Shown piece after piece: positions 1 through 32,257 of a stretch of 32,257 bases of DNA. The notes under the pieces are model-generated. The model did no database searches. It had not been told where the DNA came from and saw nothing but the letters and a program-made list of their open reading frames with translations. How positions within the stretch are numbered: position 1 is the stretch's first letter; every line of letters starts with the position of its first letter. The DNA is taken from the IMG/VR virus record IMGVR_UViG_2541047777_000015. One strand, 5' to 3'. The stretch is from a virus (lineage: Duplodnaviria; Heunggongvirae; Uroviricota; Caudoviricetes). The position numbers were made by a program, and so were the translations under genes.

Positions 1-103
1 ATGGCACTGGACAGTTATGCATCTCCGAATATTATTCCGGAGCTAAGACAACCGAATGCCGCAGCAGGTAAGATCACGCTAGGGGGGCTGGACAGAATGG
101 CTG
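1..103 (+). pseudogene. 3' portion of an unidentified gene, interrupted by IS2 (frame resumes at 1440 and ends at TGA 1532-1534)
   Basis: Frame 1 is the only frame open across 1-103. After removing IS2 and one copy of the duplicated GGCTG, the same frame continues for 31 codons to a TGA that overlaps the ATG of the next gene (ATGA). Gene identity unknown; the 5' end lies outside the window. Confidence 0.5.
99..103. repeat. IS2 target-site duplication (GGCTG), left copy
   Basis: Identical 5-mer directly abuts both IS2 termini (99-103 and 1435-1439); IS2 makes 5-bp duplications. Confidence 0.8.
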
Positions 104-114
104 TGGATTTGCCC

Positions 115-1020
115 CTATATTTCCAGACATCTGTTATCACTTAACCCATTACAAGCCCGCTGCCGCAGATATTCCCGTGGCGAGCGATAACCCAGCGCAC
201 TATGCGGATGCCATTCGTTATAATGCTCGAACGCCTCTGCAAGGTTCTTTGCTGCCGTTAACCCGTCTGGTTTGGGCATGATACTGATGTAGTCACGCTT
301 TATCGTTTTCACGAAGCTCTCTGCTATTCCGTTACTCTCCGGACTCCGCACCGCCGTGTTCTTCGGTTCAAGTCCCAACATCCGGGCGAACTGGCGTGTT
401 TCATTAGCCCGGTAGCATGAACCATTATCCGTCAGCCACTCCACTGGAGACGACGGAAGATCGTTGCCGAAGCGGCGTTCCACCGCTCCCAGCATGACGT
501 CCTGTACTGTTTCACTGTTGAAGCCGCCGGTAGTGACCGCCCAGTGCAGTGCCTCACGATCACAGCAGTCCAGCGCGAACGTGACACGCAGTCTCTCTCC
601 GTTATCACAGCAGAACTCGAACCCGTCAGAGCACCATCGCTGATTGCTTTCTTTCACGGCCACTCTGCCTGTATGTGCCCGTTTCGATGGCGGTACAGCA
701 GGTTTTCGCTCAAGCAACAGCGCATTCTGGCGCATGATCCGGTAAACACGTTTGGCATTGATCGCAGGCATACCATCAAGTTCTGCCTGTCTGCGAAGCA
801 GCGCCCATACCCGACGATAACCATACGTGGGCAGCTCTCCGATAACATGGTGTATACGGAGAAGCACATCCGTATCATCAGTGTGACGACTGCGGCGGCC
901 ATCCATCCAGTCATCGGTTCGTCTGAGAATGACGTGCAACTGCGCACGCGACACCCGGAGACAACGGCTGACTAAGCTTACTCCCCATCCCCGGGCAATA
1001 AGGGCGCGTGCGCTATCCAC
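115..1020 (-). CDS. insD: IS2 transposase OrfB (InsD), DDE integrase-core protein
   Basis: 301-aa ORF with retroviral-integrase-like motifs ([17 protein letters not shown]). Its 5' end overlaps insC at an A6G slippery run (minus strand, plus coords 1020-1026) typical of IS3-family -1 frameshift fusion. Confidence 0.85.
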
Positions 1021-1343
1021 TTTTTTGCCCGTCCATATTCAACGGCTTCTTTGAGGAGTTCATTTTCCATCGTTTTCTTGCCGAGCAGGCGCTGGAGTTC
1101 TTTAATCTGCTTCATGGCGGCAGCAAGTTCAGAGGCAGGAACAACCTGTTCTCCGGCGGCGACAGCAGTAAGACTTCCTTCCTGGTATTGCTTACGCCAG
1201 AGAAATAACTGGCTGGCTGCTACACCATGTTGCCGGGCAACGAGGGAGACCGTCATCCCCGGTTCAAAGCTCTGCTGAACAATTGCGATCTTTTCCTGTG
1301 TGGTACGCCGTCTGCGTTTCTCCGGCCCTAAGACATCAATCAT
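978..1343 (-). CDS. insC: IS2 OrfA (InsC), HTH DNA-binding transposase component
   Basis: 121-aa [29 protein letters not shown]... The track ORF (978-1388) is trimmed to the ATG at 1343. Confidence 0.85.
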
Positions 1344-1434
1344 CTGTTCTCCAATGACTAGTCTAAAAACTAGTATTAAGACTATCACTTATTTAAGTGA
1401 TATTGGTTGTCTGGAGATTCAGGGGGCCAGTCTA

Positions 1435-1439
1435 GGCTG
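1435..1439. repeat. IS2 target-site duplication (GGCTG), right copy
   Basis: Second copy of the 5-mer, immediately outside the IS2 end at 1434. Confidence 0.8.
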
Positions 1440-1530
1440 TTACGCCCAGTGTGAAGAAAAGAAGGCTAAGTATGGTAGAATTTCCATACGCACAGACCTT
1501 GTTATCCGACTATACAGCCTGGAAGGCACT

Positions 1531-2319
1531 ATGACAAATCTACAACTGGAAGAAAGATTTAGGGCGCTTGAGAAAGATTACGATGCGCTCATTTCCACAA
1601 AATATACTGCGCAGAACGTTCTCACTCACACTATGGAAACCTATGTTGATTCTGGTAAATATAAAAACTGGATCGCCAGAGTGAAAAAGTTAATAGAGGA
1701 CAGCTACGGAAAAGAGTCTGATTATTACAATGACTTCAATACTGTAAACAGCAGGTGGTCTTCTAATTACAATACACTGATCAAAAGTTATAAACCGTTG
1801 TTTGATGCGGCGAGAGATGATCTTGCGCACTCTGCTGTCAGTACTAATACTCCTCAAGAAGGTTCGCCGCTGAGCCTCGTACTTAATATTCTTAACAGGT
1901 TTCCGACCTTTGTTCGCCAGTTAAAGAGGCGGTACAACGGCCGTGCGCCGCTTGAAGTTAATGATGAGTATGACGTACAGGATTTGATTTATGCACTGCT
2001 GACGCTTCATTTTAATGATATTAGGGCGGAAGAGTATACCCCCAGCTTTGCGGGCGCGGCCTCAAGACAGGACTTTCTTTTGAAAAAAGAGAAAATTGTG
2101 ATAGAGGTGAAGAAAACCCGTGAATCTCTGGGAGCGGGTAAAGTTGGTGGAGAGTTGCTTATTGATATGGCGCGCTACCGCGCTCACCAAGACTGCGATA
2201 CGTTGATCTTGTTTGTATATGACCCGGATTGCTACATAAATAATCCTTTGGGCGTGAAAACCGATCTGGAATCTAAAGACGCGGAAGGAAAAGTGAAGGT
2301 TGTTATTGCGCAGTTCTGA
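1531..2319 (+). CDS. hypothetical protein with PD-(D/E)XK-like C-terminal region (putative nuclease); second gene of an IS2-split operon
   Basis: ATG at 1531 preceded by GGAAGG; 262 aa. The N-terminal part looks helical (LEERFRALEKDYDAL); the C-terminal part has acidic-then-ExK spacing (EYDVQDLIYALL ... EKIVIEVKK) suggestive of a restriction-endonuclease-like fold. The start overlaps the stop of the upstream frame (ATGA). The track start at 1300 lies inside IS2 and is rejected. Family not recognised. Confidence 0.7.
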   Translation: MTNLQLEERFRALEKDYDALISTKYTAQNVLTHTMETYVDSGKYKNWIARVKKLIEDSYGKESDYYNDFNTVNSRWSSNYNTLIKSYKPLFDAARDDLAHSAVSTNTPQEGSPLSLVLNILNRFPTFVRQLKRRYNGRAPLEVNDEYDVQDLIYALLTLHFNDIRAEEYTPSFAGAASRQDFLLKKEKIVIEVKKTRESLGAGKVGGELLIDMARYRAHQDCDTLILFVYDPDCYINNPLGVKTDLESKDAEGKVKVVIAQF

Positions 2320-2352
2320 CACGCTTAAGTGTCACCTTACAGGATTAGGTTT

Positions 2353-2400
2353 GCGGCCGTGCCAGCAGGACGAGCATGAAAAAGGCCGCTGGCACGGCCG
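2353..2400. terminator. stem-loop between convergent genes (putative terminator)
   Basis: 13-bp perfect inverted repeat CGGCCGTGCCAGC / GCTGGCACGGCCG with an 18-21 nt loop, followed on the plus strand by a T-rich stretch (GATTTGTCATCTTTG). Lies between the stop of 1531-2319 (+) and the stop of 2407-2700 (-). Confidence 0.5.
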
Positions 2401-2406
2401 GATTTG

Positions 2407-2700
2407 TCATCTTTGCCAGGTCAAATCAAAATCTACGTGAAAATCCGCAGGCTTAAGCTCGCAACTGCCACCACGCCCAATTAACGACGTTATGTTTACA
2501 ACGTTTGAACCTGTTGAGATGGCAAGTTGAGTGTCATCTGTAAACGTGATGATTAGCATTTCAGTCTGATGAACCTGTACTCCAGTTTTCTGAAAACCAA
2601 TCTGGACAGATTTCACCGTTTTCCCAACCATTTCACGGGCTTGATTGATAGAGTAATTAGCTTCAACTTGTAGGTCATTCCTGAACTTGGGTAGTGTCAT
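2407..2700 (-). CDS. hypothetical protein (97 aa)
   Basis: ATG at 2700 with a strong RBS (AAGAGGA, 7 nt spacing). Predicted beta-rich small protein; no family recognised. Confidence 0.7.
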   Translation of the reverse strand: MTLPKFRNDLQVEANYSINQAREMVGKTVKSVQIGFQKTGVQVHQTEMLIITFTDDTQLAISTGSNVVNITSLIGRGGSCELKPADFHVDFDLTWQR

Positions 2701-2910
2701 TTTACATCCTCTTTAGTGAAGTTTTCGCTATTTAAATCAGCAGCATTCCTTTTAAATCACTGGCATGTCAGCAGTGGATAGTCTGAGTGTAACGTCCAGT
2801 GAGGGGAATAAATATTGGTCAGACTTTGCACAAAAGAGCCAACTATCGCGGGCTCTCTCTCATCATGTGCGAAAATTGACCACAATATGAAATCCAGTTC
2901 CATTCCGAAA

Positions 2911-3746
<836 letters not shown>

Positions 3747-3809
3747 CTTATAATCCCTACTAGTTAGCATTATGATTTCCAGAGTGAGGAATATAAAAAT
3801 CTCTGTTTC

Positions 3810-3891
3810 TGGCACATAACAGCCCTTAAGATCGTAGCTCGCCATCATGGGGTGTCGGGGGGCGGAGGTTCAAATCCTCTCGTGCCGACCA
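3810..3891 (+). tRNA. tRNA-Pro-like partial/degenerate copy (3' half canonical), probable att-site copy, not a functional tRNA
   Basis: 3845-3891 reads TCATGGGGTGTCGGGGGGCGGAGGTTCAAATCCTCTCGTGCCGACCA: anticodon-loop-like AUGGGGU, T-arm GGAGG/TTCAAAT/CCTCT, acceptor 3' strand and CCA, matching my recollection of E. coli tRNA-Pro(GGG). The 5' part (3810-3844) only loosely resembles a tRNA 5' half (no D-arm, extra bases), so no cloverleaf forms. Confidence 0.55.
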
Positions 3892-3904
3892 AAAATCCCT
3901 TAAG

Positions 3905-3931
3905 AACCAGCCTATTATGGCTGGTTTTTTT
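3905..3931 (+). terminator. rho-independent terminator
   Basis: AACCAGCC-TATTAT-GGCTGGTT stem-loop followed by a run of 7 T, directly downstream of the tRNA-like 3' end. Confidence 0.75.
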
Positions 3932-4071
3932 ATGATTGTTTTTTATGCGGAGAAATACCGGGGAATAATTGGGGTAAAACACCTTTAGGCTATTCACTTA
4001 GCCTACCACCATCAAAATCTTTCCGAATGTATCCATCTCTTTTTTCTTATGCAGCTAAAACGAAGTCTTGA

Positions 4072-4119
4072 TACTGTTTATTTACACAGATAAGAATAAT
4101 ACTGTCTACAAACGCAGTA
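4072..4119 (+). promoter_or_regulatory. tandem LexA (SOS) boxes in the dinI-like promoter region
   Basis: TACTGTTTATTTACACAGAT (4072-4091) and TACTGTCTACAAACGCAGTA (4100-4119) both fit CTGT-N8-ACAG / CTG-N10-CAG. A TTGATA -35-like hexamer lies at 4067-4072. Confidence 0.65.
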
Positions 4120-4132
4120 CAAAAGAAGTGTT

Positions 4133-4311
4133 ATGCGTATTGAGATCTCCATAGCCAAAGACAAAATGACCAAATGCCAAACGGCGCTGTGGACGCGTTA
4201 AAGGAAGAATTAACCCAACACATTGGCAAGCGTTATGACGATGTGGAGATGATCGTAAAAGCCACCAGCAACGATAGTTTTTCAGTTAGACATACTGCAG
4301 ATAAAGATTGA
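4133..4311 (+). pseudogene. dinI-family (DNA-damage-inducible protein I-like) gene, frameshifted and C-terminally short
   Basis: ATG 4133 gives [22 protein letters not shown] (stop 4199-4201). A second frame from 4174 gives [45 protein letters not shown] (stop 4309-4311). Joined, they align with DinI (MRIEVTIAKTSPLPAGAIDALAGELSRR...), implying a 1-nt indel near 4165-4175. Confidence 0.6.
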
Positions 4312-4735
4312 GCTAAAACTTTCGTTCAGGAAACTCTGAATGATACCTGAGAGTCTACTGAAGAGTTGTTTGTTCACTAGTTAGCACGTAGGAAATCATT
4401 CAATACTCGCACTATCGGAAGTTCACCAGCCAGTCGTAGCACGTCCTTGCAAACGACGTGCCTACGGTTTCAATCACCTCTCACCATCAATTCTATCAAT
4501 AATAATTAAACAGCGCCTAGACAAAATAAATAACAACAAGTCAACAACCTCGACAGGATGCCGATGGGATGATGAAGAGATAAGAAAGAATAACCAGTAA
4601 AGCCCTAAAACGTCAGCGTTCAGACGCGTTTTTTACTTAATCGGTAACAAATACGTTGTATCATAGCAAAATAAAATGATTGTTCTAAATCAGATTAACT
4701 CCTCACTTTTGTACAATGTCGCTTACAGGTATACC

Positions 4736-6625
4736 ATGAAATCCGAGACGCTAACTGTCCAACAACTTTTTCAAGACCGCCGACAATACTGTGTTCCATT
4801 CTATCAACGTGCCTATGTATGGACTCAGCAAGACCAGTGGTCAGCTCTACTGGAGGATATCCTAGAGAAAGTACAATCCCGGCTCTCGGGTACAAAACCA
4901 ACTCCCCATTTCCTTGGTGCGGTTGTACTGGAACCTCAATCAAAAAAAGGATTATTAGGTGTAGATTCCATACATATTATTGATGGTCAGCAACGATTGA
5001 CCACTCTTCAATATGTTCTGGCATCCATCCGATTAGCATTACGTGCTACGGATCTTTCCAGCTTAGAGGCTCTCATTTCGCCTTGCCTGAAAAACTCAAA
5101 CGAAGACACAATGCGAAATAAAGAAGTAGAACGCTTCAAACTGTGGCCAACTTTTCGGGATCAAACTCATTTTATTCAAAGTTTTAATGTTGAAAATATT
5201 GACGATCTCCGGGACGTATTCTCTGATAGTTTCACGCAGCATGGTACGTTGCGTAAGCATTTTAATCACCCGCCATCACTAGAAGCATTATGTTTTTTTA
5301 CTGAAGCCTTTATAAAATGGATTAAAATAGAAAACCACTCACCACAAGAAAATGCTGTAGCTCTAATTGAGGCTGTCTTAACAGATCTGAAACTGGCAAG
5401 CATATTTCTCGAAGCTGAAGATGATGCCCAAATAATTTTTGAAACATTAAATGGGCGAGGGGCGGAACTTCATGCTACGGATCTTATTCGCAACTATATC
5501 TTTATGTGCGCTGAGCATGAAAATATTAATGCTATTGAATTATATGAAAATGAGTGGAAGAGCTTTGAAGATAAATACTGGTCGGAAAAACAACGCCGTG
5601 GACGTATTAATAAACCACGCATGGAGTGGCTAGTACATGCGACATTGCAATCAGAAAGGCAACGTGAAATTGATCTGTCTCGCCTTTACAATGAGTATCG
5701 TGATTATGTAAGTAAGGACTTGTCTTCACAACGAGCAGATCTGCAAGTAAAGCGCCTCAAACAATATGCATCACAATATAAAGAATTGGTTGATGGTTTT
5801 GGCACAACCCCCATCTCACACTTTGGATATCGCATCGCAGACTATGATGTGACGACACTTTATCCGCTTGCTTTGTTCATTTCGATAGCTAACATCGCTG
5901 ATGATGAGAAAGCAGCCATGTATAATGATCTTGTCTCCTACGTAGTACGAAGAGCCGTATGTGGCCTGACGCCAAAGAATTACAACAATGTATTTATGAA
6001 TGTATTGCGGCACTTGGCTAAAACGGAAATTTCCAGTGTTGAGTTACGTAATATCCTCAATAACTTAAATGGCGAAGCCTCACGTTGGCCTGGTGACTCA
6101 GAATTTCTCAACGCTTGCATCAATGCTCCACTTTATCCTGGCAGGCTCGACGCACCGAAAATGCGCTCAATGTTAACGGAACTTGAAAGAGAACTTTGTC
6201 GCCAAGTAAAGACAGAAAAGCCTGATGTTCCAAATCTTTCTAATCTCGATATCGATCATCTTATGCCTCAAAGTTGGTATTCCTGTTGGCCTCTCGAAAA
6301 TGGTCGTATGGTGACAAATTCAGATGCTACGGTATTGAACCAAATTGTTCTGTCTGGAACCGATCTTACCCCTGAACAGCTACTGGTAAGGAAACGGCAA
6401 CAAGCGATATCTACTTTGGGAAATCTAACTTTGCTTAACCTTAGCGTAAACCGTTCTGTTCAGAATGCTGTATTTCTGAAAAAACGTGATGCTCTCATCG
6501 TCCACACCAATCTACGACTGAACATTCCACTTATAGTTAAGGATAAATGGGATGAGGATGAAATCCTGGAGCGGGGTAAAAAGTTGGGGGAAATTGCATT
6601 GAAAGTATGGCCAAAACACGATTAA
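4736..6625 (+). CDS. GmrSD-family type IV (modification-dependent) restriction endonuclease, DUF262 (ParB-like NTPase) + DUF1524 (His-Me finger)
   Basis: 629 aa. N-terminal DUF262 motifs (YCVPFYQRAYVW; IIFETLNGRGAELHATDLIRNYIF) and C-terminal DUF1524-like motifs (DIDHLMPQSW; LGNLTLLNLSVNRS). ATG at 4736 with AGG 7 nt upstream; the track ORF starts at 4676. Confidence 0.85.
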   Translation: MKSETLTVQQLFQDRRQYCVPFYQRAYVWTQQDQWSALLEDILEKVQSRLSGTKPTPHFLGAVVLEPQSKKGLLGVDSIHIIDGQQRLTTLQYVLASIRLALRATDLSSLEALISPCLKNSNEDTMRNKEVERFKLWPTFRDQTHFIQSFNVENIDDLRDVFSDSFTQHGTLRKHFNHPPSLEALCFFTEAFIKWIKIENHSPQENAVALIEAVLTDLKLASIFLEAEDDAQIIFETLNGRGAELHATDLIRNYIFMCAEHENINAIELYENEWKSFEDKYWSEKQRRGRINKPRMEWLVHATLQSERQREIDLSRLYNEYRDYVSKDLSSQRADLQVKRLKQYASQYKELVDGFGTTPISHFGYRIADYDVTTLYPLALFISIANIADDEKAAMYNDLVSYVVRRAVCGLTPKNYNNVFMNVLRHLAKTEISSVELRNILNNLNGEASRWPGDSEFLNACINAPLYPGRLDAPKMRSMLTELERELCRQVKTEKPDVPNLSNLDIDHLMPQSWYSCWPLENGRMVTNSDATVLNQIVLSGTDLTPEQLLVRKRQQAISTLGNLTLLNLSVNRSVQNAVFLKKRDALIVHTNLRLNIPLIVKDKWDEDEILERGKKLGEIALKVWPKHD

Positions 6626-6649
6626 TGCAATTAATAAAATGATTATAGT

Positions 6650-6669
6650 GGCCTTACATTAGTAAGGCC
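6650..6669. terminator. stem-loop downstream of the GmrSD-like gene (possible terminator)
   Basis: GGCCTTAC-ATTA-GTAAGGCC, 8-bp stem. No clean T-run on the plus strand; A/T-rich flank on the minus strand. Confidence 0.4.
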
Positions 6670-6720
6670 GCTACTCACTATTAAATACTTTAATTTGCAT
6701 CAAGAACAGCAGTGTCAGCC

Positions 6721-6849
6721 CTAGGTCTCGGACTTTGTACCGCTTATCTTGTCTTCAAAAATCAGCTCGCATCCTGCACAGTTCAGCGCATTACGTTGTA
6801 GATCTGTGTTCTGGTCATTTGTTGACACACGTACATAGCCAATAAGCAT
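6721..6849 (-). pseudogene. pin: Pin/Gin/Hin-family DNA invertase (serine recombinase), N-terminal 42-codon remnant
   Basis: Minus-strand ATG at 6849 encodes MLIGYVRVSTNDQNTDLQRNALNCAGCELIFEDKISGTKSET*, matching the invertase N-terminus including the catalytic-serine motif YVRVSTNDQ. The frame stops at 6721-6723; the remaining ~140 codons are absent. Confidence 0.8.
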
Positions 6850-6875
6850 GGTAGATCTCCCTGACAAAAGCAGGA

Positions 6876-7370
6876 ATGATGCCATTTGCTCGTTATTTCT
6901 GCATTTTCATAAACGTTGGTTTGGGAGAAGCCTCAAAATTGAATGTGGGTATGCCGGAAAAACGGCCCCCTGATATGCCGCTCTCAACCGGTATGAGATG
7001 CAATGGAGAGTCTTTTTTTGCTGAAGAAGACGGGCAAATGGCTAAGGCTTATACGGTAAATATATGGCGTGCAGTGGGTGTTGAGGTTATTCCTGGTTGT
7101 GATTATGGGCGCACCGGTTATTCTAGGTGTTCTGTTCCCTCAACAACATTGCCCTCTGTAGTTCCTAATAATGTGCTGGTAGTTATCCCTTCGGGATCTA
7201 CAAGCGCTTATGGTGCTAAATTTACCGATACTGCAGGTTTTGAAGCGACGAGGGGTAATATTATTGCCAGCAACGGGAGGGATCATTCCATTTTGTTCAA
7301 AGTCGCCATAACCCTGATTGCAGCCCGTCCTCGCGACATTAGAGTCAACTCTATCGTGATTGGAGGGTAA
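6876..7370 (+). CDS. alternative tail-fibre variable C-terminal segment (S'v-like) inside the invertible segment
   Basis: The ORF begins in the left crossover repeat; residues VGLGEASKLNVG repeat the [12 protein letters not shown] encoded at the end of the constant tail-fibre ORF. It can only be fused to the constant part after inversion. Confidence 0.55.
   Translation: MMPFARYFCIFINVGLGEASKLNVGMPEKRPPDMPLSTGMRCNGESFFAEEDGQMAKAYTVNIWRAVGVEVIPGCDYGRTGYSRCSVPSTTLPSVVPNNVLVVIPSGSTSAYGAKFTDTAGFEATRGNIIASNGRDHSILFKVAITLIAARPRDIRVNSIVIGG
6904..6929. repeat. hix/gix-like inversion crossover site (left, inverted relative to 8831-8856)
   Basis: Reverse complement TTCTCCCAAACC-AA-CGTTTATGAAAA resembles the 26-bp hix consensus TTATCAAAAACC-AA-GGTTTTTGATAA. 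A ~45-bp inverted repeat with 8805-8848 shares a 16-bp identical core TTGGTTTGGGAGAAGC. It lies ~55 bp upstream of the pin remnant. Confidence 0.6.
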
Positions 7371-8830
7371 TGGATAAAGCAATATTCTATAGACGCGTTA
7401 GTACAACAATTGAACTGCATGTTTTGTTTTATAAATATGAGGATGAAGGTCCGCATCATAATGACATTTTAAAAAAATATCTTGCAGTAGGTGAGCATTT
7501 CCCGGGACTTTCCCGACTAGGTACAGAAGGTAGCCATGACGCTGCTGGTGGTCTATTTCGGTTTATGTCTCTACCTTCATCGGAAGAGGATCAGGTGTAT
7601 ACGGGTGAAATCGTCAAAATATCCTAGGTGTGAGAATTAAAAACATACACCACACCCGGTCAGTACCCTGACAATACTGCCACTGTTCGCCCATTAGCCG
7701 CATAAGATGAGTAAGATGGTTCGAGGCGGGATTCCCAGGCTGCACCGGAGCTTATCGATGCAGTCTACGCGGCAGAAGTAGAATGGCATTCACCTCTGGC
7801 TGCTGCAGTCAGTTGCAATCCTGCGCTTTGGCTGTATTTATTGCCCGGACGGAATCAGTTTAATGCAGAACAAAGTTGAGCTGGGTTTTTTCTGGATGAC
7901 ATAGACGCGGTGCCGGCAACAAATTCCGGCGAATCAGACGGAGGCAACCGACTTGAGCTGCAGGAAGTGTCGGACGTTCAATTTCTGGCGCGTATACTGC
8001 GGCGATCTGTTCTGCCGCAGCAACGGACTCCAACCTCTCATCATACTACTTATCGTACTCCCTTATCGGAGGAACAGTGGTAGCATTGTCAGGGCACTGA
8101 CCGGTTGCTATGAAGGGATTGACTTCTGAAGTCTAAGAGATATAGACGATTTCAGCGGGCTGGTCTTCCACATATTTCCAAGAAGTTGGAGTCTCAGACC
8201 GTAATGTCGGATATCAACCGTCATGTCCAATTGGTTTCCCTAGTGAGTGCAGTGCAGGAAATCGATCACATATGTCTATAGTATTTCTAGTAATAGCAAC
8301 AGAATGCGTTGTCTCACCATCATAGTCATGAACGATATCATCCACTTCCTTTCTAGTAACTACGGGTGTAATGAATACTGCTTTCTTCATTACCCTGCAC
8401 TCATTAACTAGTTGACGGCGATGTCGCAAGGAAAGGTAGCGTCCGGTTTAATGGCCACTGTACACACCACGGACTTGTTATCCCTGTTAGCAACGATAGT
8501 GTAAACCGCCGTCGCTCAAATACCTGCTAAATTACTGGATACACCACCATAAGCGGTTGAAGTTCCCAGGGGGATAACTAGCACCACATAAATAGTAACT
8601 ACAAATGGCACTTTTGTTGAGGCCACAGAACGCCTTTTATAAACTGCGCGCCCATCATCCCAATCAGTAATTCACTTCCCAGCCAATTGACGCAATATAC
8701 TTGCCGTAACCACCTTTGTCAGTTCCGGGTAAGGTTCAGGAATAACAGAAGTACCGTTGCAATTCGGACCCCCCGTGGAAGACGTGTCTGAAGGTCATTG
8801 AACACGGATACCAACATTTAATTTTGCCGC
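6930..8830. other. invertible tail-fibre segment (G/P-segment-like), largely decayed
   Basis: Bounded by the inverted hix/gix-like sites. Contains the S'v-like ORF and a small ORF on the plus strand; the minus-strand region 7630-8795 has only short, stop-interrupted frames. Confidence 0.55.
7370..7627 (+). CDS. hypothetical protein (85 aa), possibly a tail-fibre assembly chaperone remnant
   Basis: ATG overlaps the stop of the S'v-like ORF (TAATG), which is the usual position of a tail-fibre assembly gene. No family recognised. Confidence 0.4.
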   Translation: MDKAIFYRRVSTTIELHVLFYKYEDEGPHHNDILKKYLAVGEHFPGLSRLGTEGSHDAAGGLFRFMSLPSSEEDQVYTGEIVKIS

Positions 8831-9133
8831 TTCTCCCAAACCAAGGTTTTCGAGAGCCGTTTTCACCGTGCCGTCCGATTTGATATCGCTAAACGGATTC
8901 TTGCGGCTTAACAGCAGCGCACGAAGCGCGGTAAGCAGCTGGTCGTGCCGCGCCTTCTCCAGACTGGCACCGGATGCCTCCACCACGCTGCAGAGTTCTT
9001 CCTGCAACATGTCAAAGTAGTCATCATCCAGATCGGTGGCAGGCGTGCCTGTCTGGGGGTTACCACGGGTAAAACCGTTCTTACCCGCGCCGAACTTATC
9101 CTTCTGCGCGGTTTTCGTGTCTATACGATGCAT
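8795..9133 (-). CDS. tail-fibre protein, constant N-terminal part (Sc-like), ending 13 codons inside the invertible segment
   Basis: 112-aa ORF with RBS GGAG 8 nt upstream. It follows the DUF2313 and baseplate genes in Mu/e14 order. The C-terminal [15 protein letters not shown] is encoded by the crossover repeat, with a stop immediately after. Confidence 0.65.
8831..8856. repeat. hix/gix-like inversion crossover site (right)
   Basis: TTCTCCCAAACC-AA-GGTTTTCGAGAG, 17/24 half-site matches to the hix consensus. Lies inside the 3' end of the constant tail-fibre ORF. Confidence 0.6.
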
Positions 9134-9136
9134 GGA

Positions 9137-9721
9137 TTACTCCGGATATTTAAAAATTACGTAGGTATGCGAAGGGCAGAGTTTGTTAAGCACACATTCG
9201 ACGACGGTGTCGCCCCAGATACGCAGCGCGGAATCACAGGGATCGCCACATGTCATCCAGGTGCTGTTGGTGGCGGCTGGCATGTTGACCTGCCAGTAAT
9301 ACCGCCATTCCGGCGCATTCACCGCGTCAGTACAGGCCGATGAGCAGGTGAACGTGCTTTTGTCGTATCGCGTGATGGTGGCGTCTGGTCTGCCCAGGGC
9401 AGCAAGCTGTGCAAGGTAAAAATCCTCATTGATGCCGCCCGCCAGGTTAACCTTCGCATCCAGTCGTTGCTGACGCTGGCGAAGGGTCTGTGTTCCTGCG
9501 GGAATACATTCATCCGGCAGGCCGCACAGACGCTCCCAGCGATTTATCAGTTCGGTGGTGGTGCGCGGATCCAGCTCCCGCATCAGGGCATCCGCACGCT
9601 GATGAACGCGGGTTAATGACTGTGCCGCACCGGCAATCGCCGGATCGCTGGCTGACCACGCCGGACCGGGCGGCAGCAGTGCCGACAACAGACGGATGTA
9701 ATCATCGTTTGTCACGCCCAT
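9137..9721 (-). CDS. phage tail protein, DUF2313 (Mu gp48 / e14 YmfQ-like)
   Basis: 194 aa, located between the baseplate J-like gene and the tail fibre as in Mu-type tail modules. Confidence 0.7.
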
Positions 9722-10770
9722 GAAATCGTCCCCAGAACCGCCAGTTCATTTTTTGCAATGGAGATATTTTCCGCCGGTGCAAGCAATTGATGGCTGTATT
9801 CCCCGTTCGCACCGGAAATCGCTTCACTGATACGCGACACCTTCAGTTCTCCCTGCGGATAACCATCACGCAGCAGGAACGAACGCAACTCCGCGGTGAT
9901 GGCAGCCCGTATTTCCGGTGTATCCGGCGTCACACGGATATGAAAATCCACCGTATGCGCCACCGGCCTGAACACATACAAATCAGAGCCTGCCACCGGG
10001 GCCAGTGGCCCGATATGTTGTCTTGCCGCCGTTTCCGTTGATTCTTCCGGAATGGGATTAATCAGGTCACTGCTGGCAATCATCACACCGACAGTCCCCG
10101 TTCCCATCCAGTGACGGTATGCCCATGCGCGGGTAATGCCGGGCAATTCTTTAGCCCAGACAACATAGTCCCCGTCAGCCCCGCCCTGAGGCGTCCAGTA
10201 ATACCGCTCAATGACGCGGGCGCGCCACGTTTCCAGCTCTTCAGTATCAAATCCACCTGTCAGAGTGTCTGCCACGCCGGAAGACGGCAGACCATTAACC
10301 GGCGTGACCAGGATTAATGACGTACCGTCGTCAGCGTTACCGACCGCGCCTGCACTTGAGCAGGCGATCGGCACGCGCAGGACACCACCGGCGCTGGTTG
10401 CATCGGCAGTTGCCGTGTACTGAATCAGGTCATCGCGCTGAATAACACTCCCGGCGGTCACCTTCAGGCCATCGCTGACGCCTTCCCAGCGCATATACCC
10501 GCTGGCAGTCGTGGCCCCCTTGCGCGGACACCGTTTCATCGCAGCATGTCGCGCCAGCCAGGACTCATCGCACAGGTCAGGCAGCATGTTCATTGCCAGA
10601 TAATCGATGTACCCGTAAACCGTATGCAGCGCCGCCGCATACACCTTTGCCCGCACGTCTTCATCCATGCGCCGGAGCGTGTCGCTGACGTCCAGCCTGG
10701 CGAATAAATCGTTACGGAGCATACTGATATTTTCTGCCAGCGTCGGGCGCTGAAATTCACTGTCCGCCAT
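9712..10770 (-). CDS. baseplate J-like protein (Mu gp47 family)
   Basis: 352 aa; position and size fit the baseplate wedge J family; overlaps neighbours as in an operon. Confidence 0.75.
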
Positions 10771-11185
10771 GCGTTATCGCACTCCACAGATCATCTAAAG
10801 AAATCATTACCGGTCCGTCACGACGCCAGAGAGTGATACTGTTACCCAGTTCATTAATCCCGGTGCGGAGGATATCCAGATCAATACGGGACACCACGCC
10901 GTCATCAATCATCCATTGCAGGCATTCGCGGATATACCCCCTTACCGTCTGCACCAGCTGATTGGTCAGTTTGCTGCGCTGAAGCAGCCACAGTCGGGAG
11001 CCGTAACGGTCATTCTGTACCGCAGGCCAGGTATCCCCCCACCATCCCATCGGGACGTCGGCGTTGTCATCAGGCTCCGCCCGCCGCCAGGTAAACAGGG
11101 AAATCACCACGGCGCGGGTCAGCGGATCCAGCGGTGCGCTGGCGCAGGTGCGTTTACCGTTCACCGTCAGCCACAGTTCCATCAT
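10757..11185 (-). CDS. baseplate protein (Mu gp46-like)
   Basis: 142 aa, between the spike and J-like genes; start overlaps the upstream stop. Confidence 0.65.
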   Translation of the reverse strand: MMELWLTVNGKRTCASAPLDPLTRAVVISLFTWRRAEPDDNADVPMGWWGDTWPAVQNDRYGSRLWLLQRSKLTNQLVQTVRGYIRECLQWMIDDGVVSRIDLDILRTGINELGNSITLWRRDGPVMISLDDLWSAITHGGQ

Positions 11186-11730
11186 GCCTCCATCGCTTTA
11201 TCAGGTTTGTCGGTGTTACTGCCCTGACCGTTCTCTCTGTGACGATGCCCGTTATAGGCAAGCCGCATCGCTGACATGGTGGTGCCGCTGGAGTCGCACA
11301 GGTCTTTCACCTGTCCTGTCACTTCCAGGTCCATTTCAAAACGTGCTTCAGGTGCATTGCGAAACGTGATCGTTTTACCTGCACCGTCCACCACGATCCC
11401 CTCCCGGGTCAGCGTCACAGACTGCCCCTGATCGTCATAGACCGCCACCTCACCCGTCTGCAGCCCTTTCAGGCGGTAGCGCCGGTCCGACACCGTAACA
11501 ACCACCGCATGAGAACGGTCACCATCCGGAAACAACACCACCGCTTCCGCACCGCTGTTTGCCCTTGCGGTAAAACCGTAGGGTTCAAGATGTTCAACCC
11601 CGGCTTTGGGTTCACCGGCAATCAGGGACACATCCACGGTCTGACATTTCGTGGCGGCACTGATGCTTTTCACCACTGCCCGCCCAATCAGGCCGAGGAG
11701 TTGTCGCTGCATGGCTTCAATCGTACTCAT
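11182..11730 (-). CDS. baseplate assembly protein V / spike (Mu gp45-like)
   Basis: 182 aa; ATGA overlap with the upstream gene; position after the hub gene. Confidence 0.65.
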   Translation of the reverse strand: MSTIEAMQRQLLGLIGRAVVKSISAATKCQTVDVSLIAGEPKAGVEHLEPYGFTARANSGAEAVVLFPDGDRSHAVVVTVSDRRYRLKGLQTGEVAVYDDQGQSVTLTREGIVVDGAGKTITFRNAPEARFEMDLEVTGQVKDLCDSSGTTMSAMRLAYNGHRHRENGQGSNTDKPDKAMEA

Positions 11731-12809
11731 CAGAACGGGTCCTCCTGTACTCTGGCTTTTTTCTTTTTCCGCGCGCCGGGGGCTTCGGGTTCAGGCAGAT
11801 AAGCATCAGGTGGGCCGACACGGATTTCCGTCAGGGTGCCGTTCTGGTCCTGAGTAAACGTGACTTCCGAGACAAGCAGTTCGGTATTGTCGAAACCACA
11901 GACCGGATCGAAGACAATCACCCGCTGGTTGGGCTGCCACAGCGTACCGTTACCCTGTCGCCAGCCCTGCACCACATAGGTGGTTTCATCCGTCCGCGCC
12001 GCCCGTTGTCGGGCTTCAAAGTCAGCACGCGCAATACAGCCTGCCCCCGTAGCCTGCCCTGTCTGCCTGATATACATCGGACGGTAACGGGCAATAAATG
12101 CGTCCTCTGTGCGGGCCCGCAGCGCGCTGGTGGTGGCCTCACCGAAATCATCGTCGTTTCCAGCACGCTGCCCCGCCACCTGGTAAACAGAAAACCGCTC
12201 CCGGATACTCTTCTCCGTATCGCAGGAAAGGATGTTTTCCCCGAGTACCAGCGCAGTATGTGCCCGCGTTGAGCCAATACCGCCAATCACCAGCCTGCCG
12301 TGTGGGTCGTCGTAAGCCAGTGCCTGCTGCTGACCGAGTATTTTGTTGATTACCTCAATCACCGTTTCACCGTGATCGGGCTGGACGTCAGGAATAACAC
12401 CCGACGGCGCACCGTTGTTCACCACCTCAATGCCGAAAGGCGCAGCAAGCGCCTGCGCAATCTGTACCAGCGATCGTCCGTTAAACTGTGTCGGTTCGGC
12501 TGCACAGTCAATCAGGTCAGCGGTCAGACTGCGTCCGGCAATACCGGTGCTGACCGAACGGGCATCGTAACGAACGGGCGTCGCCTCCACCCAGCCGGTG
12601 ATCACCAGCTCATCACCAATCAGCACCTCCACTTTTGAACCGTTTTTAATGCGCGGCTGAAGCGTGGTGATACCCTCATCACCCGGCCACTGGCGGGTGA
12701 TCTCCACACTGAAATCCCGCGCCAGCCGTTCAATACCGGCACCGATGCGCACCGATGTCCAGCCATTCCACTCCCGGCCATTTACCCGTAGCGTGACGTT
12801 ATCGTTCAT
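11730..12809 (-). CDS. baseplate hub / tail protein (Mu gp44, P2 gpD-like)
   Basis: 359 aa, follows the DNA-circulation gene as in Mu. Confidence 0.65.
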   Translation of the reverse strand: MNDNVTLRVNGREWNGWTSVRIGAGIERLARDFSVEITRQWPGDEGITTLQPRIKNGSKVEVLIGDELVITGWVEATPVRYDARSVSTGIAGRSLTADLIDCAAEPTQFNGRSLVQIAQALAAPFGIEVVNNGAPSGVIPDVQPDHGETVIEVINKILGQQQALAYDDPHGRLVIGGIGSTRAHTALVLGENILSCDTEKSIRERFSVYQVAGQRAGNDDDFGEATTSALRARTEDAFIARYRPMYIRQTGQATGAGCIARADFEARQRAARTDETTYVVQGWRQGNGTLWQPNQRVIVFDPVCGFDNTELLVSEVTFTQDQNGTLTEIRVGPPDAYLPEPEAPGARKKKKARVQEDPF

Positions 12810-14134
12810 TGCACTGGCACCTTCAGAGGGATCACCGGCACAAAGCCGGGATGCGTAATGGCATTACGCCGGATAATGTCCGCGTCACGCGCCGCGTTAT
12901 CAAACCAGGTCGCCGCCAGCACCAGCGCGGGTAAAACCTCATCCGGTGTGCGCTGAATGATCCGTGCAGACTGTTCAAGGCGCGTGTTGATATCCGCATT
13001 CAGATCTGCTTTCACCCGGCGCAGCGCCAGAAACAGCACATCACTGGTTGTACGGGACAACTCCTTATCAATTGCCGTATTCAGTGTGTCGCGAATGTCG
13101 GTCAGTTCTTCCCACGTTGGCAGGTCAACCGTGTTTTTCACCGCCGGTGCATTGTTCAGTGCCGGATGCGTGACAGAAGGCCAGCCGGTGCTCTGCGCGG
13201 GTGTTGTTGACTGCCCCACTGTGGCATTCTGCATCACCGCGGAAGTTGTGGGCGCAGGCAATCGTGTGACGGCATACGCCGCTTCGCTGATTGCGGTCGT
13301 ACGAAGGGTGCTGGCAACCACGTTACGCTGCTGCGTCGCCGTGGCGGTGGTTTTACTGTCCGTTTTCCAGACGCCGCGCGGTTGCAGATCGCTGCCGAGG
13401 CTGACACCGGAAAGCGTTTTGATCATGGTGACCAGGTCGCTGGCGTTACCATAAAGGCGTTTCCCGGTACGCCACATTTTCTGCACCTGCTCAACGAAAT
13501 TTTTGCCTGACGATGGCGGCGGCAGAAGTACCGAGATATCCCCCTGCAACAGCCTGGCGGCATCCGATACGGCAGAATCCACCACTTTCATCGCATCAGA
13601 AACATACCCAAGCATTGTGCTGGCATTACCGACGACGTCGTTCTGCACAAAATCTGCCACGCCATCGATACTGAAACCACTGAAGCTGTCACTGATGCAG
13701 TCATCCAGTGCAGAACAGGATGACATCAGCGTCTGCGCCGTCGCCGCACCTGAAGTGGGGTAAGAGAGTTCTCCCGCTTCGACAAACTTCAGGTCAAAGC
13801 GGACAATACGCCCTTCACTCTTCGATGTGCTGACCCGAACTTCCCCGTCAACACAGACTTTCAGCTCACCGTAAGTCGGATGGACAAGCGTGCCGGGACC
13901 GGGTTTATTCAGCGCGTCAATCAGGCGATCGCGCTGGTCAAAGCAGTCATCTCCCACCACATAAGCTGTGATGGACGGGCGGAAAGTGATTTTCCCCAGG
14001 TCTTCGGTATAGGGTTTGTCGCGGTTCGGGTATTCGTGCGTTTCCACACGACGACCGGTTCCCGCACTTTCTTCTTCAACCTTAAACGGCACACCGCGAA
14101 ATGACGCGTCCTGAAGTCTGTCTTTCCACGTCAT
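12806..14134 (-). CDS. phage DNA circulation protein (Mu gp43-like, N-terminal domain)
   Basis: N-terminus MTWKDRLQDASFRGVPF is typical of the family. ATG at 14134 has GGAG 7 nt upstream; the track start at 14176 would overlap a small stem-loop. Confidence 0.7.
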   Translation of the reverse strand: MTWKDRLQDASFRGVPFKVEEESAGTGRRVETHEYPNRDKPYTEDLGKITFRPSITAYVVGDDCFDQRDRLIDALNKPGPGTLVHPTYGELKVCVDGEVRVSTSKSEGRIVRFDLKFVEAGELSYPTSGAATAQTLMSSCSALDDCISDSFSGFSIDGVADFVQNDVVGNASTMLGYVSDAMKVVDSAVSDAARLLQGDISVLLPPPSSGKNFVEQVQKMWRTGKRLYGNASDLVTMIKTLSGVSLGSDLQPRGVWKTDSKTTATATQQRNVVASTLRTTAISEAAYAVTRLPAPTTSAVMQNATVGQSTTPAQSTGWPSVTHPALNNAPAVKNTVDLPTWEELTDIRDTLNTAIDKELSRTTSDVLFLALRRVKADLNADINTRLEQSARIIQRTPDEVLPALVLAATWFDNAARDADIIRRNAITHPGFVPVIPLKVPVQ

Positions 14135-14194
14135 ATAAACTCCGTACATAAAAAATCCCACCGGAGTGGGACTCATTAACAGATTAATTTTTCA

Positions 14195-16030
14195 TTACCT
14201 GCCAAAGCGCGTATAGCCAACATCATGGCTGACATCAAAACCGCTGGATCGCGTTTCCATAACCCGCATACCCGGAGGTGAATTCACAAAAGAGACCTTG
14301 ATCTCACCATCAACTTTTGGCGCAGAAGCTTTGTTAATCATGAAGGGATTCGGGCCTGTGGCACCGGAGGCGTTGTTTGACTGAGCCGGATCCACCGCCT
14401 GATAAGGTGTGTATCCCCGTGCCGGTATTCCCGTCCCATAAGCATCATAAGCACCCGCGCCCCACTGCGCAGAGTTAATGGCATCGACCGTGTCACCGGA
14501 ACTGTCGGTAAACCACTCAATAATTGGCTTCAGCTTGTCCCACATATCCTGAAACCACTTAACAACCGGTCCCCAGTTATTGATTACCATCCCCAGCGGC
14601 GACCAGGCAAAAACCTTCTTCAGAAGTTCCCGGCCAGCCTCAAAATAAGGACCAATGGTTTCCCAGAGCTTCTTGAAATAAGGTCCGACAACATCCCAGT
14701 TAGTGATAATTAATCCCGCAGCCAGGGCTATCGCCGTCGCAATCATGCCAATCGGCGTCATCGACATGATCCTGCTGACAATACTGATGGCACCGCCAAC
14801 GCCCATCAATCCCAGTTTCAGAATCGCAAGACCGGCAGCAAGCCCGACGACGCCGCGAATAACCCGGGGATTTTCATCCGCAAACTTCGTGAATTTCTCC
14901 CCCAACTCCCCCAGCCATTGCGTGATATTTTTAGCGTCACCAGAAAATGCGCCGCCAATAGCCGCAAGGCCGTTAGTTGCGGTCCCTGTCATTGCCTCCC
15001 ACAGGTTGGACAGCGTACCAAGCTGTGCCTGAACACGTTTATTCAGACTGGCCTGTTTATTCATCTTCTGCTGGATCTGGTCGTAGCCATCCTTTCCTTT
15101 ATCGATTAGTGCATTGACCACCTGAAGGGTTTCGGCATCATCACCAAATATTGCCTTAAGTACACCAGTTCGCTTAACGTCGGTCAGTTTTCGCAGCTTT
15201 GCCAGTTGCCTGAACATGTTATCAAGACCGCCAAAACTCCCTTTGCCGTCAGTAAAATCGAGCTGTACCCCGAGTTTCTGGCGGGCCATGACTTTATTGA
15301 CGTCCCTGATTTTCTTAACGCTTAATCCGGACTGGATAACTTTTCGCAGGGCGTTACCTGCCGACTCCCCGTTCATCCCCATCTGATCCATCATGACGCT
15401 GATGGGGGCAAGGCTCTGTGCAGCCTGAAGACCGTCCTTGTTCACCATCTTCAGAACAGAGCTGGTTTTAGTGAAGAAGGACAACATGTTGGTATCGTCA
15501 ACGCCCAGATAAAACGCCTTCTGGATAGTGTCGAACAGCCCCATCATGTCTTCTGACGCCGTTCCGGTAGCATCCTGCATCTTTGCGGCAAACTCGGCAG
15601 CCGCTTCCGGTGTTTTTTTCAGTTGTACCGCAAGATAAGCTGTCGCTTTACCCACACCGCCAAGAATGTTTTCTGCCGGGATCCCCTGACGCACCAGCAT
15701 CTGCATCATGTTCTGGAAATCAGCCGTTGTACCGGGTAGCTGGTTACCCAGACCAATAGCCAGTTTATTGATGTCCTGAAAGCGCTTTCCGACCTCACCG
15801 TTCGCATCCATCATGGCAACTTTCAGCCCGGTGGCGGCGTTTTCCTGATCGGCATAAGATTTCAGGGAAAGCGTCAGACCCGCAGCCAGTCCGCCACCAA
15901 GCGCCAGCCCACCCTGTGACGCTTCTTCCGCCTGGCGTTTAAATCCCCGGATTTTCTTTTGCATTTTCGACAGCGCGGGAGAAAGCCTGTCGACACCGGT
16001 GATCAACGCCTTAAGCTCAAATTCAGCCAT
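14195..16030 (-). CDS. tail tape measure protein
   Basis: 611 aa with Gly/Ala-rich helical and hydrophobic segments. Follows the frameshifted chaperone pair; RBS AGGAG upstream. Confidence 0.85.
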   Translation of the reverse strand: MAEFELKALITGVDRLSPALSKMQKKIRGFKRQAEEASQGGLALGGGLAAGLTLSLKSYADQENAATGLKVAMMDANGEVGKRFQDINKLAIGLGNQLPGTTADFQNMMQMLVRQGIPAENILGGVGKATAYLAVQLKKTPEAAAEFAAKMQDATGTASEDMMGLFDTIQKAFYLGVDDTNMLSFFTKTSSVLKMVNKDGLQAAQSLAPISVMMDQMGMNGESAGNALRKVIQSGLSVKKIRDVNKVMARQKLGVQLDFTDGKGSFGGLDNMFRQLAKLRKLTDVKRTGVLKAIFGDDAETLQVVNALIDKGKDGYDQIQQKMNKQASLNKRVQAQLGTLSNLWEAMTGTATNGLAAIGGAFSGDAKNITQWLGELGEKFTKFADENPRVIRGVVGLAAGLAILKLGLMGVGGAISIVSRIMSMTPIGMIATAIALAAGLIITNWDVVGPYFKKLWETIGPYFEAGRELLKKVFAWSPLGMVINNWGPVVKWFQDMWDKLKPIIEWFTDSSGDTVDAINSAQWGAGAYDAYGTGIPARGYTPYQAVDPAQSNNASGATGPNPFMINKASAPKVDGEIKVSFVNSPPGMRVMETRSSGFDVSHDVGYTRFGR

Positions 16031-16190
16031 GTGTGCGTTTCTCCTGCTCTATCCTGTTTGCCTGACTGACCAGCAAGGGAATTTCACTGATCGGCATATT
16101 CAGCAATTCGAAGGGATTAATGCGCCAGTAGCTGGCGCAGTCAAAGAAGCGATCAGTGAGGTATTCAGCCGTCAGGCCTGGAGGAAAAAA
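16023..16190 (-). CDS. tail assembly chaperone -1 frameshift extension (GT-like product, joined to 16190-16441)
   Basis: The overlapping -1 frame is open from the slippery heptamer T TTT TTC (minus strand, plus coords 16184-16190) to a stop at 16023, just before the tape measure start. Confidence 0.6.
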   Translation of the reverse strand, partial: FFPPGLTAEYLTDRFFDCASYWRINPFELLNMPISEIPLLVSQANRIEQEKRTHG

Positions 16191-16441
16191 CCAGCCACAA
16201 GCCACGCCGCAGCATTCAGGTCTGCCGGAGACATCTGGTCGACAGAGTTTTGCGGCACTTTCGCCAGCCGCACAATGTATTTCGATACCACATGCGCCAG
16301 AAGTCTGACGGACTCATCCTGATTCATCTGGTAGGGATACCCCAGCTCGCGGACATCTTTCCCGGTGGGCTCATCAAACTCCAGTACGGAGAGTGTCTCG
16401 CCATGAGCGGTAATCGGTTTCTTTAACTCAAGCTCTTTCAT
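16172..16441 (-). CDS. tail assembly chaperone (lambda G / Mu gp41-like)
   Basis: 89-aa ORF immediately upstream of the tape measure gene; contains the slippery site near its 3' end. Confidence 0.7.
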   Translation of the reverse strand: MKELELKKPITAHGETLSVLEFDEPTGKDVRELGYPYQMNQDESVRLLAHVVSKYIVRLAKVPQNSVDQMSPADLNAAAWLVAGFFLQA

Positions 16442-16797
16442 TACTGGTAATCCCCTTCTTCACCGTGGAACTCAAGATCAACCGTCCCTTCTTCGGCATT
16501 ATGGTTCGCTTCGCCGTGCAGCCAGGCAGACGACAGTACATAGACCTGACCGTTCGCCAGCTCGGCAGTGATGGTCATCTCATCAGACGAGGTGATTTTG
16601 CTCACCGGAAAATTCTTCGGCACCTTGAAGGTCCCTTTAACATAAGGCGCACGGTGAGTTTCCTTGCGGTCCACTGAACCGTCCAGGCCGATGATGTCAT
16701 CATTGACCGTCCTGTTCATGGGCACCTCAATGCCGCCGGTCAGCGATAGCTGCTGACCGTCAATTTTGAAATAACAGGTTCCCCCGATACGGGCCAT
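16441..16797 (-). CDS. contractile tail tube protein
   Basis: 118 aa, directly downstream of the sheath gene; stop/start overlaps with both neighbours. Confidence 0.75.
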   Translation of the reverse strand: MARIGGTCYFKIDGQQLSLTGGIEVPMNRTVNDDIIGLDGSVDRKETHRAPYVKGTFKVPKNFPVSKITSSDEMTITAELANGQVYVLSSAWLHGEANHNAEEGTVDLEFHGEEGDYQ

Positions 16798-18293
16798 TAT
16801 GCGGACTCCTCTGAATACTGAAGACGGAACTGGTTAACCACGGCAAAGACACGCAACTGGTTAACATAGTCAGGCGGGAACAGCGTGTTCAGGCGGTTCG
16901 GATCGCTGGCATCACGCTCCACAACCAGGTACTGCTTAAAAAGTTCGTAGTTTTCCACGATCCCCGCACGCTCAAGCTGACGGTAGGTTGCCAGCAGTTC
17001 CCCTTTGATCACCGCCGGGGTGACAATCGCCTGACCGGGACCAAAGCGGGTACCGTCGCTGGCAAGCTTGTGACGCCCGTACTTACTGGTAATGACGGAT
17101 TTCAGTTTGCGCAGTACATACGCACTGGTATGCAGCGTCTCGCTGTCGAGGTAGCTGTTATCCGCAACCCCGTAAGCGTTTTTCCTGTACGTGGTGACAT
17201 CACGCTGAATGCGCAGTACCCCGCTTTCGACATACGCCGTTGCCACGCCATGAGACAGCAGGGTCTTTTGTTCGGTCATCGTGAACCGTTTCCCCTTCGG
17301 CGCAGGCAGCATACCCACCAGCTCACCGGTCTGCGTGGGACGTGCCGGATCGTTGCGGATAAACACCGCTGCGCGGGCGGTACGGCTTGCCGCCAGCTCG
17401 TCGGCAGGCGTCTGGGTGTCTTTTTCGTACCCCGCCAGGGTAATGTGCTGCTGGTTAAACTGGTCACCTGCGGTCACCAGTTCTGACAGCGTGCCGGTCT
17501 TTGCCGTATACACATGACCATACAGCTGACGCGCATAGCTCCAGCGACCGCTGGTATCGTTCATCTCGGTCACCAGCGTGTTAACGGAGGCCGTGTCGTT
17601 GAACGGCAGGCCGATATAATCAAACGGCTCATCCGCCATTGCAGCCACAGCGCCGGTGAGAACCGGAGCACCCGTTCCGGCGGTACCCGTCACCACGGCA
17701 ATCTGTACGCCCGCTGGCAGCACTTCGCCCCCACCAAAGCCGTAGTAATTGAGGCTGACAGGAATTTCATTCCCGCAAAGCCCCTTATGACGCGCGGTCA
17801 GTGTGACCACGCCTGCCGAAGATGAAGCCGTAAACGGCAGGGTCGGAACGGCATTGATGGCATCCTGGATACTGCTGGCAATCATCGTAACGTTATCGCC
17901 GTTAGTCACCGGTACCTGCACGCGGGTACGTCCCACATACACATTCACCGTGCCGGTTTCGGTTGCCGCCCCGGTCACCGTCAGCGTAACCGTTGCCGCC
18001 GCGCCTGTGGATTCAGGAACGGCAATCACATACAGCTCGCCAAACGGGTCAGTCTGGCGATAAGCCTCGACCATACGCGCCAGCTGACTTCCCGCACCAC
18101 AAATCTGGCGTGCATAGTCTGCCGACGGCATCAGTACCAGACTGTTGGCAACAATCTCTGCACCGTTATTGGCATGACCAATCAGCAGCGATGCTCCGCT
18201 GTCCTGTGCAGTATTCGCAGCCTGGTTATCCATTTCCGCATAAAACAGCGGAACCAGCGTATTCGACGGAATGGTGTTAAAGCTTATCGTCAT
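16797..18293 (-). CDS. contractile tail sheath protein
   Basis: 498 aa; RBS AAGGTG upstream; followed by tube, chaperone and tape measure genes. Confidence 0.85.
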   Translation of the reverse strand: MTISFNTIPSNTLVPLFYAEMDNQAANTAQDSGASLLIGHANNGAEIVANSLVLMPSADYARQICGAGSQLARMVEAYRQTDPFGELYVIAVPESTGAAATVTLTVTGAATETGTVNVYVGRTRVQVPVTNGDNVTMIASSIQDAINAVPTLPFTASSSAGVVTLTARHKGLCGNEIPVSLNYYGFGGGEVLPAGVQIAVVTGTAGTGAPVLTGAVAAMADEPFDYIGLPFNDTASVNTLVTEMNDTSGRWSYARQLYGHVYTAKTGTLSELVTAGDQFNQQHITLAGYEKDTQTPADELAASRTARAAVFIRNDPARPTQTGELVGMLPAPKGKRFTMTEQKTLLSHGVATAYVESGVLRIQRDVTTYRKNAYGVADNSYLDSETLHTSAYVLRKLKSVITSKYGRHKLASDGTRFGPGQAIVTPAVIKGELLATYRQLERAGIVENYELFKQYLVVERDASDPNRLNTLFPPDYVNQLRVFAVVNQFRLQYSEESA

Positions 18294-18455
18294 CGGTGTT
18301 CACCTTTTTATTCACGCGCCGGATATCACCCGCTGCTTCACGGCGCAGCCAGTAGTTGTTCTCATCAACATTTCGCCCTTCGGCGGGCAAAAGGTCGCCG
18401 CGGGCAGGGTCAGGCACTGACCGCCCTTTAACAGGTTTCACAAACATGATGATCC

Positions 18456-19016
18456 TCAGGAAGGAAGGGGTATTTCGGTGTGATGTTCGATATCGCCGTC
18501 AGACCCGTTACCGGGATCGAGATAATCAACATCAATCGCCAGCGTTCGCAGTTCATCCAGACTGTTCAGGTCATCCTGCTGGCGGGTATCGTCTTCGGTC
18601 AGCTCTCTGATGACCGAAAAATCGAACTGATAAATCAGCTCATGACGATTCAGATCCAGCAGCGTGCCGCCGTCATAGGTAATCGGGTTACCGCACGCTT
18701 CCGGGTTCCAGCCCAGCAGGGCCTTAAAGAGCATCTGCCGGACATCGTCCACCACATCATACGAGGCAAACTGACCGCGCTCATCACGTCCGTTACTCAG
18801 TATGACAACCACGGAGAAGCCCTCTTTCAGCTCCTGCCAGTAGTCGGTCTGGCTTTTGTTTTCTCCCGGAGAGTCATCACCCGGTACCACATATGCCGCC
18901 GGGAGTCTCAGCTTTCCGACCTCCGGCAGATTTTTGAACTGTGCCGCGCCTGCCACCCGGTTTTCAAAATACGGGCAGCGGGCACGCAGCGCAGCAATAA
19001 CAGGCGTCAGTTTCAT
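18456..19016 (-). CDS. tail completion / sheath terminator-like protein (Mu gp37-like)
   Basis: 186 aa, between the head-tail joining genes and the sheath; function assigned from position only. Confidence 0.55.
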   Translation of the reverse strand: MKLTPVIAALRARCPYFENRVAGAAQFKNLPEVGKLRLPAAYVVPGDDSPGENKSQTDYWQELKEGFSVVVILSNGRDERGQFASYDVVDDVRQMLFKALLGWNPEACGNPITYDGGTLLDLNRHELIYQFDFSVIRELTEDDTRQQDDLNSLDELRTLAIDVDYLDPGNGSDGDIEHHTEIPLPS

Positions 19017-19519
19017 CTGCGTCGTCGCTCCGGCTTCAGTGATTTACGTAATTCCCGCGCCAGAAAATAGCGTGTCCAGCTGCGGTTCTTTTCAAGCGTT
19101 TCCACCATAAAGTTATTACGTGGAGCCAGTCGCCAGCCGCTGCCACCGGATGCACCACGATGATGGCTGCGACGACGCTTTGCCCCTCGCCTCACGCCAT
19201 AGAACAAAAAAGCCGGATAAAAATCACCGGTGATACGGCGGTTTCCCTCTCCATTACGCTGGTTAGGGGCTATACGTGCCATAAAACCAGGGCGATGTTT
19301 ACTGGCTCTGGGTACCATGTAACCAATCGAACGAGCCAGGCGTCCGGTCTGATAACCGGGGTTTTCACCCGGTGCCGACCGCGCACGGCGCATCACCAGC
19401 CGACGGGCATCACGCATATGACGCTGACCAATCGTGACAAACGCCCGCCGGACACGGGCGCGGTTAAAGCGCATCTCCGCGGGCTGCTGAAAATCAACGT
19501 GCAAAAAGGAAGTCGTCAT
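19013..19519 (-). CDS. virion morphogenesis / neck protein (HK97 gp10-like)
   Basis: 168 aa, Arg-rich, in the head-tail joining block. Confidence 0.55.
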   Translation of the reverse strand: MTTSFLHVDFQQPAEMRFNRARVRRAFVTIGQRHMRDARRLVMRRARSAPGENPGYQTGRLARSIGYMVPRASKHRPGFMARIAPNQRNGEGNRRITGDFYPAFLFYGVRRGAKRRRSHHRGASGGSGWRLAPRNNFMVETLEKNRSWTRYFLARELRKSLKPERRRR

Positions 19520-19904
19520 TGTTGCCTCCGTGACTCTGCCTACATTCGCCCAGCTCCGTACACTCCAGCAGCAGAAAGCGCCGCGCCCCGTTCAGATCGC
19601 GCTGACGTTTCACCCGGTACACACTGTCACCGCAGACCACCTCATAATCAGCGGTAATCCCCCGGCGGTAACGAATGGTGATGTAATGGGTGATGGCGTC
19701 CCCGGTCTGCGCGGTTTCCTGCCAGGTGGTGGCACTGGTCTGGATAACCTTCGCCCATGTCCGGAACGTAATCAGGTATTGAGGCTCCACGCCAAAGTTA
19801 TCCGCGGGCATATCCACCCGCAGGCGGATCAGGACGCGTTTATTCAGTTCACCGGGGTCCGGCAGAATGTAGGTTGCGCTGGTCTGCGCCTGACGAATTT
19901 TCAT
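19494..19904 (-). CDS. head-tail adaptor / head closure protein
   Basis: 136 aa, in the head-tail joining block. Confidence 0.55.
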   Translation of the reverse strand: MKIRQAQTSATYILPDPGELNKRVLIRLRVDMPADNFGVEPQYLITFRTWAKVIQTSATTWQETAQTGDAITHYITIRYRRGITADYEVVCGDSVYRVKRQRDLNGARRFLLLECTELGECRQSHGGNNDDFLFAR

Positions 19905-20224
19905 TGCGGAAAGTACCTGTACGGGCCGACAAGCCAGCCAAAACTCTGCGGCATGTCGAGTTTCTCCACTTCCGTAACCGACGAGCGGTTTTCGTAAAAA
20001 TGGCTGATAAGCATCAGCATCCCCAGACGAATATCATCCGGCAGGTGCAGCCCGTCCGGATCGCTGTCCGGAATGGTTTCATCCGGTGCATAGAGCTTCC
20101 GGTTCAGATACGTTTCCGTCCGCTTTTGTGCCGCACAGGCCAGCAGTTGCAGATGGCGGTCATCAGCATCGAAATCCTCATCCAGCCGGAGTTGGGCTTT
20201 AATCTCTTCCATTGTCAGAAGCAT
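19901..20224 (-). CDS. head-tail connector (gp6-like)
   Basis: 107 aa, first gene after the capsid region. Confidence 0.55.
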   Translation of the reverse strand: MLLTMEEIKAQLRLDEDFDADDRHLQLLACAAQKRTETYLNRKLYAPDETIPDSDPDGLHLPDDIRLGMLMLISHFYENRSSVTEVEKLDMPQSFGWLVGPYRYFPQ

Positions 20225-20226
20225 AC

Positions 20227-20427
20227 TCAGCCCTCTTTACTGGTCGTGGCTTTTTTCTCTTTTGCCGCTTTACTGCTTTTTGCACTGATTCCGCGCTCTG
20301 CTAACCCGGCCTGAAGTGCAATCTCCTGCACCCGGGCAGGAAGCGCCCCATCGTCATACTCACCGGCCCGAATGACCTCAACACGCATACCGTCCGGTGA
20401 CCATTTCAGATCTTGTTTCAGGATCAT
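20227..20427 (-). CDS. hypothetical small phage protein (66 aa)
   Basis: Short ORF between the capsid and connector genes, same strand; lysine-rich C-terminus. Confidence 0.5.
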   Translation of the reverse strand: MILKQDLKWSPDGMRVEVIRAGEYDDGALPARVQEIALQAGLAERGISAKSSKAAKEKKATTSKEG

Positions 20428-20449
20428 GATTCTTCACCCGTCAGAACAG

Positions 20450-20469
20450 GGGGCGCGGTTCCGCGCCCC
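20450..20469 (-). other. GC-rich stem-loop immediately downstream of the major capsid gene
   Basis: GGGGCGCGG / CCGCGCCCC perfect 9-bp inverted repeat 7 nt after the capsid stop. No U-run follows, so it is more likely an mRNA-stabilising or attenuating hairpin than a full terminator. Confidence 0.5.
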
Positions 20470-20476
20470 TGAGTGA

Positions 20477-21682
20477 TTACGCCGCTGCAATCTTCAGCAG
20501 TTTGATGGCCTGCGAATCGACCAGCATCCCGCCGGTGCGCTTGGTGGTATAAAAACCGACAAACGGTTTATTGGTGTACGGGTCACGCAGAATGCGGGTG
20601 CCGATACGGTCAACGATGGTGTAACCCCGTTTGAAGTTACCAAATGCAATGGCTTTCGCATCAGCGGCGATATCCGGCATCTGTTCGTTTTCAGCGATAC
20701 CGTAACCCGCCAGAGAGGACGGCTGCCCCAGTTCCAGCCCCGGACGCCACAGATAGTTACCCTCGCTGTCTTTAAGCAGACGGATGGCAAACAGGCTGTT
20801 GTTGTTCATCATGAACTTCGCGCCAGTGCGGTGTGCCTTACGCAGCGTGTAAATCAGTTTGATAATGGCGTCTGCGGTCACCGCCGTCGCTTCGCCGGAT
20901 ACAATATGCTGAAGTTTGCCGAACGCCCGGACCTTATCGGTTTCATCAGTGGATTCATACGCCAGGAACCCTTTCGGCTTCTTGGTACCATCGCCGGTGG
21001 TAAAGGCAATTTCTTCCTGTTCGGCAAATTCGGTTGCCAGCTCGCTGTTGATCCATGCTTCCACGTTGAAAAAGGCATCATCCAGCATTTTCTGGGTGGC
21101 CTGCGGGTTACCGTAGATTTCCCCCATGAAAGGTTCAATCAGGCCCAGTTTTGAGGTGGCAGTCTGGGAGCGCGCGTCAGTCTCGCCAACCCATCCGGAA
21201 GCCGTGCCGCCCAGATTCACCAGTTTTTTGTAGTCGGAACCACCAACGGTGATCACCGTGGCTTCCTGGCGCATCACCACTTCATCTTTCAGCAGGGTGA
21301 GAATGTTGCGATCCAGTGCTTCCGGCACGGCATAGCCGCCGTCTTCATCGGTGCCCACCTGCAATGCCTTGCGCTCCAGATCGCGCAGACCATCTTCACG
21401 GCCTTTACGCAGGAAGCCCACAAACGCTTCTTTATGCTCGGTGGCCAGTTTATTTTGCGCACCACCTGCCGGACGTTTCAGCTCAAGCAGCTCTTTTTCA
21501 AGATCGCTTTTGAGGTTTTCCAGCTCGCTGAGTTTCCCGTTCAGGGTTTCCACCTGCCCGGCAAGTTTGCCTTTTTCCTGCTCAATCGCATCCACGCGCT
21601 TGTCGTTCTTTGCTTTGAAGTCGTCAAACTTCTGCTGCAGCTCCTGCGCGACCTGTTCGACATCTTTAATATCAACCGCCAT
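20477..21682 (-). CDS. major capsid protein, HK97 fold with N-terminal coiled-coil scaffolding (delta) domain
   Basis: 401 aa. The first ~100 residues are heptad-like and K/E-rich (KLSELENLKSDLEKELLELK), followed by a capsid-like domain. RBS AGGAG upstream. Confidence 0.85.
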   Translation of the reverse strand: MAVDIKDVEQVAQELQQKFDDFKAKNDKRVDAIEQEKGKLAGQVETLNGKLSELENLKSDLEKELLELKRPAGGAQNKLATEHKEAFVGFLRKGREDGLRDLERKALQVGTDEDGGYAVPEALDRNILTLLKDEVVMRQEATVITVGGSDYKKLVNLGGTASGWVGETDARSQTATSKLGLIEPFMGEIYGNPQATQKMLDDAFFNVEAWINSELATEFAEQEEIAFTTGDGTKKPKGFLAYESTDETDKVRAFGKLQHIVSGEATAVTADAIIKLIYTLRKAHRTGAKFMMNNNSLFAIRLLKDSEGNYLWRPGLELGQPSSLAGYGIAENEQMPDIAADAKAIAFGNFKRGYTIVDRIGTRILRDPYTNKPFVGFYTTKRTGGMLVDSQAIKLLKIAAA

Positions 21683-21696
21683 CGTATTTCTCCTGA

Positions 21697-22347
21697 TTAG
21701 AAGTTCAGATTTTTCAGTGCATTCAGTGCAGAGCCCACATCCTCAGCGTCGCGCAGGGACAGTGCGCCATAGCCCCCGGCCATGAATGCTTTGGCCTGGG
21801 TACGGGAGAGTCCGACATCACGCAGGACTCTTTCGATTTTTTTCTGTTCGGGGATTTCCCCGCGGGCCAGTGCGTTCTTGACGTCGCTGATCCGCGCCTC
21901 GTCGTTAGACGGGAACGTCACCAGGCTGACTTCCCAGAGGTCGATTTCTTTCAGCAGAAAGGCTTCTTTGCTCCGGTCGTATTCCCAGTCTTTCAGGACG
22001 TACCCAATAGAAAGGCCGGTTAACGAACCGGCCTTCATGTGTGCATGTGCGCGTTTTGCGAGGGGATCATCATCAATAAGCAACCGTCCCCTGACGTAAA
22101 GCCCGACATCGTCTTCCTTCATTTCGGTGTAAACACCGATGGGTTCATCCATGCGGTGCTGCCAGAGCAGCGCAGGTAACGCTTTTCTGTCACTCCACGC
22201 CCGCAGGGAAGCAGCAAATGCCCCGGACATCACCACATCATCGTGGCTGTCCTTTACACCAAAGACGGAGCCATACCCTTCAAACTCACCGGAGTCACTG
22301 ACAGATTTCAGACTCAGCGGTACATCAAGACGTTGTTTCGTCTGCAT
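21697..22347 (-). CDS. prohead protease (HK97 family)
   Basis: Sits between portal and capsid. ATG at 22347 has RBS AAGGA 8 nt upstream and overlaps the portal 3' end; the track start at 22383 lacks an RBS. Confidence 0.75.
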   Translation of the reverse strand: MQTKQRLDVPLSLKSVSDSGEFEGYGSVFGVKDSHDDVVMSGAFAASLRAWSDRKALPALLWQHRMDEPIGVYTEMKEDDVGLYVRGRLLIDDDPLAKRAHAHMKAGSLTGLSIGYVLKDWEYDRSKEAFLLKEIDLWEVSLVTFPSNDEARISDVKNALARGEIPEQKKIERVLRDVGLSRTQAKAFMAGGYGALSLRDAEDVGSALNALKNLNF

Positions 22348-23566
22348 TGGCGTTATCCTTCTGCTTACCGGCTTTACTGCCATCGGAGGGTTTCGTGGTC
22401 ATGTTCATCGGTGTGAGATAGACATCCCCACCGGGACGGGGATTCATATCTTCCAGGTCGCGGCAGTCATTGGGAGAGTAAATTCCCCAGTTAATCCCGG
22501 TGGCGTAGGCTTCAAAACGGGACTTCATATCCCCGCGCAGTAACGCCCCGGCGTTAAATTTGGCGTAATAAACGCCCTGCTTACTTTTTCGAACCAGTCC
22601 GGTGTTGATCCGCTGCTCGATGCGGGTCAGATACGGCACCAGTGAATAGTTGATAAATCCCAGCCCCAGCTCTTCAATATTGTTGAAGGTGGCGCGATCG
22701 GTGTTCTGCACCATGTGCAACGGCACCCGGAACAGACGACAGATTTCTTCAAGCTGAAACTTGCGGGTTTCCAGGAACTGGCTGTCCTCGGCGTTCAGCG
22801 CCATCGACTTCCAGTCCAGCCCCATCTCAAGGATCATCGGGCGGTGAGCATTACCAAGCCCGGTGTGACGCTCCTCAAAATCTTTCTTCAGGCGCTCGTA
22901 AGCCTGATCTGACAGCGTCTGCTCTGTACGCAACACACCCGACGTCACCGCACCATTGCTGAACAGTCTGGCCCCGTGCTCTTCGGTCGCAGCTGCCAGC
23001 GATATTGCCTCGCGGGCATAGGCGATGGGATTCAGCCCCACCAGACCGTCCAGCGTCAGCGTGCGCACATGCCAGATATCTTCCTGGCTCAGCACATCCG
23101 TGGAGCCGTCCGAGAATGTGACCTGATAGACCGGCTCCCAGCTACTGTTAAGCTTCGGTACCACACAGCCAGGATCGACGGGCAGCAGTTCAGCCACTTC
23201 GCCAAATGCTTTCACTTTGTAGGCGTAAAAGTTTCCCCGCAGGCACAGACAGGTGACCACCAGCTCCCAGAACTCCTGCGGCGTCATATAGCCATTGGGA
23301 TGCGTGGAGATCAGCTTATGCAGACGTTCGCCGGTGGCCCTCTGTTTCAGGCTGCCGTTCAGGTGATACAGATTGCAGGGCAACATCCCGACCGACTCTG
23401 CCAGCACCCTGACGCAGGAAAAAACCGCCGTCAGTCGCATGGCCCGCTGGCTGCTGATCTGCTTTCCGGTATAGGTGTCGTATGACAGCCCGATAGCCTC
23501 CGCCAGCTCTGCTGGCGTGGTCACCGGCGCGTCACTTTTTCGTTGAAATAATCCCGAAAAGAACAC
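22325..23566 (-). CDS. portal protein (HK97 family)
   Basis: 413 aa; GTG start at 23566 with strong RBS GGAGGT 5 nt upstream. Confidence 0.85.
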   Translation of the reverse strand: MFFSGLFQRKSDAPVTTPAELAEAIGLSYDTYTGKQISSQRAMRLTAVFSCVRVLAESVGMLPCNLYHLNGSLKQRATGERLHKLISTHPNGYMTPQEFWELVVTCLCLRGNFYAYKVKAFGEVAELLPVDPGCVVPKLNSSWEPVYQVTFSDGSTDVLSQEDIWHVRTLTLDGLVGLNPIAYAREAISLAAATEEHGARLFSNGAVTSGVLRTEQTLSDQAYERLKKDFEERHTGLGNAHRPMILEMGLDWKSMALNAEDSQFLETRKFQLEEICRLFRVPLHMVQNTDRATFNNIEELGLGFINYSLVPYLTRIEQRINTGLVRKSKQGVYYAKFNAGALLRGDMKSRFEAYATGINWGIYSPNDCRDLEDMNPRPGGDVYLTPMNMTTKPSDGSKAGKQKDNANADETTS

Positions 23567-23748
23567 TATTTACCTCCGCCGACAGACAGCTGTGTACGAT
23601 CGAGATATCGCGCCACCAGCCACGACCAGAACAGGCACAGCGCCCCGGCAACAACAAAACCCGCCGGGGGATAAATCAGCCAGGCACCATATGCCAGCAA
23701 AAGCGCACCCAGCACGCCCACCAGAGGCGCGAGAATCAGCATGATCAT
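23566..23748 (-). CDS. hypothetical small membrane protein (60 aa)
   Basis: Two hydrophobic helices ([23 protein letters not shown]; [16 protein letters not shown]), between terminase and portal. Confidence 0.5.
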
Positions 23749-23759
23749 AATTACCTCAG

Positions 23760-25493
23760 TTAAAGCGAGCGGATCCCGTAGGACTCAATGTGGTCAGACA
23801 GCGTGTCTTCTTTCTCGTACAACATGGCTCTGCCAACCGCCATAATCAGCGCAACTGCACCATCGATTTTGTTTTCCGCCTGCTCTTTGACGGGTTTCAC
23901 CACATCATCGTTACCCGGAATGGTTTTGCCGACCACGTTGCCGATACACCAGGTCATGATGGGATTGCCATCATGATGAAAGCGCCCCGATTCAATTGCC
24001 GCTTCCAGCTCTTTCATCGGGTCGGACATGTTGGTGTAGTTCTGAATGATAGTGATGGGGTTCAGGTCTTCATCAGCAAGGTCATGTGACAACCCGGTCG
24101 CCCCGAAGGGGTCGATGGGTGACTCACTGACCGGGCTGATTTTGTTCGCCGCTTTGGCCTCCTCGAGGATGTAGCGATAATCCACCTCCGCACCATCGGT
24201 AACGGTCAGAACGCCCATTTCCACCCATTTCTGAAAGCGTTCGGCTGTCCGTCGATCTTCATTTTTCTCGACGCTGTACACCGTGTCATACGGTACCCAG
24301 AAACGCGGGGCCACACTGTAGTAATGCGTTTTACCGTCAATCTCGCGGGTATAAAGTCGCGCCATGCTGTTCATATCCAGCTTACGCGCCAGGTCAAAGG
24401 CCAGAATGCACGGCTGCCCCTCGAACTGCTCAAGGGTCAGTGATTTATCCTCGCAGCTCTGCCAGCTCACCAGGTTGAAATACGCCGAACGCGCCGACAC
24501 CCAGATATTGAGGTGTTTTGTTTTAAAGACGTTTGCCAGACGGGCGTTATTTTTCGCACGCTGCTGCTGACTTAACAAAAATTCGCGATAAACCGACACG
24601 CCAATATTTGGATTGGCTTTTTCCAGCACCTGCGGGTCGGTCCAGTCGTCACCTTCATCAACGGTATAGATGATCCCGAACAGTTCATCGTTAGGCACCG
24701 AGCCATTGAGCATCTCGATGACTTCCCGCCGCTTGTCGTAGCACGGCCCCTCAATGTTGTACCCGGCGGTGGTGATAGCCCACATCAGTGGCTGACGTCG
24801 CGCCCCCATCCCGGTAAGCATCGTGGTGTAAAGCGCATCGGTGGCGTGCTCGTGATATTCATCCACCACCGCACAGTGGGGTGATGAACCATCACCGGGG
24901 TTACCGATCAGCGGTTCAAACCGCGCGCCATCCTCCGGACGGTTCATGTTTGAGGCGTTAACCTCAATCCCGAACGCTTCCGTCAGCATGGGTGTGCGTT
25001 TACACATCAGTCGAGCCGGGCGAAAGACTTCCCACGCCTGTTTCTCTGTCGTGGCACCGGAATACACTTCCGCGCCAAACTCGTTATCACAGGCAAAACA
25101 ATACAGGGCAACACCGGCAGAGATTGCCGATTTGCCGTTCTTACGGGGGATTTCGGTATACACCTCCCGGAAGCGGCGCAGCCGGGAGCCTTTATTGACC
25201 CAGCCAAACGCGCAGCAGATCACAAAGAGCTGCCACGGCTCCAGCGTGATGGGCATCCTCTTAAATGCCCACTCACCCTTGGTGTGCGGCAACAGCTGAA
25301 TAAATTTGGCGGCCCGTTCAGCCAGGTCCTTGTCGAAGCGGTAACGAAACGACTTACTTTTTTCCGCCATCAGGTCATCAAGATGGCACTGGCAGGCCTG
25401 AATCACAAACTGGCAGGCCACAATCTTTCCGCGCACGACATCCCGGGCATACTGATTGGCAGCATTTACGTTGGGGTAAGATTTCCGGCTCAT
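23760..25493 (-). CDS. terminase large subunit
   Basis: 577 aa with a Walker-A-like segment (EIPRKNGKS) and C-terminal nuclease-like region; start overlaps the small-subunit stop. Confidence 0.9.
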
Positions 25494-25984
25494 GATTCGA
25501 TGATTTTCAGAAACGGGTTAGTGGCTTTCTTCTGCCCCGCCAGGCCAATCAGACGCTGACGGCTGCTGGGGTCGAGTCCGAGCATTGCCCCCGTGCTGCT
25601 CATCTCGGACTCCTGTTCTTTTTTGGCTGTCAGCTCCGGATTTTTGACCCTGCCGCCCATTGCGCCGGTGATGGTATTGCCCTGTATGGCAATATTTTTC
25701 ACAGCACGTCGCCAGAACTCATAGGCCACGCACCACCGCTCAAGCACCGCGAGGTCAGTCACGCACAGCAGGCCCTGACCGCAGAGTTCTTTGGTTGTCA
25801 GTTGCCACATGATCGTGGCGAGAGGGAGATCTTCTTCAGCGAACCACTCCGGTGGCTCAACACCTTTGATGGGCGTAAAAACAGGTTCATCTTTGTTCAG
25901 GGCTCGCTTGCCGGGGTTTCCGGCCAGCGCCTTGCGCGCCGTTGGCTTGGGGCGACGCCCGGAACGCCCCGCCGTTCCAGCCAT
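25490..25984 (-). CDS. terminase small subunit (P27 family)
   Basis: ATG at 25984 with AGGAG 8 nt upstream; the track start at 25993 is a GTG. Adjacent to an HNH endonuclease as in HK97-type packaging modules. Confidence 0.75.
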
Positions 25985-26109
25985 ATGCGGCACTCCTGGT
26001 TAAATTTCATTTTTCGCGGGTATAAAAAAACGATGGGGCGGGCAGTCCGGAAGACGTCAGGTCACAGGGATTTGACCCGCCCCTCCCCTCAGAAAGTTGA
26101 GAATTATTA

Positions 26110-26460
26110 TCACTTCAGTCGTTCACGGGCCGTCTTCGCCTTATGACACGGCCAGCACAGGCTCTGCAGATTGCAGTCTGCATCAGTGCCGCCATGCGCT
26201 TTAGGGATGATGTGGTCAACGGTTTTCGCCTCACGCACCACACCGACATGCAGGCACAACTGACACAGGCCTTTGTCACGCTTCAGCACGCGCGCGCGGA
26301 TAACATCCCACTTCGAACCGTAGCCGCGCTGGTGACGGGATTGTCCTGGCTTGTATTGTTTCCAGCCTTCGCTTTTGTGGCTTTCACAATAGCCTGACGG
26401 ATCAGTGGTGGTTTGGCGGCAGCCGCGAACGCGGCAGGCTTTTGGGGTTCGTGGGGGCAT
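26110..26460 (-). CDS. HNH endonuclease (phage packaging-associated)
   Basis: 116 aa with a CxxC...CxxC zinc-binding pattern and an HNH motif region (DHIIPKAHGGTDADCNLQSLCWPCH). Confidence 0.85.
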   Translation of the reverse strand: MPPRTPKACRVRGCRQTTTDPSGYCESHKSEGWKQYKPGQSRHQRGYGSKWDVIRARVLKRDKGLCQLCLHVGVVREAKTVDHIIPKAHGGTDADCNLQSLCWPCHKAKTARERLK

Positions 26461-26562
26461 TTAAAGTGGGATCTAACTCTAATAATTTAAAAAATTTAAT
26501 TGGGTCTTGATATTAATCACATAGACTCAATGCTCTTTAGTTCTTACATAGGTGGTTGTATT

Positions 26563-26730
26563 ATGAGTATCCCCAGTTTAGATGTTCATAAAGTTGTTAA
26601 GTGCGCAGAGCATAAAAAGGCTTTAGATGCAATATCTCTCAAACTTAAGAATAACATTATTGACTCAAGCTCTGAATACGATTTTCTTGGCGACACAATA
26701 ATTTTCAATAAAGATAAAAAAATAGGTTAA
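26563..26730 (+). CDS. hypothetical protein, 5' part of a frame-interrupted AT-rich moron ORF
   Basis: ATG at 26563 with RBS AGGTGG. Ends at TAA 26728-26730, just after an A7 run (26716-26722); the -1 frame is open from 26718 to 27002. Confidence 0.45.
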   Translation: MSIPSLDVHKVVKCAEHKKALDAISLKLKNNIIDSSSEYDFLGDTIIFNKDKKIG

Positions 26731-26804
26731 CCCTCAAACTTTCAACATATGAACTAGAACTTATTTTCAAAGAAACACTGCTAGTCATTGATGAAGCTCC
26801 TGTA

Positions 26805-27002
26805 TTGAAGTTTGCTGCCATTGACCCAACCGATGAAAATAACAACGAGCTGATTGATTTATTTTTATCCAAAGGTGGATTTATTTATATTAGAGAATAC
26901 AAATCCGAGCCACATTATGAGTATGGCGACACTTCTCTATTTTTACATATACTTGACGCTACTCTTAAAGAGCTTAAATCTGCAAACAAAATATCCTATT
27001 AA
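26805..27002 (+). CDS. hypothetical protein, 3' part of a frame-interrupted AT-rich moron ORF
   Basis: The frame is open from 26718 but has no ATG (TTG at 26805); it is best explained as a continuation of 26563-26730 after a -1 shift at the A7 run. Confidence 0.4.
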   Translation: MKFAAIDPTDENNNELIDLFLSKGGFIYIREYKSEPHYEYGDTSLFLHILDATLKELKSANKISY

Positions 27003-27108
27003 ATAAATTTTTGCTAACATAGCCCCGCGCCATGACAAGATTTTCTGTTCTAGATGCAAGGGCTATGTGTGAATATCTATAAACAAAAACCCCATCCGGT
27101 GATTTTTG

Positions 27109-27360
27109 TCATTTTTTAGCCATCTCAATTGCGGCATCAAAAAGTCGTTCAAGAATAAAATCAGGGTACTGTAATTTTTCTTGCTCGATATGAAGCTCAT
27201 AAATTTTCCCTTCCCACTCCCATTTAAAATTAAATCCAGAAGCAGAAGGTGCGAAATGTGTTTTAGCTTTAGGGTTAGCGTAACCAGCAACAGTCAACAC
27301 ATCAAACTTAAAATCTTGAGGTTTAATACGCATAATCATATCCTTTGCCAAGTTCATCAT
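27109..27360 (-). CDS. hypothetical protein (74-83 aa), AT-rich moron
   Basis: Several in-frame ATGs (27360, 27357, 27339, 27333); the one at 27333 has AAGGA 7 nt upstream. No family recognised. Confidence 0.5.
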   Translation of the reverse strand: MMNLAKDMIMRIKPQDFKFDVLTVAGYANPKAKTHFAPSASGFNFKWEWEGKIYELHIEQEKLQYPDFILERLFDAAIEMAKK

Positions 27361-27430
27361 TATTCTTCGCGATTATAAAACAATGAATAAAATCATTAAA
27401 GCATAGACGTTAAATATCCTCAAAATGTGA

Positions 27431-27868
27431 TTAGTTGGGACATTGCGTCCTGATATACTCCTGCAAGTAATTGACCTGTGAGGTTATCTTGTCGATTCCA
27501 CTTCGGAGACGGTAATAATGGAGTTCAGCATCTGCTGTAAGTCTAGGGCTTTCTCCATCGCCCATGCCGCTGGCTCCGGTCGTTGACTTTGTACAGGTGG
27601 CGGCGACTTGCAGGCGCTTATGCCCAGCAGAAACATCAGCACGAAGACTTTCGATAGTCGCATTAGCATCAGCAAGCTCCTTTGTATATCTGGCATCGAG
27701 TTCAGCTACATTACGTTGACGCTTCTGCATATCAGCGATGATGGATGTGGCTTTATCGCGCTGTACTTTGTAGACGATGGCGTCATCACGGTAATTATCA
27801 ACAGCCCATGACAAGCAGACGATGATGCAGATAACCAGAGCGGATATAATCACCGTTACTCTGCTCAT
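27431..27868 (-). CDS. i-spanin (lambda Rz-like)
   Basis: 145 aa; N-terminal TM helix ([18 protein letters not shown]), coiled-coil periplasmic domain, C-terminal Cys. Sequence similar to lambda Rz. Confidence 0.85.
27484..27669 (-). CDS. o-spanin (Rz1-like lipoprotein) embedded in the +1 frame of Rz
   Basis: [20 protein letters not shown]... signal peptide with lipobox (ISAC), Pro-rich mature region. RBS AAAGGAG 7 nt upstream of the ATG at 27669. Confidence 0.75.
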
Positions 27869-28341
27869 ACCTGAATCTCTTTGACCGTTCCGCCGGCTTC
27901 TTTGAATTTTGCAATCAGGCTGTCAGCCTTATGCTCAAACTGACCATAACCAGCTCCCGGCAGTGAAGCCCAGATATTGCTGCAACGGTCGATAGCCTGA
28001 CGAATATCACCGCGATCAATCATCGGTAAAGCACCACGCTCTTTAATCTGCTGCAGTGCAACAGCATCCTGGCTTTTTGGAGAGAAGTCTTTCAGTCCAA
28101 GCTGTTTACGGTATGCATCCCACCAGCGGGAAAGAAGCTGGTAGCGCCCGGCAGCCGTTGATTTGAGTTTTGGGTTTAGCGTGACAAGTCTGCGAGGGTG
28201 ATCGGAGTAATCAGTGAATATTTCTCCGCCCACAATGACGTCATAACCATGATTACGTGTCGGTTGTAGCCCATTATCCGTTCCTTCTGACCAGGCCACC
28301 ATATCGAGGAAAGCTTTACGCTGAGGATTAAGATTTTGCAT
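27865..28341 (-). CDS. endolysin, lambda R-type lytic transglycosylase
   Basis: 158 aa, near-identical over long stretches to my recollection of lambda R ([17 protein letters not shown]...[12 protein letters not shown]...[23 protein letters not shown]). Confidence 0.9.
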
Positions 28342-28633
28342 TTTTCACCCCTGTCAGTCGTTCCCAGAAGTACGTCAGTGCAACCGAACCCATCGCACCA
28401 CTAATCCCCGCAGTTGCGAGAATCATGTAAATACTGAATCCACTTTCGATACTGATTAGGCCACCAATAACACCGGTGAATCCTGATACAACTATCTGAG
28501 CGAGGGCATTTATCCAGCTCCACGTTGCTTTACTCTGCTTCACATCAATCAGGTAACGGACAAGCCCCCCCCAACCTGCGATGATCAGCAAAACAAGCCA
28601 GAACGCTCCGGCAAGATTCTCTTTTTCGTGCAT
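28328..28633 (-). CDS. holin (three predicted TM segments)
   Basis: Hydrophobic segments LAGAFWLVLLIIAGWGGLV, WINALAQIVVSGFTGVIGGLI and IYMILATAGISGAMGSVAL, directly upstream of the endolysin. Start uncertain: the track ATG at 28732 lies inside a terminator hairpin with no RBS; the internal ATG at 28633 is reported. Confidence 0.6.
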   Translation of the reverse strand: MHEKENLAGAFWLVLLIIAGWGGLVRYLIDVKQSKATWSWINALAQIVVSGFTGVIGGLISIESGFSIYMILATAGISGAMGSVALTYFWERLTGVKNAKS

Positions 28634-28744
28634 ATGAATAGCCGCAGTTTCGCCTCCGACAGAAAATCGGAGCGTGAAATGATATGTTGATTTATTATTA
28701 ATTCGAAAATTACATTCTAATTCATCAGGCATTGATGATTTTAT

Positions 28745-28779
28745 AATAATAAAGGCCGTTCGTTACGGCCTTTATTATT
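28745..28779. terminator. bidirectional intrinsic terminator
   Basis: 14-bp perfect inverted repeat AATAATAAAGGCCG / CGGCCTTTATTATT with a 7-nt loop: GC core flanked by A/T runs on both sides, 5 nt after the stop of the acidic ORF. Confidence 0.7.
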
Positions 28780-28784
28780 GATAT

Positions 28785-32257: not shown

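Follow-up and report, generated by a model that had tools for sequence, protein, structure and literature searches.

The gene at positions 1531..2319 (plus strand) of the viral record IMGVR_UViG_2541047777_000015, a stretch of 32,257 nucleotides that is here called the window, most likely encodes, by analogy with characterised relatives, an autoinhibited immune DNase. This gene, designated gene B, specifies a protein of 262 aa and is intact. It probably represents a single-gene cassette that carries its own core promoter and encodes a triggered DNase acting in defence or abortive infection, and not the second member of a two-gene operon; the defence role is deduced from domain homology and neighbourhood. 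An earlier note had paired gene B with a short open frame just upstream of it (frame A), both being disturbed by an IS2 insertion.

The gene B protein is 100% identical to WP_000183405.1 of UTI89, and no study of it was found in the literature by accession or family name. It comprises a helical N-terminal domain (residues ~1-100), a linker (103-110) and a C-terminal domain (117-261) that aligns to positions 3-149 of the 150 in the PF18742 (REase_DpnII-MboI) profile, its score of 165.3 bits being well above the gathering threshold of 27. The acidic/ExK pattern that had been noticed at the C-terminus is borne out by the catalytic motif D181 ... E192-V-K194, which does not vary among 21 homologues, the most distant of them 41% identical. 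The residues E146/D148 are invariant as well, and D181/E192/K194 align with D298/E309/K311 of EcbAgaN. The protein displays the restriction-endonuclease alpha-beta-alpha fold, its closest folds being those of type II enzymes such as BamHI, BstYI and BglII. The PF18742 match, the AF2 model and a profile match to PDB 23wq agree on the nuclease fold, the model having a pLDDT of 81.5 and a pTM of 0.59 with uncertain inter-domain geometry. A Foldseek comparison of the full-length model with the PDB was uninformative: GPCR-like helical noise prevailed, and only CdiA-CT was matched with high probability. As judged from the sequence, gene B is a PD-(D/E)XK nuclease of a named family, PF18742, contrary to the previous statement that no named family could be assigned. 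PADLOC also matches it to Aga_Helical-REase, for the C-terminal half only, and contains no full-length model for it.

Gene B is solitary wherever it is found, in integrase-adjacent chromosomal islands, on conjugative IncX4 and other plasmids, and in many phyla. All-against-all clustering of the flanking ORFs in 83 loci revealed no recurrent neighbour. When the 147 nearest neighbours were scanned with Pfam and PADLOC, 134 different Pfam families and no recurrent methyltransferase appeared, and on the plasmids no upstream gene of the same direction is near enough for an operon partner. The neighbours of gene B in UTI89 and ATCC 11775 are ssrA, a gene for a 97-aa hypothetical protein and a GIY-YIG gene. 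In the window it resides in an ssrA-linked defence island, adjoined by a PD-T4-3 homologue (E 8.6e-137) and a DUF262 gene, in agreement with the defence-rich surroundings reported before; elsewhere its neighbours include Abi, Gabija, Old, PIN and integrase genes. The family as a whole comprises more than 2,400 protein clusters, with matches in more than 550 representative genomes, and extends over many bacterial phyla, some archaeal assemblies and conjugative plasmids.

A conserved upstream region travels with gene B. It contains an inverted repeat, the box TGnTAGAAT, situated ~50 nt ahead of the ATG, and the ribosome-binding site GGAAGG. The box (TGGTAGAAT at 1473..1481, plus strand) is present in 10/10 alleles; its distance from the ATG is 44-50 nt overall and 49-50 nt in 9/10, the shorter spacing being accounted for by a 5-nt deletion in the IncX4 allele. 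Its n position varies between G, T and A, and the overlapping ATG is changed to GTG in Salmonella. We infer that the box is an extended -10 promoter of gene B, a call based on conservation and consensus only; a strict sigma-70 -35/-10 scan passed over it on account of its poor -35. The Shine-Dalgarno sequence GGAAGG (1521..1526, plus strand) lies 4 nt before the gene B ATG, and GGA[AT]GG is kept at near-fixed spacing in 9/10 alleles, with GGATTG in the IncX4 allele. The inverted repeat, CTGGAC-N14-GTCCAG, is seen in most enterobacterial alleles and has perfect 7-bp arms in Morganella; in the window the left arm is CTGGAC (88..93) and the right arm, placed by allele alignments, is GCCCAG (1444..1449; consensus GTCCAG). 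In 25 kb of the UTI89 locus (L001) one match to this repeat was observed against 0.05 expected, and it may constitute an operator for a dimeric regulator. As for RNA elements, RNAalifold gave no pairs in the upstream region, and Rfam returned tmRNA only, plus a sub-threshold PrrB/RsmZ match. On the other side of gene B, a GC-rich hairpin at 2384..2401, detected by consensus scan only and situated between gene B and the convergent 97-aa ORF, is possibly a bidirectional terminator.

The IS2 element occupies positions 104..1434 on the minus strand. Its features are those of IS2 of the IS3 family: it is 1331 bp long, its two transposase ORFs overlap, its terminal inverted repeats (arms 112-144 / 1393-1425) are imperfect, the target duplication measures 5 bp, and the identity exceeds 99.5% (99.6-99.7% to annotated IS2 copies). 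Nothing is unusual in the element itself. Both ORFs lie on the minus strand and were assigned by Pfam, one at 978-1388 (HTH_Tnp_1) and the other, with the DDE domain, at 115-1020 (rve, rve_3). The duplicated sequence GGCTG forms a perfect direct repeat on the two flanks (99..103 and 1435..1439) and is present as a single copy at the IS-free locus. The IS2 allele was found only in the HVH 126 lineage, and none of 5,426 complete E. coli genomes has IS2 at the same site. The insertion is clean and strain-specific and, as previously suggested, probably recent. The IS2 end adjoining gene B is the one that lies upstream of the first transposase ORF, so that IS2 transcription is directed away from this gene. 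The insertion site precedes the TGnTAGAAT box by 38 bp, and neither this box nor the ribosome-binding site nor the coding sequence is affected; among the conserved upstream elements only the inverted repeat is split, its arms being now 1.3 kb apart. With both the box and the ribosome-binding site on its own side of IS2, gene B keeps its inferred core promoter, which argues against the notion that the insertion separated gene B from its promoter. If TGnTAGAAT is indeed an extended -10 promoter, gene B would still be transcribed from its own core promoter despite IS2. In the same way, if the inverted repeat is an operator, IS2 may alter the regulation of gene B rather than abolish its expression.

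The closest characterised relative of gene B is bAgaN (EcbAgaN, PDB 23wq). It has been established that bAgaN is a Mn2+-dependent non-specific DNase and the effector of long-B Argonaute (BPAN) systems, that its C-domain is toxic alone, that its N-domain keeps it autoinhibited, and that octamer assembly activates it (PMC10620215, PMC13535254). In both proteins a flexible linker connects a helical N-domain with a nuclease, and their C-terminal PD-(D/E)XK domains are homologous (PADLOC Aga_Helical-REase 1e-26; PDB profile 3.3e-6), with aligned NEY.VQ and D...E-V-K motifs. However, bAgaN has 390 aa versus 262 in gene B, and no similarity was detected between the two N-domains: residues 100-258 of gene B cover only positions 212-372 of the Aga_Helical-REase/PDB profile and leave the bAgaN-type N-domain unmatched. 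Furthermore, BPAN systems have a catalytically inactive long-B Argonaute gene adjacent to the nuclease, whereas no Argonaute gene is among the annotated neighbours of gene B in UTI89 or ATCC 11775, and no neighbour of any kind recurs in the 83 loci. In the Detocs system, PF18742 serves as an alternative effector domain (bioRxiv 10.1101/2023.01.24.525353). The nuclease domain shared with gene B is there an interchangeable immune effector, but it is fused to a receiver and needs a kinase and a phosphotransfer partner, whereas gene B has neither a receiver (by Pfam) nor such neighbours. A likeness in design only is found with Shedu (SduA, DUF4263), a single gene that combines a variable N-terminal regulatory domain with a C-terminal PD-(D/E)XK nuclease; gene B matched neither DUF4263 (Pfam, E <=0.1) nor the PADLOC Shedu models (E <=1).

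By analogy with bAgaN and the Detocs PF18742 effectors, gene B would be a metal-dependent DNase held inactive by its own N-terminal domain. A phage- or plasmid-derived cue would activate it, probably via oligomerisation, and the ensuing degradation of DNA would provide defence or abortive infection from one gene. The N-terminal domain, proposed by analogy to act as sensor and autoinhibitor, gave no informative match in fold or sequence searches.

The model put forward in the earlier note, in which frame A and gene B form a coupled two-gene operon (a toxin-antitoxin-like or two-component defence module) whose first protein is truncated and whose second gene loses its promoter through IS2, is very improbable in view of the relatives. 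The frame itself is present as described. It starts with an ATG at window base 1 and does not extend past the window edge, an in-frame stop being located 8 codons upstream at the IS-free locus, and it runs to position 103 (plus strand; 34 codons and 1 nt, matching UTI89 L001:11903-12005 exactly). It then resumes past IS2 at 1440..1533 (plus strand; 31 codons and the stop), ending at a TGA that overlaps the gene B ATG at 1531 (ATGA). Joined together, 1-103 and 1440-1533 give a 65-codon ORF identical to UTI89 L001:11903-12100 and uninterrupted in IS-free E. coli, which together with the ATGA overlap favours the operon, as does its rarity when the 579-nt spacer is shuffled by dinucleotides. In such shuffles an ORF in the coupled frame reaches 65 codons or more in ~1% of cases, and any ORF on the same strand does so in ~20%. 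The length of frame A is mildly unusual versus chance and not compelling alone. Against the operon, none of the alleles examined from outside E. coli has frame A intact, even where gene B is 85-89% identical; it is either disrupted or missing. In Morganella, Pantoea, Enterobacter, Pectobacterium and Salmonella, with gene B 77-89% identical, the frame is spoilt by stop codons, by indels that shift it, by a deletion of 81 nt or by the absence of its ATG; stops and non-3n indels interrupt it in Pantoea, Enterobacter, Klebsiella and Serratia. In Morganella, where gene B is 89% identical, 81 nt of the frame are missing and ACG replaces its ATG. A tblastn search against 82 loci recovered weak fragments only, even at 87-89% gene B identity, and the protein search returned 10 clusters, all from E. 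coli at 72% identity or more, with no homologues outside this species among 5.8 billion protein clusters.

The substitutions point in the same direction. By-eye counts gave 2 synonymous and 8 non-synonymous codon changes between UTI89 and Pantoea in the last 20 codons of frame A, and 14 nt changes, 2 of them synonymous, between UTI89 and Morganella in the last 33. The changes are, on the alignments, not codon-like, and the evolution of the frame resembles that of non-coding DNA. PGAP annotates nothing at frame A in UTI89 or ATCC 11775, and gene callers leave gaps of 280-420 bp upstream of gene B in Morganella, Salmonella and Pectobacterium. Moreover, the conserved -10 box sits inside frame A, downstream of its ATG, and gene B lacks both a recurrent neighbour and an intact frame A partner in the relatives. 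Conservation of the pair in IS-free relatives had been set beforehand as the test of the operon; there frame A neither co-occurs with gene B nor, by the comparison, codes. The two-gene operon is largely refuted by these allele comparisons, which identify frame A as an unconserved, E. coli-allele-specific frame within the regulatory DNA of gene B and not as a conserved gene; its 3' part can be read as the gene B promoter and 5' untranslated leader. The claim that IS2 truncates protein A by 31 residues stands as far as the codons are concerned (34 native codons are kept and 31 lost), but not as damage to a conserved gene. Given that a coupled 65-codon ORF is unlikely by chance (P ~0.01), frame A may be translated as a lineage-specific micro-ORF. 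The result is a corrective one: an ATGA overlap and an open frame are insufficient to call an operon, and the supposed partner gene vanishes on comparison with IS-free relatives.

Two further explanations accept gene B as a lone gene and assign it another function. It is unlikely, in the first place, that gene B is a constitutively active solitary restriction endonuclease with specificity for a sequence or a modification, either type IV-like, with modified phage DNA as its only substrate, or a DpnII/MboI-like GATC cutter from which the host is shielded by its housekeeping Dam methylase; it would then be no triggered, non-specific effector. The idea is encouraged by the similarity of its fold to BamHI, BstYI and BglII, by a Pfam family name that alludes to DpnII/MboI (PF04556), and by a catalytic stretch, RQDFLLKKEKIVIEVK, that locally resembles RFDFVIKNEQVLYLIEVN of DpnII. 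The cognate methyltransferase is absent from the locus, but an enzyme that acts on modified DNA or is protected by Dam could do without it; the DUF262 gene next door is likewise annotated with no methylase beside it. A true relationship to DpnII, and hence a GATC/Dam logic, was considered and rejected: gene B has no PF04556 match, and the hhalign comparison (probability 0.6%, 20 columns) is not significant, the DpnII sequence employed being validated by Pfam at 2.7e-100. The restriction-enzyme reading is also opposed by the non-specific DNase activity of the closest characterised relative, by an N-domain with no resemblance to known modified-base readers, and by the spread of the family over many phyla that are not known to have Dam. 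Slightly less likely still is the proposal that gene B works for its carriers, the mobile elements, in plasmid or island competition, exclusion, recombination or repair, rather than anti-phage host defence. It is in line with the 367 plasmid records that contain gene B or its remnants, 301 of them conjugative, with the tyrosine recombinases or integrases often found close to the gene, and with the lack of any tblastn homologue in 50,697 phage genomes. However, such a context does not discriminate between both possibilities, because defence genes themselves typically ride mobile elements. In addition, gene B of E. coli adjoins the known anti-phage gene PD-T4-3, and those PF18742 domains whose role is known are immune effectors.

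Returning to the triggered DNase, solitary PF18742 proteins such as that of gene B form a large family, which is common in chromosomal islands and on conjugative plasmids, IncX4 among them. Its nuclease domain is proven as an immune effector in BPAN, and in Detocs it is an annotated effector variant. More tentatively, the family could represent a widespread single-gene immune system, in which a bAgaN-like DNase without a separate sensor is switched via its helical N-domain. Its Enterobacterales form would be a cassette with a promoter and a palindromic operator, and the IS2 allele a natural operator-disruption mutant. If gene B protects alone against phage or plasmids, a compact system of one gene would be gained, along with a minimal model of nuclease silencing, an incremental advance that introduces no new principle. 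As a separate matter of annotation, solitary PF18742 proteins are often mislabelled as "malate dehydrogenase".

IS2 is present in the window as a complete element (104-1434), recognised by its domain matches, its imperfect terminal inverted repeats and its 99.6-99.7% identity to annotated IS2 copies. Its two IS3-family transposase ORFs (HTH_Tnp_1, 978-1388; HTH_21/rve/rve_3, 115-1020) lie on the minus strand, both oriented away from B, the 262-codon nuclease-like ORF at 1531-2319, and a perfect 5-bp target duplication, GGCTG, flanks the element (99-103 and 1435-1439). Deleting IS2 and one GGCTG rebuilds a 65-codon frame, A (protein MALDSY...TAWKAL), whose TGA overlaps the ATG (1531) of B. The sequence description in the earlier note proved accurate for all these features, including the 31 codons lost from A. 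Among 5,426 complete genomes of E. coli, none has IS2 at this site, and the 47-aa product of the truncated A is recorded only once in the database, for E. coli HVH 126, whose contig has the same arrangement as the window; the insertion is therefore strain-specific and probably recent. B itself occurs at no less than 99% DNA identity in 113 of the 5,426 genomes, including UTI89, S88, APEC O1, IHE3034 and ATCC 11775. In UTI89, 580 bp separate it from ssrA (tmRNA) upstream, and PGAP annotates nothing between them. A is intact there (UTI89 locus L001:11903-12100; its ATG is window base 1), and an in-frame stop lies 8 codons upstream of that ATG, so that A cannot be longer than 65 aa.

On the grounds for rejection that the earlier note itself had set, its upstream gene appears not to be a gene. 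Among 5.8 billion protein clusters, homologues numbered 2,483 for B and 10 for A, the latter all from E. coli and at least 72% identical. Alleles (versions of B with their upstream DNA) whose B is 85-89% identical still show recognisable homology in the DNA preceding B, but in them the A frame is destroyed. Stops and non-3n indels, including ~90 extra nucleotides, interrupt it in Pantoea and Enterobacter; in Morganella 81 nt of A are missing, and ACG stands at the position of the E. coli ATG. The open part in most alleles comprises only the last 19-33 codons, and even these are broken by a stop at codon 5 on the IncX4 plasmid and by a frameshift in Serratia silvae. Substitutions were counted by eye from the printed sequences, not computed. 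Between UTI89 and Pantoea the last 20 codons show 2 synonymous against 8 non-synonymous codon changes, and the same kind of count gave 2 synonymous among 14 nucleotide changes over the last 33 codons between UTI89 and Morganella, a pair in which this stretch shows 70% amino-acid identity and B 89%. Gene callers leave the 280-420 bp upstream of B empty in Morganella, Salmonella and Pectobacterium. The translationally coupled operon of A and B proposed earlier draws some support from the rarity of the coupled frame, which reaches at least 65 codons in only ~1% of dinucleotide shuffles of the spacer; however, with A not conserved, its homologues confined to E. coli and B solitary in 83 loci, such an operon is very improbable. 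That rarity is the reason why translation of A as a lineage-specific micro-ORF is kept as a possibility.

Comparison of ten alleles from chromosomes and plasmids, with B identities of 60-100%, revealed three common sequence blocks upstream of B. The block TGnTAGAAT (window 1473-1481, TGGTAGAAT, plus strand) lies 44-50 nt before the ATG, at 49-50 nt in nine alleles, the IncX4 allele having a 5-nt deletion. Its n is G, T or A, and in Salmonella the 'ATG' overlapping it becomes GTG with the TG retained, as an extended -10 promoter would predict and Met-Val-Glu codons would not. The block may thus be the promoter of B, although its -35 is poor and a strict consensus promoter scan did not call it; if so, transcription would start near 1488. 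A Shine-Dalgarno site, GGA[AT]GG (1521-1526, plus strand), lies 4 nt before the ATG in 9 of the 10 alleles. Further upstream, an inverted repeat, CTGGAC-N14-GTCCAG, contiguous in UTI89 (L001:11990-12015), is found in most enterobacterial alleles, with perfect 7-bp arms in Morganella and a symmetric, compensatory-looking change of both arms in Salmonella; it matches once in 25 kb of the UTI89 locus (0.05 expected) and may be an operator. The leader of B yielded no conserved RNA structure and no Rfam family.

The earlier note held that IS2 separates B from its promoter. IS2 ends (1434) at about -54 relative to the proposed start, with the candidate promoter block and the Shine-Dalgarno site both downstream of it, so B would not be cut off if this start is right. 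What IS2 does do is stand between the two arms of the palindrome (left, 88-93; right, 1444-1449). The outward-facing -35 element of IS2 should lie at the end opposite to B, and a hybrid promoter is therefore not expected. As an insertion into regulatory DNA the event is ordinary and probably recent, and at most it alters regulation by splitting the putative operator. The frame of B is open upstream into IS2 (1300-2319, 339 aa in the ORF list), and the HVH 126 assembly GCA_000457835.1 (L085:4354-5319) calls a 321-aa protein beginning within IS2; both N-terminal extensions are artefacts, and the ATG at 1531 is the start favoured by conservation and by the Shine-Dalgarno site.

Previously assigned to no named family, B is an uncharacterised member of PF18742 (REase_DpnII-MboI; residues 117-261, E 9.5e-49; also phrog_29450, 7e-52). 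Its nuclease assignment is upheld by this match, by D145, E146, D148, D181, E192 and K194, which are invariant across homologues as distant as 41% identity, and by the family profile, which matches one solved structure, EcbAgaN (PDB 23wq), aligning the NEY.VQ and D...E-V-K motifs. PADLOC's 'Aga_Helical-REase' model (Argonaute-associated nuclease) is matched in its C-terminal half only (1e-26). In the AlphaFold model (pLDDT 81.5, pTM 0.59), residues 1-100 form a helical N-domain that includes a beta-hairpin, and residues 103-110 a disordered linker, followed by an alpha/beta nuclease domain; by sequence the N-domain is confined to B's own family, and its fold search matched generic helical bundles only. 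Kinship with real DpnII could not be demonstrated, with no PF04556 match in Pfam and an hhalign probability of 0.6% over 20 columns against a Pfam-validated DpnII sequence, and the family name provides no basis for GATC specificity. Many entries of the family bear the name 'malate dehydrogenase', which looks like a propagated mis-annotation, since PF18742 is their sole Pfam domain.

The PF18742-type domains that have been characterised serve as immune effectors. In bAgaN, a non-specific DNase dependent on Mn2+, the C-domain is toxic when isolated and the N-domain autoinhibits; Argonaute-driven octamer assembly activates the enzyme (PMC10620215, PMC13535254). In Detocs operons the domain is annotated as one of the alternative effectors (bioRxiv 10.1101/2023.01.24.525353). 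Like bAgaN, B joins an N-domain to a nuclease through a linker; unlike bAgaN, it has no partner gene. Our best estimate is that B would be a self-contained DNase, kept inactive by autoinhibition and released by an infection cue. That it is instead a constitutive restriction enzyme, modification-dependent or Dam-protected, seems unlikely. Slightly less likely still is service to the mobile element itself. Plasmid records carrying B number 367, of which 301 are conjugative. B is a solitary gene: when all flanking ORFs from 83 loci were clustered, the only neighbours to recur were tyrosine recombinases, in 6 of the loci. Its 147 nearest neighbours fall into 134 different Pfam families (commonest integrases, 5; PIN, 4; Abi_2, GajA, Old and type I specificity subunits, 2 each), and no methyltransferase recurs among them. 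The closest gene upstream of B stops ~440 bp short of it on the IncX4 plasmid and is divergent on pO177B2. About half of the plasmid records hold homologue fragments only (query residues 1-70, 1-134 or 1-218), mostly unannotated and on large E. coli plasmids; these look like pseudogene remnants.

Neighbours of B at other loci include Abi, Gabija, Old, Lit-like peptidase and integrase genes. In Morganella (L086 3210-6511) B sits at icd between AAA_33 kinase-like and Peptidase_U49 (Lit-like) genes, adjoining a prophage integrase, and in Salmonella (L088 4833-5567) an Abi_C gene follows 40 bp downstream on the same strand; none of these defence-type contexts is common to different species. In UTI89, B is followed by a 97-aa hypothetical protein, a GIY-YIG protein, a DinI-like pseudogene, DUF262, a recombinase fragment and phage tail genes. 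The 97-aa ORF (WP_000174562.1; 2407-2700, minus strand, convergent with B) has no significant match in Pfam, NCBIfam, PHROG or PADLOC and was not seen beside B homologues of other species. The GIY-YIG protein (2911-3717, minus strand; LEM-3-like GIY-YIG, Pfam 1.3e-12) matches PADLOC's model of PD-T4-3, a single-gene anti-phage system, nearly end to end (E 8.6e-137). With this homologue and the DUF262 gene beside B, the suggestion of a defence-rich island, here ssrA-linked, holds; the gene earlier taken for type IV restriction is the DUF262 one in our reading. A sub-threshold Rfam match to PrrB/RsmZ directly downstream of ssrA, outside the window (L001:11531-11673; 20.4 bits against a gathering score of 44, E 0.059), ends at a terminator-like hairpin and is probably due to chance. 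For window 4676-6625 (plus strand) and beyond, matched to L001:15302-17191, the UTI89 island goes on with the DinI-like pseudogene, DUF262 protein and recombinase fragment, after which prophage contractile-tail, baseplate, tape-measure and head genes make up what remains of the window.

Follow-up and report, generated by a model that had tools for sequence, protein, structure and literature searches.

A probable proL-type attachment-site relic inside an ssrA-integrated prophage of Escherichia coli

The element at positions 3810-3931 of the window, by which we mean the whole stretch of 32,257 nucleotides analysed here (IMGVR_UViG_2541047777_000015), is very probably a fossil, an orphan proL-type attachment-site module which was stranded in an ssrA-integrated prophage when the integrase module of the phage was swapped. 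According to this model, the attP of the lineage would have consisted of a core identical to the 3'-terminal 47 nt of proL and the following 8 nt, the phage's own copy of the proL terminator, and an SOS-controlled dinI. In a recombination between lambdoid phages, an unrelated module targeting ssrA (tmRNA) would have taken the place of the proL integrase and its P arm, and the core, the terminator and the dinI side would have remained joined to the tail-fibre end; we infer both the direction and the mechanism of this swap. The prophage would now be located at ssrA, with the proL piece about 2.9 kb inside its left end and unused for integration, and the relic would form the conserved right edge of a slot into which defence genes are swapped. 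An orphan attachment-site relic inside a prophage with another integrase is an expected product of mosaic evolution.

The window represents the chromosome of a B2-group E. coli, and its positions 3300-4500 are 100% identical in UTI89, S88, APEC O1, ATCC 11775 and others. It begins approximately 390 nt past the 3' end of ssrA and stops in the early region of the prophage. In UTI89 and ATCC 11775, the left part of the region is ordered as ssrA, an REase-like ORF, a small ORF, the GIY-YIG gene and the tRNA-like piece, which is followed rightward by a dinI-like pseudogene, a gene annotated as "DUF262", an invertase fragment and tail fibre genes, then by genes for a Mu-like tail, an HK97-like head, lysis and early functions, and at the right end by a xis-like gene, the integrase gene, three cargo genes and glaH. 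The tRNA-like element is located between ssrA and glaH and not at yejM-proL-yejO, the native tRNA-Pro locus. The prophage body to which we assign the relic (6626-32257, minus strand, late genes and part of the early genes) encodes the invertase fragment, tail fibres, a Mu-like baseplate and sheath, an HK97-type head, terminase, lysis proteins and Q; the integrase gene and the right attachment site lie about 10-12 kb past the end of the window. The tail-fibre segment beside the invertase gene fragment (6949-8311) differs from that of UTI89, with both flanks being 99% identical, and looks like an alternative or inverted tail-fibre cassette.

The tRNA-like element and its terminator

The core of the element on the plus strand (3845-3899, TCATGGGGTGTCGGGGGGCGGAGGTTCAAATCCTCTCGTGCCGACCAAAAATCCC) corresponds to E. 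coli proL, the gene of tRNA-Pro(GGG), from the anticodon arm to the CCA end and 8 nt beyond it. In the alignment of the native gene to 3845-3899 (TCATGGGG...CCAAAAATCCC), 54 of 55 nt were identical, and the sole mismatch was a T to G change at position 3862 in the variable loop. The part through CCA (CCA at 3889-3891) comprises exactly the 47 nt at 3845-3891, in line with the original prediction of a tRNA 3' half of about this length. The first base of the core is exactly position 30 of native proL; in the standard cloverleaf register, the anticodon stem of native proL (L004 2982-3058) itself has a U-U opposition at 30-40. A real tRNA-Pro gene was found in all 5,426 complete E. coli genomes (5,426/5,426), where it matches window positions of about 3834-3933 at 86-88%. 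Cores of the phage type are carried by about 600 E. coli genomes.

Positions 3810-3844 on the same strand (TGGCACATAACAGCCCTTAAGATCGTAGCTCGCCA) are an eroded pseudo-5' half of proL, as judged by alignment to proL and to a family of related flanks, and consist of the acceptor 5' strand TGGCACA, a disrupted D arm and a damaged 5' strand of the anticodon stem. Taken alone, the flank from the window is weakly proL-like (z about 2-3, with an empirical tail of 0.2-3.5% depending on scoring). Related flanks are present in at least 25 viral contigs, and their consensus, TGGCACATAGC-AGCC-(CTTAAGAC)-GGTAGC-.CGCCG, corresponds to the proL 5' half, from which it differs by a deletion of 2 nt and an insertion of about 7 nt in the D loop. 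The best-preserved members of this family had z = 4.2, equalling the top of 32,152 null windows, and matched the Rfam tRNA model over its full length with 24-25 bits (best 25.3). The loose resemblance of the 5' half to a tRNA, which had been noticed before, is therefore supported at the level of the family. The related loci are unrelated to each other upstream of the approximately 50 nt adjoining the core, and their mean pairwise identity was about 92% in the core versus 66% in the pseudo-5' half. Judging from these alignments, the pseudo-5' half appears to be a decaying proL 5' half carried along with the orphan lineage. Because functional attP sites possess a different P arm (see below), this lineage may come from an attL-type junction that had been captured (tRNA 5' half, core and P') rather than from an attP.

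Two sets of candidate minus-strand genes in this region were tried and rejected. Those starting in the 5' half (AAGGG-N6-ATG) had ORFs of 1-60 aa that were unconserved, and those starting from the ATG complementary to the CAT of the anticodon loop had ORFs of 3-96 aa, in which conservation was confined to the approximately 50 nt adjoining the core and substitutions showed no codon periodicity.

The T arm of the element is intact and 6 of the 7 pairs of its acceptor stem are still possible, which, together with the full-length 24-25-bit matches of the better-preserved relatives, would be compatible with a functional, if unusual, phage-encoded tRNA-Pro or tRNA-like RNA. Nevertheless, ARAGORN found no tRNA gene in the window and none in the 25 related loci. 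Rfam at gathering thresholds had no match in the window, and at relaxed thresholds its tRNA family RF00005 matched positions 3810-3888 over the full length with 15.5 bits, compared to a gathering score of 29. The D arm is not intact, as it carries the 2-nt deletion and the insertion of about 7 nt and lacks the conserved GG, the anticodon stem is broken by a G29 to A change, and changes in the acceptor 5' strand are uncompensated across the flank family. The z-score of folding was -1.4 for the tRNA-like part and -0.3 for native proL, and hence the stability of the fold is uninformative. We conclude that the element is not a functional tRNA gene, as had been anticipated, and we consider a functional RNA of either kind extremely unlikely.

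The core is followed by the intrinsic terminator of the P' arm (3902-3931, plus strand), a phage version of the proL terminator with the hairpin AAGAACCAGCC-TATTAT-GGCTGGTTTTT and further T residues. Positions 3902-3929 are predicted to form an 11-bp stem with a T7 tail (deltaG of -16.8 kcal/mol, z = -4.9), and 0 of 200 shuffled sequences were as stable. With its G+C-rich hairpin, its T-run and a stability exceeding that of the shuffles, this is a predicted rho-independent terminator, and a strong one, as originally proposed. It is homologous to the native proL terminator and differs from it by compensatory changes in the stem, where CCAACC/GGTTGG is replaced by CCAGCC/GGCTGG. The rest of the conserved P' arm (3932-4350, plus strand) consists of a spacer, a LexA box and the dinI-like pseudogene (4133-4350, according to the annotation in UTI89 and ATCC 11775) and is 97-99% identical to proL-integrated prophages; for the whole P' arm, from the phage-type terminator to dinI, the identity to these prophages was 97-99.7%. 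The LexA box (4074-4089, consensus CTGT-N8-ACAG), which we read directly from the sequence, lies upstream of the dinI-like pseudogene and overlaps a predicted promoter.

Relatives integrated at proL and free phages

In EM22-18-53, an intact plus-strand proL is directly followed by the same terminator, the dinI pseudogene, the DUF262 gene, the invertase fragment and tail fibre genes. A complete sister prophage is found at proL in EC_J_9, in the order yejM, proL, terminator, dinI pseudogene, GmrSD gene, and tail to head to early genes; its integrase side consists of int, a hypothetical gene, the P arm, the same 55-bp core, the native terminator and yejO. The 55-bp core is the attL/attR direct repeat of this prophage. 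From about position 3834, i.e., inside the tRNA-like element, up to yfdR, the prophage in the window is 97-99% identical to that of EC_J_9, which covers tail, head and early genes; past yfdR, the xis/int regions share no similarity. The same 55 bp serve as the attP core of the phages Flotzy, Eeyore and Phi06 (Phi06_2987). Flotzy and Eeyore are free phages in which int, about 140 nt, the core with the terminator, cargo, dinI and a tail fibre gene follow each other, representing a canonical attP. Since the arrangements in EC_J_9, EM22-18-53, Flotzy and Eeyore match, the core and the arm to its right belong to the P' side of the right-hand phage. At the level of sequence it is clear that core and terminator of proL-type phages would rebuild a properly terminated proL upon integration, and the terminator would also shield the prophage end from tRNA read-through.

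The original prediction took the tRNA-like copy to bound an element on its left, as its plus-strand orientation did not seem to fit the minus-strand late genes of the prophage on its right. This argument does not hold, because the proL-integrated relatives have exactly this combination of a plus-strand tRNA with minus-strand late genes downstream, which is normal for the family. The proposed comparison with related strains did support the attachment-site origin of the fragment through the sister prophages at proL, but it assigned the fragment to the right-hand prophage.

To what extent the element still resembles a working attP can be seen from 105 loci on viral contigs, defined as those that carry the core together with the phage-type terminator. 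At these loci, the proL-type integrase was always paired with a P arm of the type '..CAGCG.TTTTA..GCGGTG', and its presence 135 nt to 1.6 kb upstream marks functional attP sites, whereas none of the loci with a window-type flank had an integrase upstream. The window shares with the attP of Flotzy, Eeyore, Phi06_2987 and EC_J_9 the core identical to the 3' end of proL (54/55), the terminator of the CCAGCC/GGCTGG type, and the downstream P' arm with cargo, dinI and tail fibre/invertase genes. However, the lambda-Arm-type integrase and the characteristic P arm that lie directly upstream in these phages are both missing, and the prophage in the window carries an unrelated integrase of the ssrA type.

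Fragments of tRNA 3' ends at prophage ends are textbook knowledge. Duplications of tRNA or tmRNA 3' ends at the ends of integrated elements are found for P22 at thrW, P4 at leuX and CP4-57 at ssrA, and the general principle is reportedly described by Campbell and by Williams in 2002. As in these cases, the element in the window carries the 3' portion of a tRNA gene, which is regenerated by integration, and the identity starts in the anticodon arm. In contrast to them, the fragment is not beside its target gene, is unpaired, and lies inside a prophage at another locus.

The tRNA-Pro locus at yejM/yejO is a published prophage attachment site: it harbours the cryptic gtrIC prophage of Shigella flexneri (PMC4924310), which makes proL a natural attachment locus in the E. 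coli/Shigella group. That prophage derives from a different phage, with a CP4-57-like integrase directly downstream of the tRNA gene (PMC4924310). Among the literature retrieved on proL prophage sites and module exchange, only this Shigella paper was directly relevant, and a description of the relic family was not found there. An internally deleted relic copy is present in Gifsy-2 of Salmonella (NC_010393 44256-44334; L010 1507-1585), about 1.5 kb from sseI. Here, a segment comprising T arm, acceptor and terminator is located near the prophage end, downstream of sseI, and is 91% identical over 79 nt; it differs from the copy in the window by the deletion of the anticodon arm, the Salmonella host, and a prophage that is not annotated at proL.

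Present boundaries of the insertion

The whole inserted block of about 43 kb is bounded by direct repeats of the ssrA type. The repeat is 185 nt long and 91% identical, corresponds to the last 32 nt of ssrA and about 150 nt downstream including the ssrA terminator, and exactly two copies flank the insertion in UTI89 and ATCC 11775. The outer flank of the right repeat is the native ssrA-downstream sequence of strains without the insertion. A second core of the proL type was found at neither end of the insertion, and the window and the 80-kb UTI89 region contain only one. Thus, of the two counterparts that had been expected for the fragment, the intact tRNA-Pro gene is found as proL in the complete E. 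coli genomes, but a second core flanking the insertion is absent from the UTI89 region. With no second core and at the wrong locus, the proL fragment is not a current attL or attR. The interpretation as an att-type boundary was correct in that the fragment is derived from an attachment site rather than being a gene; the present bounds are the ssrA repeats. An arrangement of tandem elements split by a third copy of the ssrA core was rejected, as no third copy was found.

The integrases also differ: the window-type enzyme has an Arm-DNA-bind_2 domain and the proL-type enzyme a lambda Arm-DNA-bind_1 domain, i.e., they belong to different families. The same window-type integrase (95-98% identity) is encoded at the ssrA locus of GN4143 and SCU-101, where it is followed by different cargo and then by the attachment site. 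From this position and its recurrence we infer that the ssrA repeats are used by the window-type integrase. In UTI89, the left ssrA-type copy is the intact ssrA, and the right repeat (L002 21136-21314, outside the window) lacks 5 nt of the acceptor 3' strand (CCAG-----CCA), which suggests that the crossover took place downstream of the tmRNA 3' end.

These boundaries bear directly on the proposal that the fragment bounds a separate tRNA-integrated element to its left, consisting of the GIY-YIG/REase/IS2 region, so that two independently acquired elements would abut here. DNA of different history does meet at the relic, as no counterpart of the left block was found in sequenced phages and its place is taken by other genes in relatives. 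This block, however, has neither an integrase nor another proL core, is flanked by the intact ssrA and the relic within a unit that has only two ssrA repeats, and faces a core and downstream arm that are contiguous with the right-hand prophage in the proL-integrated relatives. IS2 (105-1434), which had been counted among the parts of the left element, is located between ssrA and the first cargo ORF and is absent from the otherwise collinear UTI89 and ATCC 11775; it is an independent, later insertion. A separate left element is therefore very unlikely, and the GIY-YIG/REase block is a slot for variable cargo within the att-bounded prophage itself.

The cargo slot and the fate of the relic

The variable slot for defence cargo extends from the ssrA junction to the relic (1531-3809) and contains an ORF with a REase_DpnII-MboI domain (1531-2319, plus strand), a small ORF (2407-2700, minus strand), and a full-length PD-T4-3 GIY-YIG defence gene (2911-3684, minus strand) with its upstream region. 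No match to this left block was found in sequenced phages. On the prophage side of the relic lies a gene whose only annotation is 'DUF262' (4676-6625, plus strand); it encodes a GmrSD-like type IV restriction enzyme and occupies the corresponding position in the proL-integrated relatives. Three genes of the defence type (for the REase_DpnII-MboI protein, PD-T4-3 and the GmrSD-like enzyme) flank the relic. A perfect 12-bp palindrome, TGTCAATTGACA (3734-3745), overlaps the -35 hexamer that is predicted on the minus strand upstream of the PD-T4-3 gene, and is possibly an operator.

The same layout recurs with different cargo. SCU-101 contains a lambda-tailed phage with the window-type integrase, in which the sequence of ssrA and of the 153 nt following it is 98.6% identical to that of UTI89; its slot holds an unrelated gene for a 306-aa protein, followed by the relic starting from the same base (…CCATCATGGGG…), the same terminator and dinI. 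The ssrA 3' end was found 1.0-2.9 kb upstream of the relic on the same strand at 13 of the 105 loci on viral contigs, and these 13 contigs had at least seven different intervening cargo sequences. Variability is likewise seen between the ssrA-type integrase and the right attachment site: this slot contains a hypothetical gene together with genes for DUF4325 (STAS-like) and HATPase-like proteins in UTI89 (L002 19114-20984), genes for an AAA ATPase and a DNA adenine methylase in GN4143 (L006 7423-10136), and two hypothetical genes in SCU-101 (L007 7437-8625).

What role does the relic play in this architecture? Its terminator probably acts as a terminator or insulator for the cargo slot. Several loci have a plus-strand cargo gene whose end lies 0-3 nt upstream of the core, so that the terminator of the relic is the first one downstream; there, it may end the transcription of such genes, and it may still insulate the LexA-controlled dinI region. 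In the window, the adjacent cargo gene (PD-T4-3, minus strand) reads away from the terminator.

The higher conservation of the core could mean ongoing selection or homogenisation, so that the element would not be a pure fossil. One explanation along these lines is that the orphan site is maintained as a recombination anchor and as a terminator or insulator of the cargo slot, possibly also as a decoy attB. The recurrence of the architecture with conserved flanks and variable cargo, the cargo genes that run up to the core and meet the relic terminator first, and the better conservation of the core compared to the pseudo-5' half agree with it. Yet the core may owe its conservation to recombination with proL-type phages, where it is under selection, and the gene next to the terminator in the window points in the wrong direction. 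A further hint comes from the viral contig IMGVR_UViG_2851654087_000003 (79.6 kb), which, in the parts covered (L022 and L032), has two cores on one strand: the first has a 5'-half-like flank and is located near the contig end, and the second has a proL-type integrase upstream and the tail genes of a second phage downstream. Integration of a proL-type phage in the orphan site of another prophage would be expected to produce this arrangement, which we regard as suggestive. In E. coli, a chimera of P arm, core and phage terminator, used as a query for the junction expected from such landing-pad use, was found in 0 of 5,426 genomes. Taken together, we consider it unlikely that the site is maintained in this way. 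Slightly less unlikely, though still improbable, is the general proposition that ssrA-integrating lambdoid phages actively keep the pseudo-proL and its terminator as an anchor and insulator of the cargo slot, and maybe as a landing pad for proL phages.

The preferred explanation, an orphan attachment site left behind by an integrase swap, has consequences for annotation. A tRNA-like fragment near a prophage end need not mark where the prophage or an adjacent island ends. In the present case, the true boundaries are formed by the repeats of the ssrA type, and the tRNA-Pro fragment is the record of a former integration specificity. With backbones that are 97-99% identical, unrelated integrases and two chromosomal sites, the case represents a clean, datable exchange of an integrase module. 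The relic also edges a recurrent slot for defence genes (PD-T4-3 and the REase-like gene, with GmrSD nearby), and could help to locate cargo hotspots of lambdoid prophages.

What the first reader, a model, noticed from the sequence alone, without database searches (positions are those of the whole stretch)
4736..6625. GmrSD-family type IV restriction gene occupies the pin-mcrA slot of an e14-like prophage end
Downstream of the tail-fibre invertible segment, e14-type prophages carry the invertase pin followed by the type IV restriction gene mcrA. Here only the first 42 codons of the invertase remain, and a DUF262/DUF1524 protein on the opposite strand with its own stem-loop replaces the rest. 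This looks like a defence-gene swap at a prophage hotspot, with the insertion having deleted most of the invertase.
Basis: partly seen in the sequence, partly recalled or inferred. Interest (0 to 1): 0.55.

Follow-up and report, generated by a model that had tools for sequence, protein, structure and literature searches.

The report
Known GmrSD restriction gene inside pin
The gene is the already characterised UTI89-type GmrSD enzyme, which cuts sugar-modified DNA of T-even phages; it sits inside the hollowed-out invertase gene of an e14/SfII-like prophage, an old arrangement shared by about 6% of complete E. coli genomes.

Summary
Window 4736..6625 (+) encodes a 629-aa GmrSD_N + GmrSD_C protein followed by a strong stem-loop, and 41-42 codons of a Pin-type invertase lie next to it on the other strand.

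The gene is not new. It differs by one residue (A221V) from UTI89_C2960, the published "UT enzyme", a single-chain type IV restriction enzyme for glycosylated-hmC phage DNA. The window is collinear with the UTI89 prophage at ssrA. He et al. 2015 already noted that these genes sit just after prophage tail-fibre genes.

The swap idea is supported, with a correction. The roughly 2.2-kb cassette (4486..~6727) replaces the interior of pin. The pin terminator hairpin and its last few codons survive at 4391..4485. The true post-pin slot holds a DinI pseudogene, not gmrSD.

The same right junction is seen in one sampled locus from each of the three gmrSD allele groups (306 of 5426 complete genomes carry the gene), so the event looks old and inherited.

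In relatives with intact pin, the post-pin slot holds McrA, PD-T4-3, Ppl or unknown genes.

An unexpected extra: window 6930..8830 is a per-base mix of both orientations of the invertible segment. Both orientations also occur among genomes with the same truncated pin, so inversion probably continues through an invertase supplied in trans.

The parts
4736..6625 (+). gmrSD: single-chain type IV modification-dependent restriction endonuclease, 629 aa, UTI89 allele with A221 in place of V221
   Evidence: Pfam GmrSD_N and GmrSD_C. PADLOC mREase_IV full length, 1413 bits. One residue different from UTI89 WP_000834402.1. DGQQR at residue 83; D507-H508-N522.
4486..4735 (+). 5' part of the gmrSD cassette: untranslated leader and presumed promoter, which was not identified
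   Evidence: Homology among sampled loci of the gmrSD allele groups begins at 4391/4392 and runs through this stretch. There is no homology here to intact-pin loci. No + strand promoter-like site was found here.
6646..6673 (+). Stem-loop after the gmrSD stop codon (12-bp stem, 4-nt loop), presumed terminator
   Evidence: -25 kcal/mol for 6626..6700, z = -5.86, 0 of 200 shuffles fold as well. Conserved in L008, L009 and L010.
6728..6850 (-). 5' stub of the pin invertase gene (41 codons, with a degenerate continuation to about 6697). Keeps the Ser-containing N-terminus but lacks residues ~43-184, so it is non-functional as a recombinase. It may still carry the cis-acting recombinational enhancer (inference).
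   Evidence: Pfam Resolvase E 6.5e-9. 100% identical over 203 nt to the intact pinE locus L006 and 81.5% to e14 pinE. The enhancer position is by analogy with Hin/Gin (PMC3798978, PMC3378877).
4391..4485 (-). 3' end of the pin locus: the last ~4-5 codons plus a stop (4474..4485) and the hairpin that follows pin in intact loci (about 4431..4469)
   Evidence: Window 4391..4470 matches L005 6490..6568 (83.8%), ending at the pinE stop. Window 4419..4485 matches L006 6518..6583. Alignment; fold.
6904..6929 (-). Crossover site of the invertible segment (26 bp, TTCTCCCAAACCAACGTTTATGAAAA on the - strand) inside inverted-repeat arm 6911..6952
   Evidence: Inverted repeat 6911-6952 / 8808-8849, 42 nt, 88% complementary. 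Sequence read. The resemblance to hix/gix sites is from memory.
6953..8807 (.). Invertible tail-fibre segment. In this window it is an artefactual per-base consensus of both orientations.
   Evidence: Across 6880..8880, 740 bases match only the UTI89 orientation, 673 only the inverse, 588 both and 0 neither. No megablast match in 5426 E. coli genomes. No long ORFs.
4174..4390 (+). DinI-like pseudogene. It occupies the true post-pin slot.
   Evidence: Pfam DinI E 1.7e-7 on a 45-aa ORF. RefSeq: frameshifted with an internal stop. Window 4068..4470 is contiguous with DinI and its downstream hairpin in phage 2H10.
3805..3895 (+). tRNA-Pro-like relic. The 3' half is intact and ends in ...GGTTCAAATCCTCTCGTGCCGACCA; the 5' half is decayed.
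   Evidence: Sequence. ARAGORN finds no tRNA. Decayed copies lie next to the pin terminator in L005, L008 and L009. Identification as tRNA-Pro is from memory of the E. coli proL sequence.
2911..3684 (-). PD-T4-3 (GIY-YIG nuclease), a single-gene anti-T-even defence
   Evidence: PADLOC PD-T4-3, 453 bits. Pfam LEM-3_GIY-YIG. RefSeq WP_000353910.1 in UTI89.
1531..2319 (+). 262-aa protein with a C-terminal DpnII/MboI-type restriction endonuclease domain
   Evidence: Pfam PF18742, E 9.5e-49. PADLOC Aga_Helical-REase, E 7.8e-27.
105..1434 (-). IS2 insertion, absent from UTI89, 96 bp upstream of the REase-domain gene
   Evidence: Window 1-104 and 1435 onward are contiguous in UTI89, with a ~6-bp overlap. 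NCBIfam IS2 TnpB 728 bits and TnpA 276 bits.

Best explanation
Window 4736..6625 encodes the UTI89 allele of GmrSD, a stand-alone single-chain type IV restriction endonuclease.

Mechanism, taken from published work on this enzyme and its 93%-identical relative Eco94GmrSD: the N-terminal DUF262 domain binds nucleotide and is involved in substrate recognition. The C-terminal DUF1524 His-Me finger (D507-H508-N522) cuts DNA that carries glucosyl-, arabinosyl- or plain hydroxymethylcytosine, with NTP stimulation. A lysogen therefore destroys incoming T-even-type phage DNA while its own unmodified DNA is spared. The UTI89 allele is reported to restrict T2, T6 and RB69, not to restrict T4, and to be insensitive to the T4 inhibitor IPI*.

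Genomic anatomy, shown here: the gene, its ~250-nt leader and its own stem-loop form a ~2.2-kb low-GC cassette. The cassette replaces codons ~42 to ~180 of the pin invertase gene of an e14/SfII-like prophage integrated at ssrA. The pin 5' stub, the pin stop codon and the pin terminator all remain. This was probably a single old event, since passed between prophages by recombination in the flanking conserved DNA, because the same junction occurs at three chromosomal sites.

Inferred: the invertible tail-fibre segment still flips using an invertase supplied in trans.
For: Identity:
- Pfam GmrSD_N and GmrSD_C and PADLOC mREase_IV over the full length.
- One-residue difference from UTI89 WP_000834402.1, and the catalytic D507-H508-N522 and DGQQR motifs are present.
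- The window is collinear with the UTI89 prophage at 97.8% over 30.8 kb.

Published function:
- PMC4437046: the UT enzyme restricts T2 and T6, does not restrict T4, and is IPI*-insensitive; D507A, H508A and N522A abolish Eco94GmrSD activity.
- PMC6024577: the UTI89 enzyme restricts RB69.

Stand-alone status: no methyltransferase, dnd, ssp or BREX genes are annotated or detected near gmrSD in the stretch between ssrA and the tail genes. The far early region of the UTI89 prophage does carry a phage N-6-adenine methyltransferase.

Junctions:
- The right junction at 6727/6728 is the same in the window, L008, L009 and L010.
- The left flank 4391..4485 is homologous to the DNA at and just after the pinE stop in three intact-pin loci.
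- GC is about 0.39-0.44 across the cassette, against 0.55-0.61 in the baseplate genes.

Age and spread:
- 306 of 5426 complete genomes carry the gene, in three allele groups.
- Sampled loci lie at ssrA (UTI89), next to paoD (L008, L009) and at argW/intS (L010).

Ongoing inversion:
- UTI89 and IHE3034 have the same gmrSD protein and the same pin stub but opposite segment orientation.
- 79 genomes hold one orientation and 24 the other.
- The window itself is a roughly 50:50 per-base mix.
- PinQ of prophage Qin inverts the e14 P segment in trans (PMC12529663).
Against: - No experiment was done on this exact A221 variant.
- No promoter was identified for the cassette.
- The last-codons homology at 4474..4485 is short (9 of 12 matches with L006, fewer with L005 and L007), so the left junction is known only to within about 12 nt.
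- No terminal repeats or target duplication mark the cassette, so the insertion mechanism is unknown.
- A second invertase gene was not demonstrated in any of these genomes. UTI89 shows only one megablast match to the pin 5' region.
- The mixed consensus in the window could come from pooled strains rather than from switching within one culture.
- The shared junction was read in one sampled locus per allele group, not in all 306 genomes.
Confidence: 0.88

Rival explanations
1. One reading: gmrSD sits in the slot downstream of pin that mcrA occupies in e14, as a like-for-like swap of one type IV enzyme for another. The insertion would have clipped pin from its 3' side.
For: e14 has pinE followed by mcrA and then the attachment site. 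Both genes encode modification-dependent HNH-type nucleases at the tail-fibre end of e14-like prophages. The post-pin slot is clearly variable and rich in defence genes.
Against: The DNA on the far side of gmrSD (4391..4485) is the pin terminator plus the pin stop region found directly after intact pinE in L005, L006 and L007. The cassette is therefore internal to pin, and the post-pin slot lies further left, where it holds a DinI pseudogene. gmrSD is convergent with pin, whereas mcrA runs in the same direction as pin. There is no homology to the e14 pin-mcrA spacer.
Confidence: 0.1
2. The 4391..4470 hairpin belongs to the DinI unit rather than to pin. In that case the whole block DinI'-hairpin-gmrSD was joined to pin codon 41, with complete loss of the pin 3' end.
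For: In phages 2H10 and PhiR63_1, DinI and window 4312..4470 are contiguous at about 83% identity.
Against: L008 and L009 carry gmrSD with the same 4391.. flank but no DinI. Three intact-pin loci have this hairpin directly after the pinE stop without DinI. Similarity to those loci continues 12 nt past the hairpin into the pin stop and last codons.
Confidence: 0.07
3. The protein is the nuclease arm of a multi-gene system (SspE-like phosphorothioate sensing, a BrxU-like BREX accessory, or a DndB-like regulator) rather than a stand-alone restriction enzyme.
For: PADLOC gives secondary hits to SspE N-terminal regions (E 1e-16 and weaker) and to 'Orf5'/HEC-06 models.
Against: The best hit is the full-length mREase_IV model at 1413 bits; the SspE hits cover only about 100 N-terminal residues. 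The neighbouring genes are a DinI pseudogene, PD-T4-3, a hypothetical gene, a REase-domain protein and tail fibres, with no ssp, dnd or brx genes. The near-identical UTI89 gene restricts phages when expressed alone (PMC4437046).
Confidence: 0.03
4. gmrSD is ancestral at this position and these prophages never had a full invertase.
For: Every gmrSD locus examined has the truncated pin.
Against: Both ends of pin are present around the cassette. Relatives with nearly identical tail modules have a 184-aa pinE. The cassette GC is far below that of the prophage structural genes.
Confidence: 0.02

Closest known systems
EcoUTI89GmrSD (UTI89_C2960, WP_000834402.1, the 'UT enzyme')
   Same: 628 of 629 residues are identical. 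It sits in the same prophage, with the same flanks and the same truncated pin.
   Different: A221 in the window against V221 in UTI89. The window also has an IS2 about 3.3 kb upstream that UTI89 lacks.
Eco94GmrSD (ECSTEC94C_1402, WP_000834395) and EcoCT596 GmrS/GmrD
   Same: Same length (629 aa for Eco94), same two domains and the same D507-H508-N522 site. Also prophage-borne just after the tail-fibre genes (PMC4437046).
   Different: About 93% identical to the UTI89 enzyme. Eco94 and CT596 restrict T4 lacking IPI and are blocked by IPI*, whereas the UTI89 allele is reported not to restrict T4 and to ignore IPI* (PMC4437046). In the 93% allele sampled here (L009), divergence is concentrated in the first 135 codons (dS 0.69 against 0.11).
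McrA of prophage e14
   Same: A modification-dependent nuclease carried at the pin/tail-fibre end of the same prophage family.
   Different: An unrelated protein (N-terminal 5mC reader plus HNH). It lies after an intact pinE and in the same direction as it. gmrSD lies inside pin and is convergent with it.
BrxU and SspE (GmrSD-family proteins inside BREX or Ssp islands)
   Same: DUF262 plus DUF1524 architecture (PMC12707154).
   Different: Only weak or partial profile similarity. phmmer against PDB found one distant DUF262 chain, 9jfl_B, at E 6.6e-8. There are no BREX or Ssp neighbours.
P2-type prophage defence hotspots (Z/fun-tin, old)
   Same: Variable defence cargo next to the tail-fibre genes of a temperate phage, often with a DNA invertase in the locus (bioRxiv 10.1101/2024.10.15.618418).
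   Different: A different phage family. Here one cassette has gone into the invertase gene itself rather than between conserved genes.

Membership tests
[quoted passage not shown] | N-terminal DUF262/GmrSD_N domain with the DGQQR motif | tested here: met
   PF03235, E 2.7e-33, residues 8-256. DGQQR at residue 83.
[quoted passage not shown] | C-terminal DUF1524/GmrSD_C His-Me finger with the (D/E/H)HxxP motif and catalytic D507-H508-N522 | tested here: met
   PF07510, E 3.5e-20, residues 451-619. DIDHLMP with D507-H508 and N522 present. The mutational evidence is for Eco94GmrSD (PMC4437046).
[quoted passage not shown] | Close sequence relationship to an experimentally characterised member | tested here: met
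   One substitution relative to UTI89_C2960. PADLOC mREase_IV matched 1-629 of 629 at 1413 bits.
[quoted passage not shown] | Stand-alone, with no cognate methyltransferase or partner genes | tested here: met
   The neighbours between ssrA and the tail genes are a DinI pseudogene, PD-T4-3, a hypothetical gene, a REase-domain protein, the pin stub and tail fibres. A phage N-6-adenine methyltransferase lies far away in the early region of the UTI89 prophage.
[quoted passage not shown] | NTP-stimulated cleavage that depends on hmC or glycosyl-hmC | not testable with these tools
   Published for Eco94GmrSD in vitro and for the UTI89 enzyme in vivo (PMC4437046, PMC6024577). Not measured for the A221 variant.
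e14/SfII-like prophage (tail-fibre end) | Mu-type baseplate module jayE-ymfQ-stfP followed by an invertible tail-fibre segment between inverted repeats | tested here: met
   95.5% identity to e14 over 8815..10499. Pfam Baseplate_J and Mu Gp48. Inverted repeats 6911-6952 / 8808-8849.
e14/SfII-like prophage (tail-fibre end) | Intact pin invertase followed by mcrA | tested here: not met
   Only 41 codons of pin remain and there is no mcrA.
Pin/Gin/Hin DNA invertase (functional gene) | Complete catalytic and DNA-binding domains, about 184-190 aa | tested here: not met
   The remnant covers Resolvase-domain profile positions 2-47 of 145 only. Intact relatives are 184 aa.
Transposon or insertion-sequence-borne cassette | Terminal inverted repeats, a target-site duplication or a transposase | tested here: not met
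   No repeats at the cassette ends apart from a 12-nt AT-rich direct repeat at chance level. No transposase lies inside 4486..6727.

The most novel reading that the evidence does not exclude
The pin gene was hollowed out rather than deleted because its first ~120 nt are needed in cis. In Hin and Gin systems the Fis-dependent recombinational enhancer lies inside the 5' coding region of the invertase gene, about 100 bp from the crossover site.

The retained stub (6728..6850), together with the crossover site at 6904..6929, would let the tail-fibre segment keep switching with an invertase borrowed from another prophage. The freed space then serves as a reusable landing pad for defence genes. L010 supports the landing-pad idea: gmrSD itself has been replaced there by an unknown 445-aa gene, leaving only its last 59 nt.

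On this reading the prophage keeps host-range switching, or Stf-based receptor masking, while having traded its own recombinase for an anti-T-even nuclease.
Probability: 0.3. Interest if true: 0.45.

Novelty: already known. Interest (0 to 1): 0.2.

Why it matters
The practical value is mainly as a correction. Automated annotation still calls this protein a "DUF262 domain-containing protein", yet it is one of the founding, experimentally studied GmrSD enzymes. It matters for phage therapy against ExPEC/ST95-type strains, where T-even phages with glycosylated hmC would be restricted.

Three smaller points appear not to have been described in the papers I could search:
- The cassette lies inside pin, with both pin ends preserved.
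- The same junction has spread to several prophage integration sites.
- The orphaned invertible segment still occurs in both orientations.

The mixed-orientation consensus is also a warning: 1.9 kb of this window is not a real sequence.

Tried and rejected
- **tRNA or attachment site at 3838..3895.** ARAGORN finds no tRNA, and Rfam finds nothing relevant in 3600..7000. The relic is tRNA-Pro-like but unrelated to the actual integration site, which is ssrA.
- **Strict terminator and promoter scan.** The gmrSD stem-loop fails the T-run rule, and no + strand promoter-like site lies upstream of the gene.
- **Mobile-element hallmarks at the cassette ends.** None were found.
- **Positive selection on the N-terminal region** (possible IPI* evasion). 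dN/dS is about 0.15 throughout. The excess N-terminal divergence of the L009 allele is matched by high dS, so it points to a mosaic origin rather than adaptive change.
- **A donor context outside E. coli.** The one genome-contig scan gave a 78%-identical gene in Enterobacteriaceae bacterium B14 with unrelated flanks, plus two distant homologues. No donor element was identified.
- **Phage genome collection.** No phage record carries this gene, either at DNA level or at protein level (best 25% identity).
- **A second invertase in UTI89.** This could not be searched genome-wide with these tools. Megablast shows only one pin-5'-like place in UTI89.
- **Structure prediction.** Not run, because the protein is one residue from a characterised enzyme.
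Full report

Yes. The six-frame ORF list shows a 629-aa reading frame at 4736..6625 on the + strand. A longer mechanical start exists at 4676.

Pfam places residues 8-256 in GmrSD_N (PF03235, formerly DUF262; E 2.7e-33). It places residues 451-619 in GmrSD_C (PF07510, formerly DUF1524; E 3.5e-20). The PADLOC model mREase_IV is matched from residue 1 to 629 of a 629-position profile at 1413 bits. The DGQQR motif is at residue 83. The nuclease residues D507, H508 and N522 are present.

The hairpin after the stop codon has its core at 6646..6673, with a 12-bp stem. The 75-nt stretch folds at -25 kcal/mol against -9.8 ± 2.6 for shuffles (z = -5.9). It has no T-run, so the strict terminator scan does not list it.

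On the - strand, 6850 down to 6728 is homologous to the first 41 codons of pinE. Identity is 81.5% to e14 and 96-100% to other pinE genes. Pfam Resolvase matches at E 6.5e-9.

The prophage is e14-like. Window 8815..10499 is 95.5% identical to e14 stfP-ymfQ-jayE. Window 23159..24896 is 97.8% identical to the e14 terminase remnant.

**2. What the gene is**

The window is collinear with the E. coli UTI89 chromosome just after ssrA. Window 1-104 and 1435-32257 match UTI89 at 97.8%. The gap between them is an IS2.

The UTI89 gene at the same position (UTI89_RS14420, WP_000834402.1, annotated only as "DUF262 domain-containing protein") differs from the window's protein at one residue, A221V. This is UTI89_C2960, the "UT enzyme" of the Black and Xu laboratories.

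PMC4437046 describes it as follows:
- It is a fused single-chain GmrSD, 93% identical to Eco94GmrSD (629 aa).
- It is insensitive to the T4 inhibitor IPI*.
- It does not restrict T4 with or without IPI, but restricts T2, T6 and other T-even phages.

PMC6024577 adds that it restricts RB69, whose DNA carries arabinosyl-hmC.

For Eco94GmrSD the same paper shows NTP-stimulated cleavage of glc-hmC and hmC DNA. It also shows loss of activity in D507A, H508A and N522A. The mechanism I give is therefore transferred from published work on near-identical proteins, not derived here.

[quoted passage not shown] The word "invertase" does not occur in it.

**3. Anatomy of the insertion**

I compared the window with three loci that have a full 184-aa pinE and very similar flanks:
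- L005: UPEC_U013.
- L006: O55:H7 strain DEC5B.
- L007: strain 106.

*Right junction.* Identity to these loci is 96-100% from the tail-fibre side through the pin promoter and ATG, down to window 6728. It then collapses. A degraded resemblance with a 1-nt deletion may continue to about 6697.

*Left junction.* Window 4391..4470 matches L005 6490..6568 at 83.8%. That stretch ends exactly at the pinE stop codon, since pinE is at 6568..7122 on the - strand. With L006 the match runs on to window 4485, about 12 nt into the end of pinE (9 of 12 positions identical, with the stop retained as TGA). This stretch contains the hairpin that follows pin in the intact loci.

The roughly 2.2 kb from 4486 to ~6727 therefore replaces the interior of pin and leaves both ends in place. 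GC is 0.39-0.44 across it, against 0.55-0.61 in the baseplate genes. No terminal repeats, target duplication or transposase mark it. How it got there is unknown.

**4.

In intact-pin relatives, the gene just beyond the pin terminator varies:
- a PD-T4-3 homologue in L007 (465 bits);
- a 165-aa unknown protein followed by a split Ppl system in L005;
- two unknown proteins in L006;
- mcrA in e14, in a different orientation and without this terminator.

In the window that position holds a DinI-like pseudogene (4174..4390). To its left come a tRNA-Pro-like relic (3805..3895), PD-T4-3 (2911..3684), a 97-aa unknown gene, and a protein with a DpnII/MboI-type nuclease domain (1531..2319).

All of this lies inside a roughly 43-kb element. 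It is bracketed by a 185-nt repeat of the ssrA 3' end, with the integrase at the far end. The "defence hotspot at the prophage end" reading is therefore sound. gmrSD is simply not in the hotspot proper.

**5. Age and spread**

gmrSD is found in 306 of 5426 complete E. coli genomes. There are three allele groups: at least 99% identity (122 genomes), about 96.5% (102) and about 93.5% (82).

A sampled locus from each group, plus IHE3034, has the truncated pin with the same right junction and the same left flank starting at 4391. The prophages sit at different chromosomal sites, namely ssrA and next to paoD.

In L010, a different baseplate type at argW, the same pin stub, the stem-loop and the last 59 nt of gmrSD are present. 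The rest of gmrSD has been replaced by an unknown 445-aa gene. That protein has no Pfam or NCBIfam match and only faint PADLOC hits to Lit and PD-Lambda-2_B.

The replacement of pin therefore looks like a single old event that has since moved by recombination. It was not created in this strain.

The alleles evolve under purifying selection (dN/dS about 0.15). The first 135 codons of the 93% allele have dS 0.69, against 0.11 for the rest, which points to a mosaic origin.

No record among 50,697 phage genomes carries the gene.

**6. An unexpected artefact, and what it implies**

Window 6950..8800 has no megablast match in any complete E. coli genome and contains no long ORF.

I compared it base by base with the UTI89 invertible segment in both orientations. 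Of 2001 positions (6880..8880):
- 740 match only the forward orientation;
- 673 match only the inverse;
- 588 match both;
- none matches neither.

The window here is therefore a consensus built from reads of both orientations in roughly equal amounts. It is not a real sequence.

Independently, UTI89 and IHE3034 carry the same GmrSD protein and the same pin stub but have the segment in opposite orientations. Among complete genomes, 79 show the gmrSD-stub-segment junction in one orientation and 24 in the other. Inversion has thus continued after pin was destroyed.

The simplest explanation, which is inferred and not shown, is an invertase supplied in trans. This has just been demonstrated for PinQ of prophage Qin acting on the e14 P segment (PMC12529663).

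In Hin and Gin systems the 65-bp Fis-dependent enhancer lies inside the 5' part of the invertase gene, 99 bp from the crossover site (PMC3798978; PMC3378877). By analogy, the retained 123-nt stub would contain it, about 50-175 bp from the 26-bp crossover site at 6904..6929. That would explain why the stub is kept. I found no extra sequence conservation of the stub relative to gmrSD (about 4% against 3.4% divergence between the window and L008), so this remains a hypothesis.

**7. Comparison with known systems, and verdict**

The protein meets every sequence-level criterion of the GmrSD family and is one residue from a characterised member. It is stand-alone, with no Ssp, Dnd or BREX partner genes.

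As a prophage feature, it resembles McrA of e14 in kind and in general location, but not in exact position or orientation.

The finding is a correct reading of the sequence and a reasonable evolutionary inference. However, the gene, its activity and its tail-fibre-adjacent prophage location are already published.

Three details I did not find in the searchable literature:
- the cassette is internal to pin;
- the junction is shared across integration sites;
- the orphan segment continues to invert.

They are modest in scope.

Novelty: already known. Interest: 0.2.

Noticed in passing
window 6930..8830: The invertible tail-fibre segment in the window is a per-base mixture of both orientations of the UTI89 segment (740 forward-only, 673 reverse-only, 588 both, 0 neither). 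It has no ORFs and no megablast match in 5426 genomes. This is an assembly or polishing artefact from a population mixed in orientation.
   Followed up: yes
L004 (UTI89) 15820..18226 versus L012 (IHE3034) 5428..7834: The same gmrSD protein and the same truncated pin, but the segment is inverted between the two strains. Among complete genomes, 79 have one orientation next to gmrSD and 24 the other. This implies inversion without a local invertase.
   Followed up: partly
window 105..1434: An IS2 (TnpA and TnpB, NCBIfam 276 and 728 bits) is inserted 96 bp upstream of the REase-domain gene. It is absent from UTI89, MS7163 and IHE3034 and could alter expression of that gene.
   Followed up: partly
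window 2911..3684 (-): PD-T4-3, a GIY-YIG single-gene defence active against T-even phages, lies 1 kb from gmrSD. The prophage end therefore carries two nucleases aimed at the same phage group. A homologue sits directly after intact pinE in L007.
   Followed up: partly
window 1531..2319 (+) and 2407..2700 (-): A 262-aa protein with a C-terminal DpnII/MboI-type endonuclease domain (Pfam E 9.5e-49; PADLOC 'Aga_Helical-REase') and no methyltransferase beside it, plus a 97-aa protein with no family match. Possibly another defence gene pair.
   Followed up: no
window 3805..3895: A tRNA-Pro-like relic with an intact 3' half and a decayed 5' half. ARAGORN does not call it. Decayed copies lie next to the pin terminator in L005, L008 and L009, although the prophage integrates at ssrA. 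It may be a leftover attachment site from an ancestor that used a tRNA-Pro gene.
   Followed up: partly
window 4174..4390: A DinI-like pseudogene (frameshifted with an internal stop). Its 3' end and downstream hairpin are contiguous in phages 2H10 and PhiR63_1 at about 83% identity.
   Followed up: partly
L010 4643..6160 (NZ_OZ282453.1): In another prophage type, at argW, the pin stub, the gmrSD stem-loop and the last 59 nt of gmrSD remain. The rest of gmrSD has been replaced by an unknown 445-aa gene (WP_053275928.1; faint Lit-like hit, E 6e-4). This is a second round of cargo replacement inside pin.
   Followed up: partly
L009 6001..6405 (STEC005 gmrSD allele, codons 1-135): Synonymous divergence from the window allele is 0.69 in the first 135 codons against 0.11 in the rest, with dN/dS about 0.15 in both. 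The N-terminal segment of this allele appears to come from a more distant relative (mosaic gene).
   Followed up: partly
L005 2375..5128 and L009 2105..5281: Other defence cargo beyond pin or gmrSD in relatives: a Ppl system split into two ORFs (PADLOC 159 and 356 bits) and a 1058-aa type ISP/IIG restriction-modification enzyme (935 bits).
   Followed up: no
window 4670..4681 and 6633..6644: A perfect 12-nt direct repeat, AATAAAATGATT, lies just before the longer gmrSD start and just after its stop. This is about what chance gives for AT-rich DNA of this length, but the positions are suggestive.
   Followed up: no

Follow-up and report, generated by a model that had tools for sequence, protein, structure and literature searches.

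The prophage end and its cargo genes

The window, by which we mean the whole 32,257-nucleotide stretch of viral DNA analysed here, matches the ssrA-adjacent prophage of Escherichia coli UTI89 (NC_007946.1, about 2.90-2.93 Mb), whose baseplate and tail are of the Mu type and whose fibre region resembles that of e14. Apart from the block 6932-8829 and an IS2 copy, the two differ at 12 single bases in about 29 kb. The source of the window is an E. coli near UTI89 (ST95 type), and the window shows that end of its e14-like prophage which adjoins ssrA. The UTI89 annotation from the fibre through the lysis and replication genes holds no pseudogenes, and the prophage in that strain appears structurally complete. 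The features of the region discussed here are collected in Table 1.

Nine of the 12 single-base differences are bunched within 1.2 kb (30102-31297, the DUF968 and KilA-N genes), which suggests a small recombination patch. The IS2 copy (105-1434), absent from UTI89 and flanked by a 5-bp GGCTG target duplication, carries InsC- and InsD-type ORFs at 978-1388 and 115-1020, both on the minus strand; its insertion separates ssrA from the prophage cargo genes. These cargo genes form a defence-type run (1300-6625) between ssrA and the remnant of a pin invertase gene.

The cargo gene closest to the remnant encodes both GmrSD_N (DUF262) and GmrSD_C (DUF1524) in one protein, as in GmrSD-type type IV restriction enzymes, and enzyme activity is predicted. 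It is convergent to the pin stub, so placed that its 3' end and a short spacer lie downstream of the stub.

Table 1. Positions of the features of the pin stub, the fibre switch and the neighbouring cargo genes in the window
Feature	Position	Strand	Remarks
DpnII/MboI restriction-endonuclease-domain protein	1300-2319	+	Pfam E=8.3e-49
LEM-3-like GIY-YIG nuclease	2911-3717	-	cargo gene
DinI-like pseudogene	around 4130-4350		UTI89 annotation
GmrSD-type (DUF262/DUF1524) type IV restriction gene	4676-6625	+	Pfam GmrSD_N E=2.9e-33, GmrSD_C E=3.8e-20
Terminator-like hairpin	6650-6669		in the spacer between stub and GmrSD 3' end; read from sequence
pin' stub	6721-6849	-	PinE-type serine invertase codons 1-41, one foreign codon and stop; pseudogene
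Candidate Fis-dependent recombinational enhancer	6765-6828	-	inside stub; from homology and spacing
Distal Fis-like core, GTGCAGGATGCGAGC	6765-6779		about 144 bp from left site centre
Proximal Fis-like core, TGTCAACAAATGACC	6813-6827		centre about 96 bp from left site centre
Left 26-bp crossover site, TTCTCCCAAACCAACGTTTATGAAAA	6904-6929	-	centre 6916/6917, central dinucleotide AA
Alternative fibre C-terminus	6879-7370	+	UTI89 content mapped to window
Chaperone of alternative C-terminus	7373-7816	+	UTI89 content mapped to window
Invertible-segment body	6932-8829		per-base 50:50 mosaic of both orientations; consensus artefact
tfaE-like chaperone	7788-8390	-	UTI89 content mapped to window
Expressed fibre C-terminus	from 8390	-	UTI89 content mapped to window
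Right 26-bp crossover site, TTCTCCCAAACCAAGGTTTTCGAGAG	8831-8856	+	centre 8843/8844, central dinucleotide AA
Constant N-terminal tail-fibre part (StfP-like)	8844-9133	-	ORF only 112 aa in mosaic

The pin stub and its spread

Read on the minus strand from 6849 down to 6721, the stub encodes MLIGYVRVSTNDQNTDLQRNALNCAGCELIFEDKISGTKSET followed by a stop, 42 codons and the stop in all. Its first 41 residues are identical to residues 1-41 of the e14 PinE of K-12 (41/41; PinE has 184 aa), the DNA being nearly identical as well, and 36 of the 41 are shared with a Gin-like invertase of UTI89. In DNA alignments the homology to intact pinE genes stops at about window 6716-6728, just past codon 41. The catalytic Ser9, in the motif YVRVS, is retained; all residues beyond 41, and with them the remaining catalytic domain and the C-terminal HTH_7 domain, are lost. 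Pfam Resolvase (PF00239) matches the stub with E=2.9e-9 over model positions 2-48 of 145 only, whereas the intact PinE and Gin-like proteins cover positions 2-144, as expected of a resolvase-type catalytic domain of about 135 aa with its Ser9/10 nucleophile, and both have HTH_7. No HTH_7 was found in the stub or anywhere else in the window, and tblastn found no other invertase-like sequence in the 32 kb. The RefSeq entry for the identical UTI89 sequence is a pseudogene, "recombinase family protein; incomplete; missing C-terminus". The stub is incapable of encoding an enzyme, which leaves the switch beside it with no cis-encoded recombinase. On these points the original prediction, of a 42-codon remnant that keeps the catalytic-serine motif, has lost the remaining catalytic domain and the DNA-binding domain and provides no enzyme in cis, is borne out.

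The 3' three quarters of pin were replaced through acquisition of the GmrSD cassette. Of 5426 complete E. coli genomes, 283, the type strain among them, have the same junction between the GmrSD gene and the stub at 95-100% identity, with various fibre alleles beside it and in a variety of prophage settings, some of which show obvious decay. This number of carriers and the variety of their fibre alleles and contexts show that the truncation is old and widespread, not peculiar to one isolate. In some carriers the reading frame of the stub is itself broken.

Several individual carriers deserve mention. Strain 51243816-SK1A (locus L008, 3928-7631) has the same junction with a frameshifted stub, a crossover-site core that reads AATTG instead of AAACC, and a fibre segment broken up by IS629 and a group II intron. 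The fibre gene is truncated in TUM17668, where the GmrSD-stub module adjoins retron Ec67, while in YF-1 the module adjoins Qin-like genes. In E. coli SC422 (NZ_LR778143.1; locus L003, 2886-3122) pinE was truncated independently, at codon 79; the cargo genes behind it are unrelated and an apparently intact invertible fibre segment lies alongside, which makes this another route by which such a switch can be orphaned.

Crossover sites and design of the switch

Next to the stub lie two crossover sites with TTCTCCCAAACC half-sites, which form a 20-nt inverted repeat with a 95% match in UTI89 and are typical 26-bp Hin-family sites. The right site falls within the tail-fibre gene, where its constant part meets the variable part. 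The 1.93-kb segment between the sites encodes two alternative C-termini of the fibre and a separate chaperone for each. In the UTI89 sequence, where all four segment ORFs and both sites are intact, either orientation joins the constant part (from 9133) to a different C-terminus to give a fibre of 247 aa, followed by a chaperone of 200 or 147 aa according to the orientation. By its gene content and its sites the locus is a classical tail-fibre host-range switch of the Pin/Gin type, built like the e14 P segment and the Mu G segment.

A blended consensus between the crossover sites

The segment is far less straightforward in the window itself. Compared with UTI89, the block 6932-8829 has 673 mismatches in 1898 positions (35%) and zero indels, with all 12 types of substitution about equally frequent (transitions 33%), and it aligns at about 65% both to the UTI89 segment and to the reverse complement of that segment, although the UTI89 segment shows no similarity to its own reverse complement. 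When each position x was mirrored to 15760-x, every base in 6880-8880 was accounted for: 740 positions agree only with the forward reference (flanks included), 673 only with the inverted one, 588 with both and 0 with neither. Between the sites the 1359 informative positions divide 686 : 673 between the UTI89 orientation and the inverted one, both are evenly represented in each 200-bp bin, and a runs test gave 688 runs against 680 expected (z=0.41). Since the two parent sequences are unrelated, such a mixture cannot be biological: the block is a blend of two unrelated sequences in register and corresponds to no real DNA molecule. Only a consensus step that was given both orientations as input would produce this coin-flip pattern.

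Other readings of the block were rejected: natural divergence by the lack of indels in 1898 bp at 65% identity, the even substitution types and the 0 unexplained positions; a simple inversion relative to UTI89 by the reverse-strand match, which is likewise only 65%; a quasi-palindromic segment by the lack of any reverse self-match in the UTI89 segment; and hypermutation or A-directed diversification by the uniform substitution spectrum.

Because the block is a blend, the fibre ORF of the window ends after 112 aa, at 8795, and no intact chaperone gene is found in the block. A chimeric ORF of 164 aa at 6876-7370 survives only because the frame is open in both parents and ends at a stop that they share. 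No record of this chimeric ORF exists in the protein collection, and among the complete E. coli genomes of RefSeq none contains the mosaic region. Genes, proteins or variants called from 6932-8829 are fictitious. The original prediction spoke of an adjacent invertible segment; such a segment does exist, but its unreadable state in the window had been missed. Recognition of 6932-8829 as a blended consensus is the most useful outcome of this work and its main practical value, and the question whether each base is either the forward or the mirrored reference base provides a simple test for blend artefacts at other invertible loci.

The mosaic proves that both orientations were present in the input, and gives neither their ratio nor proof of a single clonal culture. 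It looks more like algorithmic tie-breaking between two inputs than like read sampling, and it could be purely computational, the result of merged assemblies or strains or of some other post-assembly manipulation, and so be uninformative about inversion in the source strain. The choice of base at each position does behave like independent fair coin flips, the lack of indels and of third bases makes the block cleaner than the usual voting among noisy reads, and the absence of the chimeric ORF from the protein collection and of the sequence from RefSeq complete genomes is what such a product would show. However, no algorithm could have made the blend from one orientation alone, the flanking sequence is identical on either side and the blend ends at the crossover sites, as for one strain with a flipping segment, and the closest relative, UTI89, gives independent evidence of flipping (below). 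A mosaic of this uninformative kind is therefore considered unlikely.

Inversion of the segment

The orientation of the segment in other genomes was surveyed with a 3.8-kb query that starts in the GmrSD gene, takes in the stub and the segment and ends in the constant fibre part, together with a version in which the segment was flipped. Complete genomes have the UTI89 orientation in 79 cases and the inverted one, found among others in IHE3034 and APEC O1, in 25, most being 100% identical over the 3.8 kb. Prophage inversions at 0.9 and 2.9 Mb of UTI89, only one of which adjoined a phage invertase, have been confirmed by PCR, wild-type cells included (Russell et al. 2019, PMC6458436). The "2.9 Mb" primers of that study map to the GmrSD gene (window 6112-6131), to the inside of the segment (the UTI89 equivalent of 7977-7996) and to ymfQ (9675-9694). 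From this placement on and around the segment it follows that the published assay reads exactly the switch of the window; it showed both orientations in wild-type UTI89. The finished genomes in two orientations, the mosaic of the window and the published PCR agree that the segment inverts, and the switch is not locked in the UTI89 lineage.

A small discrepancy was seen in one of the primers: as printed, CGCTTGCAATCAATGCTCCAC (PMC6458436 Table S2), it has one extra A compared with UTI89 and the window, CGCTTGCATCAATGCTCCAC (6112-6131).

A probable source of the invertase

With pin lost, inversion would call for an enzyme from elsewhere in the genome. The search for other Hin-family invertases, which found none in the 32-kb window, gave an intact Gin-like enzyme in UTI89, WP_000905061.1 (UTI89_RS04425), of 199 aa with Resolvase and HTH_7 domains. 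It is encoded in a P2-like prophage (918,974-919,573, 0.92 Mb), next to gix-like sites of its own and to the PCR-proven 0.9-Mb inversion, whose primers were also mapped. The gene is identical in NU14 and IHE3034, the latter having the segment in the inverted orientation. UTI89, with both orientations and this second intact invertase, is not the case that the original prediction had named as contradicting it, namely both orientations with no invertase acting in trans, and its conditional form, a switch locked unless an invertase of the Hin/Gin/Pin family acts in trans, is sound.

The Gin-like enzyme of the P2-like prophage is likely to be the trans-acting enzyme for the segment. Classical experiments show Gin, Cin, Hin and Pin to be interchangeable, and by analogy with that complementation we assume that the Gin-like enzyme would be active across systems on this segment too. 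The central dinucleotides differ, AA at the sites of the window versus GA at the P2-like prophage's own sites, a difference that should not matter for inversion within one segment. We infer both the identity of the catalyst and the presence of an invertase in the window's source strain, of whose genome the 32 kb are the visible part.

To relate orientation to the presence of an invertase, the GmrSD gene was used as an anchor together with the C-terminal halves of the Gin-like gene and of pinE, and the matching places per chromosome were counted in 57 distinct top records of carriers (chromosomes only). A second invertase-like place was present in 7 of the 10 genomes with an inverted segment (none in the other 3) and in 16 of the 47 that were not inverted (none in 31). 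The association is weak (odds ratio 4.5, Fisher two-sided p=0.07), ignores phylogeny and uses place counts as a proxy; it leans towards a need for a second invertase in flipping, with the switch effectively locked where there is none. Carriers with no second chromosomal invertase nearly all have one orientation, 31 non-inverted to 3 inverted, and the locked switch of the original prediction fits them; for the UTI89 lineage it is contradicted by the mosaic, the 79 and 25 genomes and the PCR.

A rival reading would have the switch dead, the segment having been frozen in one orientation after the loss of pin and now decaying as a fossil. The cis enzyme is certainly gone, the 31 to 3 ratio points the same way, and carriers such as SK1A (mutated core, frameshifted stub, IS629 and group II intron) and TUM17668 (truncated fibre gene) are indeed decayed. 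Against this stand the four intact segment ORFs and both intact sites of UTI89, the 79 and 25 genomes that differ in orientation at 100% identity, the blending of both orientations in the window and the PCR, which found both orientations in wild-type UTI89 and already contradicts a dead switch for strains of that type; a fossil locus is thus quite improbable.

RecA-dependent homologous recombination between short inverted repeats, with no invertase involved, has very little to recommend it: the inverted repeat is only 20 nt with a 95% match, less than the length that RecA needs for efficient exchange, the repeats have the form of canonical 26-bp Hin-family sites with a common AA core, and genomes with the inverted orientation tend to have an invertase, even though three of them have no detectable second chromosomal one and an inversion between the identical genes asnW and asnV, presumably by homologous recombination, was also found in UTI89 (PMC6458436).

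We regard it as probable, all in all, that the locus, which lost pin to the GmrSD cassette and has been blended in the window, is an orphan switch that is flipped in trans and keeps an enhancer within the stub. Beyond codon 41, pin has given way to a defence cassette that ends in the GmrSD gene, and the prophage has no invertase of its own. An intact invertase of the same family from elsewhere in the genome, the candidate in UTI89 being the Gin-like enzyme of the P2-like prophage at 0.92 Mb, would then bind both crossover sites and invert the segment in trans. The orphan locus would have kept all its cis elements, the two sites and the enhancer, and would lack only the diffusible protein. Both orientations were present in the underlying data, and the consensus step mixed them base by base.

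A candidate enhancer in the stub

Hin-family invertases need, in addition to their two sites, a Fis-bound enhancer in cis, which lies in the 5' coding part of the invertase gene some 100 bp from one site, and the stub would cover the place that this enhancer occupies in genes of the family. Two Fis-like 15-mers lie in the stub with their centres 48 bp apart, and the stretch of 96-145 bp from the centre of the left site falls inside it; we take them to be putative Fis sites from homology and spacing, and partly by comparison with the hin enhancer sequence. The two cores do not vary among four stubs and pinE, and hardly differ in the Gin-like gene. The four stubs compared come from different backgrounds, and one is frameshifted while another has a missense change in the catalytic motif, so that the coding function would seem to have decayed and the cores not, which in so few sequences of about 95% identity is only a hint.

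An enhancer retained within the stub may be the reason that flipping persists at the orphan locus. The truncation in SC422, at codon 79, also spares the 5' end of pinE. A more general possibility, which we put forward tentatively and with some doubt, is that the pin stub is kept because it carries the Fis enhancer, and that switches whose invertase is lost to incoming defence cassettes survive as orphans provided that about 130 bp at the 5' end are left, relying on the invertases of co-resident prophages. If this were true, the host-range switching of one prophage would be under the control of another, and independent truncations that spare the 5' end, such as those at codon 41 here and at codon 79 in SC422, would be its signature.

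Comparison with known systems

The closest known system is the P segment and PinE of e14 in K-12, which has crossover sites of the same type, an invertase identical to the stub over its first 41 residues, and the same order of genes: ymfQ, an stfP-like constant fibre part, an invertible segment of the tfaP/tfaE/stfE type, pin, and a type IV restriction gene at the end of the prophage. Unlike in e14, pin in the window is cut after codon 41 and inversion must come in trans; the cargo gene is GmrSD rather than McrA, the prophage lies at ssrA rather than at icd, and in UTI89 it appears structurally complete.

The G segment of Mu and the C segment of P1 likewise carry alternative tail-fibre C-termini with their chaperones. 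They are flipped by Gin and Cin, Fis- and enhancer-dependent serine invertases whose enhancer lies within the 5' end of the invertase gene, and the Gin-like enzyme of the UTI89 P2-like prophage belongs to this group. In Mu and P1, however, the enzyme gene stands beside its own segment, whereas the segment of the window appears to depend on the enzyme of another prophage. The H segment of Salmonella is less similar: Hin flips a flagellin promoter rather than tail-fibre coding sequence, and hin lies inside the invertible segment.

A serine invertase that serves sites away from its own gene is also known in Mpi of Bacteroides fragilis, which is named as a family in PMC9881135, a paper that makes no mention of orphan switches. 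Mpi is dedicated to the global control of many promoter switches, whereas the trans action proposed for the window looks like an accident, in which a deletion made one prophage dependent on another.

Much of what is described here concerns an ordinary kind of system and was already known: the pseudogene had been annotated and the UTI89 inversion published, and trans complementation among Hin-family invertases is textbook knowledge. Only the connection between these facts, and the idea of a retained enhancer, are new. The locus is probably a natural case of a phase-variable switch with no recombinase of its own that still operates through the enzyme of another prophage. A missing adjacent invertase should not be taken to mean that a switch is locked, and co-resident prophages may depend on each other for variation in host range.

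The P2-like prophage of UTI89 that carries the Gin-like gene (0.91 Mb; locus L006, 27094-33946) shows an unusual arrangement of its own. The tail block from sheath to gpU lies on the opposite strand to gpD/ogr, the fibre genes and the baseplate genes, and a partial ORF comes after the gpD-like gene, which is short. This is possibly an inversion of about 6 kb next to the Gin-like gene, perhaps a secondary event of the invertase.

What the first reader, a model, noticed from the sequence alone, without database searches (positions are those of the whole stretch)
6904..8856. Invertible tail-fibre segment is in an orientation that truncates the fibre, and one arm has decayed
Inverted hix/gix-like sites (6904-6929, 8831-8856) flank ~1.9 kb. 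The constant tail-fibre ORF ends 13 codons past the right crossover site, giving a 112-aa product with no distal domain. The opposite orientation would fuse it to the 164-aa S'v-like ORF at the left end. Minus-strand sequence from 7630 to 8795 has only short interrupted frames, suggesting the resident variable arm is pseudogenised. The prophage probably cannot make a complete fibre as it stands.
Basis: partly seen in the sequence, partly recalled or inferred. Interest (0 to 1): 0.55.

Follow-up and report, generated by a model that had tools for sequence, protein, structure and literature searches.

The report
Assembly blend of invertible fibre segment
The "truncated, decayed" tail-fibre switch is not biology: between two genuine e14-type recombination sites the deposited sequence is a random base-by-base mix of the segment's two orientations, each of which is intact in other E. 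coli genomes.

Summary
The inverted 26-bp sites are real and are identical to the two crossover sites of the e14 P segment of E. coli K-12. The 112-aa stub, the 164-aa ORF and the broken minus-strand frames are also literally present. The interior, 6917-8843, is not a biological sequence. The rest of the window matches E. coli UTI89 apart from 12 SNPs and an IS2. Inside the segment it differs at 673 positions, with no indel. At all 673 the base is the one the inverted segment would have, mirrored about the centre of the crossover dinucleotides. Of 1359 informative positions, 686 follow one orientation, 673 the other and 0 neither, with statistically independent picks. Both pure orientations occur in complete genomes (111 and 43). 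Each encodes an intact 247-aa fibre and its chaperone. The window comes from the draft assembly of E. coli HVH 126. A sister assembly, UMEA 3893-1, carries an independent blend of the same locus, and two more (HVH 12, HVH 217) carry blend-compatible proteins there. No arm has decayed and there is no truncating orientation. The assembly collapsed what was probably a mixed-orientation culture. The underlying system is a known P-type switch whose own pin gene is cut to 41 codons, so it must be flipped in trans.

The parts
6904..6929 (.). Left 26-bp crossover site (pix-type), central dinucleotide at 6916-6917
   Evidence: Identical to one e14 P-segment site in K-12. The mirror axis of the blend (x <-> 15760-x) maps 6916/6917 onto 8844/8843.
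8831..8856 (.). Right 26-bp crossover site (pix-type), central dinucleotide at 8843-8844, inside codon ~97 of the fibre gene
   Evidence: Identical to the other e14 P-segment site. Near-palindromic half-sites TTCTCCCAAACC / CTCTCGAAAACC.
6917..8843 (.). Invertible segment as deposited: a per-base random blend of the two orientations, not a biological sequence
   Evidence: 1359 informative positions: 686 in UTI89 orientation, 673 inverted, 0 neither. All 568 uninformative positions match. Runs test z=0.41. Interior is 62% self-reverse-complementary, against 28% in UTI89.
8844..9133 (-). Constant N-terminal part of the tail-fibre gene (aa 1-97), genuine sequence
   Evidence: 100% identical to UTI89. 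98% identical to the SfV orf21 / short tail fibre 5' end, and that homology stops at 8822.
8390..9133 (-). Slot of the real expressed fibre gene: 247 aa in either true orientation, read as a 112-aa stub (8795-9133) in the blend
   Evidence: Reconstruction and translation. Annotated CDS in UTI89 (WP_000554665.1) and GPEC128-620 (WP_000554664.1). The F arm has Phage Tail Collar PF07484. The R arm has a weak Gp53-like_C hit.
6879..7370 (+). Slot of the silent alternative arm. The blend gives a chimeric 163/164-aa ORF, deposited as EQR46902.1
   Evidence: 43% identical to the F arm at protein level. No Pfam hit. Present on a single contig in the protein collection.
7370..8390 (.). Slots of the two convergent tail-fibre assembly (chaperone) genes: TfaE 200 aa and Tfa 147 aa, both destroyed in the blend
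   Evidence: In F: 7373-7816 (+) and 7788-8390 (-). In R: 7370-7972 (+) and 7944-8387 (-). Both are Caudo_TAP PF02413. The blend has 4-5 stops in each.
6724..6849 (-). Remnant of the pin invertase gene, 41 codons identical to PinE then a stop
   Evidence: Resolvase N-terminal profile positions 2-47 of 145. 41/41 identical to K-12 PinE, and nucleotide homology to e14 begins at 6727. RefSeq annotates it as 'recombinase family protein, incomplete'.
4676..6625 (+). GmrSD-type (DUF262) type IV restriction gene that abuts the truncated invertase. This is context, not part of the switch
   Evidence: Pfam GmrSD_N and GmrSD_C.

Best explanation
The locus is a genuine e14-type P segment. Two pix sites in inverted orientation bracket 1.93 kb. 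That stretch carries two alternative C-terminal fibre arms, each with its own chaperone gene, downstream of a constant 97-codon fibre exon. The adjacent pin gene survives only as 41 codons, so flipping needs a Pin-type invertase supplied in trans. The sequence between the crossover points in this window (E. coli HVH 126, GCA_000457835.1, scaffold KE700007.1) is a consensus artefact. The two equal-length orientations were superimposed column by column, and one of the two bases was kept at random at every column where they differ. The stub fibre, the broken chaperone genes and the chimeric 164-aa ORF are products of that blend. Shown: the blend, its axis, its randomness, its recurrence in sister assemblies, and the intactness of both pure forms. 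Inferred: the sequenced culture held both orientations, and the assembler's handling of per-site ambiguities produced the mix.
For: The window equals UTI89 except for 12 SNPs and an IS2 outside the segment. Inside 6932-8829 there are 673 mismatches, no indel, ts/tv 0.50 and run lengths equal to the iid expectation. All 673 mismatches equal the inverted UTI89 base at mirror x<->15760-x, and shifted axes give chance level. The picks are 686 F, 673 R and 0 neither, they are iid, and mirror positions are independent. GPEC128-620 carries the exact inversion of the UTI89 interior. The F form occurs in 111 complete genomes and the R form in 43. Both forms give intact 247-aa fibres and Tfa genes. The blend ORFs are deposited as HVH 126 proteins, each found on one contig only. 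UMEA 3893-1 has the same locus blended independently: 697 F, 662 R, 0 neither, with 678 picks the same as HVH 126 and 681 different. The HVH 12 and HVH 217 proteins are 100% codon-compatible with a blend. Cultures with about 50% of reads in the alternative orientation, and trans inversion of a segment with a truncated invertase, are documented for E. coli EC958 (PMC4134206). ALLPATHS-LG encodes per-site 'local ambiguities', including mixed sites in the sample (PMC3483556).
Against: I could not inspect the reads, so the mixed culture is an inference. That these Broad assemblies were made with ALLPATHS-LG is my recollection and is not verified here. How exactly an assembler aligns two 28%-identical paths without gaps and flattens them is not documented in what I read. 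The 164-aa and 85-aa plus-strand ORFs both staying open has a simulated probability of only 0.5%. That is a mild coincidence and was selected post hoc.
Confidence: 0.95

Rival explanations
1. One reading: the segment sits in an orientation that truncates the fibre, and the resident arm is a decaying pseudogene.
For: Stops and short frames are present in the deposited letters.
Against: The flanks are 100% identical to UTI89 while the interior is 35% different. There are no indels in 1.9 kb, ts/tv is 0.50 and there is no codon-position bias. Every difference equals the inverted copy. The same locus is blended differently in UMEA 3893-1.
Confidence: 0.01
2. The interior is a genuinely divergent allele, a different fibre/chaperone cassette swapped in by recombination at the crossover sites, as is common in tail-fibre mosaicism.
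For: The divergence starts and ends at the crossover sites. Cassette exchange is well known for these loci (Sandmeier 1994, as cited in PMC4134206).
Against: A real cassette would have open reading frames, Pfam domains and relatives. Here there is no Pfam hit, and each blend ORF sits on a single contig in the ~15-billion-protein collection. The 44-mer taken from the blend has no exact match in genome or metagenome contigs. Zero of 1359 informative sites need a third base.
Confidence: 0.01
3. The blend is a pure software artefact from a culture in a single orientation. In that case it carries no information about flipping.
For: Interior k-mers are identical for both orientations, so a graph assembler could in principle traverse the segment both ways.
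Against: The repeat arms are only 42 nt. Ordinary reads therefore span the junctions and fix the orientation unless both junction types are present. Both orientations are frequent among related genomes, and about 30-50% mixtures are measured in cultures (PMC12529663; PMC4134206).
Confidence: 0.12

Closest known systems
P segment of cryptic prophage e14 (stfP-tfaP / tfaE-stfE, pinE) of E. coli K-12
   Same: Both 26-bp crossover sites are identical. The first 41 Pin residues are identical. The gene order ymfQ - fibre - tfa - tfa' - silent arm - pin - type IV restriction gene is the same. One arm plus tfaE is 89-95% identical at nucleotide level.
   Different: The invertase is truncated after codon 41. 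The second arm (weak Gp53-like_C hit) is not e14's StfP arm. The sites are 1927 bp apart here and 1827 bp apart in e14. The segment sits in a complete SfV/Mu-like-tailed prophage at ssrA rather than in e14. GmrSD takes the place of McrA.
Phi4 prophage of E. coli EC958 (PMC4134206)
   Same: It is a tail-fibre invertible segment with a severely truncated invertase that is nevertheless found in both orientations in one culture, so it is inverted in trans. It also caused assembly anomalies.
   Different: There the PacBio assembler produced a separate spurious contig for the alternative orientation. Here the two orientations were merged base by base into one sequence.
G segment/Gin of phage Mu, C segment/Cin of P1, Hin/hix of Salmonella
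   Same: All are serine-invertase systems with 26-bp sites and a 2-bp central crossover. In Mu and P1 they switch fibre C-termini and chaperones (my own knowledge, plus the consensus quoted in PMC4134206).
   Different: The fibre sequences differ and those systems have an intact cis invertase. Dependence on the Fis/enhancer was not examined here.
PinQ-driven e14 inversion producing StfE2 (PMC12529663)
   Same: A Pin-family invertase from another prophage flips a P segment in trans. Both orientations are common in deposited genomes: 33% inverted there, and 43 of 154 (28%) here.
   Different: An anti-phage role for this segment's products is untested.

Membership tests
Din-family (Pin-type) invertible tail-fibre segment | Two 26-bp crossover sites in inverted orientation with matching central dinucleotide | tested here: met
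   Sites at 6904-6929 and 8831-8856 are identical to the e14 sites. The central dinucleotide reads TT and AA on the + strand, which is the same dinucleotide in inverted orientation.
Din-family (Pin-type) invertible tail-fibre segment | Adjacent full-length serine invertase (resolvase catalytic domain plus HTH) | tested here: not met
   Only 41 codons remain, covering profile positions 2-47 of 145. The segment is an orphan that depends on a trans invertase. A second pin-like 5' sequence exists in some carrier chromosomes, for example UTI89 with 2 places. The HVH 126 genome could not be searched.
Din-family (Pin-type) invertible tail-fibre segment | Constant fibre exon outside the segment, with two alternative in-frame C-terminal arms and cognate chaperones inside | tested here: met
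   Met for the two pure forms reconstructed from UTI89 and GPEC128-620: a 247-aa fibre in both, with TfaE 200 aa or Tfa 147 aa. Not readable from the window as deposited.
Din-family (Pin-type) invertible tail-fibre segment | The segment actually inverts | tested here: met
   Exact inversions of the same sequence behind the same truncated pin occur in 111 versus 43 complete genomes. The blends in at least two independent assemblies, with blend-compatible proteins in two more, imply mixed cultures; that step is an inference.
Din-family (Pin-type) invertible tail-fibre segment | Fis-dependent recombinational enhancer in cis | not tested
   190 bp of e14-homologous sequence is retained next to the left site. 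From memory, the enhancers of related systems lie in the 5' part of the invertase gene. I did not map one here.
Decaying pseudogene arm | Lineage-specific substitutions and indels with a natural spectrum that no other source explains | tested here: not met
   0 indels, ts/tv 0.50, flat codon-position counts. 673 of 673 differences equal the inverted copy.
Mixed-orientation consensus artefact | Every base equals one of the two orientations, the axis lies at the crossover, the register is perfect, and each assembly has its own version | tested here: met

The most novel reading that the evidence does not exclude
The blends record real cultures near a 50:50 orientation equilibrium in several clinical isolates. 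On that reading, an orphan P-type segment whose own pin is reduced to 41 codons is still flipped efficiently by a foreign invertase. It might then be retained next to a GmrSD gene because its fibre variants serve the host, for example by masking receptors as e14 StfE2 does.
Probability: 0.1. Interest if true: 0.4.

Novelty: not a real feature. Interest (0 to 1): 0.12.

Why it matters
Biologically the locus is ordinary. It is a known kind of phage host-range switch, and the identical sequence is present in more than 150 complete E. coli genomes. The value of this result is as a warning. At least two public draft assemblies (HVH 126 and UMEA 3893-1) carry a base-by-base blend of two orientations at this locus. 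Deposited proteins of two more (HVH 12 and HVH 217) are fully compatible with the same kind of blend. The resulting nonsense ORFs are deposited as proteins: EQR46902.1, EQR46903.1 (which is RefSeq WP_021531889.1 and has a UniRef entry) and EQR46905.1. Such regions mimic hypermutated or decayed genes. They can be recognised without a reference, because about 62% of the interior is reverse-complementary to itself between two crossover sites.

Tried and rejected
1. Simple inversion relative to UTI89. Rejected: the interior is 64% identical to each orientation, not 100% to one.
2. Reverse-only or complement-only mis-orientation. Rejected: identities of 26% and 12%.
3. Random in-silico mutation or hypermutation. 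This first looked right because of the iid run lengths and flat spectrum. It was rejected once every mismatch matched the inverted copy.
4. A deterministic rule for resolving ambiguities, such as picking the alphabetically first base. Rejected: both bases of every pair are chosen about equally.
5. A blend introduced by whoever prepared this window. Rejected: the blend ORFs are GenBank proteins and the GenBank scaffold matches the window exactly.
6. Exact search for a blended 44-mer in genome contigs and metagenome contigs. It found nothing.
7. DNA look-ups for the HVH 12, HVH 217 and HVH 111 proteins. None was on record. HVH 12 and HVH 217 were instead tested at codon level. The HVH 111 protein is not explained by this F/R pair.
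8. A literature search for a description of this exact artefact. It found related cases only.

Full report
**Observation.** An inverted repeat lies at 6911-6952 and 8808-8849 (42 nt, 88% complementary). It contains two 26-bp hix/gix-like sites at 6904-6929 and 8831-8856. There is a 112-aa minus-strand ORF at 8795-9133 and a 164-aa plus-strand ORF at 6876-7370. Only short frames lie between them. A 54-codon minus-strand ORF at 6721-6885 holds the N-terminus of a serine invertase, and a 649-aa GmrSD/DUF262 gene ends just upstream of it.

**Context.** The window is almost identical to E. coli UTI89 (NC_007946.1). It covers a prophage next to ssrA with Mu/SfV-like baseplate and tail genes. Outside the segment, and apart from an IS2 at 105-1435, the window differs from UTI89 at 12 positions in about 29 kb. 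In UTI89 the same interval holds four intact genes:
- a 247-aa fibre (minus strand);
- tfaE, 200 aa (minus strand);
- a 147-aa tfa (plus strand);
- a 163-aa silent arm (plus strand).
A pin remnant is annotated there as 'recombinase family protein, incomplete'.

**The anomaly.** Between 6932 and 8829 the window differs from UTI89 at 673 of 1898 positions, in perfect register and with no indel. All twelve substitution types are about equally common (ts/tv 0.50). Match and mismatch run lengths equal the expectation for independent events (observed 1.544 and 2.816, expected 1.549 and 2.820). Mismatches are flat across codon positions, and the reference frames carry 4-5 stops each. With flanks identical to UTI89, this cannot be neutral decay.

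**Resolution.** I compared the interior with the reverse complement of the UTI89 interior at a series of offsets. At one offset, mirror x <-> 15760-x, all 673 mismatching positions carry the base of the inverted copy. Every other offset gives chance level. The axis, 7880, maps the central dinucleotide of the left site (6916/17) onto that of the right site (8844/43). This is exactly the geometry of site-specific inversion at those sites. Of 1927 positions between the crossover points, 568 are the same in both orientations and all of them match. Of the 1359 informative ones, 686 follow the UTI89 orientation (F), 673 the inverted one (R), and none follows neither. The picks pass a runs test (z=0.41). 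They are independent between mirror positions and show no preference for a particular base. Without any reference, the interior is 62% self-reverse-complementary about that axis. UTI89 gives 28% and shifted axes give 25%.

**Both pure forms are real and intact.** Strain GPEC128-620 carries the exact inversion of the UTI89 interior, with 0 mismatches. Using queries that include the flanks, 111 complete E. coli genomes hold the F form and 43 hold the R form. Both forms give a 247-aa fibre at 8390-9133. The F arm has a Phage Tail Collar domain and is followed by TfaE. The R arm has a weak Gp53-like_C match and is followed by the 147-aa Tfa. Both chaperones are Caudo_TAP. The window's 112-aa and 164-aa products have no Pfam match. 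Because the two arms occupy the same frame in mirror positions, a blend keeps a 147-codon arm open 6% of the time in simulation. The open 164-aa ORF is therefore a modest coincidence.

**Provenance.** The blend-derived ORFs are deposited proteins of E. coli HVH 126 (4-6034225): EQR46902.1, EQR46903.1 (= WP_021531889.1) and EQR46905.1. Each is seen on one contig only among about 15 billion proteins. Scaffold KE700007.1 of GCA_000457835.1 matches window 3879-10370 exactly. A homology search with the chimeric ORF returned further unnamed proteins from sister assemblies, each cluster found on a single contig.
- In UMEA 3893-1 (GCA_000461775.1) the same locus is blended again: 697 F, 662 R and 0 neither. 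Its picks are independent of HVH 126 (678 the same, 681 different) and the flanks show a single mismatch.
- The HVH 12 and HVH 217 proteins are 100% codon-compatible with an F/R blend and about 50% identical to either pure arm.

The artefact is therefore recurrent in that set of assemblies.

**Likely origin of the artefact (inferred).** The repeat arms are only 42 nt, so reads span the junctions. An assembler should be undecided only if both junction types are present, that is, if the culture is mixed. Mixed cultures are well documented. About 50% of PacBio reads were in the alternative orientation in EC958 prophages, including one with a truncated invertase that was flipped in trans (PMC4134206). 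The e14 P segment is 30% inverted in wild-type K-12, 49% inverted with PinE overproduction, and is inverted in trans by PinQ (PMC12529663). ALLPATHS-LG represents unresolved positions as per-site local ambiguities, and it explicitly includes mixed sites in the sample (PMC3483556). Flattening such a series would give independent per-column picks. That these assemblies used ALLPATHS-LG is my recollection and I did not verify it.

**What the locus is.** Both 26-bp sites are identical to those of the e14 P segment. The invertase remnant equals PinE residues 1-41, and homology to e14 starts at 6727. The R form is collinear with e14's stfE-tfaE side at 89-95% identity. The constant exon is 98% identical to the 5' end of the SfV short tail-fibre gene, and that homology ends at 8822, beside the crossover. 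The underlying biology is therefore a known kind of host-range switch. Here it is orphaned from its invertase and sits next to a GmrSD restriction gene, in the position that mcrA holds next to pinE in e14.

**Verdict.** The identification as a Din-type invertible fibre segment is correct. The truncation, the decay and the conclusion that no fibre can be made are artefacts of a blended consensus. Biological interest is low. The practical interest is as a data-quality flag and as indirect evidence for trans-driven flipping.

Noticed in passing
window 105-1435: A complete IS2 (IS3 family; InsC/InsD ORFs on the minus strand) is inserted about 0.4 kb downstream of ssrA and is absent from UTI89. GPEC128-620 has an independent IS2 copy 52 bp away in the opposite orientation, so this spot may be a local insertion hot spot.
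   Followed up: partly
window 4676-6625 (with 6724-6849): A GmrSD-type (DUF262) type IV restriction gene directly abuts the truncated pin, in the position mcrA holds next to pinE in e14. Upstream lie a PD-(D/E)XK nuclease gene, a LEM-3-like GIY-YIG gene and a DinI pseudogene. Together they look like a defence-gene cargo region at the prophage end.
   Followed up: partly
window 30102-31297: Ten of the twelve SNPs against UTI89 cluster in 1.2 kb, in the DUF968 / KilA-N gene region. This suggests a small recombination patch rather than scattered mutation.
   Followed up: no
L006 (UMEA 3893-1, KE702650.1:760900-768193) 3539-5465; proteins P0033 (HVH 12), P0036 (HVH 217): The same locus is blended independently in a sister draft assembly, and deposited proteins of two more are fully blend-compatible. 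Each has yielded single-contig 'hypothetical proteins' in nr.
   Followed up: yes
protein P0130 (E. coli HVH 111, G772_02523, 129 aa): Another domain-less protein, found on a single contig in an assembly of the same project. It is only 61/128 compatible with this F/R pair, so it may be a blend of a different prophage's invertible segment.
   Followed up: partly
window 7370-7627 (+): The 85-aa blend-derived ORF has a RefSeq non-redundant accession (WP_021531889.1) and a UniRef100 entry. An artefactual protein has therefore propagated into curated databases.
   Followed up: partly
carrier genomes listed: Some chromosomes with the segment in the inverted form (APEC O1, PMV-1, GN06489) show no second pin-like 5' sequence at blastn sensitivity. 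The trans invertase may therefore be divergent, plasmid-borne or since lost.
   Followed up: no
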